Positions 1 through 47,614 of a stretch of 47,614 nt of DNA are shown here, one piece after another (position 1 is the first letter of the stretch; each line of letters opens with the position of its first letter). The notes beneath the pieces were generated by a model that was not told the origin of the DNA, ran no database searches, and saw only the letters and a program-made list of their open reading frames with translations. The translations under genes were made by a program, and so were the position numbers. Source of the DNA: Hyphomicrobiales bacterium (GTDB lineage Bacteria; Pseudomonadota; Alphaproteobacteria; Rhizobiales; Rhizobiaceae); assembly GCA_024224595.1 (NCBI GenBank), contig JAAENI010000898.1:1-47614 (forward strand), in the 5' to 3' direction.

Positions 1-2227
1 AATTCAAAATTGCACGAACCAAAGCGGCAGCTTGCGTATTTTTTTCGACAACAAAAGAAAAATCCCGACGTACAGCCTGCAGGCTTGATACAATGAGCGG
101 TGATTTGGTTTTGGTTGCCTTTTTGCGCGGCTGTGGGATAGCATCAAGCCAGACTTCAAAACCGCATATGGGACCGCTCACATCAACCGCTTCCAGGGTC
201 AATGGATGGATCTCGCCAAATGTTGCCAGAATGAGTTTAGGCCCCAGTTGTATTGTGCCTGAACGACCGGGGTGATACCAGTGAGGTCCACCGGCAACGA
301 TCTGTACATTTGATGCATCCATGCCACAGGCTTCCAATACTGCCAGTGCATCTGCCTTGGCATCAAACACACCCACAGTACCGGCATTATTTTGCCAGTT
401 GCGCCCCGCCCCAATCAGCCCGGCTGTGCCACGGCGTATACCGCCAGCGCAACGTTTTTGACCTTCAGGCTCATCATTGTCGAAGACACCGCCCACCTCG
501 AACAGGGCAACATTGCCATTGCCGCGATCGGCGTTTCGACCGGCAGCATTCATCAGATTTGGCAATAAGGAAGGCCGCATGTCACTCATATCCGATGATA
601 TTGGATTGGCCAGTGCCAGTTCATCAGAACCGCCATCAAAGTGATCACTAAGATTTTTTGATATGAAACTCCAGGTTACCGCTTCCATCATACCGCGTGC
701 GGCTAGCGTACGTTGCGCTCTTTGCACCCGCAATTGACCGGTTGTGAGTATTTTTTTGCCAATTGAATTAAGGGTAGCCAATGGCTGGGGTTCAATATTG
801 TTGATGCCATGGATGCGCATCACTTCTTCAACCAGGTCAGCCTTACCCTCAACATCGGGGCGCCAGGATGGGACTTTGACATTAATGGTTTCTTTATTGC
901 CGCCGGCATCGGTAGCTTTGTTTTCAAACCCCAGACGATTGAGGATGTCTCCAATTTCAGTCGTTGAGAGTTCAATACCGGTCAGACGCTTTACTTCGGA
1001 AACGGGGAAATCAATTTCGAGATTGCGAACAGGAACTTCTCCGGCAATTATTGCATTTGATGGCGTTCCTCCGCAAAGCTCAATTACCAGGTTGGTGGCA
1101 TGGTCAAGTCCAGGCTGCATAAATAAAGGATCAACACCGCGTTCGAAACGGTAACGGGCATCTGTTATGATTCCCAGATCACGTCCGGTGCGGGCAATAT
1201 TCAACGGTTCCCATAAGGCCGATTCTACCAGCACATTGACAGTCTCATCAGAACAACCGGATTTTTCGCCACCCATGACACCGGCCAGTGATTCGACGCC
1301 ATTGTCATCGGCAATGACGCAATTATCCGAACCAAGTTTGTAAGTCTTTCCATCCAGTGCCAAAACTTCTTCACCTGAATTAGCGCGACGAACAACGAGA
1401 TTTCCGGCAACTTTGTCGGCATCAAACACGTGCAGTGGTCTGCCCAAATCAAATGTTACATAATTGGTGATGTCGACCAGTGCGGAAATGGGCCTGAGGC
1501 CGATGGCCAGAAGTCGGCGTTGCATCCATTTAGGTGAGGGGCGGTTCTTTACGCCTTTGACATAGCGAAGGCCGAAAGCCGGGCAAAGGCTTTCGCCTTC
1601 AAACTGGAGTTTTACCTCAACCGGGCAATCAAATTTACCTGCTGGTTCCGGGATTGATGTTGTTTTAACCTTACCAAGCCCATAGGCTTCAAGATCACGC
1701 GCAATCCCGGCAACACTCAATGCATCAGGCCGGTTTGGGGTAATGCCGATTTCAATTACCGGATCATCAAGACCTGCATATTGGGCAAAAGACTGCCCAA
1801 CAGGTGCGTCTTTATCCAGATCAATGATACCATCATGCTCATCCGACATATTGAGTTCACGTTCTGAACACATCATGCCATGGCTCTCAACACCGCGGAT
1901 ATTTCCAACAGACAACGTCACATCAATGCCGGGTACATAGGTGCCGGGACCAGCGAATGCGCCAATCAATCCGGTTTTGGCATTGGGAGCGCCACACACA
2001 ACCTGAATTAGATTTCCATCACCCTTGTCGACTTTCAATACACGCAGGCGATCAGCGTCAGGATGTTGTTCGGCACTTACGACTTTGGCGATGGTAAAAG
2101 GCTTGTACTGGGCGCGATCGTCTACTTCTTCGACTTCCAGGCCAATCATCGTCAAGGCCTCGACAATTTCATCAAGCGTCGCTTCAGTGTCCAGATGGTC
2201 TTTTAACCAGGAGAGTGTGAATTTCAT
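1..2227 (-). CDS. pheT: phenylalanine--tRNA ligase beta subunit (3'-partial, runs off window start)
   Basis: My translation of the minus strand from ATG 2227-2225 gives [37 protein letters not shown]...[19 protein letters not shown], a PheT N-terminus with its tRNA-binding domain. The frame is still open at base 1 (...[19 protein letters not shown]). It lies 36 nt downstream of pheS. It is absent from the ORF track because it runs off the window edge. Confidence 0.9.
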
Positions 2228-2263
2228 GATCGATTGTTCCTAAGAAGCATTCTTGAATTGTTT

Positions 2264-3346
2264 TTAAGCACTTAATCCGCCAAACAAAGTTGGCAGATCG
2301 AGAGGTCTAAATCCATAATGGGAAAGCCAGCGTACGTCGGCATCAAAGAATGCTCGCAGGTCCGGCATGCCGTATTTCAGCATGGCCAGACGGTCGATGC
2401 CGATACCCCAGGCAAATCCCTGATAGATATCCGGGTCCAGGCCGGAGCCACGCAGAACATTGGGGTGCACCATACCGCATCCCAGTATTTCCATCCAGTC
2501 ACTACCTTCACCAAAACGCACTTCACTGCCGGAGCGATCACATTGAATATCGAGTTCCAGTGAGGGTTCTGTGAATGGAAAGAATGATGGGCGAAATCGC
2601 ATTCCCAGTTGATCGACTTCAAAAAATGTTTTGCAAAACTCTTCCAGCACCCACTTTAGATTGGCAATATTGGTCGTTTTATCAATAACCAGACCTTCGA
2701 GTTGGTGAAACATCGGTGTATGGGTTGTGTCGCTGTCACAGCGATAAGTCTTTCCGGGAATGATAATACGGATCGGGGGTTCCTGGACCTCCATGGTTCT
2801 GATTTGAACCGGAGAAGTGTGAGTGCGCAGCAGCTTGGTTGTGCCGTTCTGTTTTTCGTTAAAGAAAAAGGTGTCATGCATTTCGCGTGCGGGGTGGCCT
2901 TCGGGGAAGTTCAAAGCGGTGAAATTGTAATAGTCAGTTTCAATTTCAGGGCCTTCAGCAACATTAAAACCCATATCGGCAAAAATAGCCGATATTTCGT
3001 CTTTAACCTGCGTAATCGGATGAATTCGTCCAGTCAGTGCGGGTGATGGTCGGGTCGGTAATGTGACATCGACAGCTTCATTTTTTAATCGTGCTGCTAT
3101 TGCTGCATGGCCCAGTATAATTTTTCGAGCGGCTATTTTGTCGGCTATATGTGATTTCAATCCATTGAGCGCGGGACCTGCTTCTTTTCTCTCCTCAGGC
3201 GTCATCTGGCCAAGGGTTTTCATTTTGGCTGAGATCGAACCCTTTTTACCTAAACTGGCAACGCGTACCATTTCAAGCGCTGTCTCATCTGCAGCATTTT
3301 CGATTTGAGCAAGAATATCTTTCTCAAGCGTTTTTATGTCTGACAT
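2264..3346 (-). CDS. pheS: phenylalanine--tRNA ligase alpha subunit
   Basis: This is track ORF 2264..3364, whose listed start is TTG. ATG at 3346 ([10 protein letters not shown]...) is preferred. Class II aaRS signatures are present: ...[15 protein letters not shown]..., ...[12 protein letters not shown]..., [10 protein letters not shown]. Confidence 0.93.
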
Positions 3347-3440
3347 GTTACCCAATTTCCCCAAATACTAATGTCTGCAGGTCAACTCGAATTTTTCATG
3401 CTTTCCAATCAATTGGCTTAAATACCAAACGGAAAGGATC

Positions 3441-3480
3441 TAAACAAAAACCCGCACTGACCTTTTGGCCAGCACGGGTT
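3441..3480 (-). terminator. rho-independent terminator downstream of rplT
   Basis: The minus-strand hairpin AACCCGUGCUGGCC-AAAA-GGUCAGUGCGGGUU forms 14 bp including G-U pairs. It is followed by UUUUUGUUU and lies about 40 nt after the rplT stop. Confidence 0.6.
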
Positions 3481-3518
3481 CCCAATAATTCTTAATCTAT
3501 GCCGGGAAGCGCGCCTGC

Positions 3519-3920
3519 CTATTGGACAGCGGCCTCAAAAGCACCCGGTGTAGTGTCCTTTAAATATGCAAGTGCATCTTTAGCTTTGCCAACTAAAGCT
3601 GCAAATGCTTCAGGCTGATGAATAGCCAGATCAGACATTACCTTGCGGTCAACTTCGATTCCAGCCTTGGTCAGGCCATCAATCAATCGACCATAAGTCA
3701 AACCGTGCTCCCGGGCACCAGCGTTGATACGCTGAATCCACAAAGAGCGGAAATTACGCTTGCGGACCTTGCGGTCGCGATAGGCGTATTGCGCTGCTTT
3801 TTCGACAGCTTGTTTAGCAACGCGAATTGTATTTTTGCGTCGGCCATAATAGCCTTTGGCTTTCTTGATTACTTTTTTATGTTTGGCGTGGGCGGTAACG
3901 CCGCGTTTTACACGTGCCAT
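3519..3920 (-). CDS. rplT: 50S ribosomal protein L20
   Basis: The 133-aa ORF reads [17 protein letters not shown]...[23 protein letters not shown], an L20 signature. Confidence 0.97.
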
Positions 3921-3987
3921 GATCTTTTACCTTTGGAATAACTTGGGCTTGATATTTTACAAATAACTTTGCTGTGAAAATATGTGA

Positions 3988-4185
3988 TTAGCCGTAAGGG
4001 AGGAATTTTTTGACAATACGAGCATCTGCATCACAAAGCGTGGTAGTACCACGGTTTTGGCGGATGAACTTGTTTGACCTTTTGATCATGCCATGCTGTT
4101 TACCTGCCTGAGAGGCCTTAACCTTGCCCGAAGCAGTTAATTTGAAGCGTTTTTTGGCGCTTGATTTGGTCTTCATTTTGGGCAT
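3988..4185 (-). CDS. rpmI: 50S ribosomal protein L35
   Basis: The 65-aa ORF reads [23 protein letters not shown]..., an L35 signature. An SD-like AAAGGAAA lies upstream. Confidence 0.97.
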
Positions 4186-4257
4186 TTGCGTTTCCTTTCA
4201 AATGGGCCGGGCAGGAGGAAAACCGGTGCGAACACCTTTTATTTCCACCTTTCACCG

Positions 4258-4299
4258 GTAAAAATCAAAAGCCCCGCCGACCTTTAAGCGCGGAGCTTT
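4258..4299 (-). terminator. terminator-like hairpin inside the infC-rpmI leader (possible attenuator)
   Basis: The minus-strand stem AAAGCUCCGC / GCGGGGCUUU (10 bp, one G-U) is followed by UUGAUUUUU, about 70 nt upstream of the rpmI ATG. A second hairpin ACCGGUG/CACCGGU follows at 4222-4259. A UUUCCUCC tract (4211-4222) is complementary to the rpmI SD (4191-4198). Confidence 0.45.
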
Positions 4300-4424
4300 T
4301 CGCTATACAATCCAGACATGGCATGCCCTGCCAGCCGATTGAACTGGCGCGTTATAACGCCAGTGTTGGTGTTTCGCAAGTCAGAAATCGCAAATTACTA
4401 TCATTATTGCGATAAAAACCAATA

Positions 4425-4964
4425 TTATTTTGCAGGTGAAATGACCATCATCATCTGACGGCCCTCCAGCTTTGGTTCTGCATCAACTTTGGCAATTTTG
4501 TCAGTGTCTTCTTTGACTTTTTGCAGCAGTTGCATACCCAGTTCCTGGTGGGCCATTTCACGTCCACGAAAACGCAAAGTCACTTTAACCTTGTCACCTT
4601 CACCGATAAATTTGCTGATCGAACGCATTTTAACGTCATAATCATGCGTATCGATATTGGGGCGCATTTTGATTTCTTTGACGTCCTGGGTCTTTTGTTT
4701 CTTGCGTGCTTCTGCAGCCTTTTTCTGGGCTTCGTATTTATACTTGCCCAAATCGAGGATTTTACAGATTGGTGGTTTGTTGTTGGGTGATATCTCAACC
4801 AGGTCAAGACCATGGTCTTTCGCTAGATCGATGGCATCAGCTATTGCTACTATGCCTTTGTTGTCTCCGTCAGCATCAATTAGCTGAACTTCCTCTACAT
4901 CGATATCTGAATTGGCTCTAGGGCCTTTCTTTCTTTGCGCTTGCGCTCTATGTGGACGGCGAAT
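4425..4964 (-). CDS. infC: translation initiation factor IF-3, non-canonical ATT (AUU) start
   Basis: Track ORF 4425..4751 begins at an internal Met. The same frame is open upstream and reads (I)[77 protein letters not shown], the IF-3 N-domain. There is no ATG/GTG/TTG in this stretch. ATT at 4964-4962 sits 9 nt after AGAGGAG. Confidence 0.88.
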
Positions 4965-5096
4965 GGTCGTAGGCTCCTCTAATATTTAAAAATAAGTGAC
5001 AGCAAAATTGCTACCGCAGTTCATTAGCATGATTCATATAGTGAAGTCATCCGAAATTGACATTCTTTGTTACATGAATATTGATGTTTCCAGATA

Positions 5097-5888
5097 ATGG
5101 AGAAAATATGCATGAATCCGACATTTTTACCTGTTGGGCAAGGTTCAGACACCCGAAAAATTGCAGTGCGAAAGACCGATGAAACCAGCAAAGGAGGCAT
5201 TGGACTGGTGTGGCTGGGGGGATATCGTTCAGATATGCTGGGAAGCAAAGCAGATGCACTGGATCGTTGGGCAATTGAAAATGGCAGCGCATGCTGTCGT
5301 CATGATTATTCAGGACACGGAGAATCTGAAGGAAATTTTGTAGAAGGCACGATTTCCAGATGGGTGGCAGAAAGTCTTGCTGTATTTGACCGGTTTACAG
5401 ACGGACCACAAATACTGGTGGGGTCTTCCATGGGAGCCTGGGTAGCACTCAGAATGGTTCAAATGCTGGTTGAAAGCGGAGAAGGTGATCGTGTGGGTGG
5501 GTTGTTGTTACTGGCTCCTGCGCCTGATTTCACCCATGAATTGATGATGCCGCAATTGAGTGAAGAACATAAAAACCAGTTGGAGAATCTTGGGTTTATG
5601 GAAGAACCATCTCAATATTCGGATGAACCAAATATCTTTACCAGGGCGCTGTTTGAAGATGGTGAAAAAAATCGAGTCATGAAAGGCTTAATTGAAACCG
5701 GATGCCCTGTGCACATAATTCAGGGCATGACAGATGAAGATGTGCCCTATACTCATGCATTGAAATTGGTCAATTTTTTGCCATCTGAAAATGTCACGAT
5801 TACTCTGGTCAAAGATGGCGATCACCGTTTATCGAGAGAAAGTGATATTGAACTGATCATTCGTTCTGTGGAAAATCTGGTCGGATGA
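5097..5888 (+). CDS. alpha/beta-fold hydrolase, function unassigned
   Basis: The ORF is 263 aa. It carries the nucleophile elbow GSSMGAW and a C-terminal ...KDGDHRL His motif. Confidence 0.75.
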   Translation: MEKICMNPTFLPVGQGSDTRKIAVRKTDETSKGGIGLVWLGGYRSDMLGSKADALDRWAIENGSACCRHDYSGHGESEGNFVEGTISRWVAESLAVFDRFTDGPQILVGSSMGAWVALRMVQMLVESGEGDRVGGLLLLAPAPDFTHELMMPQLSEEHKNQLENLGFMEEPSQYSDEPNIFTRALFEDGEKNRVMKGLIETGCPVHIIQGMTDEDVPYTHALKLVNFLPSENVTITLVKDGDHRLSRESDIELIIRSVENLVG

Positions 5889-5903
5889 ACGAAAATATGG
5901 TAA

Positions 5904-6605
5904 TTGGCTTTATTTTTTCTGAAGCCATCTGACATAAGAGTTTTAGCAATCGAATCTAAATTTGTTTATGATCCACCAGATCAGGCGATCAACATCATCC
6001 ATAGTGATGATCATATTCTGCTGGTGGAAAAACCGGCGGGGCTTTTGAGCGTTCCGGGAAAGCCGGACAATCATAAAGACTGCCTGGAGAGCAGAATTCA
6101 GGCCAAATTCCCTGAAGCAAGAATCGTACACCGACTGGATATGGCGACTTCGGGGATTATGGTATTGGCAATGAGCGCCACTGCGCATCGCCATCTTGGT
6201 TTGCAGTTCGAACGGCGACATATAAACAAGAAGTACATGGCCAAGGTTTGGGGCGTGATCGGTGAAGAGCATGGCGTAGTTGAATTGCCTTTGCGATGTG
6301 ACTGGCCAAACCGCCCTTTGCAAATGGTTGATTTTGAACTTGGAAAATCCGCTCTAACGCATTGGCAGGTTTTGGAACGTAATGAAAAATCAACAAAGTT
6401 GCTATTACACCCAAAAACCGGCCGTTCTCATCAGTTGCGTGTCCATATGCAGCAAATTGGCCATCCAATTCTTGGTGATGTGTTTTATGCCCATGAGGAT
6501 GCATTGAAGGCAGCAAACCGCCTGATGTTGCACGCCCAGAGCCTGGAATTATTTCACCCTAATGGCGGGCGAAGCTGTAATTTTAATGTTCAGGCACCAT
6601 TTTAG
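5904..6605 (+). CDS. RluA-family RNA pseudouridine synthase
   Basis: The ORF is 233 aa. It contains ...LLVEKPAGLLSVPG... and the catalytic motif HRLDMATSGIMVLA. The track start is TTG, so the exact start is uncertain. Confidence 0.85.
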   Translation: MALFFLKPSDIRVLAIESKFVYDPPDQAINIIHSDDHILLVEKPAGLLSVPGKPDNHKDCLESRIQAKFPEARIVHRLDMATSGIMVLAMSATAHRHLGLQFERRHINKKYMAKVWGVIGEEHGVVELPLRCDWPNRPLQMVDFELGKSALTHWQVLERNEKSTKLLLHPKTGRSHQLRVHMQQIGHPILGDVFYAHEDALKAANRLMLHAQSLELFHPNGGRSCNFNVQAPF

Positions 6606-6684
6606 GTTCACGGCCTATGGACGACTGCGTGTCGGATGGCTGTTTGGAGCCTATATTGCCAATTCAACCTATGTCGCAGCTTGA

Positions 6685-6990
6685 ATGATTGATCGAACAA
6701 TAGATTGTAAAGGATGGCCCGGAGCGGTCATTCACAGCTTGCGCCCCATTGGTATGGCGCAGATAAGAAACACATTTGACTCTCATCGAATTATCCTGTC
6801 AGCGGCATCCAAATATGGGTAGGGTGTACTACGTCGAGCTCTCGGTTTGGCGATTCATCTTTAGCGGCTAGTACGCCAGAAAAACACCGAGGAACAAACA
6901 AGGTGAATCTATTGCCGATGCTGCAGAGATCACTGGCATTGAAAAGCCAATATCTAGCCACACGAGTAAACGAATCACTGCTCGATAAGT
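6685..6990 (+). pseudogene. 5'-truncated, frameshifted remnant of a serine recombinase (resolvase/invertase)
   Basis: My translation gives MIDRTIDCKGWPGAVIHSLRPIGMAQIRNTFDSHRIILSAASKYG*GVLRRALGLAIHL*RLVRQKNTEEQTR*. After a +1 shift it reads QGESIADAAEITGIEK.., and a further shift gives ..SQYLATRVNESLLDK*. It resembles the Hin/Tn3-resolvase C-terminal half (GAxFHSL...MSALAEMERELIxERTxAGLAAA..GRxGGRP...EQ... then the HTH G.S...IA...GIS.STLYRY). Two in-frame stops and at least two frameshifts are present, and the catalytic N-terminal domain is missing. Confidence 0.4.
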
Positions 6991-7754
6991 AACAAGCGTT
7001 TTTTGGATGTTTTCTCCCGCTTATGCTGTTTTTTTCCGATGCGGAAGGACTTTTCGACGAAATCGATATGAGCTTTTGATACCTTATCAGCTTCATCTGG
7101 GTTGCCGCTCAGGACAGCGTCGCCGATATCATGGTGCTGGCTCCGCAGTTTTTCTCCTGTGCCGTCAAGCGTTCTTAGATAGTCGCGATTGTAGAATACG
7201 CCGCGTCTGGTGAGATCATAGATGGAGGCCATCATGTGTATCAACATGGTGTTATGGCTGGCATCGACGATTGCCGAATGCAGATTGATATCGGCACGCT
7301 GTGCCGCCTCGGCGTCTTTTGCCTCGTGGGCAGCGTCTATATCCTCGATGATTTTCGAAATGGCTTCCCTGTCAGCCTGGGTGGCTCGCTCAGCTGCCAG
7401 ACGTGCCGCAAAACCTTCCTGTTCGCGGCGATATTCCAGATAGTCGTAGAAGGCAACCGGGTGTCGCGAGTAGATATCCATCAATGCTGGCGTCATCGCC
7501 TTTCCGATCAACGGTGCGATGAACGAGCCTTCGCCATGACGAACTTCCAATAATTTGCGTTCCTCCAGTTCCTTGAGGGCTTCGCGCAGTTTGGTGCGCG
7601 AGACGTTGAGCAGTTCCACCATGTCCCGTTCGGAAGGCAACTTGCGGCCCTCTTTTAATACGCCTGTCACGATCAGATCTTCTATTTGGTCGACTACTGC
7701 GTCCACAACAGAATCATGCTCAATCGGCTCGAACAAATATTTTGTAGTTTCCAT
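6975..7754 (-). CDS. GntR-family (FadR/FCD subfamily) transcriptional regulator, LldR/PdhR-like
   Basis: Track ORF 6975..7895 has an implausible N-terminal extension. ATG at 7754 gives METTKYLFEPIEHDSVVDAVVDQIEDLIVTGVLKEGRKLPSERDMVELLNVSRTKLREALKELE.., a GntR winged HTH followed by an FCD-type C-domain. It is divergent from the TRAP genes. Confidence 0.85.
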   Translation of the reverse strand: METTKYLFEPIEHDSVVDAVVDQIEDLIVTGVLKEGRKLPSERDMVELLNVSRTKLREALKELEERKLLEVRHGEGSFIAPLIGKAMTPALMDIYSRHPVAFYDYLEYRREQEGFAARLAAERATQADREAISKIIEDIDAAHEAKDAEAAQRADINLHSAIVDASHNTMLIHMMASIYDLTRRGVFYNRDYLRTLDGTGEKLRSQHHDIGDAVLSGNPDEADKVSKAHIDFVEKSFRIGKKQHKREKTSKKRLLLIEQ

Positions 7755-8004
7755 AACATGCTCTCGGAAAATTTCGACCTCAATCTGTTTGAGGTAGATA
7801 AAATAGACCATTTGAGGATCAATCAGGGTAAGCGCACCCACCGAGTGCCTCGCCAACCGTGACCCCATCATGATTTCAAATAGTAGAAAAATCATGAAAT
7901 TTCCAGAGAAAAATCAACTTATAAAGTGTTATATTTCTACGTTTACGTCACCGGGTGGAAATCCACAGCGTCAATTCTGTCTGGTCTGCACCTTGACTCT
8001 CCTT

Positions 8005-8037
8005 AATGGTATATATTATAAACCATTACCAATTGGT
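8005..8037. promoter_or_regulatory. candidate GntR operator(s) overlapping the TRAP operon promoter
   Basis: The inverted repeat AATGGT-N11-ACCATT (8005-8027) is followed immediately by the perfect palindrome ACCAATTGGT (8028-8037). The half-sites resemble PdhR/LldR boxes (ATTGGT..ACCAAT). They overlap a TTGACT (7993-7998) / TATAAA-like (8017-8022) promoter upstream of the binding-protein gene. Confidence 0.35.
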
Positions 8038-8100
8038 GTGAAAACCCCACATCAATCAGAGTCGCCGCAAAGGTGCGGTGGCGTTCAACTGGAGGATTCC

Positions 8101-9153
8101 ATGAATAAATCGCTTATCAATCTGGCGCTAGCTGCTGCCGTCACTCTTGCAGCTCCGGCAGCCTTGGCAGCCGACAAACTACTGCTAAAAACACCAATCG
8201 CGTTCTCGACCTCGCTGCCCGGTTTGGGATCACCCATTCCGCGGGTGGCGAAGCAACTGGCGCTGATGTCGAGCGGCTCGCTCAAGATGAAAGTTTATGA
8301 GCCGGGCAAACTCGTCAAGCCGTTTGAAATTCTCGGCGCCGTTTCATCCGGCAAGATTAATTCCGGTTACACAACGGCCGGCTACTGGGCTGGTAAAATC
8401 CCAGCTTCGCCCTTGTTCTCTGCCGTTCCTTTTGGTCCGGAGGCCGGTGAATATATGGCTTGGCTTTATTATGGAAACGGCTTGAAACTCTATCAGGAAA
8501 TGTACGATTCTGCCGGCTTCAACGTCCACGTCATCCCTTGCGCGATCATCGCTCCGGAGACTTCGGGTTGGTTCGCTAAAGAAATCAACTCGGCTGCTGA
8601 CCTGAATGGTCTGAAGATGCGTTTCTTCGGCATGGGCGGAAAAGTTATGCAGAAACTGGGTGTTGCAACCTCTCTGCTGCCTGGCGGCGAAATCTTTGCT
8701 GCGCTTGAAAAGGGCGCCATCGACGCGACCGAGTTTTCCATGCCGGCAATCGACGCCCGCCTTGGCTTCCACAAGTTGGTTAAATTCAACTATTTCCCGG
8801 GCTGGCATCAGCAGGCAACTGTGTTTGAATTGCTGGTCAACAAGGATGTGTGGAACAAGGCTTCGGATGCCCATAAGGCGATCATCAACAATGCCTGCAA
8901 GGCCTCAATGACCGACAGCTTTGCTGAAGGCGAAGCTATCCAGCACGACGCTCTGATCGACAATGTCGAAAACAATGGTGTGACGATCAAAAAGTGGTCG
9001 CCGAAAATGCTGAAGCTGTTCAAGGACACTTGGGCAGAGGTTGCAGTAGAGGAATCGGCTGACCCGTTCTTCAAGAAAGTACTCGATGACATGAACGCTT
9101 TCCGTGATGGTTATGCGCTCTGGAAAACTAATGCCTTCCTCCCAAGGCACTAA
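8101..9153 (+). CDS. TRAP transporter substrate-binding protein (DctP family, TakP-like)
   Basis: Track ORF starts at 7870. ATG 8101 follows GGAGG (8091-8095) and opens with a signal peptide MNKSLINLALAAAVTLAAPAALAADK. The mature part (...GYTTAGYWAGKIPASPLFSAVPFGPEAGEYMAWLYYGNGLKLYQEMY...) resembles the alpha-keto-acid-binding TakP branch. Confidence 0.87.
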   Translation: MNKSLINLALAAAVTLAAPAALAADKLLLKTPIAFSTSLPGLGSPIPRVAKQLALMSSGSLKMKVYEPGKLVKPFEILGAVSSGKINSGYTTAGYWAGKIPASPLFSAVPFGPEAGEYMAWLYYGNGLKLYQEMYDSAGFNVHVIPCAIIAPETSGWFAKEINSAADLNGLKMRFFGMGGKVMQKLGVATSLLPGGEIFAALEKGAIDATEFSMPAIDARLGFHKLVKFNYFPGWHQQATVFELLVNKDVWNKASDAHKAIINNACKASMTDSFAEGEAIQHDALIDNVENNGVTIKKWSPKMLKLFKDTWAEVAVEESADPFFKKVLDDMNAFRDGYALWKTNAFLPRH

Positions 9154-9222
9154 ACGTACAAGATGCGGGGCGGCGCATGAATGCCGCCTCGTTTTTCAAA
9201 ACTTCACCGGAGGATCAATCAA

Positions 9223-11286
9223 ATGGCCAATAAGAACACTATCCCGGATCCGATTGAGACCTTCGAAAACTTGCTGGAACATCCGGACACCGACCGGCAA
9301 CCGGCTGCCGTTTTCATTGACAAATCTGTAAAGACGATCGGCCACGTAGTCATGTGGGCCAATGTGCTGCTGATAGCTGCGATCGTGACCCAGGTGTCGA
9401 TGCGCTACTTGTTCAACCAGAACTTCCCGAAGCTGGACGAGATTCAATGGCATTTTTATGGTCTCGTTACGATGATTGGCATTTCTTATGCGCTGGTGAC
9501 CGACAGTCATGTGAGGGTAGACTTACTATATATGCAGGTAAGTCGTCGTGCCCAGAGGATTATCGAGATTATCGGTATTCTAGCGCTTCTTGCACCATTC
9601 ATTTATTTGATGATCGACCAGGGTTACGACTATTTCTACGAGAGTTTCCGGGTTAATGAACGCTCTGACAGCCCCACCGGCCTGCCTGCGCGCTGGGCGC
9701 TGAAAGCGGTCATCCCAATCAGTTTTGTCTTGTTGGCTCTGGCTGCAACTGCCCGGTTGATCCATGATGTTCATGCGCTAATCGGCGGGGATGCAGCCGA
9801 ATGTGCGGGAAAGAGTATTCGCCTCATCATCTGGGCGCTAGTTGGATTTGCGATTGTCGGCACGGCGCTTAGTTTCTTCGTGGAGACAACTGAGGAAAAG
9901 CTGGTCATCGCCATGTTCTTGACCTTTATCGGATTGCTCTTCACCGGCTATCCGGTGGCGTGGACTCTGGCCGGTGTCGGCGTTCTTTTCTGCGGTCTGG
10001 CCTATCTGTTCGACAATGACCTGATGGTGTGGACAGGGCTCGAGAGCACCTTGACCGGGCTTGACTACCTGACCCTTGGCGCCACGGTAAACCGTGTCTA
10101 TTCAACCATGTCGAGCGCGGTGCTGGTGGCCTTGCCAATGTTCATCTTCATGGGTTTGATGCTGGACGAAAGCGGCGTGGCCGAACGCCTAATGAATTCG
10201 ATGCAACGGTTGTTTGGCAAGACCCGTGGCGGGCTTGCGATAACGGTAACGCTGATCGGTATTATTCTCGCCGCGTCGACGGGAATCATCGGCGCATCAG
10301 TGGTGCTGTTGGGTGTCCTGTCCCTGCCGTCCATGATGCAGCAAAATTATTCCAAAACCCTTGCGGGTGGTGTCGTGGCAGCATCTGGTACGCTGGGGAT
10401 CCTGATCCCACCCTCGATCATGCTGGTGATCATGGCTGACCAGATGGCGCTGTCCGTGGGCGATCTTTTTATGGGCGCAGTTTTCCCGGGAATAATCATA
10501 GGAACACTTTACCTGCTGTATATTTTCACCATCTCGCTGATTAGCCCCAAGATCGCTCCGGTTCCCGCAGGCGCAAAATCTCCGGATTGGGCGGCGGTGA
10601 AGGACGTTTTGATCGCTGTCCTGCCTACACTTGGGCTGATCTTGGCTGTACTGGGATCGATCTTTGCGGGTATAACCACGCCGACCGAGGCGTCCGGCGT
10701 TGGCGCTCTTGGTGCGACCCTGCTTGCGCTTGGTTACCGTAAACTGGTATTTAAGAAATTCTGGAACGTGCTGGTCTCCACCTTCAATACCACTGCCTAT
10801 ATCTTCGCGATCTTCCTTGGTGCCACGGTATTCTCCTATGTCTTGCGAGAACTGGGTGGCGATGCGTTGATTGAAGAGGTCGTCGCCTCTACCGGTTTCG
10901 GAGCGATTGGAACCATATCCTTTATCCTGTTCATTGTATTCCTGCTTGGCTTCGTCCTCGACTGGATCGAGATCACCCTAATTGTGCTGCCGCTGATGCG
11001 TCCAATTGTAAACGGTCTTGGTCTTGACGTGCCGGGTTTCGGAGAAATTGACGAGCCCGCATTACTTTGGTTCGTGATCTTGGTTGCGGTGACGCTGCAG
11101 ACTTCGTTCCTGACGCCACCCGTTGGTTTCGCCTTGTTCTATCTCAAGGGAGTCTGTCCACCTGAAATCAAGCTGATGCACATCTACAAAGGCGTGGTGC
11201 CCTTCGTGTTGCTGCAGCTTAGCGGATTGGCGATCGTCTTCCTGTTCCCATGGCTGGTTACCTGGCTGCCATCCGTCGCATACTAA
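9223..11286 (+). CDS. TRAP transporter fused small/large permease (DctQ-DctM fusion)
   Basis: ATG 9223 follows GGAGGA and gives MANKNT... The N-terminal region of about 190 aa is DctQ-like with 4 TM helices. A DctM-like multi-TM domain follows, for about 687 aa in total. Confidence 0.87.
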   Translation: MANKNTIPDPIETFENLLEHPDTDRQPAAVFIDKSVKTIGHVVMWANVLLIAAIVTQVSMRYLFNQNFPKLDEIQWHFYGLVTMIGISYALVTDSHVRVDLLYMQVSRRAQRIIEIIGILALLAPFIYLMIDQGYDYFYESFRVNERSDSPTGLPARWALKAVIPISFVLLALAATARLIHDVHALIGGDAAECAGKSIRLIIWALVGFAIVGTALSFFVETTEEKLVIAMFLTFIGLLFTGYPVAWTLAGVGVLFCGLAYLFDNDLMVWTGLESTLTGLDYLTLGATVNRVYSTMSSAVLVALPMFIFMGLMLDESGVAERLMNSMQRLFGKTRGGLAITVTLIGIILAASTGIIGASVVLLGVLSLPSMMQQNYSKTLAGGVVAASGTLGILIPPSIMLVIMADQMALSVGDLFMGAVFPGIIIGTLYLLYIFTISLISPKIAPVPAGAKSPDWAAVKDVLIAVLPTLGLILAVLGSIFAGITTPTEASGVGALGATLLALGYRKLVFKKFWNVLVSTFNTTAYIFAIFLGATVFSYVLRELGGDALIEEVVASTGFGAIGTISFILFIVFLLGFVLDWIEITLIVLPLMRPIVNGLGLDVPGFGEIDEPALLWFVILVAVTLQTSFLTPPVGFALFYLKGVCPPEIKLMHIYKGVVPFVLLQLSGLAIVFLFPWLVTWLPSVAY

Positions 11287-11335
11287 CATTTCTTCCGGCA
11301 ATCCCCAAGCCGACAAACACAAACGGAGTAGTTCG

Positions 11336-12487
11336 ATGGGCCTCGCACATTGTCATAATTTTCAGGATTTTCGCGCTTTGGCGAAGCGGCGCCTGCCGGC
11401 GCCGATATTCAACTACATCGATGGCGCTGCTGATGACGAGGTAACCTATCGTCGCAACACCGAAGCTTTTGACAATTGTGATCTGGTGCCACGCGTGCTG
11501 GCCGGCGCAAGCGAAGCCGACCTATCGGTGACGGTCATGGGCCAGAGACTGGACATGCCGATTTACTGCTCACCCACGGCCCTGCAGCGCCTGTTTCACC
11601 ACCGCGGCGAACGCGCCGTCGCCGCTGCCGCCGCGAAATACAGAACCATGTTTGGCGTTTCCTCGCTTGGTACCGTCAGCCTGGAGGAGGTCGCAGAACA
11701 ACACGACGCGCCACAAGTTTTCCAGTTCTATTTTCATAAGGACCGCAGTTTGAACAAGGCTATGCTAGAGCGCGCAAAGGCAGCCGGCATCCCGGTCCTG
11801 ATGCTTACCGTGGATTCGATCGTCGGTGGCAACCGGGAGCGCGATCTGCGCACCGGATTTTCCATTCCCTTCCGGCTGACGCTCGGTGGTATGGCGAGCT
11901 TCGCCATGAAGCCCTTGTGGGGCATCAATTATGTGATCCACGAAAAATTTCGCCTGCCCCAGATTGAGGCGCACACTAAGCGGAAAGGCAGCGCAACTTC
12001 TTCTATTGCCGAGTACTTCAACGAAATGCTCGACCCTGCGTTGAACTGGAAAGACGCAGAGGAAATGTGCAAACTGTGGGACGGCCATTTTTGCCTTAAG
12101 GGAATAATGAGCGTGGAGGATGCAAAAAAGGCGGTCGATATCGGTTGTACCGGGATCATCATCTCGAACCACGGTGGGCGCCAGCTCGACGGGTCGCGAA
12201 GTCCGTTTGATCACCTGGCCGAAATTGTCGATGCTGTCGGAGACAAGGTCGACGTCATTTTAGACAGCGGTATTCAGCGCGGCACTCACGTGTTGAAGGC
12301 ATTGTCCCTAGGGGCAAAAGCTGTCAGCGGCGGTCGTTTTTATCTCTACGCTCTAGCTGCTGCCGGCCAACCTGGCGTTGAACGAGCGTTGGGCCTGATG
12401 CGCGCGGAAATCGAGCGCGACATGAAGCTAATGGGTTGTACCTCAGTTCCCCAACTGTCTGCAGAGAATTTGCGGTTTCGCGTGTAA
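11336..12487 (+). CDS. FMN-dependent alpha-hydroxy-acid dehydrogenase/oxidase (LldD / glycolate oxidase / mandelate dehydrogenase family)
   Basis: The ORF is 383 aa. It contains ...DFRALAKRRLPAPIFNYIDGAADDEVTYRRN..., ...LTVDSIVGGNRERDLR..., ...IISNHGGRQLDGS..., ...DSGIQRGTHVLKALSLGA... An ACGGAG RBS lies upstream. Confidence 0.88.
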   Translation: MGLAHCHNFQDFRALAKRRLPAPIFNYIDGAADDEVTYRRNTEAFDNCDLVPRVLAGASEADLSVTVMGQRLDMPIYCSPTALQRLFHHRGERAVAAAAAKYRTMFGVSSLGTVSLEEVAEQHDAPQVFQFYFHKDRSLNKAMLERAKAAGIPVLMLTVDSIVGGNRERDLRTGFSIPFRLTLGGMASFAMKPLWGINYVIHEKFRLPQIEAHTKRKGSATSSIAEYFNEMLDPALNWKDAEEMCKLWDGHFCLKGIMSVEDAKKAVDIGCTGIIISNHGGRQLDGSRSPFDHLAEIVDAVGDKVDVILDSGIQRGTHVLKALSLGAKAVSGGRFYLYALAAAGQPGVERALGLMRAEIERDMKLMGCTSVPQLSAENLRFRV

Positions 12488-13114
12488 CACAAACTGAACT
12501 ACGCAACCATCGCAAGTTGTGCTGCGCCGATTGTGAATGCGAAAGCAAGCTGTCTCAATTGTCAAATGCGCGTCCGTAAATTTGCCATTTTCGATAGTCC
12601 GCCCTTTTTGATTGCTCGTGAAGATGAACTGGCAGATCAGGATCCTATCAATTGGGCATTGATCCCGAAGTCCACGACGAGCTTGAGGTTGTCATTACCA
12701 CTGTTTAGCGAATGGCAGCTCATGGCACTTCGCGACACTGACCGGCATGTCGTACGCTGAACAATAATCAAAATCGAAAATGGTGAAAAGTCCGCATTGC
12801 CGCCATTGCGCAAAATAGAATTCCCGCATGCTTTGGATAATAATTCTTGGTCGCAAGGAGGTATATCCACGTCGCGCTTGTTTGGTTCGCCGAGATACAT
12901 ATTGATTGCATTATGGGTCAGGTGAATACCAAACTTCACACCCTATTTGGTAAGCAGAGATGACCTATGCGGTTACATATCACCGAAGCACAGTGCAGCG
13001 AATTCAAGGGGCGTATGTGCTGCTGAACGAGTTACCGAGAGCTGGACCGCTGTTGGGGCAAAGCTATGACAGCAACAAAACCCAAAACCTGCGGGTCGAT
13101 CAGGAACGGATAAT

Positions 13115-14098
13115 TTAACCCGTACCAATGAGTACGCCTGCGGCAAATACCAGTGTGCCACCCAGTGCAACCTGGAATACTGCCCTGCCCCAGGGGGTTT
13201 CCATGAATTTGTGTTGAATCCAGGTAATTACCCATAATTCCACAAATACAATGAGAATTGCGACATAGGTGGCGATCCAGAAATCTGGAATGAGGTAGGG
13301 TAGTGCATGGCCCAAACCACCAACGGTGGTCATGATACCAGTTGCCAGGCCACGCTTGACGGGAGAGCCACGCCCGGAAATTACACCATCATCGGAGGCA
13401 ACTTCGGTAAATCCCATGGAAATGCCTGCGCCCACTGATGCGGCAATTCCAACCAGAAATGTGGTCCAGGTATCATGGGTAGCAAAGGCTGTTGCAAATA
13501 TCGGCGCGAGAGTGGAGACCGATCCATCCATTAATCCGGCAAGGCCCGGCTGGACATAGGTCAGGATAAAGTCGCGCCTTTCCTTTGCATCTTCCTTGCC
13601 AATTGTCTCATCGCTCAGATTTCTGGCACCTGAATCATCAGCCAGAGACAAATGACCTGCTTCGGCTTGGGCCAAATCCCCAAGTAATTTTCGAATTGAA
13701 GCGTCAGTGCATTGTTTAATTGCTGCAATATAGAAGCGATAGGCTTGTGCTTCCATCTCAACCGCCTGTTTTCTCGCTTTTTCCACACTAAGTGTTTTTG
13801 TCAGCCATTCAGGTCTGCGATAAAAGAAGCCTTTGACATGTTCGCGGCGAATCAATGGGATGAGTTCACCAAACTTTTCCTGATGAAGTTCGATCAACCA
13901 ACGTCGATGTTCATTTTCTTCTTCAGCCATTTCAGCGAACATGGAGGCGGTATCTGGAAAGTCATCACGTAAATTTTCGGCAAATGACTGGAAAACACGG
14001 CTGTCATCCTCTTCGCTTGAGATGGCCAAAGCAAGAATTTCCTGTTCACTCAACTGATGGAAACCGCGCTTATTGAAATTGACGAATCTGGAGAACAT
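13115..14098 (-). CDS. mbfA: membrane-bound ferritin-like (erythrin)-VIT1 fusion protein, putative iron exporter
   Basis: The ORF is 327 aa. The N-terminal ferritin-like domain carries ..MAEEENEHRRWL.., ..AQAEAGHL... The C-terminal VIT1/CCC1-type membrane domain carries ...LAGLMDGSVSTLAPIFATAFA.... An ICE operator lies in its promoter. Confidence 0.85.
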   Translation of the reverse strand: MFSRFVNFNKRGFHQLSEQEILALAISSEEDDSRVFQSFAENLRDDFPDTASMFAEMAEEENEHRRWLIELHQEKFGELIPLIRREHVKGFFYRRPEWLTKTLSVEKARKQAVEMEAQAYRFYIAAIKQCTDASIRKLLGDLAQAEAGHLSLADDSGARNLSDETIGKEDAKERRDFILTYVQPGLAGLMDGSVSTLAPIFATAFATHDTWTTFLVGIAASVGAGISMGFTEVASDDGVISGRGSPVKRGLATGIMTTVGGLGHALPYLIPDFWIATYVAILIVFVELWVITWIQHKFMETPWGRAVFQVALGGTLVFAAGVLIGTG

Positions 14099-14111
14099 GA
14101 ACCCGGCCTTG

Positions 14112-14128
14112 TTTAGAATTGTTCTAAT
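14112..14128. promoter_or_regulatory. Irr-type iron control element (ICE) at the mbfA promoter
   Basis: TTTAGAA-TTG-TTCTAAT matches the consensus TTTAGAA-N3-TTCTAAA at 13/14 specified positions. It sits 14-30 nt upstream of the mbfA ATG. It overlaps the -10 of a minus-strand TTGACT (14153-14148) -N16- TAGATT (14131-14126) promoter. Confidence 0.6.
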
Positions 14129-14199
14129 CTATTAACCTGTCTTCATAAGTCAAGGTAGAGTGCGCTAATTAGGCAAAGATTCATCAACAACAGGTGTAC

Positions 14200-14228
14200 C
14201 TTGCGTGTTTGTGGTGCTTGCCCATTGC
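14200..14228 (+). promoter_or_regulatory. possible sigma-32-type heat-shock promoter of hrcA-grpE
   Basis: CTTG (14200-14203) -N17- CCCATTGC (14221-14228) resembles CTTG-N17-CCCCATNT / CYTATNT. It lies about 75 nt upstream of hrcA. Confidence 0.3.
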
Positions 14229-14302
14229 ATCATTGATGTGAGCCAATATATGGTTAGCGAGTGAAATGAACTTTCCGCTTTAGAATATTTGATGAAAAAC
14301 TG

Positions 14303-15397
14303 ATGACTGCACCGATAATCCAAGAACACGATTCCCTGTCAATGCTTGAGGAACTCGACCAGCGTTCCCGGGATATTTTTCGGGCGATTGTTGAGACTTA
14401 TCTTGATACCGGCGATCCATTGGGTTCGCGGACGCTTTCACGTTATTTGTCACGTTATTCCGTCAGTCTCTCACCAGCTACAATACGCAATGTTATGTCT
14501 GATCTGGAATTGATGGGACTGATCTATTCGCCACATACTTCAGCTGGTCGCATGCCGACAAATTCCGGATTGCGATTCTTTGTCGACAGTTTCTTGGAGT
14601 TTGGCAATCTGAATGATGAGGATCGCTCAGAAATAAAATTGAAATTCAAAGTCGCCTCAAAAGGACAAACGCTGGATAATGTTCTGACTGAGGCCAGTCA
14701 GGTATTGTCCGGCCTGTCACAATCAGCTGGTCTGGTGATCACTGCGAAAAATGATATGCGTCTCAAGCATATCGAGTTTATTAGACTGGAACAAACCAAA
14801 GCTTTGGTTGTTATTGTGAGTGAAAATGGATCTGTTGAGAATCGAATCATAGAATTACCGGCTGGAATTACCGCGTCCAACCTGACAGATGCCACAAATT
14901 TCTTGAATGCAAAACTGACCGGAAGAAACATTTCTGAAGCCAGGGAAGAGTTGCGTGTTCTGCAGGAATCCTTGCGAAGTCAACTGGATTTGCTGGCTGG
15001 AAAAATGGTTCAGCAGGGTGTTGCCGTATGGGCAGGGGTAACAGAAACTGATCCGGGCCATCTTATACTGACTGGCCATGGAAATCTGATCGGAAATCTG
15101 GGTGCAACCGAGAATCTCGAATCTATTCGGCAATTGTTTGATGATATCGAGGCCAAGGAAGGTATTCTGGATCTGTTGCAATTGGCGGAGGAAGGCGATG
15201 GTGTGAGGATTTTCATCGGCTCTGAAAACAAATTGTTTTCTCATTCGGGTTCATCAGTCATTGTCGCGCCTTATCGTGATGGAAACCAACGCGTTGTGGG
15301 AGCATTGGGAATCATCGGTCCTACAAGGCTAAATTATTCGCGGGTAGTACCAATGGTTGACTACACAGCAAAGATTGTGAGTAGATTTTTGCGTTAA
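14303..15397 (+). CDS. hrcA: heat-inducible transcription repressor HrcA
   Basis: The ORF is 364 aa. The N-terminus ...LDQRSRDIFRAIVETYLDTGDPLGSRTLSR... is typical of HrcA, and grpE follows. Confidence 0.93.
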   Translation: MTAPIIQEHDSLSMLEELDQRSRDIFRAIVETYLDTGDPLGSRTLSRYLSRYSVSLSPATIRNVMSDLELMGLIYSPHTSAGRMPTNSGLRFFVDSFLEFGNLNDEDRSEIKLKFKVASKGQTLDNVLTEASQVLSGLSQSAGLVITAKNDMRLKHIEFIRLEQTKALVVIVSENGSVENRIIELPAGITASNLTDATNFLNAKLTGRNISEAREELRVLQESLRSQLDLLAGKMVQQGVAVWAGVTETDPGHLILTGHGNLIGNLGATENLESIRQLFDDIEAKEGILDLLQLAEEGDGVRIFIGSENKLFSHSGSSVIVAPYRDGNQRVVGALGIIGPTRLNYSRVVPMVDYTAKIVSRFLR

Positions 15398-15505
15398 AGT
15401 TAGTTTGTATATGGAAAATATGAACTTTTTTGCATAAAATGACTTGATTTTTGCCTTTCAAAAGCAAATATCAGTTCTAAATAAAATCCTTACCTTTTAA
15501 ATTGA

Positions 15506-16240
15506 ATGGATGGCCTGATGACGGGAAATACCGAACATCAAGAAGATAACTCTGATCTGGAACAAGATGACAGCGTCAAAATTGATCAACCGTTGGGTGG
15601 TGATAAACAGTCGCTGAAAGACGCAGCAGATGCGATACTGCAAGCTGGTGGTGCAACAGCAGAAGCCTATGAAGCGAATGCAGAATTTGAAAGTGATGAA
15701 ACAGCCGACCCGCTTGTCGTTCTGGTCAATGATTTGAAAGTGGCGCATGCAGAAAAAAATGAATTGCAAAATCAGTTGTTACGCACCGTTGCTGAAATGG
15801 AAAATTTACGCAAACGCACCCGCAAAGAGATCGCTGATGCACGGGAGTTTTCGATTGCCTCGTTTGCCCGCGATCTGTTGGGAGTAAGTGACAACCTGCG
15901 ACGTGCAATAGATGCGGTACCGGCGGAGGAGGCAGCAGCTGATACATCGGGTTTGAGAAATCTGATGGAAGGCGTATCTCTGACAGAACGGGAACTGTTG
16001 TCCGCCCTGGAAAAGCATAAAGTTAGAAAAATGTCGCCTAAAGGTGAGCGATTTGACCCAAATTTTCACCAGGCAATGTTTGAGGTCCCCGATAAGGAAA
16101 TGACCAACAATACGGTTGTAGAGGTTGTGCAGGAAGGTTACGTCATTGGTCAGCGTATGCTGCGTCCTGCGATGGTGGGGGTATCAAAAGGGGGGCCAAA
16201 AGCGCCTCGAAATGAATCGATTGATGAGAATGGAAACTGA
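15506..16240 (+). CDS. grpE: nucleotide exchange factor GrpE
   Basis: The ORF is 244 aa. It has an acidic N-terminus, then ...[18 protein letters not shown]... and ...[13 protein letters not shown]... Confidence 0.93.
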
Positions 16241-16671
16241 TCGGCTATTAGAATTGTTGTGGTATTCACGCTAATTTGGTCACTGGTTTGGGGGGCAGCC
16301 TAGATATTGGTGTAGCTGTCGGTTAGTCAGACTTCCCCGGAACGTGGTACTGTTCAAGAAATTTACGACTGTCTGAACGTGTCCAGACAATCAAACCGAC
16401 ATTGCCAGGATTAAATTGGTTTTTAGGAATTTGCCTTTGGGCATTTCCGGCTTGTTCTGGTTCATTTGATCGGTTTTTGCGTTGTCGCTGACGCTTTGAG
16501 TTTTTGAGCGGAGTTTCTGCCCTGGTCTATCCGACCACAAGGAAATACCAGCAAAGGTCATGTGGTACGAAACTGTCCTTCGGTGAGCCGATTCAACTCA
16601 TCTGCACCGTTACGAACCTTGCCCGATGCGCTGCATCGCGCTACGGTTTGCATCTCGCCGAATGAACTGAT

Positions 16672-19470
16672 TTGAAGCATCAATTGATTCAGCATAAACC
16701 GGAATTGCCTCAAGTGGATAAATTGGATCACCGAAGCGCCAAATCTAACCGTTTGAACTCGGTGGGTAATCAACTCGCAGAACTGGCTATGGAGTGTGGT
16801 GGTGATGGTTCATCGTGGCCAGTGCGTGCGAAAGTTCTGGAGATTTTGAAGTTAGCCAATAGCGAGGGCAGACAAAGGGCTGAAGTTCAACTTTGTTCTG
16901 ATGGTGATGGTAAAAAATGTGCCCGACAGATTTCGCAATTGCAGGATGACCTCATAAAACTGATTTATGATTTTGCCATTACCCATGTTTACCGGGCGAC
17001 CAATCATACTGCCGCGGAATCTATCGCCATTGTTGCTGTCGGGGGATATGGCAGGGGAACTCTGGCACCGGGTTCAGACATCGATTTATTATTTCTGATT
17101 CCCTATAAGTTGACGGCCTGGGGCGAGCAGGTGATTGAATATGTGCTTTATATGCTTTGGGACATGAGCTTTAAAGTTGGCCATGCGACTCGTGATATTG
17201 ATGAATCCATGCGTCAGGCCAGTGATGATATGACGATCCGAACCTCGGTCCTTGAAGCGCGTTATTTATTAGGAGAAAAAAGCCTTTTTGATGAATTCAT
17301 GCGCCGTTTCAATCGGGAAATTGTTAAAGGAAGCGCCGCCGAATTTATTGAGGCCAAATTGGCAGAACGTGATATTCGCCATGAGAAATCCGGTCAGTCT
17401 CGCTATCGGGTTGAACCGAATGTAAAAGATGGTAAAGGCGGGTTTCGTGATCTGCATACATTGTTCTGGATTGGCAAATACTATTATCGGGTTACAAAAC
17501 CGTCGCAGTTGGTCAAAGCCGGACTGTTTACCAAGAGTGAATATAGCAGGTTTAAAAAAGCTGAGGCGTTTTTGTGGACAGTACGCTGCCATCTACATTT
17601 TTTGACAAACCGAGCAGAAGAACGACTGACCTTTGATTTGCAAAGGGAGATGGCTGAGCGTTTGAATTATCTGACGCGTGGTGGCATGCTTGATGCAGAA
17701 CGGTTTATGAAACACTATTTTTTGGTTGCAAAACAGGTCGGCGATCTGACCCTGATTGTTTGCTCGCAGTTAGAAGAACAGCAGGCGAAATCGGTTAAGG
17801 GCATTAACGGGCTTATTCGTTCGTTCACGCGCAAGCGAATAAAGAAACTCAACGGTTCAGGGGATTTTGTCAATGATAACGGTCGTATCAATGTTGCCCA
17901 TGACAGTTGTTTCATTAACGATCCGGTGAACCTGATCCGGTTATTCAAGCTGGCCGATGATAACAATCTGGATTTCCATCCTGATGCAATTCAGCTGGCT
18001 GAGCGATCTCTTAAACTGATTTCCAGGGAAATCCGCCTAGACAAACAGGCAAACGCGCTTTTTCTGGAAATCCTGACCAGCCGTAACCGACCAGTGTTCT
18101 TGTTGAGAAAGATGAATGAATCAGGCGTGTTGGGTCGGTTCATTCCGGTATTTGGGCGTATTGTGGCGATGATGCAGTTTAATATGTATCACCATTTTAC
18201 GGTCGATGAGCACCTGCTTAGGACAGTTGGAGCGCTGGCAGAAATAGAGAATGGTTCTTTGGCAAAAGAACATCCCCAGTCTTTTAAGATTCTGCCGGAG
18301 TTACGAGATCGAATTCCCATCTATGTGGCTGCTTTTCTTCATGATATTGCAAAGGGAGGCAAAGAAGATCATTCAATCAAAGGGGCAAAGATTGCAAAAA
18401 AACTGTGCCCCAGGCTGGGTTTGTCGAAAGTTCAGACGGAGCTTGTGTCCTGGCTGATTTTGGAACACCTCGCTATGAGCAATACCGCTCAGTCTCGTGA
18501 TTTAGGAGACCGTAAAACAATTGAGAATTTCGCGAATGTTGTACAAACCATGGATAGGCTGCGCCATCTTCTGGTACTTACTGTATGTGATATTCGTGCG
18601 GTAGGACCCGGGGTGTGGAATGGCTGGAAAGGTCAATTACTTCGCACATTATATGAAGAAACAGAGCCTATTTTGACCGGTGGATTTTCTCGGCAAAACA
18701 GAAGTGGTCGTGTTGCCCAGGCCAAAGAAGTATTGGCAAACAGTCTGGTTGAGTGGAATCAGGATGAGATTATGCGTGTTGTAGCGTTGCCATATGATTC
18801 ATATTTTCTTTCCACTGACCCTGACACACAGCCACGTCAAATGAGCTTTATAAGCGAGAGTGATGCGGCAAAAAAGGCTTTTGCCTTCGATGTTTTTGTT
18901 CGGAATTTCGAGCAAATTACCGAAATTTACATATTGGCTCCTGACCACCCTCATCTGGTTTCGACCATTGCAGGCGTGTGCTCTTCTTCCAATGCCAATA
19001 TTGCAGGTGCCCAGATTCATACGCTCAGAGACGGTCGTGCGCTTGACACATTTTTGATTAGTCGAAAATTTGATAGTGATGATGACGAGTACCGCCGGGC
19101 GAATTCAATTGGGAAACTGATTGGTAATGCATTGGAGGGAACTGCGGGGCAGAGACAGCAAAATAGGACTTCAGGACTGCTGCGTTTGCGCAGGAAGGCT
19201 TTCAAAGTTGAATCCAAAGTATTGATTGATAACAATTTATCCAACAAATTTACTGTGATAGAAGTTGAGGTTTTAGATCGACAAGGTTTGCTTTCCGAAC
19301 TGGCAGATGAATTGTCGAATCTGAATCTGGATATTGGATCAGCTCAAATCGTCACTTTTGGGGAAAAGGCAGTCGACACATTTTATGTAACTGATCTGAC
19401 CGGGCTAAAGATTACTAACGATGCGCGAAAAAACAAAATCAGGGATGCCCTGATGAAGGTTATGGGATAG
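16672..19470 (+). CDS. glnD: bifunctional PII uridylyltransferase/uridylyl-removing enzyme
   Basis: The ORF is 932 aa. It has the nucleotidyltransferase motif GGYGRGTLAPGSDIDLLFL, an HD domain (..FLHDIAKG..) and two C-terminal ACT-like domains. The track start is TTG. GTG 16714 or ATG 16789 are alternatives, so the start is uncertain. Confidence 0.92.
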   Translation: MKHQLIQHKPELPQVDKLDHRSAKSNRLNSVGNQLAELAMECGGDGSSWPVRAKVLEILKLANSEGRQRAEVQLCSDGDGKKCARQISQLQDDLIKLIYDFAITHVYRATNHTAAESIAIVAVGGYGRGTLAPGSDIDLLFLIPYKLTAWGEQVIEYVLYMLWDMSFKVGHATRDIDESMRQASDDMTIRTSVLEARYLLGEKSLFDEFMRRFNREIVKGSAAEFIEAKLAERDIRHEKSGQSRYRVEPNVKDGKGGFRDLHTLFWIGKYYYRVTKPSQLVKAGLFTKSEYSRFKKAEAFLWTVRCHLHFLTNRAEERLTFDLQREMAERLNYLTRGGMLDAERFMKHYFLVAKQVGDLTLIVCSQLEEQQAKSVKGINGLIRSFTRKRIKKLNGSGDFVNDNGRINVAHDSCFINDPVNLIRLFKLADDNNLDFHPDAIQLAERSLKLISREIRLDKQANALFLEILTSRNRPVFLLRKMNESGVLGRFIPVFGRIVAMMQFNMYHHFTVDEHLLRTVGALAEIENGSLAKEHPQSFKILPELRDRIPIYVAAFLHDIAKGGKEDHSIKGAKIAKKLCPRLGLSKVQTELVSWLILEHLAMSNTAQSRDLGDRKTIENFANVVQTMDRLRHLLVLTVCDIRAVGPGVWNGWKGQLLRTLYEETEPILTGGFSRQNRSGRVAQAKEVLANSLVEWNQDEIMRVVALPYDSYFLSTDPDTQPRQMSFISESDAAKKAFAFDVFVRNFEQITEIYILAPDHPHLVSTIAGVCSSSNANIAGAQIHTLRDGRALDTFLISRKFDSDDDEYRRANSIGKLIGNALEGTAGQRQQNRTSGLLRLRRKAFKVESKVLIDNNLSNKFTVIEVEVLDRQGLLSELADELSNLNLDIGSAQIVTFGEKAVDTFYVTDLTGLKITNDARKNKIRDALMKVMG

Positions 19471-19558
19471 AATACACAAGATTTTGTTTGGTGTTTGTTA
19501 CGAAGCCACCGGTGGCATTTGGGTTGCACGCATTATTTTGACTAACAGAGAGAACCTG

Positions 19559-21118
19559 ATGGGCCTGTTTGGCAAGTTTTTTACAGTTGGTGGCGCTACT
19601 CTGGCGAGCCGGTTTCTGGGCTTTGCCAGAGAAATGTTAATTGCATCTATACTGGGAGCAGGTCCGGTAGCCGATGCGTTCTATGCAGCTTTCAGATTTC
19701 CAAATCTCTTTCGGCGATTGTTCGCCGAAGGCGCTTTCAATTCCGCCTTTGTGCCAATGTTTTCTAGCGAACTGGAATCAAATGATCGATATCAGGCAAA
19801 GCAATTTGCTGAAACTGTGTTGAGTTATCTGGTCGTTGTATTGATTGTTTTGACTGCAGTGGCGGAAATTGCCATGCCCTGGCTGGTTGGTACAATCATT
19901 GCGCCAAAGTTTATTGCAAATGCGGACAAGTTCGATCTGACTGTTGAATTGACCAGAATAATGTTTCCCTATTTATTCTGTATGTCGATTGTTGCGATGC
20001 TGTCGGGAATATTGAATTCTTTACGTCATTATTTTGTTGCGGCAATTGTTCCGGTCATTCTCAATATTATTCTGGTCGGCGTATTACTCGCTGCCCATTA
20101 TCTGAACCTGGAAACTTTTGCTGTGGGCCGGGTATTGGCATGGGGCGTGTTGACGGCAGGGTTCGTACAGATGGGATTGCTTTATTTTGCTGCAAGGCAA
20201 AGAGGATTTGCACTTAGTATGCGCCTGCCGCGGCCTTCTAAACGGGTGAAAAAACTTCTGGCATTGGCCCTCCCACTTGCACTGACAGGGGGCATTACTC
20301 AAATCAATCTTCTGGTTGGACAGATAATTGCTTCGGCCCAGGATGGTGCGATTGCGATGCTAAATTATGCAGACAGAATTTATCAGCTTCCGCTCGGCGT
20401 AGTGGGTATTGCAATTGGTGTAGTGCTATTGCCCGAACTAACCAGGGCATTGGCATCTTCGAATGAGAGTGAAGTGCAGAAGTTACAAAGCAAATCACTG
20501 GAGTTTGCCTTAATGTTGACCCTTCCTGCTGCGGTGGGATTGTATTTTCTGCCCGTACCAATTGTCGCGATATTATATGAACGTGGAGCATTTGACGCTG
20601 AGACGACTTTACTCACCGCTTCGGCACTCGCGGCTTTCGCGGTTGGGCTGCCTTCGTTTGTTTTACAAAAAGTGTTTCAACCAACTTATTTCGCCCGTTT
20701 CAATATGAGAGCGCCAATGTGGTTTGCGGCGGGTTCTGCGATAACAAACATTGTTGGCAGCCTGTTGTTGTTCCCGCAATACGGTCATGTTGGCATTGCC
20801 ATTTCTACCAGCATTGCAGGATGGGTGAATGCGATATTGCTAATATCTGGATTGCTGCTTGGGACAGATTATAGATTAAGGAGAGGCACTATAGCGATTG
20901 TAATCAAGATTATACTGGCATCGGTGTTTATGGGATTAGCCCTATATTTTTCAACGAATTTTACCGCTGGCCTAATGGACAATAATGGGCCTTTCGTTGG
21001 ACTTCTTATTCTGTTGGCCGTCATTGCTGGTAGCGCGGCGTTTTATTTTGGGTTGCTGATAGGTAGTGGCGCATTGAATACCAGTGAGCTTAGATCGATA
21101 CTTTCCCGCTGGCGATAA
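19559..21118 (+). CDS. murJ: lipid II flippase MurJ
   Basis: Track ORF starts at 19484. ATG 19559 gives MGLFGKFFTVGGATLASRFLGFAREMLIASILGAGPVADAFYAAFRFPNLFRRLFAEGAFNSAFVP, a MurJ/MviN N-terminus. The protein is multi-TM. Confidence 0.9.
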   Translation: MGLFGKFFTVGGATLASRFLGFAREMLIASILGAGPVADAFYAAFRFPNLFRRLFAEGAFNSAFVPMFSSELESNDRYQAKQFAETVLSYLVVVLIVLTAVAEIAMPWLVGTIIAPKFIANADKFDLTVELTRIMFPYLFCMSIVAMLSGILNSLRHYFVAAIVPVILNIILVGVLLAAHYLNLETFAVGRVLAWGVLTAGFVQMGLLYFAARQRGFALSMRLPRPSKRVKKLLALALPLALTGGITQINLLVGQIIASAQDGAIAMLNYADRIYQLPLGVVGIAIGVVLLPELTRALASSNESEVQKLQSKSLEFALMLTLPAAVGLYFLPVPIVAILYERGAFDAETTLLTASALAAFAVGLPSFVLQKVFQPTYFARFNMRAPMWFAAGSAITNIVGSLLLFPQYGHVGIAISTSIAGWVNAILLISGLLLGTDYRLRRGTIAIVIKIILASVFMGLALYFSTNFTAGLMDNNGPFVGLLILLAVIAGSAAFYFGLLIGSGALNTSELRSILSRWR

Positions 21119-21196
21119 GTTCTCGTTACACAATCTCGCTTGCATCAGTAGCGCTACTCAGCCATAACCCGAAAAATAATTCTTCGCGGACTCATT

Positions 21197-22237
21197 ATGT
21201 CAAAATCAAAAAACAGAGTATTTTCCGGTGTTCAACCAACCGGCAATCTTCACCTCGGTAATTATCTTGGTGCGATCAAACGTTTCGTTGCACTGCAGGA
21301 TGGTCATGAATGTGTCTATTGTGTAGTTGATTTGCATGCAGTGACCATGCGTCAGGACCCGGAGGAATTGAGCGATAATATCAGAAATGTAACTGCTGCA
21401 TTTCTGGCATCTGGAATTGACCCGCAAAAACATATTGTCTTCAATCAATCACAGGTATCCCAGCATGCTGAATTGGCATGGATGTTCAATTGTGTAGCGC
21501 GAATGGGTTGGCTTAACCGGATGACACAGTTCAAGGAAAAAGCTGGTAAGAATCGCGAGAATGCTTCCGTGGGACTGTTTTCTTACCCCAGCCTTATGGC
21601 TGCGGATATTCTGCTCTACAAAGCTGATTTTGTTCCTGTTGGCGAAGATCAAAAACAACATCTTGAATTAACCAGAGACATCGCTGCCAAATTCAATAAT
21701 GATTTTTGTGAACGCATTGCCAAGCTGGGATTTGGTGATAGCTATTTTCCAATGACTGAACCCTTGATTGGGGGACCGGCAGCCAGAGTGATGAGTTTGC
21801 GCGATGGGGCAAAAAAAATGTCGAAATCTGAAGCTTCCGACATGTCTCGCATTAATCTTATTGATGATCCCGATACGATTGCAAAGAAAATCCGCAAAGC
21901 AAAAACCGATGCGGAACCTTTGCCTGAAGAGGTCGAAGGTTTGGCAGGCAGAGCTGAGGCAGATAATCTCGTTGGAATTTTTGCTGCGATAAATGATGTG
22001 GATAAAGCTGCGGTGATTTCAGAATATGGTGGCAAACCTTTTTCTGAATTCAAACCTGCATTGGCAGATCTGGCAGTCGAAAAACTGGCACCGATCAGTG
22101 CGAAAATGCGTCATTTGTTGGCTGAACCTGATGAAATAGACACAATTTTGAATGAGGGTGCGGATAAGGCGCGTGAAATTGCTGTTGTGACAATGCGTGA
22201 GGTACGGGAAATCTTCGGATTTGTTGGTGCCAAATAA
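21197..22237 (+). CDS. trpS: tryptophan--tRNA ligase
   Basis: The ORF is 346 aa. It has a HIGH-region equivalent ([13 protein letters not shown]) and a KMSKS motif. Confidence 0.96.
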
Positions 22238-22380
22238 ATAAGCATGCATTCGATTTTGTAATTGAACTGGGTATATTGAACCAAATTATTGTTGATCAGA
22301 ACCTGGTAGGGACAGGGATTGACATATCGTGCGAAACCTCATCAAAAACTTGACTGTAATGATCAACATTAATATATTAG

Positions 22381-22397
22381 TTTGGAATACTTCTAAA
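22381..22397. promoter_or_regulatory. ICE-like Irr box overlapping the nfu promoter/TSS
   Basis: TTTGGAA-TAC-TTCTAAA matches the ICE consensus at 13/14 specified positions. It lies immediately downstream of TTGACT (22350-22355) -N17- TATATT (22373-22378) and 39 nt upstream of the nfu ATG. Confidence 0.5.
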
Positions 22398-22435
22398 CTA
22401 CAGCTAGACGCTAACAAATTCAAAGGAACACACTG

Positions 22436-23008
22436 ATGTTCATTCAGACCGAAGCCACCCCAAATCCAACAACATTGAAATTTCTACCCGGTCAAACTGT
22501 AGTTGAAGAAGGCTCCTATGATTTTCGCTCCCCTCAGGATGCAGCAGATTCTCCTTTGGCATTACGTTTATTTGATCTAAAAGATGTAATTGGGGTTTTT
22601 CTTGGTTATGATTTTGTGACCATTACAAAAAATGATGCGGATGACGGGTTGGACTGGCAGCATCTGAAGCCGGCAATTCTGGGTGCGATCATGGAACATT
22701 TTATGTCTGGAGACCCGGTATTGGTTGGCCAGCAAAAAGTGAACGGTGATTTGGGTGAGGAATTTTTTGAACCTGAAGACACCAAAACTGTTGAATTGAT
22801 CAAAGAACTTTTGGAAACCCGTGTACGCCCGGCTGTTGCACAGGATGGTGGCGATATTGCTTTTCGTGGATTCAAGGAAGGTATCGTTTATCTTCATATG
22901 CGTGGTGCGTGCGCCGGATGTCCATCATCGACAGCCACATTGAAATATGGAATTCAAAATCTACTTCGCCATTTCATTCCCGATGTTGAAGAAGTTGAGG
23001 CTATCTGA
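22436..23008 (+). CDS. NifU-family Fe-S cluster scaffold/carrier (Nfu_N + NifU C-terminal domain)
   Basis: The ORF is 190 aa. It starts MFIQTEATPNPTTLKFLPG... and carries the CxxC motif ...HMRGACAGCPSS... Confidence 0.9.
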   Translation: MFIQTEATPNPTTLKFLPGQTVVEEGSYDFRSPQDAADSPLALRLFDLKDVIGVFLGYDFVTITKNDADDGLDWQHLKPAILGAIMEHFMSGDPVLVGQQKVNGDLGEEFFEPEDTKTVELIKELLETRVRPAVAQDGGDIAFRGFKEGIVYLHMRGACAGCPSSTATLKYGIQNLLRHFIPDVEEVEAI

Positions 23009-23034
23009 TTTACCCGAACAATATTTTTTGACTA

Positions 23035-23769
23035 ATGGTGACTCTGTCTATCGATACTGCCGGAAATTTTTGTGCTGCTGCTCTGAATGACGCAGCTACC
23101 GGTAAATTATTGTCGGCGGTCAGTTATGATATTGGACGTGGTCATGCGGAAATATTGATGAGGGTTATCGACGAAGCCTTGATTCAGGCAGATTTGGAAT
23201 ACCAGAATGTTGACAAAGTCGTCACGACGCTTGGTCCCGGAAGTTTTACCGGTGTTCGTGTTGGAATTTCGACTGCGCGCGCCATCGGATTGGGCTTGTC
23301 GAAACCTGTCGTGGGCGTATCTGTTCTGCGGGCCTGTGCTCAACATGCGACTCAACTTGATAACGCACGGTTTGCAAAACGAATTGTTTCAGTGATTTTG
23401 GACGCAAGAAGAGAGGAATATTATTTTCAACCTTTGCGTGAAGGCAAACCAATAAAAGAGGCCACGGTCTGCAACATTGAAGAACTGGTGAATTTTCATG
23501 AAGATTTCAGGAAGCAGGATGTGGTACTTTGTGGTTCCGGCGCGGTTAAATTTCTTCAACATTGGATGGATTTCAGACCAACGGTTGATTTTCCGATTGC
23601 CCATCATCTAGCCGCCGCGCCAATTGAGAACATTGCGGAACTTGGTAGAAATACCCCTGTCGGCAAAACCCGTCCCGAACCACTTTATTTGCGTGGTGTT
23701 GATGCAAAACAACAACGGGGTTTTGCGATATTGCGGGCGGAGTCTCAGGACGCAACTGCGGTTTCATGA
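23035..23769 (+). CDS. tsaB: tRNA t6A biosynthesis protein TsaB
   Basis: The ORF is 244 aa. It contains ..LSIDTAGNFCAAAL..GRGHAEILM..VVTTLGPGSFTGVRVGISTARAIGL.. It overlaps rimI by 4 nt. Confidence 0.85.
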   Translation: MVTLSIDTAGNFCAAALNDAATGKLLSAVSYDIGRGHAEILMRVIDEALIQADLEYQNVDKVVTTLGPGSFTGVRVGISTARAIGLGLSKPVVGVSVLRACAQHATQLDNARFAKRIVSVILDARREEYYFQPLREGKPIKEATVCNIEELVNFHEDFRKQDVVLCGSGAVKFLQHWMDFRPTVDFPIAHHLAAAPIENIAELGRNTPVGKTRPEPLYLRGVDAKQQRGFAILRAESQDATAVS

Positions 23770-24266
23770 AACTTTTTAAAAAATACGAGTTTCATGTTCT
23801 GGAGGCGCAAATTGAAGACTATTCAATGCTGGAAGCCATTCATGCCCAGAGTTTTGATCGCTCATGGAGTATTGATGAGTTGGTATCAACCTTAGCTGTC
23901 AAGGGTACTCAGTGTTTTGTTGCCAATATCAGGGGTAAAGGTTCAAAAGGCCCGAAAGGTTTTATAATTTTGCGGACACTAGCGGGTCAATCGGAAATTT
24001 TAACGATTGCAACCGATCGTGTTTACCGAAAATGTGGAATTGCAAGATTGTTGCTGGAGTTTGTTATAAGAAAACTTCAGGTGGAGCGGGTGGAGCAATT
24101 GTACCTGGAGGTTGGTGAGGACAATGGTGCTGCGCTGGGATTGTATAAATCACTGAAATTCAAACAAATAGCCACTCGCAAGGCCTATTATAGAGTTCGT
24201 GGAAGACTTGAAAATGAAGCCGCTCAAGAAGTAAATGCGCTTGTCATGCAACTAGAACTTCGATAG
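23766..24266 (+). CDS. rimI: GNAT acetyltransferase, ribosomal-protein-alanine N-acetyltransferase RimI-like
   Basis: The ORF is 166 aa with a GNAT core (..ILTIATDRVYRKCGIARLLL..LEVGEDNGAALGLYKSLKF..). It shows the conserved tsaB-rimI coupling. Confidence 0.8.
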   Translation: MKLFKKYEFHVLEAQIEDYSMLEAIHAQSFDRSWSIDELVSTLAVKGTQCFVANIRGKGSKGPKGFIILRTLAGQSEILTIATDRVYRKCGIARLLLEFVIRKLQVERVEQLYLEVGEDNGAALGLYKSLKFKQIATRKAYYRVRGRLENEAAQEVNALVMQLELR

Positions 24267-24335
24267 GTCTATGACCATGAAAGGGTCTAAACTTTCTACT
24301 CAAAACAGGTTCGAGAAAATCGATAGGTCGGACTT

Positions 24336-24773
24336 ATGAATAACTTTAATATTGAAGACCTCTGCATGCAGAAAGGTGTGCGAATGACCGGTCAACGCCG
24401 GGTCATTGCGCAGGTTCTTGATCGCGCATTTGATCACCCTGATGTGGAGGAATTGTATCGGCGATCTGTCACAATAGATGAAAATATTTCGATAGCTACG
24501 GTTTACCGGACAGTAAAATTGCTGGAAGAATTCAATATTATTGAACGCCATGACTTTCGAGACGGACGTTCACGTTATGAACCGGCACCAGAGGATCATC
24601 ATGATCATCTGATTGATTTGAAGTCAGGCAATGTTATTGAATTTACCAGCGTTGAAATAGAGAAATTACAAGTCGAGATTGCCCGTTCACTCGGATTTAA
24701 ACTGGTCGATCATCGCCTGGAATTATATGGAGTTCCAATTTCATCTGAAAATGATGGTAAGGAACCCGAATGA
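24336..24773 (+). CDS. fur: Fur-family metalloregulator (alphaproteobacterial Fur/Mur type)
   Basis: The ORF is 145 aa. It contains GVRMTGQRRVIAQVL..HPDVEELYRRS..ISIATVYRTVKLLEE..HDFRDGRSRYE..EDHHDHLIDL..DHRLELYG. It has no CxxC pairs, as in the rhizobial Fur/Mur that I recall. Confidence 0.9.
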   Translation: MNNFNIEDLCMQKGVRMTGQRRVIAQVLDRAFDHPDVEELYRRSVTIDENISIATVYRTVKLLEEFNIIERHDFRDGRSRYEPAPEDHHDHLIDLKSGNVIEFTSVEIEKLQVEIARSLGFKLVDHRLELYGVPISSENDGKEPE

Positions 24774-25561
24774 TCGCTATGTTGCGGTTAATTATCGTTA
24801 TTCCAATATTATTGATGCTAACCGTTGCTCTTGCGCCGGTGCAGTTAATATCCAGAGCATTAAACATCCGTCTGGCAAAGAAAATCCCTTATTGGTTTCA
24901 TCGCATCCTGCTTTGTCTGATTGGTGTGCGAGTGATCGTTCATGGCAGTTTTTCCAGTGCTCATCCGCTATTGTTGATATGCAATCACATATCCTGGCTG
25001 GATATACCGGTGATGGGGAGTATCGATGAATTGAGTTTTATTGCCAAAACTGAAGTTGGCAATTGGCCGGTTATTTCGCAACTGGCAAAAATGCAGGGAA
25101 CGGTATTTGTAAATCGACAACGGGGCATCGATACCGCAAACCAGGCAGATTCTATTGCTTCGCGTTTATTGGCGGGAGATGTGATGGTGCTGTTTGCAGA
25201 AGGAACAACCGGAGACGGCAACAGGATTCTACCTTTTAAGAGCTCACTGCTGGGTGCCGCTCAATATGCAATTCGCCAATCCCATATTGATAAAGTAGCG
25301 GTTCAACCGGTGGCGATATCATACAGTCGGCTTCATGGTCTGCCTCTGGGCAGGCGTTATCAGAGTGAAACTTCCTGGCCTGGCGATGTTCCACTGGCAA
25401 AACATGCCTTTAATATCCTTATAAAATCTGCTTTTGATGTCGATGTTGTATTGGGGGACCCGATGGATTTTACCGCTTCATCCAACCGGAAATTGGTTAG
25501 CAGGAATGCCAGCGATCAGGTGGCGACAATGTATTCAAACGCCATGAGAAGCAATTTGTAA
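24770..25561 (+). CDS. lysophospholipid (1-acyl-sn-glycerol-3-phosphate-type) acyltransferase family protein
   Basis: The ORF is 263 aa with an N-terminal TM segment. It carries the acyltransferase motifs CNHISWLD (HX4D) and FAEGTT. It overlaps the fur stop by 4 nt. Confidence 0.85.
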   Translation: MIAMLRLIIVIPILLMLTVALAPVQLISRALNIRLAKKIPYWFHRILLCLIGVRVIVHGSFSSAHPLLLICNHISWLDIPVMGSIDELSFIAKTEVGNWPVISQLAKMQGTVFVNRQRGIDTANQADSIASRLLAGDVMVLFAEGTTGDGNRILPFKSSLLGAAQYAIRQSHIDKVAVQPVAISYSRLHGLPLGRRYQSETSWPGDVPLAKHAFNILIKSAFDVDVVLGDPMDFTASSNRKLVSRNASDQVATMYSNAMRSNL

Positions 25562-25799
25562 TTGCGCAATTACCCTCAGAGTCTGAATCAATATTATTTG
25601 CCTGAATTTTCAATACTTTCGCGACATGACTTGTCTGTATTTCATTTTTTCAGCATTCTTTATTCGCTCCGATTGACTATTTCATGGTCGTATTTCCAGG
25701 CGGCGGAACCCTGCTTCCATCGATCCTGGTTGTGCTTAAGATTGATTGAGTGTCTGTGTGTGTGTAGACATTTCCAGTTTTTCCGTATGATCAAAAGGA

Positions 25800-26774
25800 T
25801 CATGCGAGTGCTTGTCGGACGTTCTCCAACATGGCAGCGCGTTCCTGACGTGCAGACAAAGCAGTGTGCATGTTAACTTTGACAAATTTGATTTCGACGT
25901 TTGGCTGAAGTTGGCCAATGAGATCCATGTCAGCGGAAATGACGGTCCCGAGCATGAAATAACCACCGCCAGACACAGCGTCACGATGAAGGATGATTGG
26001 CTCTGTTCCACCAGGCACTTGAATGGAGCCGTAAGGGTAGCAAGCATCCGTGATATTTGAGGGGTCAGAACCCGCACCAAATGGCGGCTCTCTGTCAACA
26101 AACTCCAGTGGAGATCCGCCTTGGAAACGATATCCCATACGGTCTGCTTCCGATGCTACCTTCCAGGTTTCATCAAAAAATTTCTGTCCAGCCGCTTTGG
26201 TTACACGGTGCCAATATAGACCCGGCATAACACGCAACTCAGCGGGTGCCCCTGGTTCACGGCGCAGGTTTGAGGGGATGCTTTGGTCGGCCTTAACAGT
26301 CCCCTTGTCGCTACCAATTGGCAGAACATCACCTGCTTGAACGGCTCGACCGTCGACACCGCCCAATGCGCCAATTGGATAGGTCGAGCGGCTTCCCAAA
26401 GCAGGCGGCGTATCAATGCCGCCTGAGATTGCTATGTAGCCGCGTGCTCCCGAACGTAAATAGTCAAAGGAAAGTGTCTGACCGGCCTTAACTTTGATTG
26501 CCGTCCAAGATTCGAGAACTTCGCCATCAATCTTTGGCGGCAAGTCTGCGCCTGTGACCGCAACAATTACATCCTCGGTAATTTCAAGCTCAGGGCCCAT
26601 GAAGACGCATTCCAGTCCCGCAGCTCCTTCATCGTTTCCGACAAGTAGGTTTGCGCAACGCATTGCAAAGCGATCCATGGCTCCGCCCATGGGAATACCA
26701 AGATGGTAATAACCGGGACGACCCAAATCCTGAATTGTGGTGGCAAATCCAGCTGTTTTTACATTAATCGGCAT
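25800..26774 (-). CDS. PxpC/KipA-like protein (biotin-dependent carboxyltransferase family, 'allophanate hydrolase subunit 2')
   Basis: The ORF is 324 aa. It contains ..TIQDLGRPGYYHLGIPMGGAMD.., ..RMGYRFQG.., ..PYGSIQVPGGTEPIILHRDAVSGGGY.. It overlaps the upstream gene by 11 nt. Confidence 0.87.
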   Translation of the reverse strand: MPINVKTAGFATTIQDLGRPGYYHLGIPMGGAMDRFAMRCANLLVGNDEGAAGLECVFMGPELEITEDVIVAVTGADLPPKIDGEVLESWTAIKVKAGQTLSFDYLRSGARGYIAISGGIDTPPALGSRSTYPIGALGGVDGRAVQAGDVLPIGSDKGTVKADQSIPSNLRREPGAPAELRVMPGLYWHRVTKAAGQKFFDETWKVASEADRMGYRFQGGSPLEFVDREPPFGAGSDPSNITDACYPYGSIQVPGGTEPIILHRDAVSGGGYFMLGTVISADMDLIGQLQPNVEIKFVKVNMHTALSARQERAAMLENVRQALA

Positions 26775-27639
26775 AGAGAGCCTCCATCAGATTAGCATTG
26801 GTTTCATCGATATTTTTATTGAATTCATCGAGTGAGAAGACGACTTCACGAATGCGCGGCTCGTAGGTGCCTGCTTCAACTTCAGCCAGACAACGATCGT
26901 ACTCCTCGCGGTCGATTGGTTTCCATTTCACTATGTCGCCCGGTTTGAAGAAAACCATGAAATCCTTCAAATAAGTTGTCTTCTGCTCTGGGTCATAGAT
27001 CGGCATAGGTGTAACGCCGAACATTTGATATCCGCCGGCACCTCGCACTGAATAGATGCACGAGAAGCAACCGCCATAACCCACCGTCAGTTTTGGTGTG
27101 TCGGTACGGGGGCGGAGGTATTTTGGAACCTGAATTTGTCGGTCACGATCCACCATTTGATAAAGGAATGGGAGGCCGGACACGAACCCAACCATCGACA
27201 CAAACCATGGAGAACCAGAATGGGCCTCTATGAATTCATCTACTGATTTGAAGCCGTTGATTTCGGCCGCATACTCAATGTCCGTAGAATTCGGATCTTG
27301 ATGACGTTCGCGAAACCGCATCAATGTCTCATGTGTCCATGGGTCTTGATAATAGACAGGGATTTCGACGATGCGGGTGTTTAGAACCGGTTCGGCCTGA
27401 TCCGCCGTTTCTTCCATACGCTGAAGCTCCGCCATGAGATCATCAGGGTGGATTTGATCTGGATTGAATTTAATCTGAAATGAAGCATTTGCCGGGCAGA
27501 TTTCAGTGACGCCTTTAATATTGGCATCCCGCACTGCATTGGTCATTGAGAGCGTTTTAAAAAACGCCTCAAGCGACATCTCTTCGCTGACTTCCACAAA
27601 GATGTGTTCGTCGGCTCCGAATGTAAATCTCGACGCCAT
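26764..27639 (-). CDS. PxpB/KipI-like protein ('allophanate hydrolase subunit 1'), long form
   Basis: The ORF is 291 aa. It contains ..FGADEHIFVEVSEEMSLE.., ..WFVSMVGFVSGLPFLY.., ..GGCFSCIYSVRGAGGYQMFG.. (a cyclophilin-like fold signature shared with the urea carboxylase CT domain). It starts 2 nt after the biotin carboxylase stop. Confidence 0.85.
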   Translation of the reverse strand: MASRFTFGADEHIFVEVSEEMSLEAFFKTLSMTNAVRDANIKGVTEICPANASFQIKFNPDQIHPDDLMAELQRMEETADQAEPVLNTRIVEIPVYYQDPWTHETLMRFRERHQDPNSTDIEYAAEINGFKSVDEFIEAHSGSPWFVSMVGFVSGLPFLYQMVDRDRQIQVPKYLRPRTDTPKLTVGYGGCFSCIYSVRGAGGYQMFGVTPMPIYDPEQKTTYLKDFMVFFKPGDIVKWKPIDREEYDRCLAEVEAGTYEPRIREVVFSLDEFNKNIDETNANLMEALYAD

Positions 27640-27641
27640 AA

Positions 27642-29021
27642 TTATAAGCCTCCTTTACTGCTGAGTTTATTTGAATTGGCTTCAAGCCATGGCTCAAGCC
27701 ACTTGGTATGCACGTTTCCAGACTTGACTTCCGGGTCATCGGCTAATGCCAGAAACAAGGGAACTGTTGTTTTGAGATCTCCAAGTTTCAACTCACTTAC
27801 AGCACGCGTCAGGCGAGTGATCGCGGCTTCCCTATTGTCGGCATGAACTATCAGTTTGCCCAAAAGTGAATCGTAGAAAGGTGGAATCTGATAGCCTTGG
27901 TAGAGGAAATGATCAAAACGAACGCCGGGTCCTCCAGGCGCGCGCATTTCACCAACTATTCCCGGGAACGGCGCGAAGTTATTAGATGGGTCTTCAGCGT
28001 TGATCCGCACTTCGATTGCATGACCACGCACAACAATATCGTTTTGCGTTACAGAAAGCGGTTCACCACCGGCGATTCTGATCATTTCAGCCAGGAGATC
28101 GATACCGACGATTGCTTCGGTTACCGGATGTTCAACCTGAATTCGAGTGTTCATCTCAATAAAGTAAAATTCTCCTGACTTGTCATCGTAGAGATACTCA
28201 ACGGTGCCGGCGCCGCGATAGTTTACGGCTTTGGCTAATGCTACAGCTGAAGAGCAAAGTTTCTCACGCACTTCATCTGTAAGAGCAGAAGAGGGGGCCT
28301 CTTCCCAAACTTTTTGACGGCGTCGTTGTAGGGAACATTCGCGCTCATAACAATGAACAAAATTCTGACCGTCACCAAGAATTTGAACTTCGATGTGGCG
28401 GGCGTCATCAATGAGTTTTTCAAGATAGAGACTACCGTCACCAAACGCTGCTTTTGCTTCGGTCGATGCTTGTGGCGCAAGTGTTGCAAACTCTTCAGCA
28501 TTTTCCGCAACACGAATACCACGACCACCGCCGCCAGCGGTTGCCTTGATCATCACAGGATATCCTATTGAAGCTGCAAGCGTTTGCGCGACTTCCATAT
28601 CATCTATGACACCATCACTGCCCGGAACTGTAGGGACATTTGCGCTTTGCGCGGCCCTGCGGGCAGAGGCTTTATCCCCCATCGAGCGGATCATTTCGCC
28701 GGTTGGGCCGACGAATGCCATTCCTGCAGCTTCTACGGCATCGGCAAAATTCGCATTCTCCGCCAGGAATCCATATCCTGGATGAACTGCATCGGCACCT
28801 GTATCTTTGGCAGCTTTTAAGACCGCCTCGACGTTGAGATATGATTTTGCGGCTGAAGCCGGGCCTATTTCGACAGCTTCGTCAGCCATTTCAACAGCTA
28901 AAGAACTTGCGTCAGCCGCGCTATAAACCTGAACTGTTTTGATGCCGAGTTCTTTTGCTGCACGAATGATGCGGACAGCAATTTCACCCCTATTGGCAAT
29001 GAGAAGTTTGTTAATTGACAT
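27642..29021 (-). CDS. biotin carboxylase (AccC-like, ATP-grasp)
   Basis: The ORF is 459 aa. It contains MSINKLLIANRGEIAVRIIRAAKELGI.., ..HPGYGFLAENANFA.., ..GGGGRGIRV.., ..EMNTRIQVEHPVTE.. Confidence 0.93.
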   Translation of the reverse strand: MSINKLLIANRGEIAVRIIRAAKELGIKTVQVYSAADASSLAVEMADEAVEIGPASAAKSYLNVEAVLKAAKDTGADAVHPGYGFLAENANFADAVEAAGMAFVGPTGEMIRSMGDKASARRAAQSANVPTVPGSDGVIDDMEVAQTLAASIGYPVMIKATAGGGGRGIRVAENAEEFATLAPQASTEAKAAFGDGSLYLEKLIDDARHIEVQILGDGQNFVHCYERECSLQRRRQKVWEEAPSSALTDEVREKLCSSAVALAKAVNYRGAGTVEYLYDDKSGEFYFIEMNTRIQVEHPVTEAIVGIDLLAEMIRIAGGEPLSVTQNDIVVRGHAIEVRINAEDPSNNFAPFPGIVGEMRAPGGPGVRFDHFLYQGYQIPPFYDSLLGKLIVHADNREAAITRLTRAVSELKLGDLKTTVPLFLALADDPEVKSGNVHTKWLEPWLEANSNKLSSKGGL

Positions 29022-29033
29022 AGGTAGAACCGA

Positions 29034-29276
29034 TCACCCTTCTATCACGGCTAAGACTTGGCCAGGCATGATCGCATCCGCGTCATCCACTTCGAAGGAA
29101 ATGATTTTGCCCGCCGTATCTACTGAGACCGGTGTGAAGGTTTTCATGACCTCTATAAGACCAATTACATCACCAACTTCAACAGTATCTCCAATTTCTT
29201 TGTAGTTAGGCTCTTCAGGCGAGGGCTTGCGATAAAACATACCTGGCAGCTGAGAGCGAATTTCGTGTTTAGCCAT
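29034..29276 (-). CDS. minimal biotin carboxyl carrier protein (biotinyl domain only)
   Basis: The ORF is 80 aa. The biotinyl-lysine context is ..GLIEVMKTFTPV.. An AAGGAG RBS lies 7 nt upstream of the ATG. Confidence 0.85.
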   Translation of the reverse strand: MAKHEIRSQLPGMFYRKPSPEEPNYKEIGDTVEVGDVIGLIEVMKTFTPVSVDTAGKIISFEVDDADAIMPGQVLAVIEG

Positions 29277-29309
29277 GATAAACTCCTTAAGTTTTGGATT
29301 GGCTGCGCT

Positions 29310-30041
29310 TTATGCGTCAGCCAAATGTTCCGAGAGGGCCTCTTTGACCGCTTGTGCGATCTCCAAGACATTAGGCGTATCGGAATGAATGCAAACTGTT
29401 TCTGCACGGACAGGGCTTTCGACTCCGGATACACTGACAACGATCCTATCACGAACAGCCCGAAGCGCCTTTTCGGCAACTATTGCAGGATCAAGTGTCG
29501 GATGTTCCCTGGTGATCAAAAGATTGCCATTGTCATCATAATCCAGATCAGCGAAATACTCTGCACGAAATTCCAGGCCACGAGCGGTATAGATTTCTTC
29601 ATGCAGTGTTCCGCTTAATCCGAATATCGGAACATCGAGATGTTCTGATGCGTCACAGATTGCATGGGCAATATGCTCTTGCCGGGCAGCCATCCCATAA
29701 AGAGAGCCGTGCGGTTTGAGATGAGCAAGCGGGACACCAGCGATCTTTAGAAATTCATTCAGAGCACCAATCTGATAAATAACGATATTGGCCATCTCCT
29801 CGCGGTCAATCTTCATCTCTCGGCGACCAAAGCCGGCCAAATCGGGAAGTGAAAAATGCGCGCCTACCTTTACATTGTGCTTCTTGGCGAGTTCCACTGT
29901 TGTTCGTATATGGTTAGGATCTGATCCGTGAAAGCCACAGGCTACATTAGCCTCTGTGATATACGGCATGATGCCTTCATCATTGCCCATTTTATAGAGG
30001 CTAAAGCTTTCACCCATGTCGCAGTTAATATCGATTGCCAT
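29310..30041 (-). CDS. PxpA / LamB-YcsF family lactam-hydrolase subunit
   Basis: The ORF is 243 aa. It contains MAIDINCDMGESF.., ..ANVACGFHGSDP.., ..GAHFSLPDLAGFGRREM.., ..HLKPHGSLYG.. Confidence 0.9.
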   Translation of the reverse strand: MAIDINCDMGESFSLYKMGNDEGIMPYITEANVACGFHGSDPNHIRTTVELAKKHNVKVGAHFSLPDLAGFGRREMKIDREEMANIVIYQIGALNEFLKIAGVPLAHLKPHGSLYGMAARQEHIAHAICDASEHLDVPIFGLSGTLHEEIYTARGLEFRAEYFADLDYDDNGNLLITREHPTLDPAIVAEKALRAVRDRIVVSVSGVESPVRAETVCIHSDTPNVLEIAQAVKEALSEHLADA

Positions 30042-30051
30042 GTTCTGATTC

Positions 30052-31080
30052 CTAATCCTTCAGTGATGCGACGTATCGAAGCCGGATTTGATCGGCGATC
30101 ACGGCCAAGATGAGCAGGGAGCCAAGAACGACTGTCTGCAAATAGGATTCAATTCGAGCGAGGTTCATGCCATTTTGGACAAGACCAATGAAGATAGCAC
30201 CCATAATTACGCTTTCCAGCCGGCCAACACCGCCTCGCATGCTCACCCCTGCGATCACGCATGCGGCAATTGACTGGAGGGGCATTGAAGCACCAATATT
30301 GGCTTCACCGGTATCAAGTCTGGCGGTGAGCAACATCCCCGCAACCGCAGTTAATGCTGCGCAAAGGACATAGGTAGTGAAGAGCGTCAAACGAGTATTT
30401 ATTCCAGACAGCTCAGCGGCTTTTATGTTCCCACCTACGGCGTAGAAGTAGCGTCCAAAACGGGTTCGATAGAGAAAGACGTAGAGCAACACGGCTATTA
30501 TAGCGGCCACATACAGGGGCGAGGGTATGCCGATAAAAGTACCGAACCCGAAGGTGTCACCAAAGGATTGTGGCATTCCATAGACCGGCACCCCGCCGGT
30601 CAGGAAAAGGGCGATGCCAAAACCCACGGATGTCATGCCAAGAGACATCATGAAGGGAGAAACGCCGAAGAAGGCGACACCGATACCGTTGGAAACACCA
30701 ATCATCGTTCCAGCGGCGATGCCTGCAAAACAGCCTAGCAATATTGCCAGCCAAACTGCATCGGGCATCGCGGTATAAACCGTCGCCATGGTGAGTGCAC
30801 CAACAACCGAGGTGAGGGCAAGAGTCGTTCCTACCGAGAGATCAAACCCGCCTGTTAGCAAGGCTAACATTTGGCCCATTGAAACAATGGTCAGGTAGAC
30901 CGATTGTCTCAACACGTTCATGAGGTTTTTACTGGTCATGAAATTATCTGACATTGAAGTGAATACAACCAATGCGATCACCAGCAGTATCGGCAATATG
31001 CCCAGTTTTACAAAGAGGCGTTTTAGAAAAGTTCCAAACGACTGTGCCGGTTTTGGATGCGCAATAGTTGAACTCGACAT
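30052..31080 (-). CDS. ABC transporter permease (RbsC/AraH-type, CUT2 family)
   Basis: The ORF is 342 aa and multi-TM. It contains ..NLMNVLRQSVYLTIVSMGQMLALLTGGFDLSVG.. Its start overlaps the ATPase stop (ATGA-type junction). Confidence 0.9.
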   Translation of the reverse strand: MSSSTIAHPKPAQSFGTFLKRLFVKLGILPILLVIALVVFTSMSDNFMTSKNLMNVLRQSVYLTIVSMGQMLALLTGGFDLSVGTTLALTSVVGALTMATVYTAMPDAVWLAILLGCFAGIAAGTMIGVSNGIGVAFFGVSPFMMSLGMTSVGFGIALFLTGGVPVYGMPQSFGDTFGFGTFIGIPSPLYVAAIIAVLLYVFLYRTRFGRYFYAVGGNIKAAELSGINTRLTLFTTYVLCAALTAVAGMLLTARLDTGEANIGASMPLQSIAACVIAGVSMRGGVGRLESVIMGAIFIGLVQNGMNLARIESYLQTVVLGSLLILAVIADQIRLRYVASLKD

Positions 31081-32648
31081 TATGCGGGGCCCTTTTCGAA
31101 GAAATTTGAAAGCACGTTTTCTTCTGTAATTTCTTCACCCACCAACTCCGCCTGGATTCGACCCTGGTAAAAAACATATGCTCGATTAGTAAGGTTTAAG
31201 ACTTCCGGAAGGTCCGAAGAAATGAGAAGAATTGCTGCGCCGTTGGCACAAAGTTCAGCAATGAATTCATAAATCGCAGCTCTTGTTCCAACATCGACGC
31301 CGACTGTTGGTTCATCAAAAACAATGAAATCAAATTTACGCGTCAGGCTTCGTGCCAGCATGAGTTTTTGTTGATTGCCACCAGAAAACATGCCTGCGTC
31401 TCTTTCGCTTTTGCGGGGCGACAAGTTGAGGCGCTCAGTAAGCTGATCAACGATCTTAGCCTCGCCTTTTTTGCTCAGGAATACCCCCCCTAATTTGGAA
31501 AAAGGTGCTATATCTAACGAAGCAATTGAGATGTTTTCGCGAGCAGGACGCATCATCATCAAACCGTCTTTGCGGCGATCTGACGGCAGATACATGAATC
31601 CTCGCTTCAACATGGCTTTAGTTTTTGGTTTTGCGATTTTCTCCCCTTTGAATGTTATCGAACCACTCTCAATGTCTAAGGCTCCAAAACAGGCTTGAGC
31701 AAACTTTGATTTTCCTGACCCCACCAATCCAGCAAAACCCACAATCTCGCCTCTGCGAACTGTCACAGATGCGCCGTTCACCGAACCATCGATGGTAATC
31801 AAGTCATCAACCTCAAGCGCCATCTCGCCGGGTTCAAAATTGATATTGGGAAAAATCTGTCCGATCTCACGACCGGTCATCAGGTCTACAAGCTTGTCTT
31901 CTGATGAGGATCTGGCATCCACTGTTTCGATATATTTACCGTCCCGAAGAATAGTAATCCGATCTCCTATCTCCTTGATCTCGGCCATCCGGTGGGTGAT
32001 GTAGATGATGCCGACATTTTGTGTCTTAAGCCGATTGATCAACTTAAACAGCTGCTCAGTTTCGTGGTTGGTCAACGAGGCTGTTGGTTCATCAAGAATT
32101 AAAACTGACAGGTTAGACCTGAAAGCCTTGGCAATTTCCACCATCTGCTGTTCAGCGCGCGTCAGGTTATCCACACGTGTGGTTGGAGACAGATGGAAAT
32201 CGAGGCTCTCTAGAATTTCTTTCGCATTTTCTCTTTGTGCTTTGGGTTGCAAAAAACCCTTCTTTGTGGGCTCAGCACCCAAGAACATATTTTCAGCAAT
32301 AGTCATTTGCGGGATTAGCGAAAACTCCTGAAACACTGCACTAATTCCCAATTCCCGCGCAGCATGAACACCAGCCAGCTCAACGATATTACCATTGAAA
32401 AGTATCTGGCCAGCTGTTGGCATATTTGCTCCCGCAAGCATGGAAATTAATGTTGATTTTCCCGCACCATTCTCACCGAACAGCACATGGACTTCGCCCG
32501 CATTGAGTTTGAAGTTCATCTCGTCCAGCGCACGAATTCCAGGGTAATCTTTGGTCAATCCGACAGTCTCAAGGAGGGAGCACGCACCATCACGGCGCGC
32601 GCTCTCTTCAAGTCGTTTGCTGGGACTAATCCCGCCTAGCTCCTGCAT
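31080..32648 (-). CDS. ABC transporter ATP-binding protein with duplicated ATPase domains (RbsA-type)
   Basis: The ORF is 522 aa. It has two Walker A motifs (GENGAGKST, GLVGSGKSK) and signature motifs (..FSGGNQQK..). It starts 2 nt after the binding-protein stop. Confidence 0.92.
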   Translation of the reverse strand: MQELGGISPSKRLEESARRDGACSLLETVGLTKDYPGIRALDEMNFKLNAGEVHVLFGENGAGKSTLISMLAGANMPTAGQILFNGNIVELAGVHAARELGISAVFQEFSLIPQMTIAENMFLGAEPTKKGFLQPKAQRENAKEILESLDFHLSPTTRVDNLTRAEQQMVEIAKAFRSNLSVLILDEPTASLTNHETEQLFKLINRLKTQNVGIIYITHRMAEIKEIGDRITILRDGKYIETVDARSSSEDKLVDLMTGREIGQIFPNINFEPGEMALEVDDLITIDGSVNGASVTVRRGEIVGFAGLVGSGKSKFAQACFGALDIESGSITFKGEKIAKPKTKAMLKRGFMYLPSDRRKDGLMMMRPARENISIASLDIAPFSKLGGVFLSKKGEAKIVDQLTERLNLSPRKSERDAGMFSGGNQQKLMLARSLTRKFDFIVFDEPTVGVDVGTRAAIYEFIAELCANGAAILLISSDLPEVLNLTNRAYVFYQGRIQAELVGEEITEENVLSNFFEKGPA

Positions 32649-32649
32649 A

Positions 32650-33723
32650 TTATTCCACTCGGAATACTGGCTTGAAGCCGTTTGGAGCCAAAGTGGAGGT
32701 AGGGTCGAAGTCTTTTACATTGTCACCGCTGACAACATAAAGCTTTGGACCAACGTGTTTTTCATAAGGCTTGCCATCGAGAACACGTACAGCAATGTCA
32801 ACTGCGATACGGCCTTGAACCGCTGTGGAGTCCGTTGGAGCAGCCAAAATCTGGCCACGTTTGATGCCTTGGTACACACCAGGTGTGAAATAGTAGGCAG
32901 CAATTTTGACATTGTCAGTGAGATCTTGCGAACGAAGGATTGGAACTGCAGCTTCAGCAGTCACAGCTGTACCAACGATGTATTTGAGATCTGGGTGGGT
33001 TGTCAAAGTGTCTTCAACCAGTTTGGCCTGAACCTCCTTGCCTGTATCACCATATTTGGTTTCGACGAGTTCAATGTCGCTGCCTTTGATGGCTTCAGCA
33101 AAACCAGAGTTACCAGCTTCAACCCAACCAGCACCGGCTGGTCCAGGGAACCATGCCACTTTAACTTTGCCAGAACCTGCCGGGTGGAGTTTTGCGAGGT
33201 ATTCTCCTGTCTTGGCGCCCATTTCGCCGAACGAAACGAGTGATTTCGCAGTTAACTCCATTGAATTGATGCCGTTGATGACGTCAATCACTGGAATACC
33301 TTTGCCTGCAATTTCTTTTACAAGATTGGCGATACCGTCGGCAGAAATGGCACCGATGATGACCGCTTTGGCACCAGCAGCAACGCAGTCTTCAATTTGT
33401 GAAATCTGTTTGTTGAGTTCGGTGTAACCACCTGCTTCGACAACCTGCACTTTTACACCGAGTCGTTTGGCTTCTTCGGTAACACCGTAGTTCACACCCA
33501 GCCAATAGGCATCCTTCATGTGTGGAAAGGAAACGCAAATCTCATGTTTTGTTGATGCTTTTTCGAGTGCTTCATATTTGATGTCCTTGCGTGGACTTTT
33601 CATATTGAATGCTGGCTCCCAAACCTGAACAGGATATGGAAACCAGTTTTCTGCCGAAACAGAACTGACAGCGCTGGCGGTGATTGCCGCAGTCGCCATT
33701 AGACCAAGTATGATCTTTCTCAT
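32650..33723 (-). CDS. periplasmic substrate-binding protein, TorT-like branch of the type I (sugar-type) PBP fold
   Basis: The ORF is 357 aa with a signal peptide MRKIILGLMATAAITASAVSSVSA. The segments ..ICVSFPHMKDAYWLGVNYGVTEEAKRLGVKVQVVEAGGYTELNKQISQIEDCV.. and the C-terminal ..APNGFKPVFRV closely resemble my recollection of E. coli TorT (..ALYPSLKDSYWLSLNYG..VLEAGGY.. and ..SPGGFRPVY..). Confidence 0.82.
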   Translation of the reverse strand: MRKIILGLMATAAITASAVSSVSAENWFPYPVQVWEPAFNMKSPRKDIKYEALEKASTKHEICVSFPHMKDAYWLGVNYGVTEEAKRLGVKVQVVEAGGYTELNKQISQIEDCVAAGAKAVIIGAISADGIANLVKEIAGKGIPVIDVINGINSMELTAKSLVSFGEMGAKTGEYLAKLHPAGSGKVKVAWFPGPAGAGWVEAGNSGFAEAIKGSDIELVETKYGDTGKEVQAKLVEDTLTTHPDLKYIVGTAVTAEAAVPILRSQDLTDNVKIAAYYFTPGVYQGIKRGQILAAPTDSTAVQGRIAVDIAVRVLDGKPYEKHVGPKLYVVSGDNVKDFDPTSTLAPNGFKPVFRVE

Positions 33724-34090
33724 GATGTTACTCCCTTGAGAATTTCTTCTGGAGGTGAATTGAAAACCTCAAGCCACCGTTACCGCGACAATTCAGTCTT
33801 CTGACTTCTGACAAATTGCTGCCTTTTGATTTTCCAATAAATCAATCGTATAGTAAAATTCGAAATTGAAGTTATATTTATTGGTAATATCGATATAATG
33901 ATTGAAATTCCAAAATGAAATATTCGAACGGCATCTTTCAAATATTCAGAAATCATACTCCTTAAGTGTATATTTTTATGGAGTTTTAAGACCAAGTAAC
34001 CATATAATTGGCGTTGGAATTTTTGAAGCAATGCGATATGATCTGTAAAATGAGAATCGTATTTTACCATAGAGGATATTGTTTTTTCCG

Positions 34091-35014
34091 ATGGAGCCAA
34101 CATTTAGGCAACTTCGCTACATGATAGCCGCGGCCAGTGCGGGCCAAGTTTCAAAAGCTGCGATGGACATCAATGTGTCGCAATCTGTCATCACTACTGC
34201 CATCAAATCGTTGGAAGAAATTGTTGGAACGTCTCTATTTGAAAGACACTCATCTGGCATCACACTGACCTATGAAGGCAATCTGTTTTTAGAACATGCA
34301 CAGCATATAATTGACTCTGTTGAAGAAGCTGTTCGAATTCCGCGTCGTATTAAAGATGATGTTAAAGGTTCGATCAACCTTGCTGTTTCTTACACGGTTG
34401 CCGGCTACTTTTTGCCGAAACCTCTGGCACAGTTTTCCAGAGCATTCCCCAATGTGAAAATCAACCTGCATGAAGCTGATCGATCAACGATAGAAGAAGG
34501 GCTTATTGCAAGCGGGTTTGATTTAGCTGTGTTGTTAACGTCGAACATCATCAATCACGAAGAACTTTCTCATGTTACTTTGATGCGATCACGACGCAGG
34601 CTCTGGGTAAATACCCATCATAAATTTCTTAAGCAGCAATCTGTAACGCTTCAGGATATTTCGGAAGAACCTTATATCATGTTAACCATAGATGAGGCCA
34701 GTAATACCGCTCAAAGCTACTGGAACAAGACGCCTTACAAACCTGAAACATTGTTTAGAACGTCGTCTGTAGAAGCTGTTCGGAGCATGGTAGCCAATGG
34801 CATGGGCATTTGCATTCTTTCCGACATGGTTTACCGGCCATGGTCACTTGAAGGACGGCGTGTTGAGGTGATCGAAGTTTCAGAAAAAATTCCTACGATG
34901 GATGTTGGTCTGGCTTGGTCAAACAACGCCGTTCATAATGAAGCCGCAAAGGCTTTCATTGAATTCATCCATCTCTCAATTGGCCCCGAACAGCCTTCAG
35001 TCTCAAATATCTGA
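34091..35014 (+). CDS. LysR-family transcriptional regulator, divergent from the ABC/biotin-enzyme operon
   Basis: Track start 34079 is TTG. ATG 34091 gives MEPTFRQLRYMIAAASAGQVSKAAMDINVSQSVITTAIKSLEE.., a LysR HTH followed by a substrate-binding domain. Confidence 0.88.
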   Translation: MEPTFRQLRYMIAAASAGQVSKAAMDINVSQSVITTAIKSLEEIVGTSLFERHSSGITLTYEGNLFLEHAQHIIDSVEEAVRIPRRIKDDVKGSINLAVSYTVAGYFLPKPLAQFSRAFPNVKINLHEADRSTIEEGLIASGFDLAVLLTSNIINHEELSHVTLMRSRRRLWVNTHHKFLKQQSVTLQDISEEPYIMLTIDEASNTAQSYWNKTPYKPETLFRTSSVEAVRSMVANGMGICILSDMVYRPWSLEGRRVEVIEVSEKIPTMDVGLAWSNNAVHNEAAKAFIEFIHLSIGPEQPSVSNI

Positions 35015-35184
35015 AATACAGATTATTCCATATTTGACCCATCTGAGTTGCAAATTGAAGTGGCCAACTTTGCACCGGGGAAGCATGAGCGCATTAATCA
35101 AGGCCCATTTTTGTCTTTGCAATCACCTGTATAACGCAGTGAACGTCTGTCATAGTCGTGCCGGGTGGTTTCAGTCCAAGCCAT
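35003..35184 (-). mobile_element. IS5-family (IS427/IS1031-like, DUF4096-type) transposase N-terminal relic, frameshifted and truncated
   Basis: My translation from ATG 35184 gives MAWTETTRHDYDRRSLRYTGDCKDKNGP*. Shifting frame in the A5 run gives ..KWALINALMLPRCKVGHFNLQLRWVKYGIICISDI*. This matches the recalled family N-terminus M.WTE.TR..Y.R..LRY.SDLTD.EWALI.PL.P..K..GRPR..DLR.V.NAILYI... It ends at the LysR stop. No DDE domain follows. Confidence 0.5.
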
Positions 35185-35365
35185 AGTGATCTTCTTCGGA
35201 TCTTTATACAATTCGATTGAATCACAAACTACCAGAATCATTCGACTTTGTTTTCATTTGGGCTCCCAAACAGCTATTGTTGTGTTGACCTGCAAGACTA
35301 CTGCACCTAAAACGCAGCTAAATTACCGCAATACTATCCTCGTCATGGTTTAATCTGGAAACAAT

Positions 35366-36793
35366 ATGAGTGAACTTTTATCACCAGTCGTGGCTGAAGA
35401 ACAACGATCACCGTTGCAACCCGATCGGGTTGAGTTGGCTGATCGGCAAAAAGTTTTAATCAAAACCTATGGTTGTCAGATGAATGTTTATGACAGCGAA
35501 CAAATGGGCGATGCATTGGCGGGTGACGGATATGAAGTGACCGGGAAGATAGAAGAAGCCAATCTGATTTTGCTCAATACCTGTCATATTCGAGAAAAAG
35601 CAGCAGAAAAGGTCTATTCAGATATTGGCCGGTTCAGGAAATTCAAAGAAGACAAAGCGGCAATCGGACAAAAGCTTGTGATTGGCGTGACGGGATGTGT
35701 GGCGCAGGCTGAAGGCAAGGAAATTCTTCATCGCGCACGGGCAGTTGATCTTGTGGTGGGTCCTCAGACCTATCACCGTCTGCCAGAAATTGTTGCCAGA
35801 GCACTCAATGGCGAAAGGGTCGTTGATACAGAATATGCAACTGAAGATAAATTTGAGTATTTGCCCAATTCTGAACCCTCACAGATCATAAAACGCGGCG
35901 TTACAGCGTTTCTGACTATCCAGGAAGGATGCGACAAGTTTTGTACCTTCTGTGTGGTTCCTTATACGCGCGGCTCTGAACAATCGCGGTCGGTCAAACA
36001 AATTGTTGATGAAGCCAAACGTTTGATCCTCTCAGGGGTACGGGAAATTACTCTTTTGGGACAAAATGTGAATGCGTGGCACGGTCAGGGTCCTGACGGC
36101 AATGAATGGGGACTTGGTGATCTGTTGTTTGAGCTGGCTAAATTGAGTGGCCTGGATCGATTGCGCTACACGACATCCCATCCCATAGACATGTCTGAGA
36201 ATAGCAAGGATCGGTTAATCGCCGCCCATCGCGACCTTGATATCGTGATGCCTTATTTGCATCTGCCGGTACAATCAGGATCGAGCCGAATTCTCAAGGC
36301 GATGAACAGGCATCACACCGCTGATGACTATTTGCGCGCGATTGATCGATTTCGGGCGGTTAGACCGGATATCGCTATTTCAGGTGACTTTATTGTCGGA
36401 TTTCCTGGAGAAAGTGAAGATGATTTTTACCTTACTTTAGATTTGATCAGGCAGGTGAAATACGCTTCTGCATTTTCGTTCCGTTATAGTTCCAGGCCCG
36501 GAACACCAGGAGCGTTAATGAAGGAAACCGTCTCGCTGGAAACTGCATCAGAACGGTTGCAGGAATTGCAAGCATTACTTAATATGCAGCAATATGACTT
36601 TAATAAACAATGTGTGGAGAAAACTATGAATGTGCTGGTTGAAAAACCGGGCAAACGTCCTGGACAATTAATCGCTCGTTCTCCATGGTTACAATCGGTA
36701 ATTTTGAACAATGGCACCGATGACATCGGTGATATTGTTCCGGTAAAAATCATCGAAGGAAGCCCCAACAGTCTCATTGGTATTCGGGTCTGA
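35366..36793 (+). CDS. miaB: tRNA-2-methylthio-N6-dimethylallyladenosine synthase
   Basis: The ORF is 475 aa. It has the UPF0004 N-domain (..[13 protein letters not shown]..), the radical-SAM motif CDKFCTFC and a TRAM C-terminus. Confidence 0.95.
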
Positions 36794-36826
36794 TTGATTG
36801 TGACAATAAACGGCAGTGTGGGATAA

Positions 36827-37885
36827 TTGGAAAACGCAGATCAGCTAAATGTTACGCCTGGTATAGATAAACCAGGGGGACGACAAAATAAGACAGACAA
36901 CTCCCATGTGGTTCTGTCTTTCGATGATAATCGGCATGCGGGAATTCTGTTTGGCAAATTTGATGAACATTTGGCGCTGATTGAGCAAAAACTTGGAATT
37001 GAAGCGGTAGCTCGCGGCAACGAAGTAGTTTTGCGTGGCGATCCATTGATGATGGAACGAGCCAAAACAGCTTTGTTGCATCTATATTCGCAATTGCAAT
37101 CGGGCATTGATATTGATTCAGGTGATGTGGATGGAGCAATTCGTTTGTCAGATTTGAACGCGAAAATGTCAGGCGTGAAGCGCTCAACGAAGGCTAAGTC
37201 TGGCAATGCCAATGCTGGTATTTCCACTTTCAAAAGAATCGTCAATGCACGCACCCACACCCAAAGCGCCTATATTCATGCTATGAGCGGAAGCGAACTG
37301 GTATTTGGAGTTGGACCAGCGGGCACGGGTAAAACATATCTTGCCGTTGCCTATGCAGCTTCACTTCTGGAAAAGGGTGCCATTGACCGGATTATCCTGA
37401 CGCGTCCGGCGGTTGAAGCAGGGGAACGTCTGGGATTCCTTCCCGGTGATATGAAAGAGAAAGTCGATCCTTATCTTCGACCGCTTTATGATGCTCTTTA
37501 TGATATGATGCCCGGAGACAGAGTGGAGCGAGCGATCACGTCCGGTGAAATTGAAATTGCTCCATTGGCATTTATGCGAGGGCGAACACTCGCCAATTCA
37601 GCAATAATTCTTGATGAAGCGCAAAATACAACGATGATGCAGATGAAGATGTTTCTCACCCGTCTGGGGGAAAATTCCTGTATGATTGTTACCGGTGATC
37701 CAAGTCAAATTGATTTGCCATCCGGACAAAAATCCGGACTGGTGGACGCATTGGAAGTATTAAAAAATGTCGAAGATATAAAGCAGATCAAATTCACCGC
37801 TTCGGATGTAGTGCGCCACCATTTGGTAACAAAGATAGTTGAAGCTTATGATCGTCCCGGTTCGTCATCTCGACCTAATTCATGA
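36827..37885 (+). CDS. phoH: PhoH-like ATPase
   Basis: The ORF is 352 aa. It has Walker A GPAGTGKTYLAVA, then ..LTRPAVEAGERLGFLPGD.. and ..ILDEAQN.. The track start is TTG and uncertain. Confidence 0.9.
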   Translation: MENADQLNVTPGIDKPGGRQNKTDNSHVVLSFDDNRHAGILFGKFDEHLALIEQKLGIEAVARGNEVVLRGDPLMMERAKTALLHLYSQLQSGIDIDSGDVDGAIRLSDLNAKMSGVKRSTKAKSGNANAGISTFKRIVNARTHTQSAYIHAMSGSELVFGVGPAGTGKTYLAVAYAASLLEKGAIDRIILTRPAVEAGERLGFLPGDMKEKVDPYLRPLYDALYDMMPGDRVERAITSGEIEIAPLAFMRGRTLANSAIILDEAQNTTMMQMKMFLTRLGENSCMIVTGDPSQIDLPSGQKSGLVDALEVLKNVEDIKQIKFTASDVVRHHLVTKIVEAYDRPGSSSRPNS

Positions 37886-37987
37886 GCAAGATCTGAATGC
37901 TTGTCAGAGAAATAGATTGATATGATTTTAGAGATTTTGCCTAAATGATAAACCTAATAGGGATTTCCGTGAAAGGAAATACGGATA

Positions 37988-38500
37988 TTGCAGCGATTTC
38001 CAGTAATTGAATTGAATATCGCTTGTGAGGGATGGTTGCCTGAGCGCGATTTGAATGAAATGGCGAACGCCTGTGTTGCTGCTGCCATAGTCAGTGCCCA
38101 ATTACGTCTGCCTCCAATTTCACAATTGAGTCTGTTATTTGATGGTGATGAGGCAATAAGATCATTGAACCAGCGGTTTCGCGGCCTGGACAATGCAACG
38201 AATGTTCTCTCATTTCCTGGAAGCAATCTTTCGCCGGGAGATGAAGCAGAAAATGTACTTGGTGATATCGCATTTGCGCTACAAACTATTAGAAATGAAG
38301 CAGACCTTGAAGGAAAGTCATTCGATCACCATTTGTCACATCTGATGATTCATGGTTTTTTACATCTTTTTGGTTATGATCATCTTAGGAATGAGGAAGC
38401 TGAACTGATGGAACAGCTTGAAATAAAAGCATTAGCCAATCTTGGGATTGAAAATCCATATCTGGAGACTCAATATTTTACACTTGTGAACAAAGAATGA
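37988..38500 (+). CDS. ybeY: rRNA maturation endoribonuclease YbeY
   Basis: The ORF is 170 aa with the zinc motif HLMIHGFLHLFGYDH. It has a TTG start, and an in-frame TGA just upstream prevents extension. Confidence 0.9.
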   Translation: MQRFPVIELNIACEGWLPERDLNEMANACVAAAIVSAQLRLPPISQLSLLFDGDEAIRSLNQRFRGLDNATNVLSFPGSNLSPGDEAENVLGDIAFALQTIRNEADLEGKSFDHHLSHLMIHGFLHLFGYDHLRNEEAELMEQLEIKALANLGIENPYLETQYFTLVNKE

Positions 38501-38501
38501 A

Positions 38502-39584
38502 ATGAACGATTCAGGTCATAGTATAAAGGCTGAAGCAGCCGGGAAAAATCAAAATTCGCTACTTCAGCCAGAAGAAACATCAACTTTTGACAGTTCTAAA
38601 TCAGAAGCAAATTTGTTGGTGGACGATTCCAATAATGAAAATCAAAAACTCCCGGTAAAAATGGGGTGGCTCCAGCGTGTCATGGGATTTGGCAAGACTG
38701 ATGCTACAAAAGTTCGCGAAGATCTTGTTGATGTTCTGGCTGAACAAAGTCATGCCGTTGATGGATTTACGGATGAAGAAAAAACGATGCTCAATAATGT
38801 CCTGCGGTTGCAGCACATAAGAGTTGAGGATGTTATGACACCGAGAGCTGAGCTGGAAGCCATTGATATGGACACAGGCCTTGGTGAATTGCTGGTTACA
38901 TTTGAGGAAACCGGGCACTCCAGGTTGCCTGTTTATGTCGAATCACTGGATGATCCCAGAGGGATGGTTCACATTCGAGATATTGTTTCCTATATCACAA
39001 AAACTGCCCGCCTGAATGAAGATGAGGCGGCATCACGAAAGAGAAAACTACCGGCAGATCTGGATTTGAAAAGGGTTTCACTTTCCAAGCCTTTAGGAGA
39101 ACTGAACCTGTTGAGGGAAGTGTTATTTGTGCCCCCATCGATGTTTGTATCAGATTTGATGGAGAAAATGCAGGCGGTCAGGATTCAAATTGCCCTTGTT
39201 ATTGACGAATATGGCGGGACAGACGGTTTGGTCTCTCTGGAAGATCTGGTTGAGGTTATTGTCGGCGACATTGAAGATGAGCATGATGAAGAAGAGACAG
39301 ATTTGATCTTTGAAAAATCTTCAGGTGTCTATATTTGTGATGCTAGGGCTGAGTTAGAAGACATTGTCGAGCGAGTAGGCAATAATTTCAATGTTGGCGA
39401 AATAGGCGATGATGTTGATACTGTCGGTGGACTAATTTTCGCAATTATTGGTCGGGTACCAGTGCGTGGAGAAGTCATTGAGGCGTTGGGATTTGAGTTT
39501 CGAGTGATTGATGCAGACCCTCGGCGTATCAAAAAAATTGAACTTGAACGCTCAAACAAAGTTTTGCGTAAAAATCCCGGTTAG
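38502..39584 (+). CDS. CBS-pair + CorC/HlyC domain protein (CorC/TlyC-like)
   Basis: The ORF is 360 aa. It contains ..VEDVMTPR.. (CBS) and a C-terminal transporter-associated domain ..DTVGGLIFAIIGRVPVRGE.. It shows the conserved ybeY-corC-lnt order. Confidence 0.88.
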   Translation: MNDSGHSIKAEAAGKNQNSLLQPEETSTFDSSKSEANLLVDDSNNENQKLPVKMGWLQRVMGFGKTDATKVREDLVDVLAEQSHAVDGFTDEEKTMLNNVLRLQHIRVEDVMTPRAELEAIDMDTGLGELLVTFEETGHSRLPVYVESLDDPRGMVHIRDIVSYITKTARLNEDEAASRKRKLPADLDLKRVSLSKPLGELNLLREVLFVPPSMFVSDLMEKMQAVRIQIALVIDEYGGTDGLVSLEDLVEVIVGDIEDEHDEEETDLIFEKSSGVYICDARAELEDIVERVGNNFNVGEIGDDVDTVGGLIFAIIGRVPVRGEVIEALGFEFRVIDADPRRIKKIELERSNKVLRKNPG

Positions 39585-39733
39585 CCAAATATTTGTTGCT
39601 GACTGATCAGTTGCCGGCTGCGGATCATGCAGAAATTGGGCAATCCTGAATATATTATTCGTGTGTGTGTCAATTGAACCTTGACCAAAACAGGTCTCCA
39701 GCTATTTCTGATTGAGCATTGTGCAGGTGATTC

Positions 39734-41368
39734 GTGATCAAGAATAAATTTAATCTGGAAAAAACATCAGGATTTTTTATGCTCCAATGGGGCTGGAAAC
39801 GATCCATGACAGCCTTTCTTGCGGGAGGATTTTCCGCGCTTGCACTTCCGCCCACAGATATGTTCTGGATATTATTTTTTACGTTTCCGGTTTTGGTCTG
39901 GTTAGTTGATGGAACCGCAGGAGATCCAGGAAATGGTATAATTGCGCGTGCCAGACCGGCATTTGTAACTGGCTGGTGGTTTGCTTTTGGTTACTTTCTT
40001 GCCGGATTGTGGTGGATTGGTGCAGCATTGCTGGTTGATGTGGACACCTATGCCTGGGTTGTGCCTCTTGCTGTATTGGGAATTCCCGCGTTTCTTGCCC
40101 TGTTTTGGGCTTTTGCGATTTCGCTGGCCCGATTGCTATGGAGTGACGACTGGCGCCGAATAGCCATACTGGCAACTTCTCTTGGGGTTGCGGAATTTGT
40201 ACGCGGAACTGTTTTTACCGGATTCCCGTGGAATTTGATCGGCTATGCAGCCGTGCCAAATGCGTTGATGATGCAAAGTGTATCAGTTTTGGGATCGTAT
40301 GGGATCACCCCACTGGCAATTTTGGTTTTTGCATCACCAGCGATTTTTGCGCCAGCTTCAGGAAAAAAACCACGTCGCGTTAGGGCGTTGTTGTCATTTT
40401 GTCTGTTACTCGTGGTCTTGCATACAGGATTTGGATATTGGCGTTTAAATAGCAATCCGACTCGTTTTGTCGATGAGGTCAGATTGCGAATTGTACAGCC
40501 GGCTATCCGGCAAAAAGAGAAGTGGCTGCCTGAAAACGAGGCTAAGATCTTCAAATCATATCTTGATTTATCCAATTCCTCAAAGGCTGACATTACGCAT
40601 TTTATCTGGCCAGAATCGGCATTTCCGTTTGTATTGACGCAAAGGAGAGACGCCCTTGCTGCTATTGCCGAACTGTTGCCACCTGATGCCTATCTGATTA
40701 CCGGGGCGATGCGGGTTGAAGCCGGATTGAGTGATGAAAACAAGCCTAGAGTATTTAATTCGGTTTACGTCATCAATCACAAAGGAGAAATTGCAGGAGC
40801 TGCCGATAAAACGCATTTGGTTCCATTCGGGGAATATCTTCCCTTCCAACAATATGCAGAAGGCCTTGGATTGCGGCAGCTAACCGGCATTGAAGGAGGA
40901 TTTAGTGAAGGGGCAACACGAACTGTTCTTTCTACCAAAACTGCTGGTCGCTTCCTGCCTTTGATTTGCTATGAAATAATTTTTCCAAACCATATCCGAC
41001 CATTAAACAAAAATCAAAATTTGCAAGGCTCTCAATCCGAAACAAGGAATATCAATTGGATTGTAAATGTTACGAATGATGCCTGGTTTGGAAAAACACC
41101 TGGACCCTACCAACATCAACGACAAGCGGTGATTAGAGGTGTTGAGGAAGGTTTGCCGGTCGTACGCGCGGCAAATAGTGGTATTTCCTCGGTCTCTGAT
41201 GCTTATGGGAGAGTCGTGGTGACACTTGGCCTTGGTGAAATTGGCAAACTGGATTCCGGACTGCCAAAGCCAGCCCAAAGTACCTATTATCAAAAAATCG
41301 GAAATTGGGGTTTCTTTATTATCACTGCGTTGATGGCCTTGTTGCCGATGTGGCGTCGAAATTACTGA
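39734..41368 (+). CDS. lnt: apolipoprotein N-acyltransferase
   Basis: The ORF is 544 aa. It has an N-terminal multi-TM region and a C-terminal nitrilase-like domain (..FIWPESAFPF.., ..PFGEYLP.., ..LICYEIIFP..). The track start is GTG. ATG 39779 is an alternative. Confidence 0.88.
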   Translation: MIKNKFNLEKTSGFFMLQWGWKRSMTAFLAGGFSALALPPTDMFWILFFTFPVLVWLVDGTAGDPGNGIIARARPAFVTGWWFAFGYFLAGLWWIGAALLVDVDTYAWVVPLAVLGIPAFLALFWAFAISLARLLWSDDWRRIAILATSLGVAEFVRGTVFTGFPWNLIGYAAVPNALMMQSVSVLGSYGITPLAILVFASPAIFAPASGKKPRRVRALLSFCLLLVVLHTGFGYWRLNSNPTRFVDEVRLRIVQPAIRQKEKWLPENEAKIFKSYLDLSNSSKADITHFIWPESAFPFVLTQRRDALAAIAELLPPDAYLITGAMRVEAGLSDENKPRVFNSVYVINHKGEIAGAADKTHLVPFGEYLPFQQYAEGLGLRQLTGIEGGFSEGATRTVLSTKTAGRFLPLICYEIIFPNHIRPLNKNQNLQGSQSETRNINWIVNVTNDAWFGKTPGPYQHQRQAVIRGVEEGLPVVRAANSGISSVSDAYGRVVVTLGLGEIGKLDSGLPKPAQSTYYQKIGNWGFFIITALMALLPMWRRNY

Positions 41369-41506
41369 ATATGTTTTTTGCGCCAGCCAGAACCAGCCTT
41401 CAAAATTCTCGAACTATGGCACAGGGAGAAACTGAGTATTAAGGGTACTGGACGATTTATCTTACCAGATTTTTGCAAATCCATTGCCAGAATGTGAAAT
41501 ACAAAA

Positions 41507-41940
41507 ATGAGCGAAGACAAGAAAACTCCTGACCCAATTGATATACGTGCTGGAAGCAGAGTTCGCTTGCGCCGTACGATGATGGGCTTGAGCCAGGAGA
41601 AACCTGGAGATAGCCTCGGCGTCCCGTTCCAGCAGATTCAGATGTCTGAAAAAGGTACAAATCTGTTGGTGGTATGCGGGCTCCAAAACATCGCGGTGGT
41701 TCTCAATATGCCGGTGGCATTTTTTTTTGAAGATGCCCCTCAATCTGCTGATAGAACTTCTGGTGAACAAATGAATGAGTCGAAATCCCCAAACTATATT
41801 GTGGTTTATTGTCCAGTTCAGAAGGCCAGTTCAGAAGGATTGCAGTTAAACCGGCCTTCGTGTAGATTGATGATATTGATATTCGCCGCAAAATAATTGA
41901 CCTGATCAAATCTGTGGCATCAGCGGATGAAGAAGAATAG
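41507..41940 (+). pseudogene. conserved lnt-metK XRE-family HTH regulator, apparently scrambled by indels, a tandem duplication and a stop
   Basis: The intact-looking 129-aa ORF is MSEDKKTPDPIDIRAGSRVRLRRTMMGLSQEK.. It departs from the family pattern I recall (..QKYEKGTNRVGASRLQNI...VDFLSSSEGLQLNRAFV.I.D..VRRK.IDL.K...).
- The alternative frame at 41662-41682 reads SVGGMRA.
- The 13-bp duplication lies at 41813-41838.
- Downstream of 41854 a shifted frame reads AFV*IDDIDIRRKIIDLIKSVASADEEE*, ending at 41940. Confidence 0.55.
41813..41838 (+). repeat. perfect 13-bp tandem duplication (CCAGTTCAGAAGG x2) inside the XRE ORF
   Basis: Direct reading shows 41813-41825 identical to 41826-41838. Confidence 0.95.
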
Positions 41941-42141
41941 TCAGTCTTGAAACTATGGCTGAGGGCTGGTTTGATGGTGATCCGGATCATATTTCACGGA
42001 AATTGCGATAAATGTCCGTTCTTGGATGATTTGCCTACTTGACCTTATTCACATGCGCTATAAAAGACTTTTCAACATTTGAGCTTAAAGAACAGCTAAC
42101 GCGTCCTATCCTGAGTGCGCGGACATCCTTTGGAGAATATT

Positions 42142-43386
42142 ATGTCGCGGAAGAATTACCATTTTACAAGTGAATCTGTTTCAGAGGGTCATCCTGACAA
42201 GGTTTGTGATCGAATTTCAGATGAAATTGTTGATCTTGTTTATAAGGAAGCGCTCAAAAGCGGTAATGATCCTTGGAGCGTGAGGGTTGCCTGCGAAACT
42301 TTAACGACAACTAATCGTGTAGTAATCGCTGGTGAAGTACGTGTGCCAAACAGTTTGTTGAAGACGGATAAAAACGGCAATCAGGTCATAAATCCCAGCC
42401 GCTTCCGTTCTGCGACACGTCGTGCAATTCGCGACATTGGTTATGAACAGGATGGGTTTCACTGGAAAAACGCAAAAATTGACGTTTTGCTGCATTCACA
42501 GTCAGCGGATATCGCCCAGGGTGTTGATAACTCTTCTGATCGCCAGGGTGAAGAGGGAGCGGGGGATCAGGGAATTATGTTTGGCTATGCCTGTCGAGAG
42601 ACGCCCGATTTGATGCCAGCGCCGATTTACTATTCTCACAAAATTCTAGAATTGATGGCAGATGCCCGGAAAAAGGGTGAAGGTGATGCTGCAAAGCTGG
42701 GACCAGATGCTAAATCTCAGGTTACCGTGCGTTATGAGGATGGCGCTCCGGTGGAGGCAACCCAAATTGTGGTATCGACCCAACACGTCGATGAAAGCTG
42801 GGATTCAAATAAAGTACGCGAGGTTGTTGAACCTTATATCCGCGAGGCAATGGGTGATCTCAAGATTGCTGATGAATGTGTCTGGCATATTAATCCGACC
42901 GGCAAATTTGTAATTGGTGGTCCCGATGGTGATGCCGGATTGACGGGACGTAAAATTATTGTTGATACTTATGGTGGCGCAGCACCTCATGGTGGTGGCG
43001 CGTTTTCCGGTAAGGATACAACAAAGGTTGATCGCTCGGCTGCCTATGCGTCGAGATATCTGGCAAAAAATGTAGTTGCTGCAAATCTGGCTGAACGGTG
43101 TACCATTCAGCTGTCATATGCCATTGGTGTCGCAGAACCATTGTCCATCTATGTTGATACTCACGGTACGGGTGAAATTGCTGATGCAGATCTGGAAGTG
43201 GTATTGGGTCAGGTCATGGATCTTTCTCCGTCGGGTATCAGGCGTCATCTTGATCTTAACAAGCCGATATATGCGCAGACATCCGCCTACGGCCATTTCG
43301 GCCGTAAACCTGGGCGCGGTGGATCTTTTTCCTGGGAAAAAACTGACCTTACAAAAACCCTAAAGGATGCCGTAAAAGCAATCTAA
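42142..43386 (+). CDS. metK: S-adenosylmethionine synthase
   Basis: Track ORF starts at 42115. ATG 42142 follows GGAG and gives [27 protein letters not shown].. Further motifs are ..[12 protein letters not shown].. and ..[19 protein letters not shown].. Confidence 0.96.
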
Positions 43387-43408
43387 CGATATTAATATTG
43401 ATGATAAG

Positions 43409-44107
43409 ATGACTAACGAACGCAAGCAGCGGCGTGCAGGGGCATTTTTTGGACGCAGAAAGGCAAAGTCCCTGAAGCCATCACAAATAGTGTTGTTTGA
43501 GCAGCTATTGCCAAAGTTGAAGCTCGGTCTGTCTGAACCGGCTCCAGAAGACCTCAATCAGTTATTTGAATGTGACGCCGACAAAATTATCCTCGAAATC
43601 GGATTTGGCGGCGGCGAGCATTTGTTGCAGCGTTGCATTGAGCAGTCTGGGACTGGATTCATAGGTTGCGAACCCTTTATCAACGGTATGGGCACCGCTT
43701 TGTCGGAAGTTGCCAAAAACCAAATTTCAAATCTGCGTCTGTTTGATGAGGATGCGACTTGGCTGTTAAACTGGCTACCACCAAACTCAGTCAATATTAT
43801 ATATCTGTTATACCCTGATCCCTGGCCAAAAAAACGTCACTGGAAACGGCGGTTTGTGAATGAAGAAAATATCCGGCGATTTGCCAGGGTTTTGAAAAGT
43901 GGTGGTGAATTTCGCTTTGCATCCGATATCGCTCATTATGGGGACTGGACCTTGAACCATTTCGATAATAATAGCGATTTTCATCGGAGCGCTGAAACAA
44001 GAAACGATGGGTCACAACCGTGGCACGGATGGAAATCAACCCGGTATGAGAAAAAAGCCATTCGTGAGGGGCGCAATTCTGCCTATCTGACATTTGAGCG
44101 GTTATAA
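43409..44107 (+). CDS. trmB: tRNA (guanine46-N7)-methyltransferase
   Basis: The ORF is 232 aa. It contains ..ILEIGFGGGEHL.., ..LLYPDPWPKKRHWKRR.. Confidence 0.9.
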   Translation: MTNERKQRRAGAFFGRRKAKSLKPSQIVLFEQLLPKLKLGLSEPAPEDLNQLFECDADKIILEIGFGGGEHLLQRCIEQSGTGFIGCEPFINGMGTALSEVAKNQISNLRLFDEDATWLLNWLPPNSVNIIYLLYPDPWPKKRHWKRRFVNEENIRRFARVLKSGGEFRFASDIAHYGDWTLNHFDNNSDFHRSAETRNDGSQPWHGWKSTRYEKKAIREGRNSAYLTFERL

Positions 44108-44139
44108 ACATCAGCGATTATAAAGTCTTTCGAATATAC

Positions 44140-44168
44140 TTGCAAAATGGAATTTTCGACGTTATATT
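44140..44168 (+). promoter_or_regulatory. sigma-70-like promoter upstream of the rimP-nusA leader
   Basis: TTGCAA (44140-44145) -N17- TATATT (44163-44168). It lies 33 nt after the trmB stop and about 28 nt upstream of the terminator hairpin. Confidence 0.4.
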
Positions 44169-44195
44169 AGCGCCAAATTCTCCGAAATGTTCGCG

Positions 44196-44230
44196 AGAGT
44201 GGGTCCGAAAGGCACCCGCTCTTTTTTATT
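44196..44230 (+). terminator. intrinsic terminator (trmB terminator and/or rimP-nusA leader attenuator)
   Basis: The stem AGAGUGGGU / ACCCGCUCU (9 bp, one G-U) has the loop CCGAAAGGC and is followed by UUUUUAUU. It lies about 90 nt upstream of rimP. Confidence 0.55.
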
Positions 44231-44316
44231 GCCGGAAGATGGAGTTTCAGTATTTCTGGTGGCAATTCAGAGTAAGGAAAGTGGGCGCTCAAGGAAAATT
44301 TTTATCAGGAGTTTAG

Positions 44317-44928
44317 GTGACAATGAGCATACATCCACGAGATATCATTGAGAGCGGTATTGACGCGCGCGTGGCGGCTATTGTTGAGCCGGAGATTGAG
44401 GCTTTGGGTTTTCGTCTGGTGCGGGTTCAATTATCAGGTCAAAACGGTCGAACTATGCAGATCATGGTGGAGCGTCCTGATGGCATGATCAATGTCAGTG
44501 AATGTGAAGCTGTTTCGCGCGCGCTTTCGCCGCTTCTGGATATTGAGGAGCCTGTTCAAGGTAATTATCACCTGGAAATCTCTTCACCGGGAATTGATCG
44601 ACCATTGGTTCGCCGGTCAGATTTTGAGACTTGGGCAGGACATGTCGCTAAACTTGAAACGACACAAATGATAAACGGTCGTAAGCGGTTTAAAGGTACC
44701 ATCTTGGCAACGGATGGCAATGAGGTGACTTTTCGCCGTGAGTTGAATGATAATAATGATAATTGTGATTTTGTAATATGCATAGAAGATATGGCAAGTG
44801 TGAAATTGATTTTGACGGATGATCTGATTCGTGAATCCCTGCGCCGGGATAAAGCGCTGAGACAGGCAAACGGATTAGGCGAAAATGATCGAATCAGTGA
44901 TGATAACAGTGGTGAAATTAACGGATAG
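44317..44928 (+). CDS. rimP: ribosome maturation factor RimP
   Basis: The ORF is 203 aa. It contains ..RVAAIVEPEIEALGFRLVRVQL..MQIMVERPDG.. and ..LEISSPGIDRPL.. GTG 44317 or ATG 44323 follows AGGAG. Confidence 0.9.
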   Translation: MTMSIHPRDIIESGIDARVAAIVEPEIEALGFRLVRVQLSGQNGRTMQIMVERPDGMINVSECEAVSRALSPLLDIEEPVQGNYHLEISSPGIDRPLVRRSDFETWAGHVAKLETTQMINGRKRFKGTILATDGNEVTFRRELNDNNDNCDFVICIEDMASVKLILTDDLIRESLRRDKALRQANGLGENDRISDDNSGEING

Positions 44929-44975
44929 AGTAGTATCCAGGACCGATAACAATTCAAACAGTCAGGAGAATAAAT

Positions 44976-46640
44976 ATGGCTGTCAGTGCCAACAGACTTG
45001 AGTTATTACAAATCGCCGACGCAGTTGCTCGCGAAAAATCGATAGACCGCGAAATTGTTATTGATGCGATGGCCGAAGCTATTCAGAAAGCTGCGCGTTC
45101 GCGTTATGGGCAGGAAACAAATATCAAAGTGGATATTGATGCCAAATCAGGCGATATTAAATTGCAACGTTTGTTGGAAGTTGTGGAAGTCGTAGAAGAC
45201 TACACTACTCAGATTTCAATTGAACTAGCGCGTGACGATTCTCCTGATGTGAATTTGGGTGATTTTGTATCGGAGCAATTGCCACCAATGGAGTTTGGCC
45301 GAATTGCCGCCCAGTCAGCAAAACAGGTTATTGTCCAGAAAGTCCGGGAAGCTGAACGCGACCAGCAGTATGATGAATTTAAAGACCGCATTGGAGAAGT
45401 CATCAATGGCAGCGTTAAACGGGTGGAATATGGTAATGTTGTCGTCGACCTGGGTCGTGGAGAAGCGATAATTCGGCGTGATGAAACTATACCCAGAGAG
45501 AATTTTCGCTATGGCGACAGGGTGAGAGCTTTTATTTATGATGTGCGGCGTGAGCAGCGTGGACCACAGATTTTCCTGTCGCGAACCCACCCAGAGTTCA
45601 TGGCTAAATTGTTCACGATGGAAGTGCCGGAAATTTATGATGGCGTAATCGAGATTAAATCCGTTGCACGTGATGCCGGGTCTCGTGCAAAGATTGCGGT
45701 AATTTCTAACGATTCTTCGATTGATCCGGTTGGCGCCTGTGTCGGTATGCGCGGTAGTCGGGTTCAGGCTGTTGTCGGTGAACTGCAGGGTGAAAAGATC
45801 GATATTATTCCGTGGTCGCCTGAGCCAGCCAGTTTTATTGTCAACGCGCTTCAACCGGCGGTTGTCGCTAAAGTTGTTCTTGATGAAGAGGCTGAACGTA
45901 TTGATGTCGTCGTCCCTGACGATCAATTATCATTAGCAATTGGCCGACGGGGTCAAAATGTTCGCCTGGCATCTCAACTTACCGGTTGGGATATCGATAT
46001 CATGACCGAACAGGAGGAAAGTGAAAGACGTCAGGTCGAATTTACGCAAAATACAACTAAATTTGTAGAAGCGTTAAACGTCGATGAAATGGTTGCACAA
46101 CTGCTTGCTTCAGAAGGATTTTCGTCCGTTGAAGAGGTCGCCTATGTTGATATGCTGGAAATTGCTTCGATTGAAGGCTTTGATGATGACACCGCTGAAG
46201 AATTACAGGCACGTGCACGTGAGTTTTTGGAGCGTCAGGAAACGACCCTGGACGAGGAACGAAAAGCGCTGGGTGTTAGTGATGAATTGCGCGAACTCAA
46301 TGGCATTACCACTGCAATGATGGTTGCGTTAGGTAAAGATGAGATCAAAACAATTGAAGATTTTGCCGGATGTGCAGCTGATGACTTGCTTGGGTGGAAT
46401 GAACGTAAAGAGGGAGAAACAACACATTTCGATGGTACCCTTGAATCATTTGGATTGTCGCGTGTTGATGCGGAATCTATGGTTATGTCAGCCCGGTTGA
46501 AGGCGGGTTGGGTGACCGAAGAAGATTTGGCACCCCCTGTCGAAGAAACCCCGGAAGGTGAGTTGGCAGGTGAGACTGAAATGGTTATTTCAGCGGAAAC
46601 AGTGTTTTCCAATGAGCCTGCCAAGCCAAGCGAGGGTTAA
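44976..46640 (+). CDS. nusA: transcription termination/antitermination factor NusA
   Basis: The ORF is 554 aa. It has the N-terminal domain, S1 (..INGSVKRVEYGNVVVDLG..), KH1/KH2 (..RDAGSRAKIAV.., ..LAIGRRGQNVRLASQLTGW..) and C-terminal acidic repeats. Confidence 0.96.
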   Translation: MAVSANRLELLQIADAVAREKSIDREIVIDAMAEAIQKAARSRYGQETNIKVDIDAKSGDIKLQRLLEVVEVVEDYTTQISIELARDDSPDVNLGDFVSEQLPPMEFGRIAAQSAKQVIVQKVREAERDQQYDEFKDRIGEVINGSVKRVEYGNVVVDLGRGEAIIRRDETIPRENFRYGDRVRAFIYDVRREQRGPQIFLSRTHPEFMAKLFTMEVPEIYDGVIEIKSVARDAGSRAKIAVISNDSSIDPVGACVGMRGSRVQAVVGELQGEKIDIIPWSPEPASFIVNALQPAVVAKVVLDEEAERIDVVVPDDQLSLAIGRRGQNVRLASQLTGWDIDIMTEQEESERRQVEFTQNTTKFVEALNVDEMVAQLLASEGFSSVEEVAYVDMLEIASIEGFDDDTAEELQARAREFLERQETTLDEERKALGVSDELRELNGITTAMMVALGKDEIKTIEDFAGCAADDLLGWNERKEGETTHFDGTLESFGLSRVDAESMVMSARLKAGWVTEEDLAPPVEETPEGELAGETEMVISAETVFSNEPAKPSEG

Positions 46641-46675
46641 TGTCAGCAGAATATTTGTTGTCCAAATAGAGAAGT

Positions 46676-47281
46676 ATGATAAAAAAGGAGCAAACTAGAA
46701 CCTGTATCGTATCGCGTGAAAGCGGCAACAAGGATGAATTGTTACGATTTGTTATAGGTCCGGATCAAACGGTCGTAGCTGATATCAAATGTAAACTCCC
46801 TGGAAGGGGAGTTTGGGTTACGAACAGCAGGCAGGCCGTTCAAAAAGCTTATGATAGCAAATTGTTTGCTGCAGGATTTAAACAAAAAGTCAACGTAAGT
46901 AGCGATATTTCACAATCGATTGAGGCTTTACTGCTTGATGATATTTGTCATGGACTGTCGATTGCGAAGAAGGCCGGGGCTGTAATTACCGGGTTTTCGA
47001 AGGTTGAAGCACTGGCAAGGAATGGTCAGGTACGGGTATTGTTTCATGCCAGTGATGGTAGGGAAGATGGATCTGGTAAGATTAATGCTGCGTTGATTGC
47101 CGGACGGAAATCCGGCGGCTATCAGAAAGGGTTGCCGTTAGCCTTCAACAGGTTTAATTCAGCAATACTAGATTCGGCTCTTGGTATGAACAATTCGGTT
47201 CATGTTGCACTGACAAAAGGGGGTGCAACCAGCAGATTGAAAATGCAAATCAGAAGATTGGATATCTATTGCGGTTCGTAA
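46676..47281 (+). CDS. YlxR (DUF448)-type RNA-binding domain fused to an L7Ae-like domain
   Basis: The ORF is 201 aa. It contains ..RTCIVSRESGNKDELLRFV..LPGRGVWV.. followed by ..SIAKKAGAVITGFSKV.. It occupies the canonical nusA-ylxR-infB position. Confidence 0.8.
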   Translation: MIKKEQTRTCIVSRESGNKDELLRFVIGPDQTVVADIKCKLPGRGVWVTNSRQAVQKAYDSKLFAAGFKQKVNVSSDISQSIEALLLDDICHGLSIAKKAGAVITGFSKVEALARNGQVRVLFHASDGREDGSGKINAALIAGRKSGGYQKGLPLAFNRFNSAILDSALGMNNSVHVALTKGGATSRLKMQIRRLDIYCGS

Positions 47282-47407
47282 TGATATCAATCTTCTTGAG
47301 GGGAATTAAAAAAACTGTATCTAGGGCTGGATTTTCCCGGCCTAAAGGTCCAAAAAGCTTCGGCAAGCCTGTTGGCAGGCTGGCAGACAATTAGGAATTG
47401 GTAAAGA

Positions 47408-47614
47408 ATGAGCGATGGTGAAGACAAAAAACCAGAAAATGGTTTGAAAAAGACACTGACTTTGAAAAATTCGGGTGTCTCGCAGGGTACAGTTCGTCAA
47501 AATTTCTCTCATGGCCGAAGCAAATCGGTGGTTGTGGAAACACGCAAACGCCGAATTACTTTACCCGGTGAAGCGAAACCCACGGTTAGTCTCAATCGAA
47601 CAGGCGCCGCGCCG
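47408..47614 (+). CDS. infB: translation initiation factor IF-2 (5'-partial, continues past window end)
   Basis: ATG 47408 follows AGGAA. The translation [49 protein letters not shown].. is a typical alphaproteobacterial IF-2 N-terminus. Confidence 0.9.

Follow-up and report, generated by a model that had tools for sequence, protein, structure and literature searches.

Which compound might be taken up and broken down by a gene group that joins a TorT-like ABC importer to a biotin carboxylase, a biotin carrier protein and relatives of the 5-oxoprolinase subunits? We addressed this question for a locus on a 47,614-nt contig of a Hyphomicrobiales bacterium (the window, meaning the whole stretch of DNA that was analysed). 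As originally predicted, the ORF list of the window contains eight tightly packed minus-strand ORFs running from 33723 down to 25800, and the computed junctions between them, from the binding protein to CT_AB, are +1, -1, +10, +33, +12, +2 and -11 nt, which matches the predicted range of an 11-nt overlap to 33 nt; we infer that these eight genes are cotranscribed. Profile HMM searches of each protein bore out the predicted gene identities and order, with E-values far beyond chance, and also the LysR gene transcribed divergently on the plus strand:

34091..35014, plus strand: LysR-type regulator (HTH_1, E 7e-17; LysR_substrate, E 4e-39)
33724..34090, no strand: divergent promoter/operator region (367 bp, AT-rich; dyads from an inverted-repeat search)
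32650..33723, minus strand: TorT-like periplasmic substrate-binding protein, CUT2 family (Peripla_BP_4, E 3e-33; N-terminal signal peptide)
31080..32648, minus strand: ABC ATPase with two fused nucleotide-binding domains, ribose/arabinose type (two ABC_tran, E 5e-53)
30052..31080, minus strand: ABC permease, ribose/allose type (BPD_transp_2, PF02653, E 1e-35)
29310..30041, minus strand: PxpA, LamB-YcsF family hydrolase, the proposed ring opener (LamB_YcsF, E 1e-85)
29034..29276, minus strand: biotin carboxyl carrier protein (BCCP), 80 aa (Biotin_lipoyl, E 3e-11; NF005457, 118.9 vs 87)
27642..29021, minus strand: biotin carboxylase (BC), ATP-grasp (Biotin_carb_N, CPSase_L_D2 and Biotin_carb_C; NF009471, 757 vs 686)
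26764..27639, minus strand: carboxyltransferase C-D (CT_CD), 291 aa, long-form PxpB/KipI relative (CT_C_D, E 3e-41)
25800..26774, minus strand: carboxyltransferase A-B (CT_AB), 324 aa, PxpC/KipA relative (CT_A_B, E 2e-89)

Databases name the parts of this cassette as three unrelated systems. The LysR ORF opens at a TTG at 34079, with the ATG at 34091 as the likelier start, and its product reached no NCBIfam equivalog in the NCBIfam profile search. The dyads of the divergent region, among them AATATTCGAA-N8-TTCAAATATT at 33919-33946, are candidate LysR boxes, and only candidates because this region has no alignment to other genomes. Promoter-like hexamers cluster there, yet their count is not above the shuffled expectation, and no Rfam riboswitch, including guanidine or urea-related types, was found in it.

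The original prediction had described an orphan operon, a description overturned by our neighbourhood survey, in which the same nine-gene arrangement recurred in many genomes. At least 577 close matches to CT_CD were present in a one-genome-per-species collection, and the five enzyme genes were collinear in every locus examined. Of 69 informative loci, 49 also have the TorT-like importer (upstream in 41 and downstream in 8 among 89 loci), and 47 of these carry LysR. The 41 type-A loci share the order LysR, then binding protein, ATPase, permease, PxpA, BCCP, BC, CT_CD and CT_AB; a LysR homologue, 45-77% identical, is divergently adjacent in 40 of them, and their permeases are 74-86% identical to the one here. 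SAR116, Paracoccus and Roseibium carry the full set of nine in the same order, at 56-87% identity, and three of three independently picked binding-protein homologues lay within a full cassette. The cassette is thus real and widely shared among bacteria, and this coconservation supports the predicted coupling of importer and enzyme genes, the nine genes forming one conserved functional unit that recurs across orders.

The importer suggests what kind of ligand is involved. Its binding protein passed the TorT model NF008185 (416 bits, cut-off 200) and scored below the cut-off of TIGR02955 (298.7, cut-off 310). The closest solved structure, 4YHS (E 5e-138, TM 0.89/0.96), is an orthologous ABC binding protein from Bradyrhizobium BTAi1, whose ligand may be a buffer molecule; the second closest is TorT itself (3O1H, 36% identity). 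Relationship to the receptor for trimethylamine N-oxide (TMAO), a neutral molecule of 75 Da, fits a small polar ligand. The ATPase had AraG, XylG and RbsA as its top NCBIfam matches, every one under its cut-off, and the importer as a whole differs from Urt-type urea transporters.

Taken at face value, the annotations would describe an adjacent but unrelated TorT TMAO sensor, acetyl-CoA carboxylase paralogue and 5-oxoprolinase, or a complex like KipI/KipA or MSMEG_0435/0436 that only sequesters a biotinylated carrier. The NCBIfam TorT and acetyl-CoA carboxylase BC/BCCP models were indeed exceeded, and KipA/KipI homologues of mycobacteria, in which no urea carboxylase activity was detectable, bind AccA3 through its biotin (PMC13012033). 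However, the window contains neither TorS, TorR and TorCAD genes nor an AccA/AccD carboxyltransferase, the nine genes are kept together across orders, and the cassette homologues invariably have a lysine that the mycobacterial and KipI proteins lack, so that we regard these readings as very improbable.

That lysine is K173 of CT_CD, which lies in a PKY motif invariant in 89 of 89 homologues and aligns with K1605 of Kluyveromyces lactis urea amidolyase, the proposed general base, whose K1605A replacement severely inhibits activity (PMC5770610); K173 is therefore a putative general base, whereas PxpB, KipI, PH0987 and MSMEG_0436 have Arg at this position. CT_CD and the K. lactis enzyme also share a ~19-aa insertion, GGYQ and a ~45-aa C-terminal extension, all of which, like the PKY lysine, are missing from those four proteins. 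The top NCBIfam match of CT_CD is urea carboxylase (residues 808-1087), and it failed the PxpB equivalog (72 vs 145.6). Similarly, CT_AB passed TIGR00724 (275 vs 230), failed the PxpC equivalog (216 vs 500), is 35% identical to Escherichia coli PxpC, and carries a 10-aa GxxPSNxxD segment that urea carboxylase has and PxpC lacks. Both subunits thus have insertions and deletions in common with urea carboxylase. These sequence features support the view that both subunits are of the urea-carboxylase type, as had been proposed for the carboxyltransferase, with features that the 5-oxoprolinase PxpB/PxpC lack.

The locus could accordingly be imagined as a split urea or N-carbamoyl carboxylase in which PxpA replaces allophanate hydrolase and cleaves N-carboxy-urea, the importer taking urea or a small ureide. 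Such an amidolyase would explain the carboxyltransferase signatures, including the K1605 equivalent, and the JGI label "urea carboxylase" on relatives; hydantoinase-type genes, an isochorismatase-like hydrolase and an amidase beside the core in importer-less genomes also fit ureide breakdown. The mum operon of Acinetobacter baumannii has a urea phenotype in which mumC, co-operonic with mumL (presumed from its name to be a LamB-family gene), is needed for growth on urea, but mumL is dispensable (PMC5050338). Moreover, the cassette neither contains nor adjoins an allophanate hydrolase, its importer is unlike the Urt systems, its regulator is a dedicated LysR rather than nitrogen regulation, no guanidine or urea-related riboswitch was found, and adjacency to gabT/gabD is specific to the importer-bearing form. 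We consider this explanation unlikely.

The biotin genes and PxpA bear on whether the cassette is instead a variant 5-oxoprolinase, with BC and BCCP accessory, regulatory or biotin-assisting and the importer taking pyroglutamate. The BC translation has an intact GGGGRG loop and the EMNTRIQVEHPVTE catalytic motif, and the biotinyl-lysine of BCCP is predicted to be K44, within EVMKT. Because the lysine of EVMK(T/S)F is invariant in 85 of 85 BCCP homologues and in 25 loci the gene immediately after CT_AB encodes the biotin transporter BioY, biotin dependence is supported, and dedicated BC, BCCP and BioY genes would be superfluous to a 5-oxoprolinase. PxpA retains the motifs DxGE, ACGFH, KPHG and C(I/L)H(S/G)D and passed the NCBIfam subfamily model NF003814 (269 vs 226), databases label the subunits "5-oxoprolinase subunit B family", and 5-oxoproline is a common metabolite. 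Nevertheless, PxpA fell below the 5-oxoprolinase equivalog cut-off (238 vs 392), as did both carboxyltransferase subunits below theirs, and is only 34% identical to E. coli PxpA. The Lys of CT_CD in place of the PxpB Arg, a glutamate product that needs no GabT/GabD, and a sugar-type importer with a TorT-like binding protein, odd for an anion, further make this variant quite improbable.

The neighbourhood of the cassette points to the fate of the product. Of the 49 importer-bearing loci, 12 have a GABA transaminase gene (GabT) no more than 10 kb away, often together with a succinate-semialdehyde dehydrogenase (SSADH) gene, which is found in 9; GabT is that close in none of the 40 other loci. 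The arrangements vary and span at least four orders. Of the neighbours tested, 7/8 aminotransferases and 2/2 aldehyde dehydrogenases scored above NCBIfam cut-offs as GABA transaminase and SSADH, respectively. No gabT adjoins the cassette in this window, and such adjacency holds for only about one quarter of importer-bearing loci. GabT/GabD-type enzymes also process 5-aminovalerate, so these neighbours do not fix the size of the lactam ring; they may narrow the substrate towards a gamma-lactam.

It is therefore conceivable, if rather unlikely, that the same chemistry acts on another small amide, such as delta-valerolactam, a cyclic imide (for example succinimide), a hydantoin, a pyrrolidinone with substituents or an acyclic amide. 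All support for a carboxylase-hydrolase logic applies equally to these compounds, one locus (L043) has, instead of gabT, an AptA-type omega-aminotransferase gene directly upstream of PxpA, and PxpA sequences fall into two classes across loci. In some genomes the same core, with CT_CD ~75% identical, has a PxpA only ~40% identical, and in others the core adjoins HyuA/HyuB in place of the importer, so the core chemistry may serve more than one substrate. However, known PxpA-family substrates are five-membered lactams, among them the 5-oxoproline opened by the E. coli system, the adjacent aminotransferases score as GABA transaminases, and most loci have no additional amidase or decarbamoylase of the kind needed for imides or hydantoins.

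We favour, with a probability of about 0.5, a cassette in which a urea-carboxylase-like enzyme, dissociated into subunits, N-carboxylates an imported small lactam for hydrolysis by PxpA to an omega-amino acid, most likely 2-pyrrolidinone (gamma-butyrolactam) to GABA; the substrate, its N-carboxylation and the action of PxpA on the carboxylated intermediate are what we infer. The whole locus would then serve, as one unit, to break down a small, neutral cyclic amide. LysR would turn on the eight-gene operon in the presence of the compound, which the binding protein would pass to the ribose-type importer. In the cytoplasm, BC would carboxylate the biotin on BCCP K44 using ATP and bicarbonate, and the two-subunit carboxyltransferase, with K173 as base, would move the carboxyl from carboxybiotin onto the amide nitrogen. 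The resulting N-carboxy-lactam, an activated, imide-like species, would be opened by PxpA, and the N-carboxy-amino acid would lose CO2 spontaneously, giving a net reaction of lactam + ATP + H2O -> omega-amino acid + ADP + Pi, in which CO2 is catalytic.

The claim that no characterised example exists stands in part: we found no biochemically characterised orthologue in the literature, but genetic precedents exist in lamA/lamB, the mum operon and PP_2920-2. The statement that unassigned LamB-BCCP-BC-KipI-KipA blocks occur in other proteobacteria proved correct, Pseudomonas aeruginosa PA0492-PA0496 being one (PMC6249292, PMC5521831). Three comparisons argue against the lactam reading: the closest solved carboxyltransferase, the stand-alone urea carboxylase of K. 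lactis, acts on urea; the mum operon, which pairs a urea carboxylase with the presumed LamB gene, has a urea phenotype; and in Pseudomonas putida the PxpABC paralogue PP_2920-2, specific for butyrolactam (bioRxiv 10.1101/2021.12.09.472016), hydrolyses it with three genes and no dedicated biotin genes, so that biotin is in principle unneeded for butyrolactam opening. Conversely, lamA/lamB of Aspergillus nidulans provide a genetic precedent for lactam catabolism and share their regulation with the genes for GABA transaminase and GABA permease (PMC8016842). If our reading is true, biotin- and ATP-dependent lactam opening would be a route without earlier biochemical demonstration, and the cassette would be the dissociated bacterial counterpart of these fungal lactam-utilisation genes.

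The eight minus-strand open reading frames of the original prediction were recovered by ORF calling at exactly matching coordinates, profile searches against Pfam and NCBIfam agreed with the family proposed for each of them, and the divergent gene did encode a LysR-type protein in the opposite orientation.

Genes of the cassette in the window
32650-33723, minus strand: binding protein, Peripla_BP_4 (Pfam); 416 bits against the TorT model NF008185
31080-32648, minus strand: ATPase with two ABC_tran domains
30052-31080, minus strand: permease, BPD_transp_2
29310-30041, minus strand: LamB_YcsF/PxpA protein, E 1e-85
29034-29276, minus strand: 80-aa biotin carrier (BCCP), Biotin_lipoyl
27642-29021, minus strand: biotin carboxylase (BC), complete, three Pfam domains
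26764-27639, minus strand: 291-aa CT_C_D protein (CT_CD), Pfam/NCBIfam
25800-26774, minus strand: 324-aa CT_A_B protein (CT_AB), Pfam/NCBIfam
34079-35014, plus strand: LysR gene, divergent, probable start ATG 34091; HTH_1 and LysR_substrate

The gaps between the eight ORFs were +1, -1, +10, +33, +12, +2 and -11 nt. A minus-strand ORF of 107 aa at 33780-34103, probably spurious, covers the AT-rich divergent intergenic region, and the dyads at 33919-33946, 33856-33867 and 33826-33845 that fall within it are candidate LysR boxes. Alignment with three other genomes yielded no usable conserved LysR box in this intergenic region, a promoter and terminator scan returned no more sites than shuffled sequence, and an Rfam scan of the window found no riboswitch, including no guanidine- or urea-linked one.

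We aligned CT_CD with distant members of its long-form family and with PxpB of E. coli, PH0987 of P. horikoshii, KipI of B. subtilis, MSMEG_0436 of M. smegmatis and the urea carboxylase of K. lactis. Five features were common to the long-form CT_CD family and urea carboxylase and missing from the PxpB-type proteins: a ~19-residue insertion after PVxYxD, a PKY motif with Lys where PxpB-type proteins have PR, GGYQ rather than GGWQ, a 6-residue insertion, and a ~45-residue C-terminal extension. The lysine of the PKY motif, K173, was near-invariant across 28 diverse family members and invariant in 89/89 close homologues, and its aligned counterpart in chain 3VA7 was residue 1012, the K1605 of K. 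lactis urea amidolyase. K1605 is the proposed general base of that enzyme, whose activity is severely inhibited by the K1605A mutation (PMC5770610). CT_AB carried a 10-residue GxxPSNxxD segment that urea carboxylase also has and that a deletion removes from E. coli PxpC, and the best NCBIfam match of CT_CD was to urea carboxylase residues 808-1087. An AlphaFold model of CT_CD built from a shallow alignment (pLDDT 58) did not resolve the cyclophilin-like domain and was left out of the fold comparison. The signatures of CT_CD and CT_AB and their NCBIfam scores, including failed Pxp cut-offs, bear out the earlier description of the enzyme as dissociated and urea-carboxylase-like.

A rival reading suggested by this likeness is that the cassette performs urea or ureide amidolysis. 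Like urea carboxylase and urea amidolyase (K. lactis 3VA7 and 5I8I; Oleomonas sagaranensis), it combines BC and BCCP with an A-B/C-D carboxyltransferase that has the K1605 equivalent, the insertion after PVxYxD, GGYQ, the C-terminal extension and, in the A-B part, the PSN segment; CT_A_B and CT_C_D lie directly downstream of BC and BCCP and are always collinear with them. Unlike urea carboxylase, in which BC, CT and BCCP form a single polypeptide, the cassette encodes four separate proteins, and a PxpA hydrolase takes the place of allophanate hydrolase. Against the urea carboxylase equivalog TIGR02712 (cut-off 1303.85 bits) the pieces scored only 532.7, 238.6, 122.4 and 23.2 bits. No partner allophanate hydrolase, an amidase-signature enzyme, was found in the cassette or the window, and a generic amidase occurred in only ~6 variant loci. 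The substrate of the enzyme is probably something other than urea.

The other components of a multi-subunit biotin-dependent carboxylase were all present beside the carboxyltransferase. BC contained three biotin carboxylase domains, passed NF009471 (757 vs 686 bits) and retained the GGGGRG loop and the EMNTRIQVEHPVTE catalytic motif in its translation, and the carrier placed its lysine, K44, in EVMKT, an (A/V)MK context; this predicted biotinylation lysine was invariant in 85/85 homologues. A gene for the biotin transporter BioY lay directly 3' of CT_AB in 25 related loci (for example L001 11872-12471, L003 11871-12470 and L088 17915-18517), an adjacency that gives indirect support to a biotin-dependent activity of the putative enzyme. 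In the window, the 3' end of the operon is convergent with olsA, and the region 25562-25800 has no BioY.

Public records name these proteins differently: BC and BCCP are "acetyl-CoA carboxylase", the rest of the enzyme is "5-oxoprolinase" or "allophanate hydrolase", and the binding-protein homologues (window 32650-33723; P0285-P0376) are "TMAO reductase system periplasmic protein TorT". Taken at face value, these annotations would make the cassette an assortment of known functions. The acetyl-CoA carboxylase names of BC and BCCP follow from their passing NF009471 and NF005457; the binding protein passes NF008185 (416 vs a cut-off of 200), falls short of TIGR02955 (298.7 vs 310) and is 36% identical to V. 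parahaemolyticus TorT. However, no Tor genes, AccA/AccD, allophanate hydrolase, BioY or gabT occur within the 47.6-kb window. Acetyl-CoA carboxylase identity was rejected on the absence of AccA/AccD genes, and TMAO sensing on that of Tor genes. A TorT assignment presupposes a TorS/TorR two-component system and torCAD, and genes for a sensor kinase, a response regulator and a Tor reductase are all missing from the window.

What surrounds the binding protein is instead a transporter. Peripla_BP_4, a fused double ATPase and BPD_transp_2 stand in one operon, the composition of a CUT2-type ABC importer, and the binding-protein gene heads such an ATPase-permease pair in 49 loci. The N-terminus of the protein is signal-peptide-like and was disordered in the AlphaFold model (pLDDT 84.9), for which the best structural match was 4YHS (TM 0.89/0.96), with TorT second. 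4YHS, the ABC binding protein BBta_2440 of Bradyrhizobium sp. BTAi1, is the nearest solved structure to the window binding protein, at 63% identity in the structural alignment, and presumably contains bound bis-tris. It and TorT share the fold and family of the window protein, but TorT signals via TorS, outside any transporter, whereas the window protein precedes an ABC ATPase and permease. The TorT label is almost certainly wrong, given the transporter genes behind the binding protein and the missing Tor partners, and both it and the acetyl-CoA carboxylase names are likely propagated misannotations. As 4YHS shares 70-82% identity with the binding proteins encoded by loci in which the importer lies downstream of the enzyme genes, it belongs with that variant, and a solved structure of the system's receptor already exists.

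The original prediction had called the operon an orphan, which proved incorrect. Database relatives of CT_CD numbered in the thousands, the best 120 being 81-99% identical and coming from Rhodobacteraceae, Roseibium/Labrenzia, Hoeflea, Ahrensia, Breoghania and Candidatus Puniceispirillum. CT_CD matched at least 577 confirmed stretches in a one-genome-per-species collection, and the best 80 of these (73-87% identity) spanned Rhodobacterales, Hyphomicrobiales, Puniceispirillales, Dongia, Pelagibius, Marinobacter and Arenicellales. The nine genes had collinear counterparts, at 56-87% identity and with BioY following, in P. marinum, Paracoccus fistulariae and Roseibium. The cassette is thus common, and it combines the urea-carboxylase family with a Pxp hydrolase. 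The genome survey took in close CT_CD relatives (>=73% identity); more distant family members, in Rubrobacteraceae, Nocardia and Thermoplasmatota, are known as proteins only.

Within the 89 related loci the core PxpA-BCCP-BC-CT_CD-CT_AB was collinear in every locus of judgeable length. The importer lay upstream of the core, as in the window, in 41/89 loci and downstream in 8/89, the PxpA of the latter being only ~40% identical to that of the window; 20/89 had no TorT-like importer on a flank long enough to judge, and the contig was too short to classify in the remaining 20/89. LysR accompanied 47/49 importer-bearing loci, and its HTH_1 and LysR_substrate domains and divergent orientation are those of a regulator of a divergent catabolic operon. 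In the reverse direction, three of three binding-protein homologues found by their own search (70-75% identical) headed the same cassette together with BioY. These locus classes and the reverse test show that the importer, regulator and enzyme genes are co-conserved, so that the original prediction survived one of the refuting conditions that it had set itself. It is likely that the nine genes form one importer-plus-biotin-enzyme unit.

No other cassette protein, biotin carboxylase included, was as conserved as CT_CD (73-87% identity), yet PxpA formed two classes, with 61-82% and 37-42% identity to window PxpA. The eight importer-downstream loci (L056, L059, L063, L067, L075, L076, L078 and L085) had PxpA of 37-42% and CT_CD of 73-76% identity. 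One metagenome contig, L002, had a Puniceispirillum-type core with the LamB gene shortened to 86 aa (5354-5614) and neither importer nor LysR upstream, a rearranged or decaying copy. A small cupin-like protein of ~100 aa lay just 3' of the cassette or of BioY in 14 loci of several types (for example L008 12357-12767, L021 11899-12240 and L069 12535-12840) and was absent from the window.

The cassette looks like a horizontally acquired island. It is the sole minus-strand block within 14000-47614, the rest of which consists of plus-strand housekeeping genes (glnD, murJ, trpS, tsaB, rimI, fur and olsA on the low-coordinate side; miaB, phoH, ybeY, corC, lnt, metK, trmB, rimP and nusA beyond it); its GC content is ~5 points higher, at 0.48-0.50 vs 0.44 in the flanks; and the flanks are shared with 0/89 related loci. 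An exact look-up of the window protein returned no record, and the order of the flanking genes points to a Hyphomicrobiales-like alphaproteobacterium of ~45% GC. A second accessory-looking cassette at 6975-12487 contains a GntR-family regulator (GlcC/PdhR/LldR-like) divergent from the rest, a 427-aa ORF with no family match, a 701-aa fused TRAP large-permease protein and an FMN-dependent L-lactate-dehydrogenase-like enzyme; GC at 10-12 kb climbs to 0.55 vs 0.44-0.50 around it.

A further possibility was that the enzyme is a variant of 5-oxoprolinase. PxpA of the window was 34% identical to E. coli PxpA, kept the conserved motifs of the family and passed the subfamily model (269 vs 226), but it failed the 5-oxoprolinase equivalog (238 vs 392), as did the other two subunits theirs (PxpB 72 vs 145.6; PxpC 216 vs 500). 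CT_CD is no short-form PxpB (~220 aa): it has 291 aa, insertions of the urea carboxylase type and a Lys at the Arg position, and the biotin independence of PxpABC stands against the dedicated BC, BCCP and BioY genes found with the cassette. Of the two PxpABC paralogues in P. putida, PP_4575-7 acts on 5-oxoproline and PP_2920-2 on butyrolactam; each comes with its own activator and was specific in complementation (bioRxiv 10.1101/2021.12.09.472016). Like these systems, the sequence comparison being with the E. coli proteins and PP_2920-2 being likened by description, the cassette has a PxpA-family hydrolase, a PxpC-like subunit (35% identical to E. coli PxpC) and an adjoining dedicated activator, and five-membered lactams are opened by ATP there. 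Unlike the cassette, PxpABC and PP_2920-2 have no biotin genes, and PxpB has Arg at the Lys position and lacks the insertions and tail. PP_2920-2 thus shows that the Pxp family does open 2-pyrrolidinone, in that instance without dedicated biotin genes.

For clues to the substrate, all ORFs of the related loci were clustered and the cluster representatives scanned, which revealed two mutually exclusive contexts, loci with the importer and loci without it. A GABA transaminase gene lay within 10 kb in 12/49 importer-bearing loci, which are phylogenetically non-independent, and a succinate-semialdehyde dehydrogenase in 9, whereas GABA transaminase occurred in 0/40 other loci; with one or two copies per ~4-Mb genome, we estimate the chance of gabT at ~1% per 20 kb. 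Seven of the eight aminotransferases tested scored above the GABA transaminase cut-offs of TIGR00700 or NF005692 and both aldehyde dehydrogenases tested passed TIGR01780 (SSADH); the eighth aminotransferase, from L043, a locus with no importer, was an AptA-type omega-aminotransferase. The placement of gabT varied: directly 3' of CT_AB in Hoeflea, directly 3' of the permease in the importer-downstream type (5/8 such loci had gabT), as part of a module of its own (LysR-gabT-gabD or LuxR-type-regulator-gabT) in Roseibium and Granulosicoccus, and on the other strand in Marinobacter. Despite the non-independence of the loci, these varied arrangements argue for repeated recruitment of gabT.

Loci without the importer (L034, L038, L048, L052, L054, L064, L066, L068, L072, L077, L083 and others) had other neighbours. 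HyuA/HyuB, of the ATP-dependent hydantoinase/oxoprolinase family, were present in 8/20, plus 3-4 too-short loci. Other neighbours of this core, whose CT_CD was still ~75% identical, were a PotD-like ABC system, tandem SDRs, CobW, an OYE flavoenzyme, an amidase, and proteins resembling isochorismatase-type hydrolases and polysaccharide deacetylases. These loci probably serve a different pathway, and their substrate is possibly a ureide. As the core also stands beside HyuA/HyuB, more than one pathway may use its carboxylation chemistry. A rival view is that the cassette acts on another amide. Conversion of 2-pyrrolidinone to GABA is the reaction to which the association with gabT/gabD, the precedent in fungi and the substrates known for Pxp enzymes point.

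In the model that we propose, a small neutral lactam would be imported under LysR control, ATP and bicarbonate would carboxylate biotin, and the carboxyl group would pass to the lactam nitrogen in a urea-carboxylase-type site, with K173 as base. PxpA would hydrolyse the activated N-carboxy-lactam and CO2 would be lost spontaneously, the net result being an ATP-driven ring opening to an omega-amino acid. The amidolyase logic of the original prediction is thereby strengthened and narrowed. We give N-carboxylation followed by hydrolysis of a lactam a probability of about 0.5; that the lactam is 2-pyrrolidinone specifically is possible, though doubtful. We suggest only tentatively that the cassette encodes a biotin-dependent "lactam amidolyase" new to biochemistry, in which transient N-carboxylation rather than phosphorylation drives an otherwise unfavourable ring opening, and that marine and soil habitats have a significant and so far overlooked C/N currency in 2-pyrrolidinone or a closely related compound.

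If so, the activity and a high-affinity importer would occur together in hundreds of Proteobacteria from sea and soil, among them SAR116, roseobacters, Stappiaceae, Hoeflea and Marinobacter, and carboxylation of a lactam amide nitrogen before hydrolysis would be a new reaction type among the few biotin-dependent carboxylases. It would also lend biochemical meaning to decades-old fungal lamA/lamB genetics, assign a function to blocks listed as "unknown" in many transcriptome studies, such as P. aeruginosa PA0492-0496, and correct a systematic annotation error in the TorT, acetyl-CoA carboxylase, 5-oxoprolinase and allophanate hydrolase names. As the species matches (at least 577) include abundant marine lineages, the substrate is probably an environmentally relevant small nitrogen compound. 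The 4YHS orthologue and the adjacent LysR sensor offer direct experimental handles on it, and the regulator could double as a lactam biosensor.

A full-text literature search found no paper characterising an enzyme of BC, BCCP, split PxpB/C-like carboxyltransferase and PxpA, and the literature searched described no biochemical reconstitution of lamA/lamB or of the bacterial system. Several partial parallels exist. In A. baumannii, the mumTLUHC operon (regulator MumR) encodes an NRAMP transporter, mumL, which has no predicted function there, a homologue of allophanate hydrolase and a urea carboxylase of the biotin carboxylase family, and growth on urea needs mumC but not mumL or mumH (PMC5050338). 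Likened by description, it is a regulated operon with a urea carboxylase and, presumably, a LamB-family gene, since mumL is so assigned from its name alone; unlike the cassette, it has an NRAMP manganese transporter, an allophanate hydrolase homologue and a urea-use phenotype, and no ABC importer. P. aeruginosa PA0492-PA0496, an operon to which two papers assign no function, places BCCP-like PA0493 and BC-like PA0494 between conserved hypotheticals (PMC6249292, PMC5521831), and its published description matches the unassigned block mentioned in the original prediction; a TorT-like importer is not reported for it, and it may be the same five-gene block with a long-form CT_CD. Mycobacterial cryo-EM showed that the biotin of a BCCP domain can enter KipA/KipI-fold proteins physically (PMC13012033). 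The mycobacterial pair, however, lacks key urea carboxylase residues, showed no urea carboxylase activity and borrows its BCCP from another enzyme, and the position of K173 is Arg in the KipI-type protein MSMEG_0436.

The fungal system of A. nidulans pairs a LamB/PxpA-family protein with LamA, which we take to be a urea-carboxylase-like enzyme and a single fused BC-CT-BCCP polypeptide (UniProt P38095). Its lactam catabolism genes lamA and lamB belong to the AmdR regulon with GABA transaminase and GABA permease genes (PMC8016842), and ycsF and lamB were tied early to 2-pyrrolidinone use (PMC3412718). The cassette resembles lamA/lamB in this pairing, and GabT/GabD are its recurrent neighbours; it differs in that its enzyme is split into four proteins and is accompanied by an ABC importer, a LysR regulator and often BioY.
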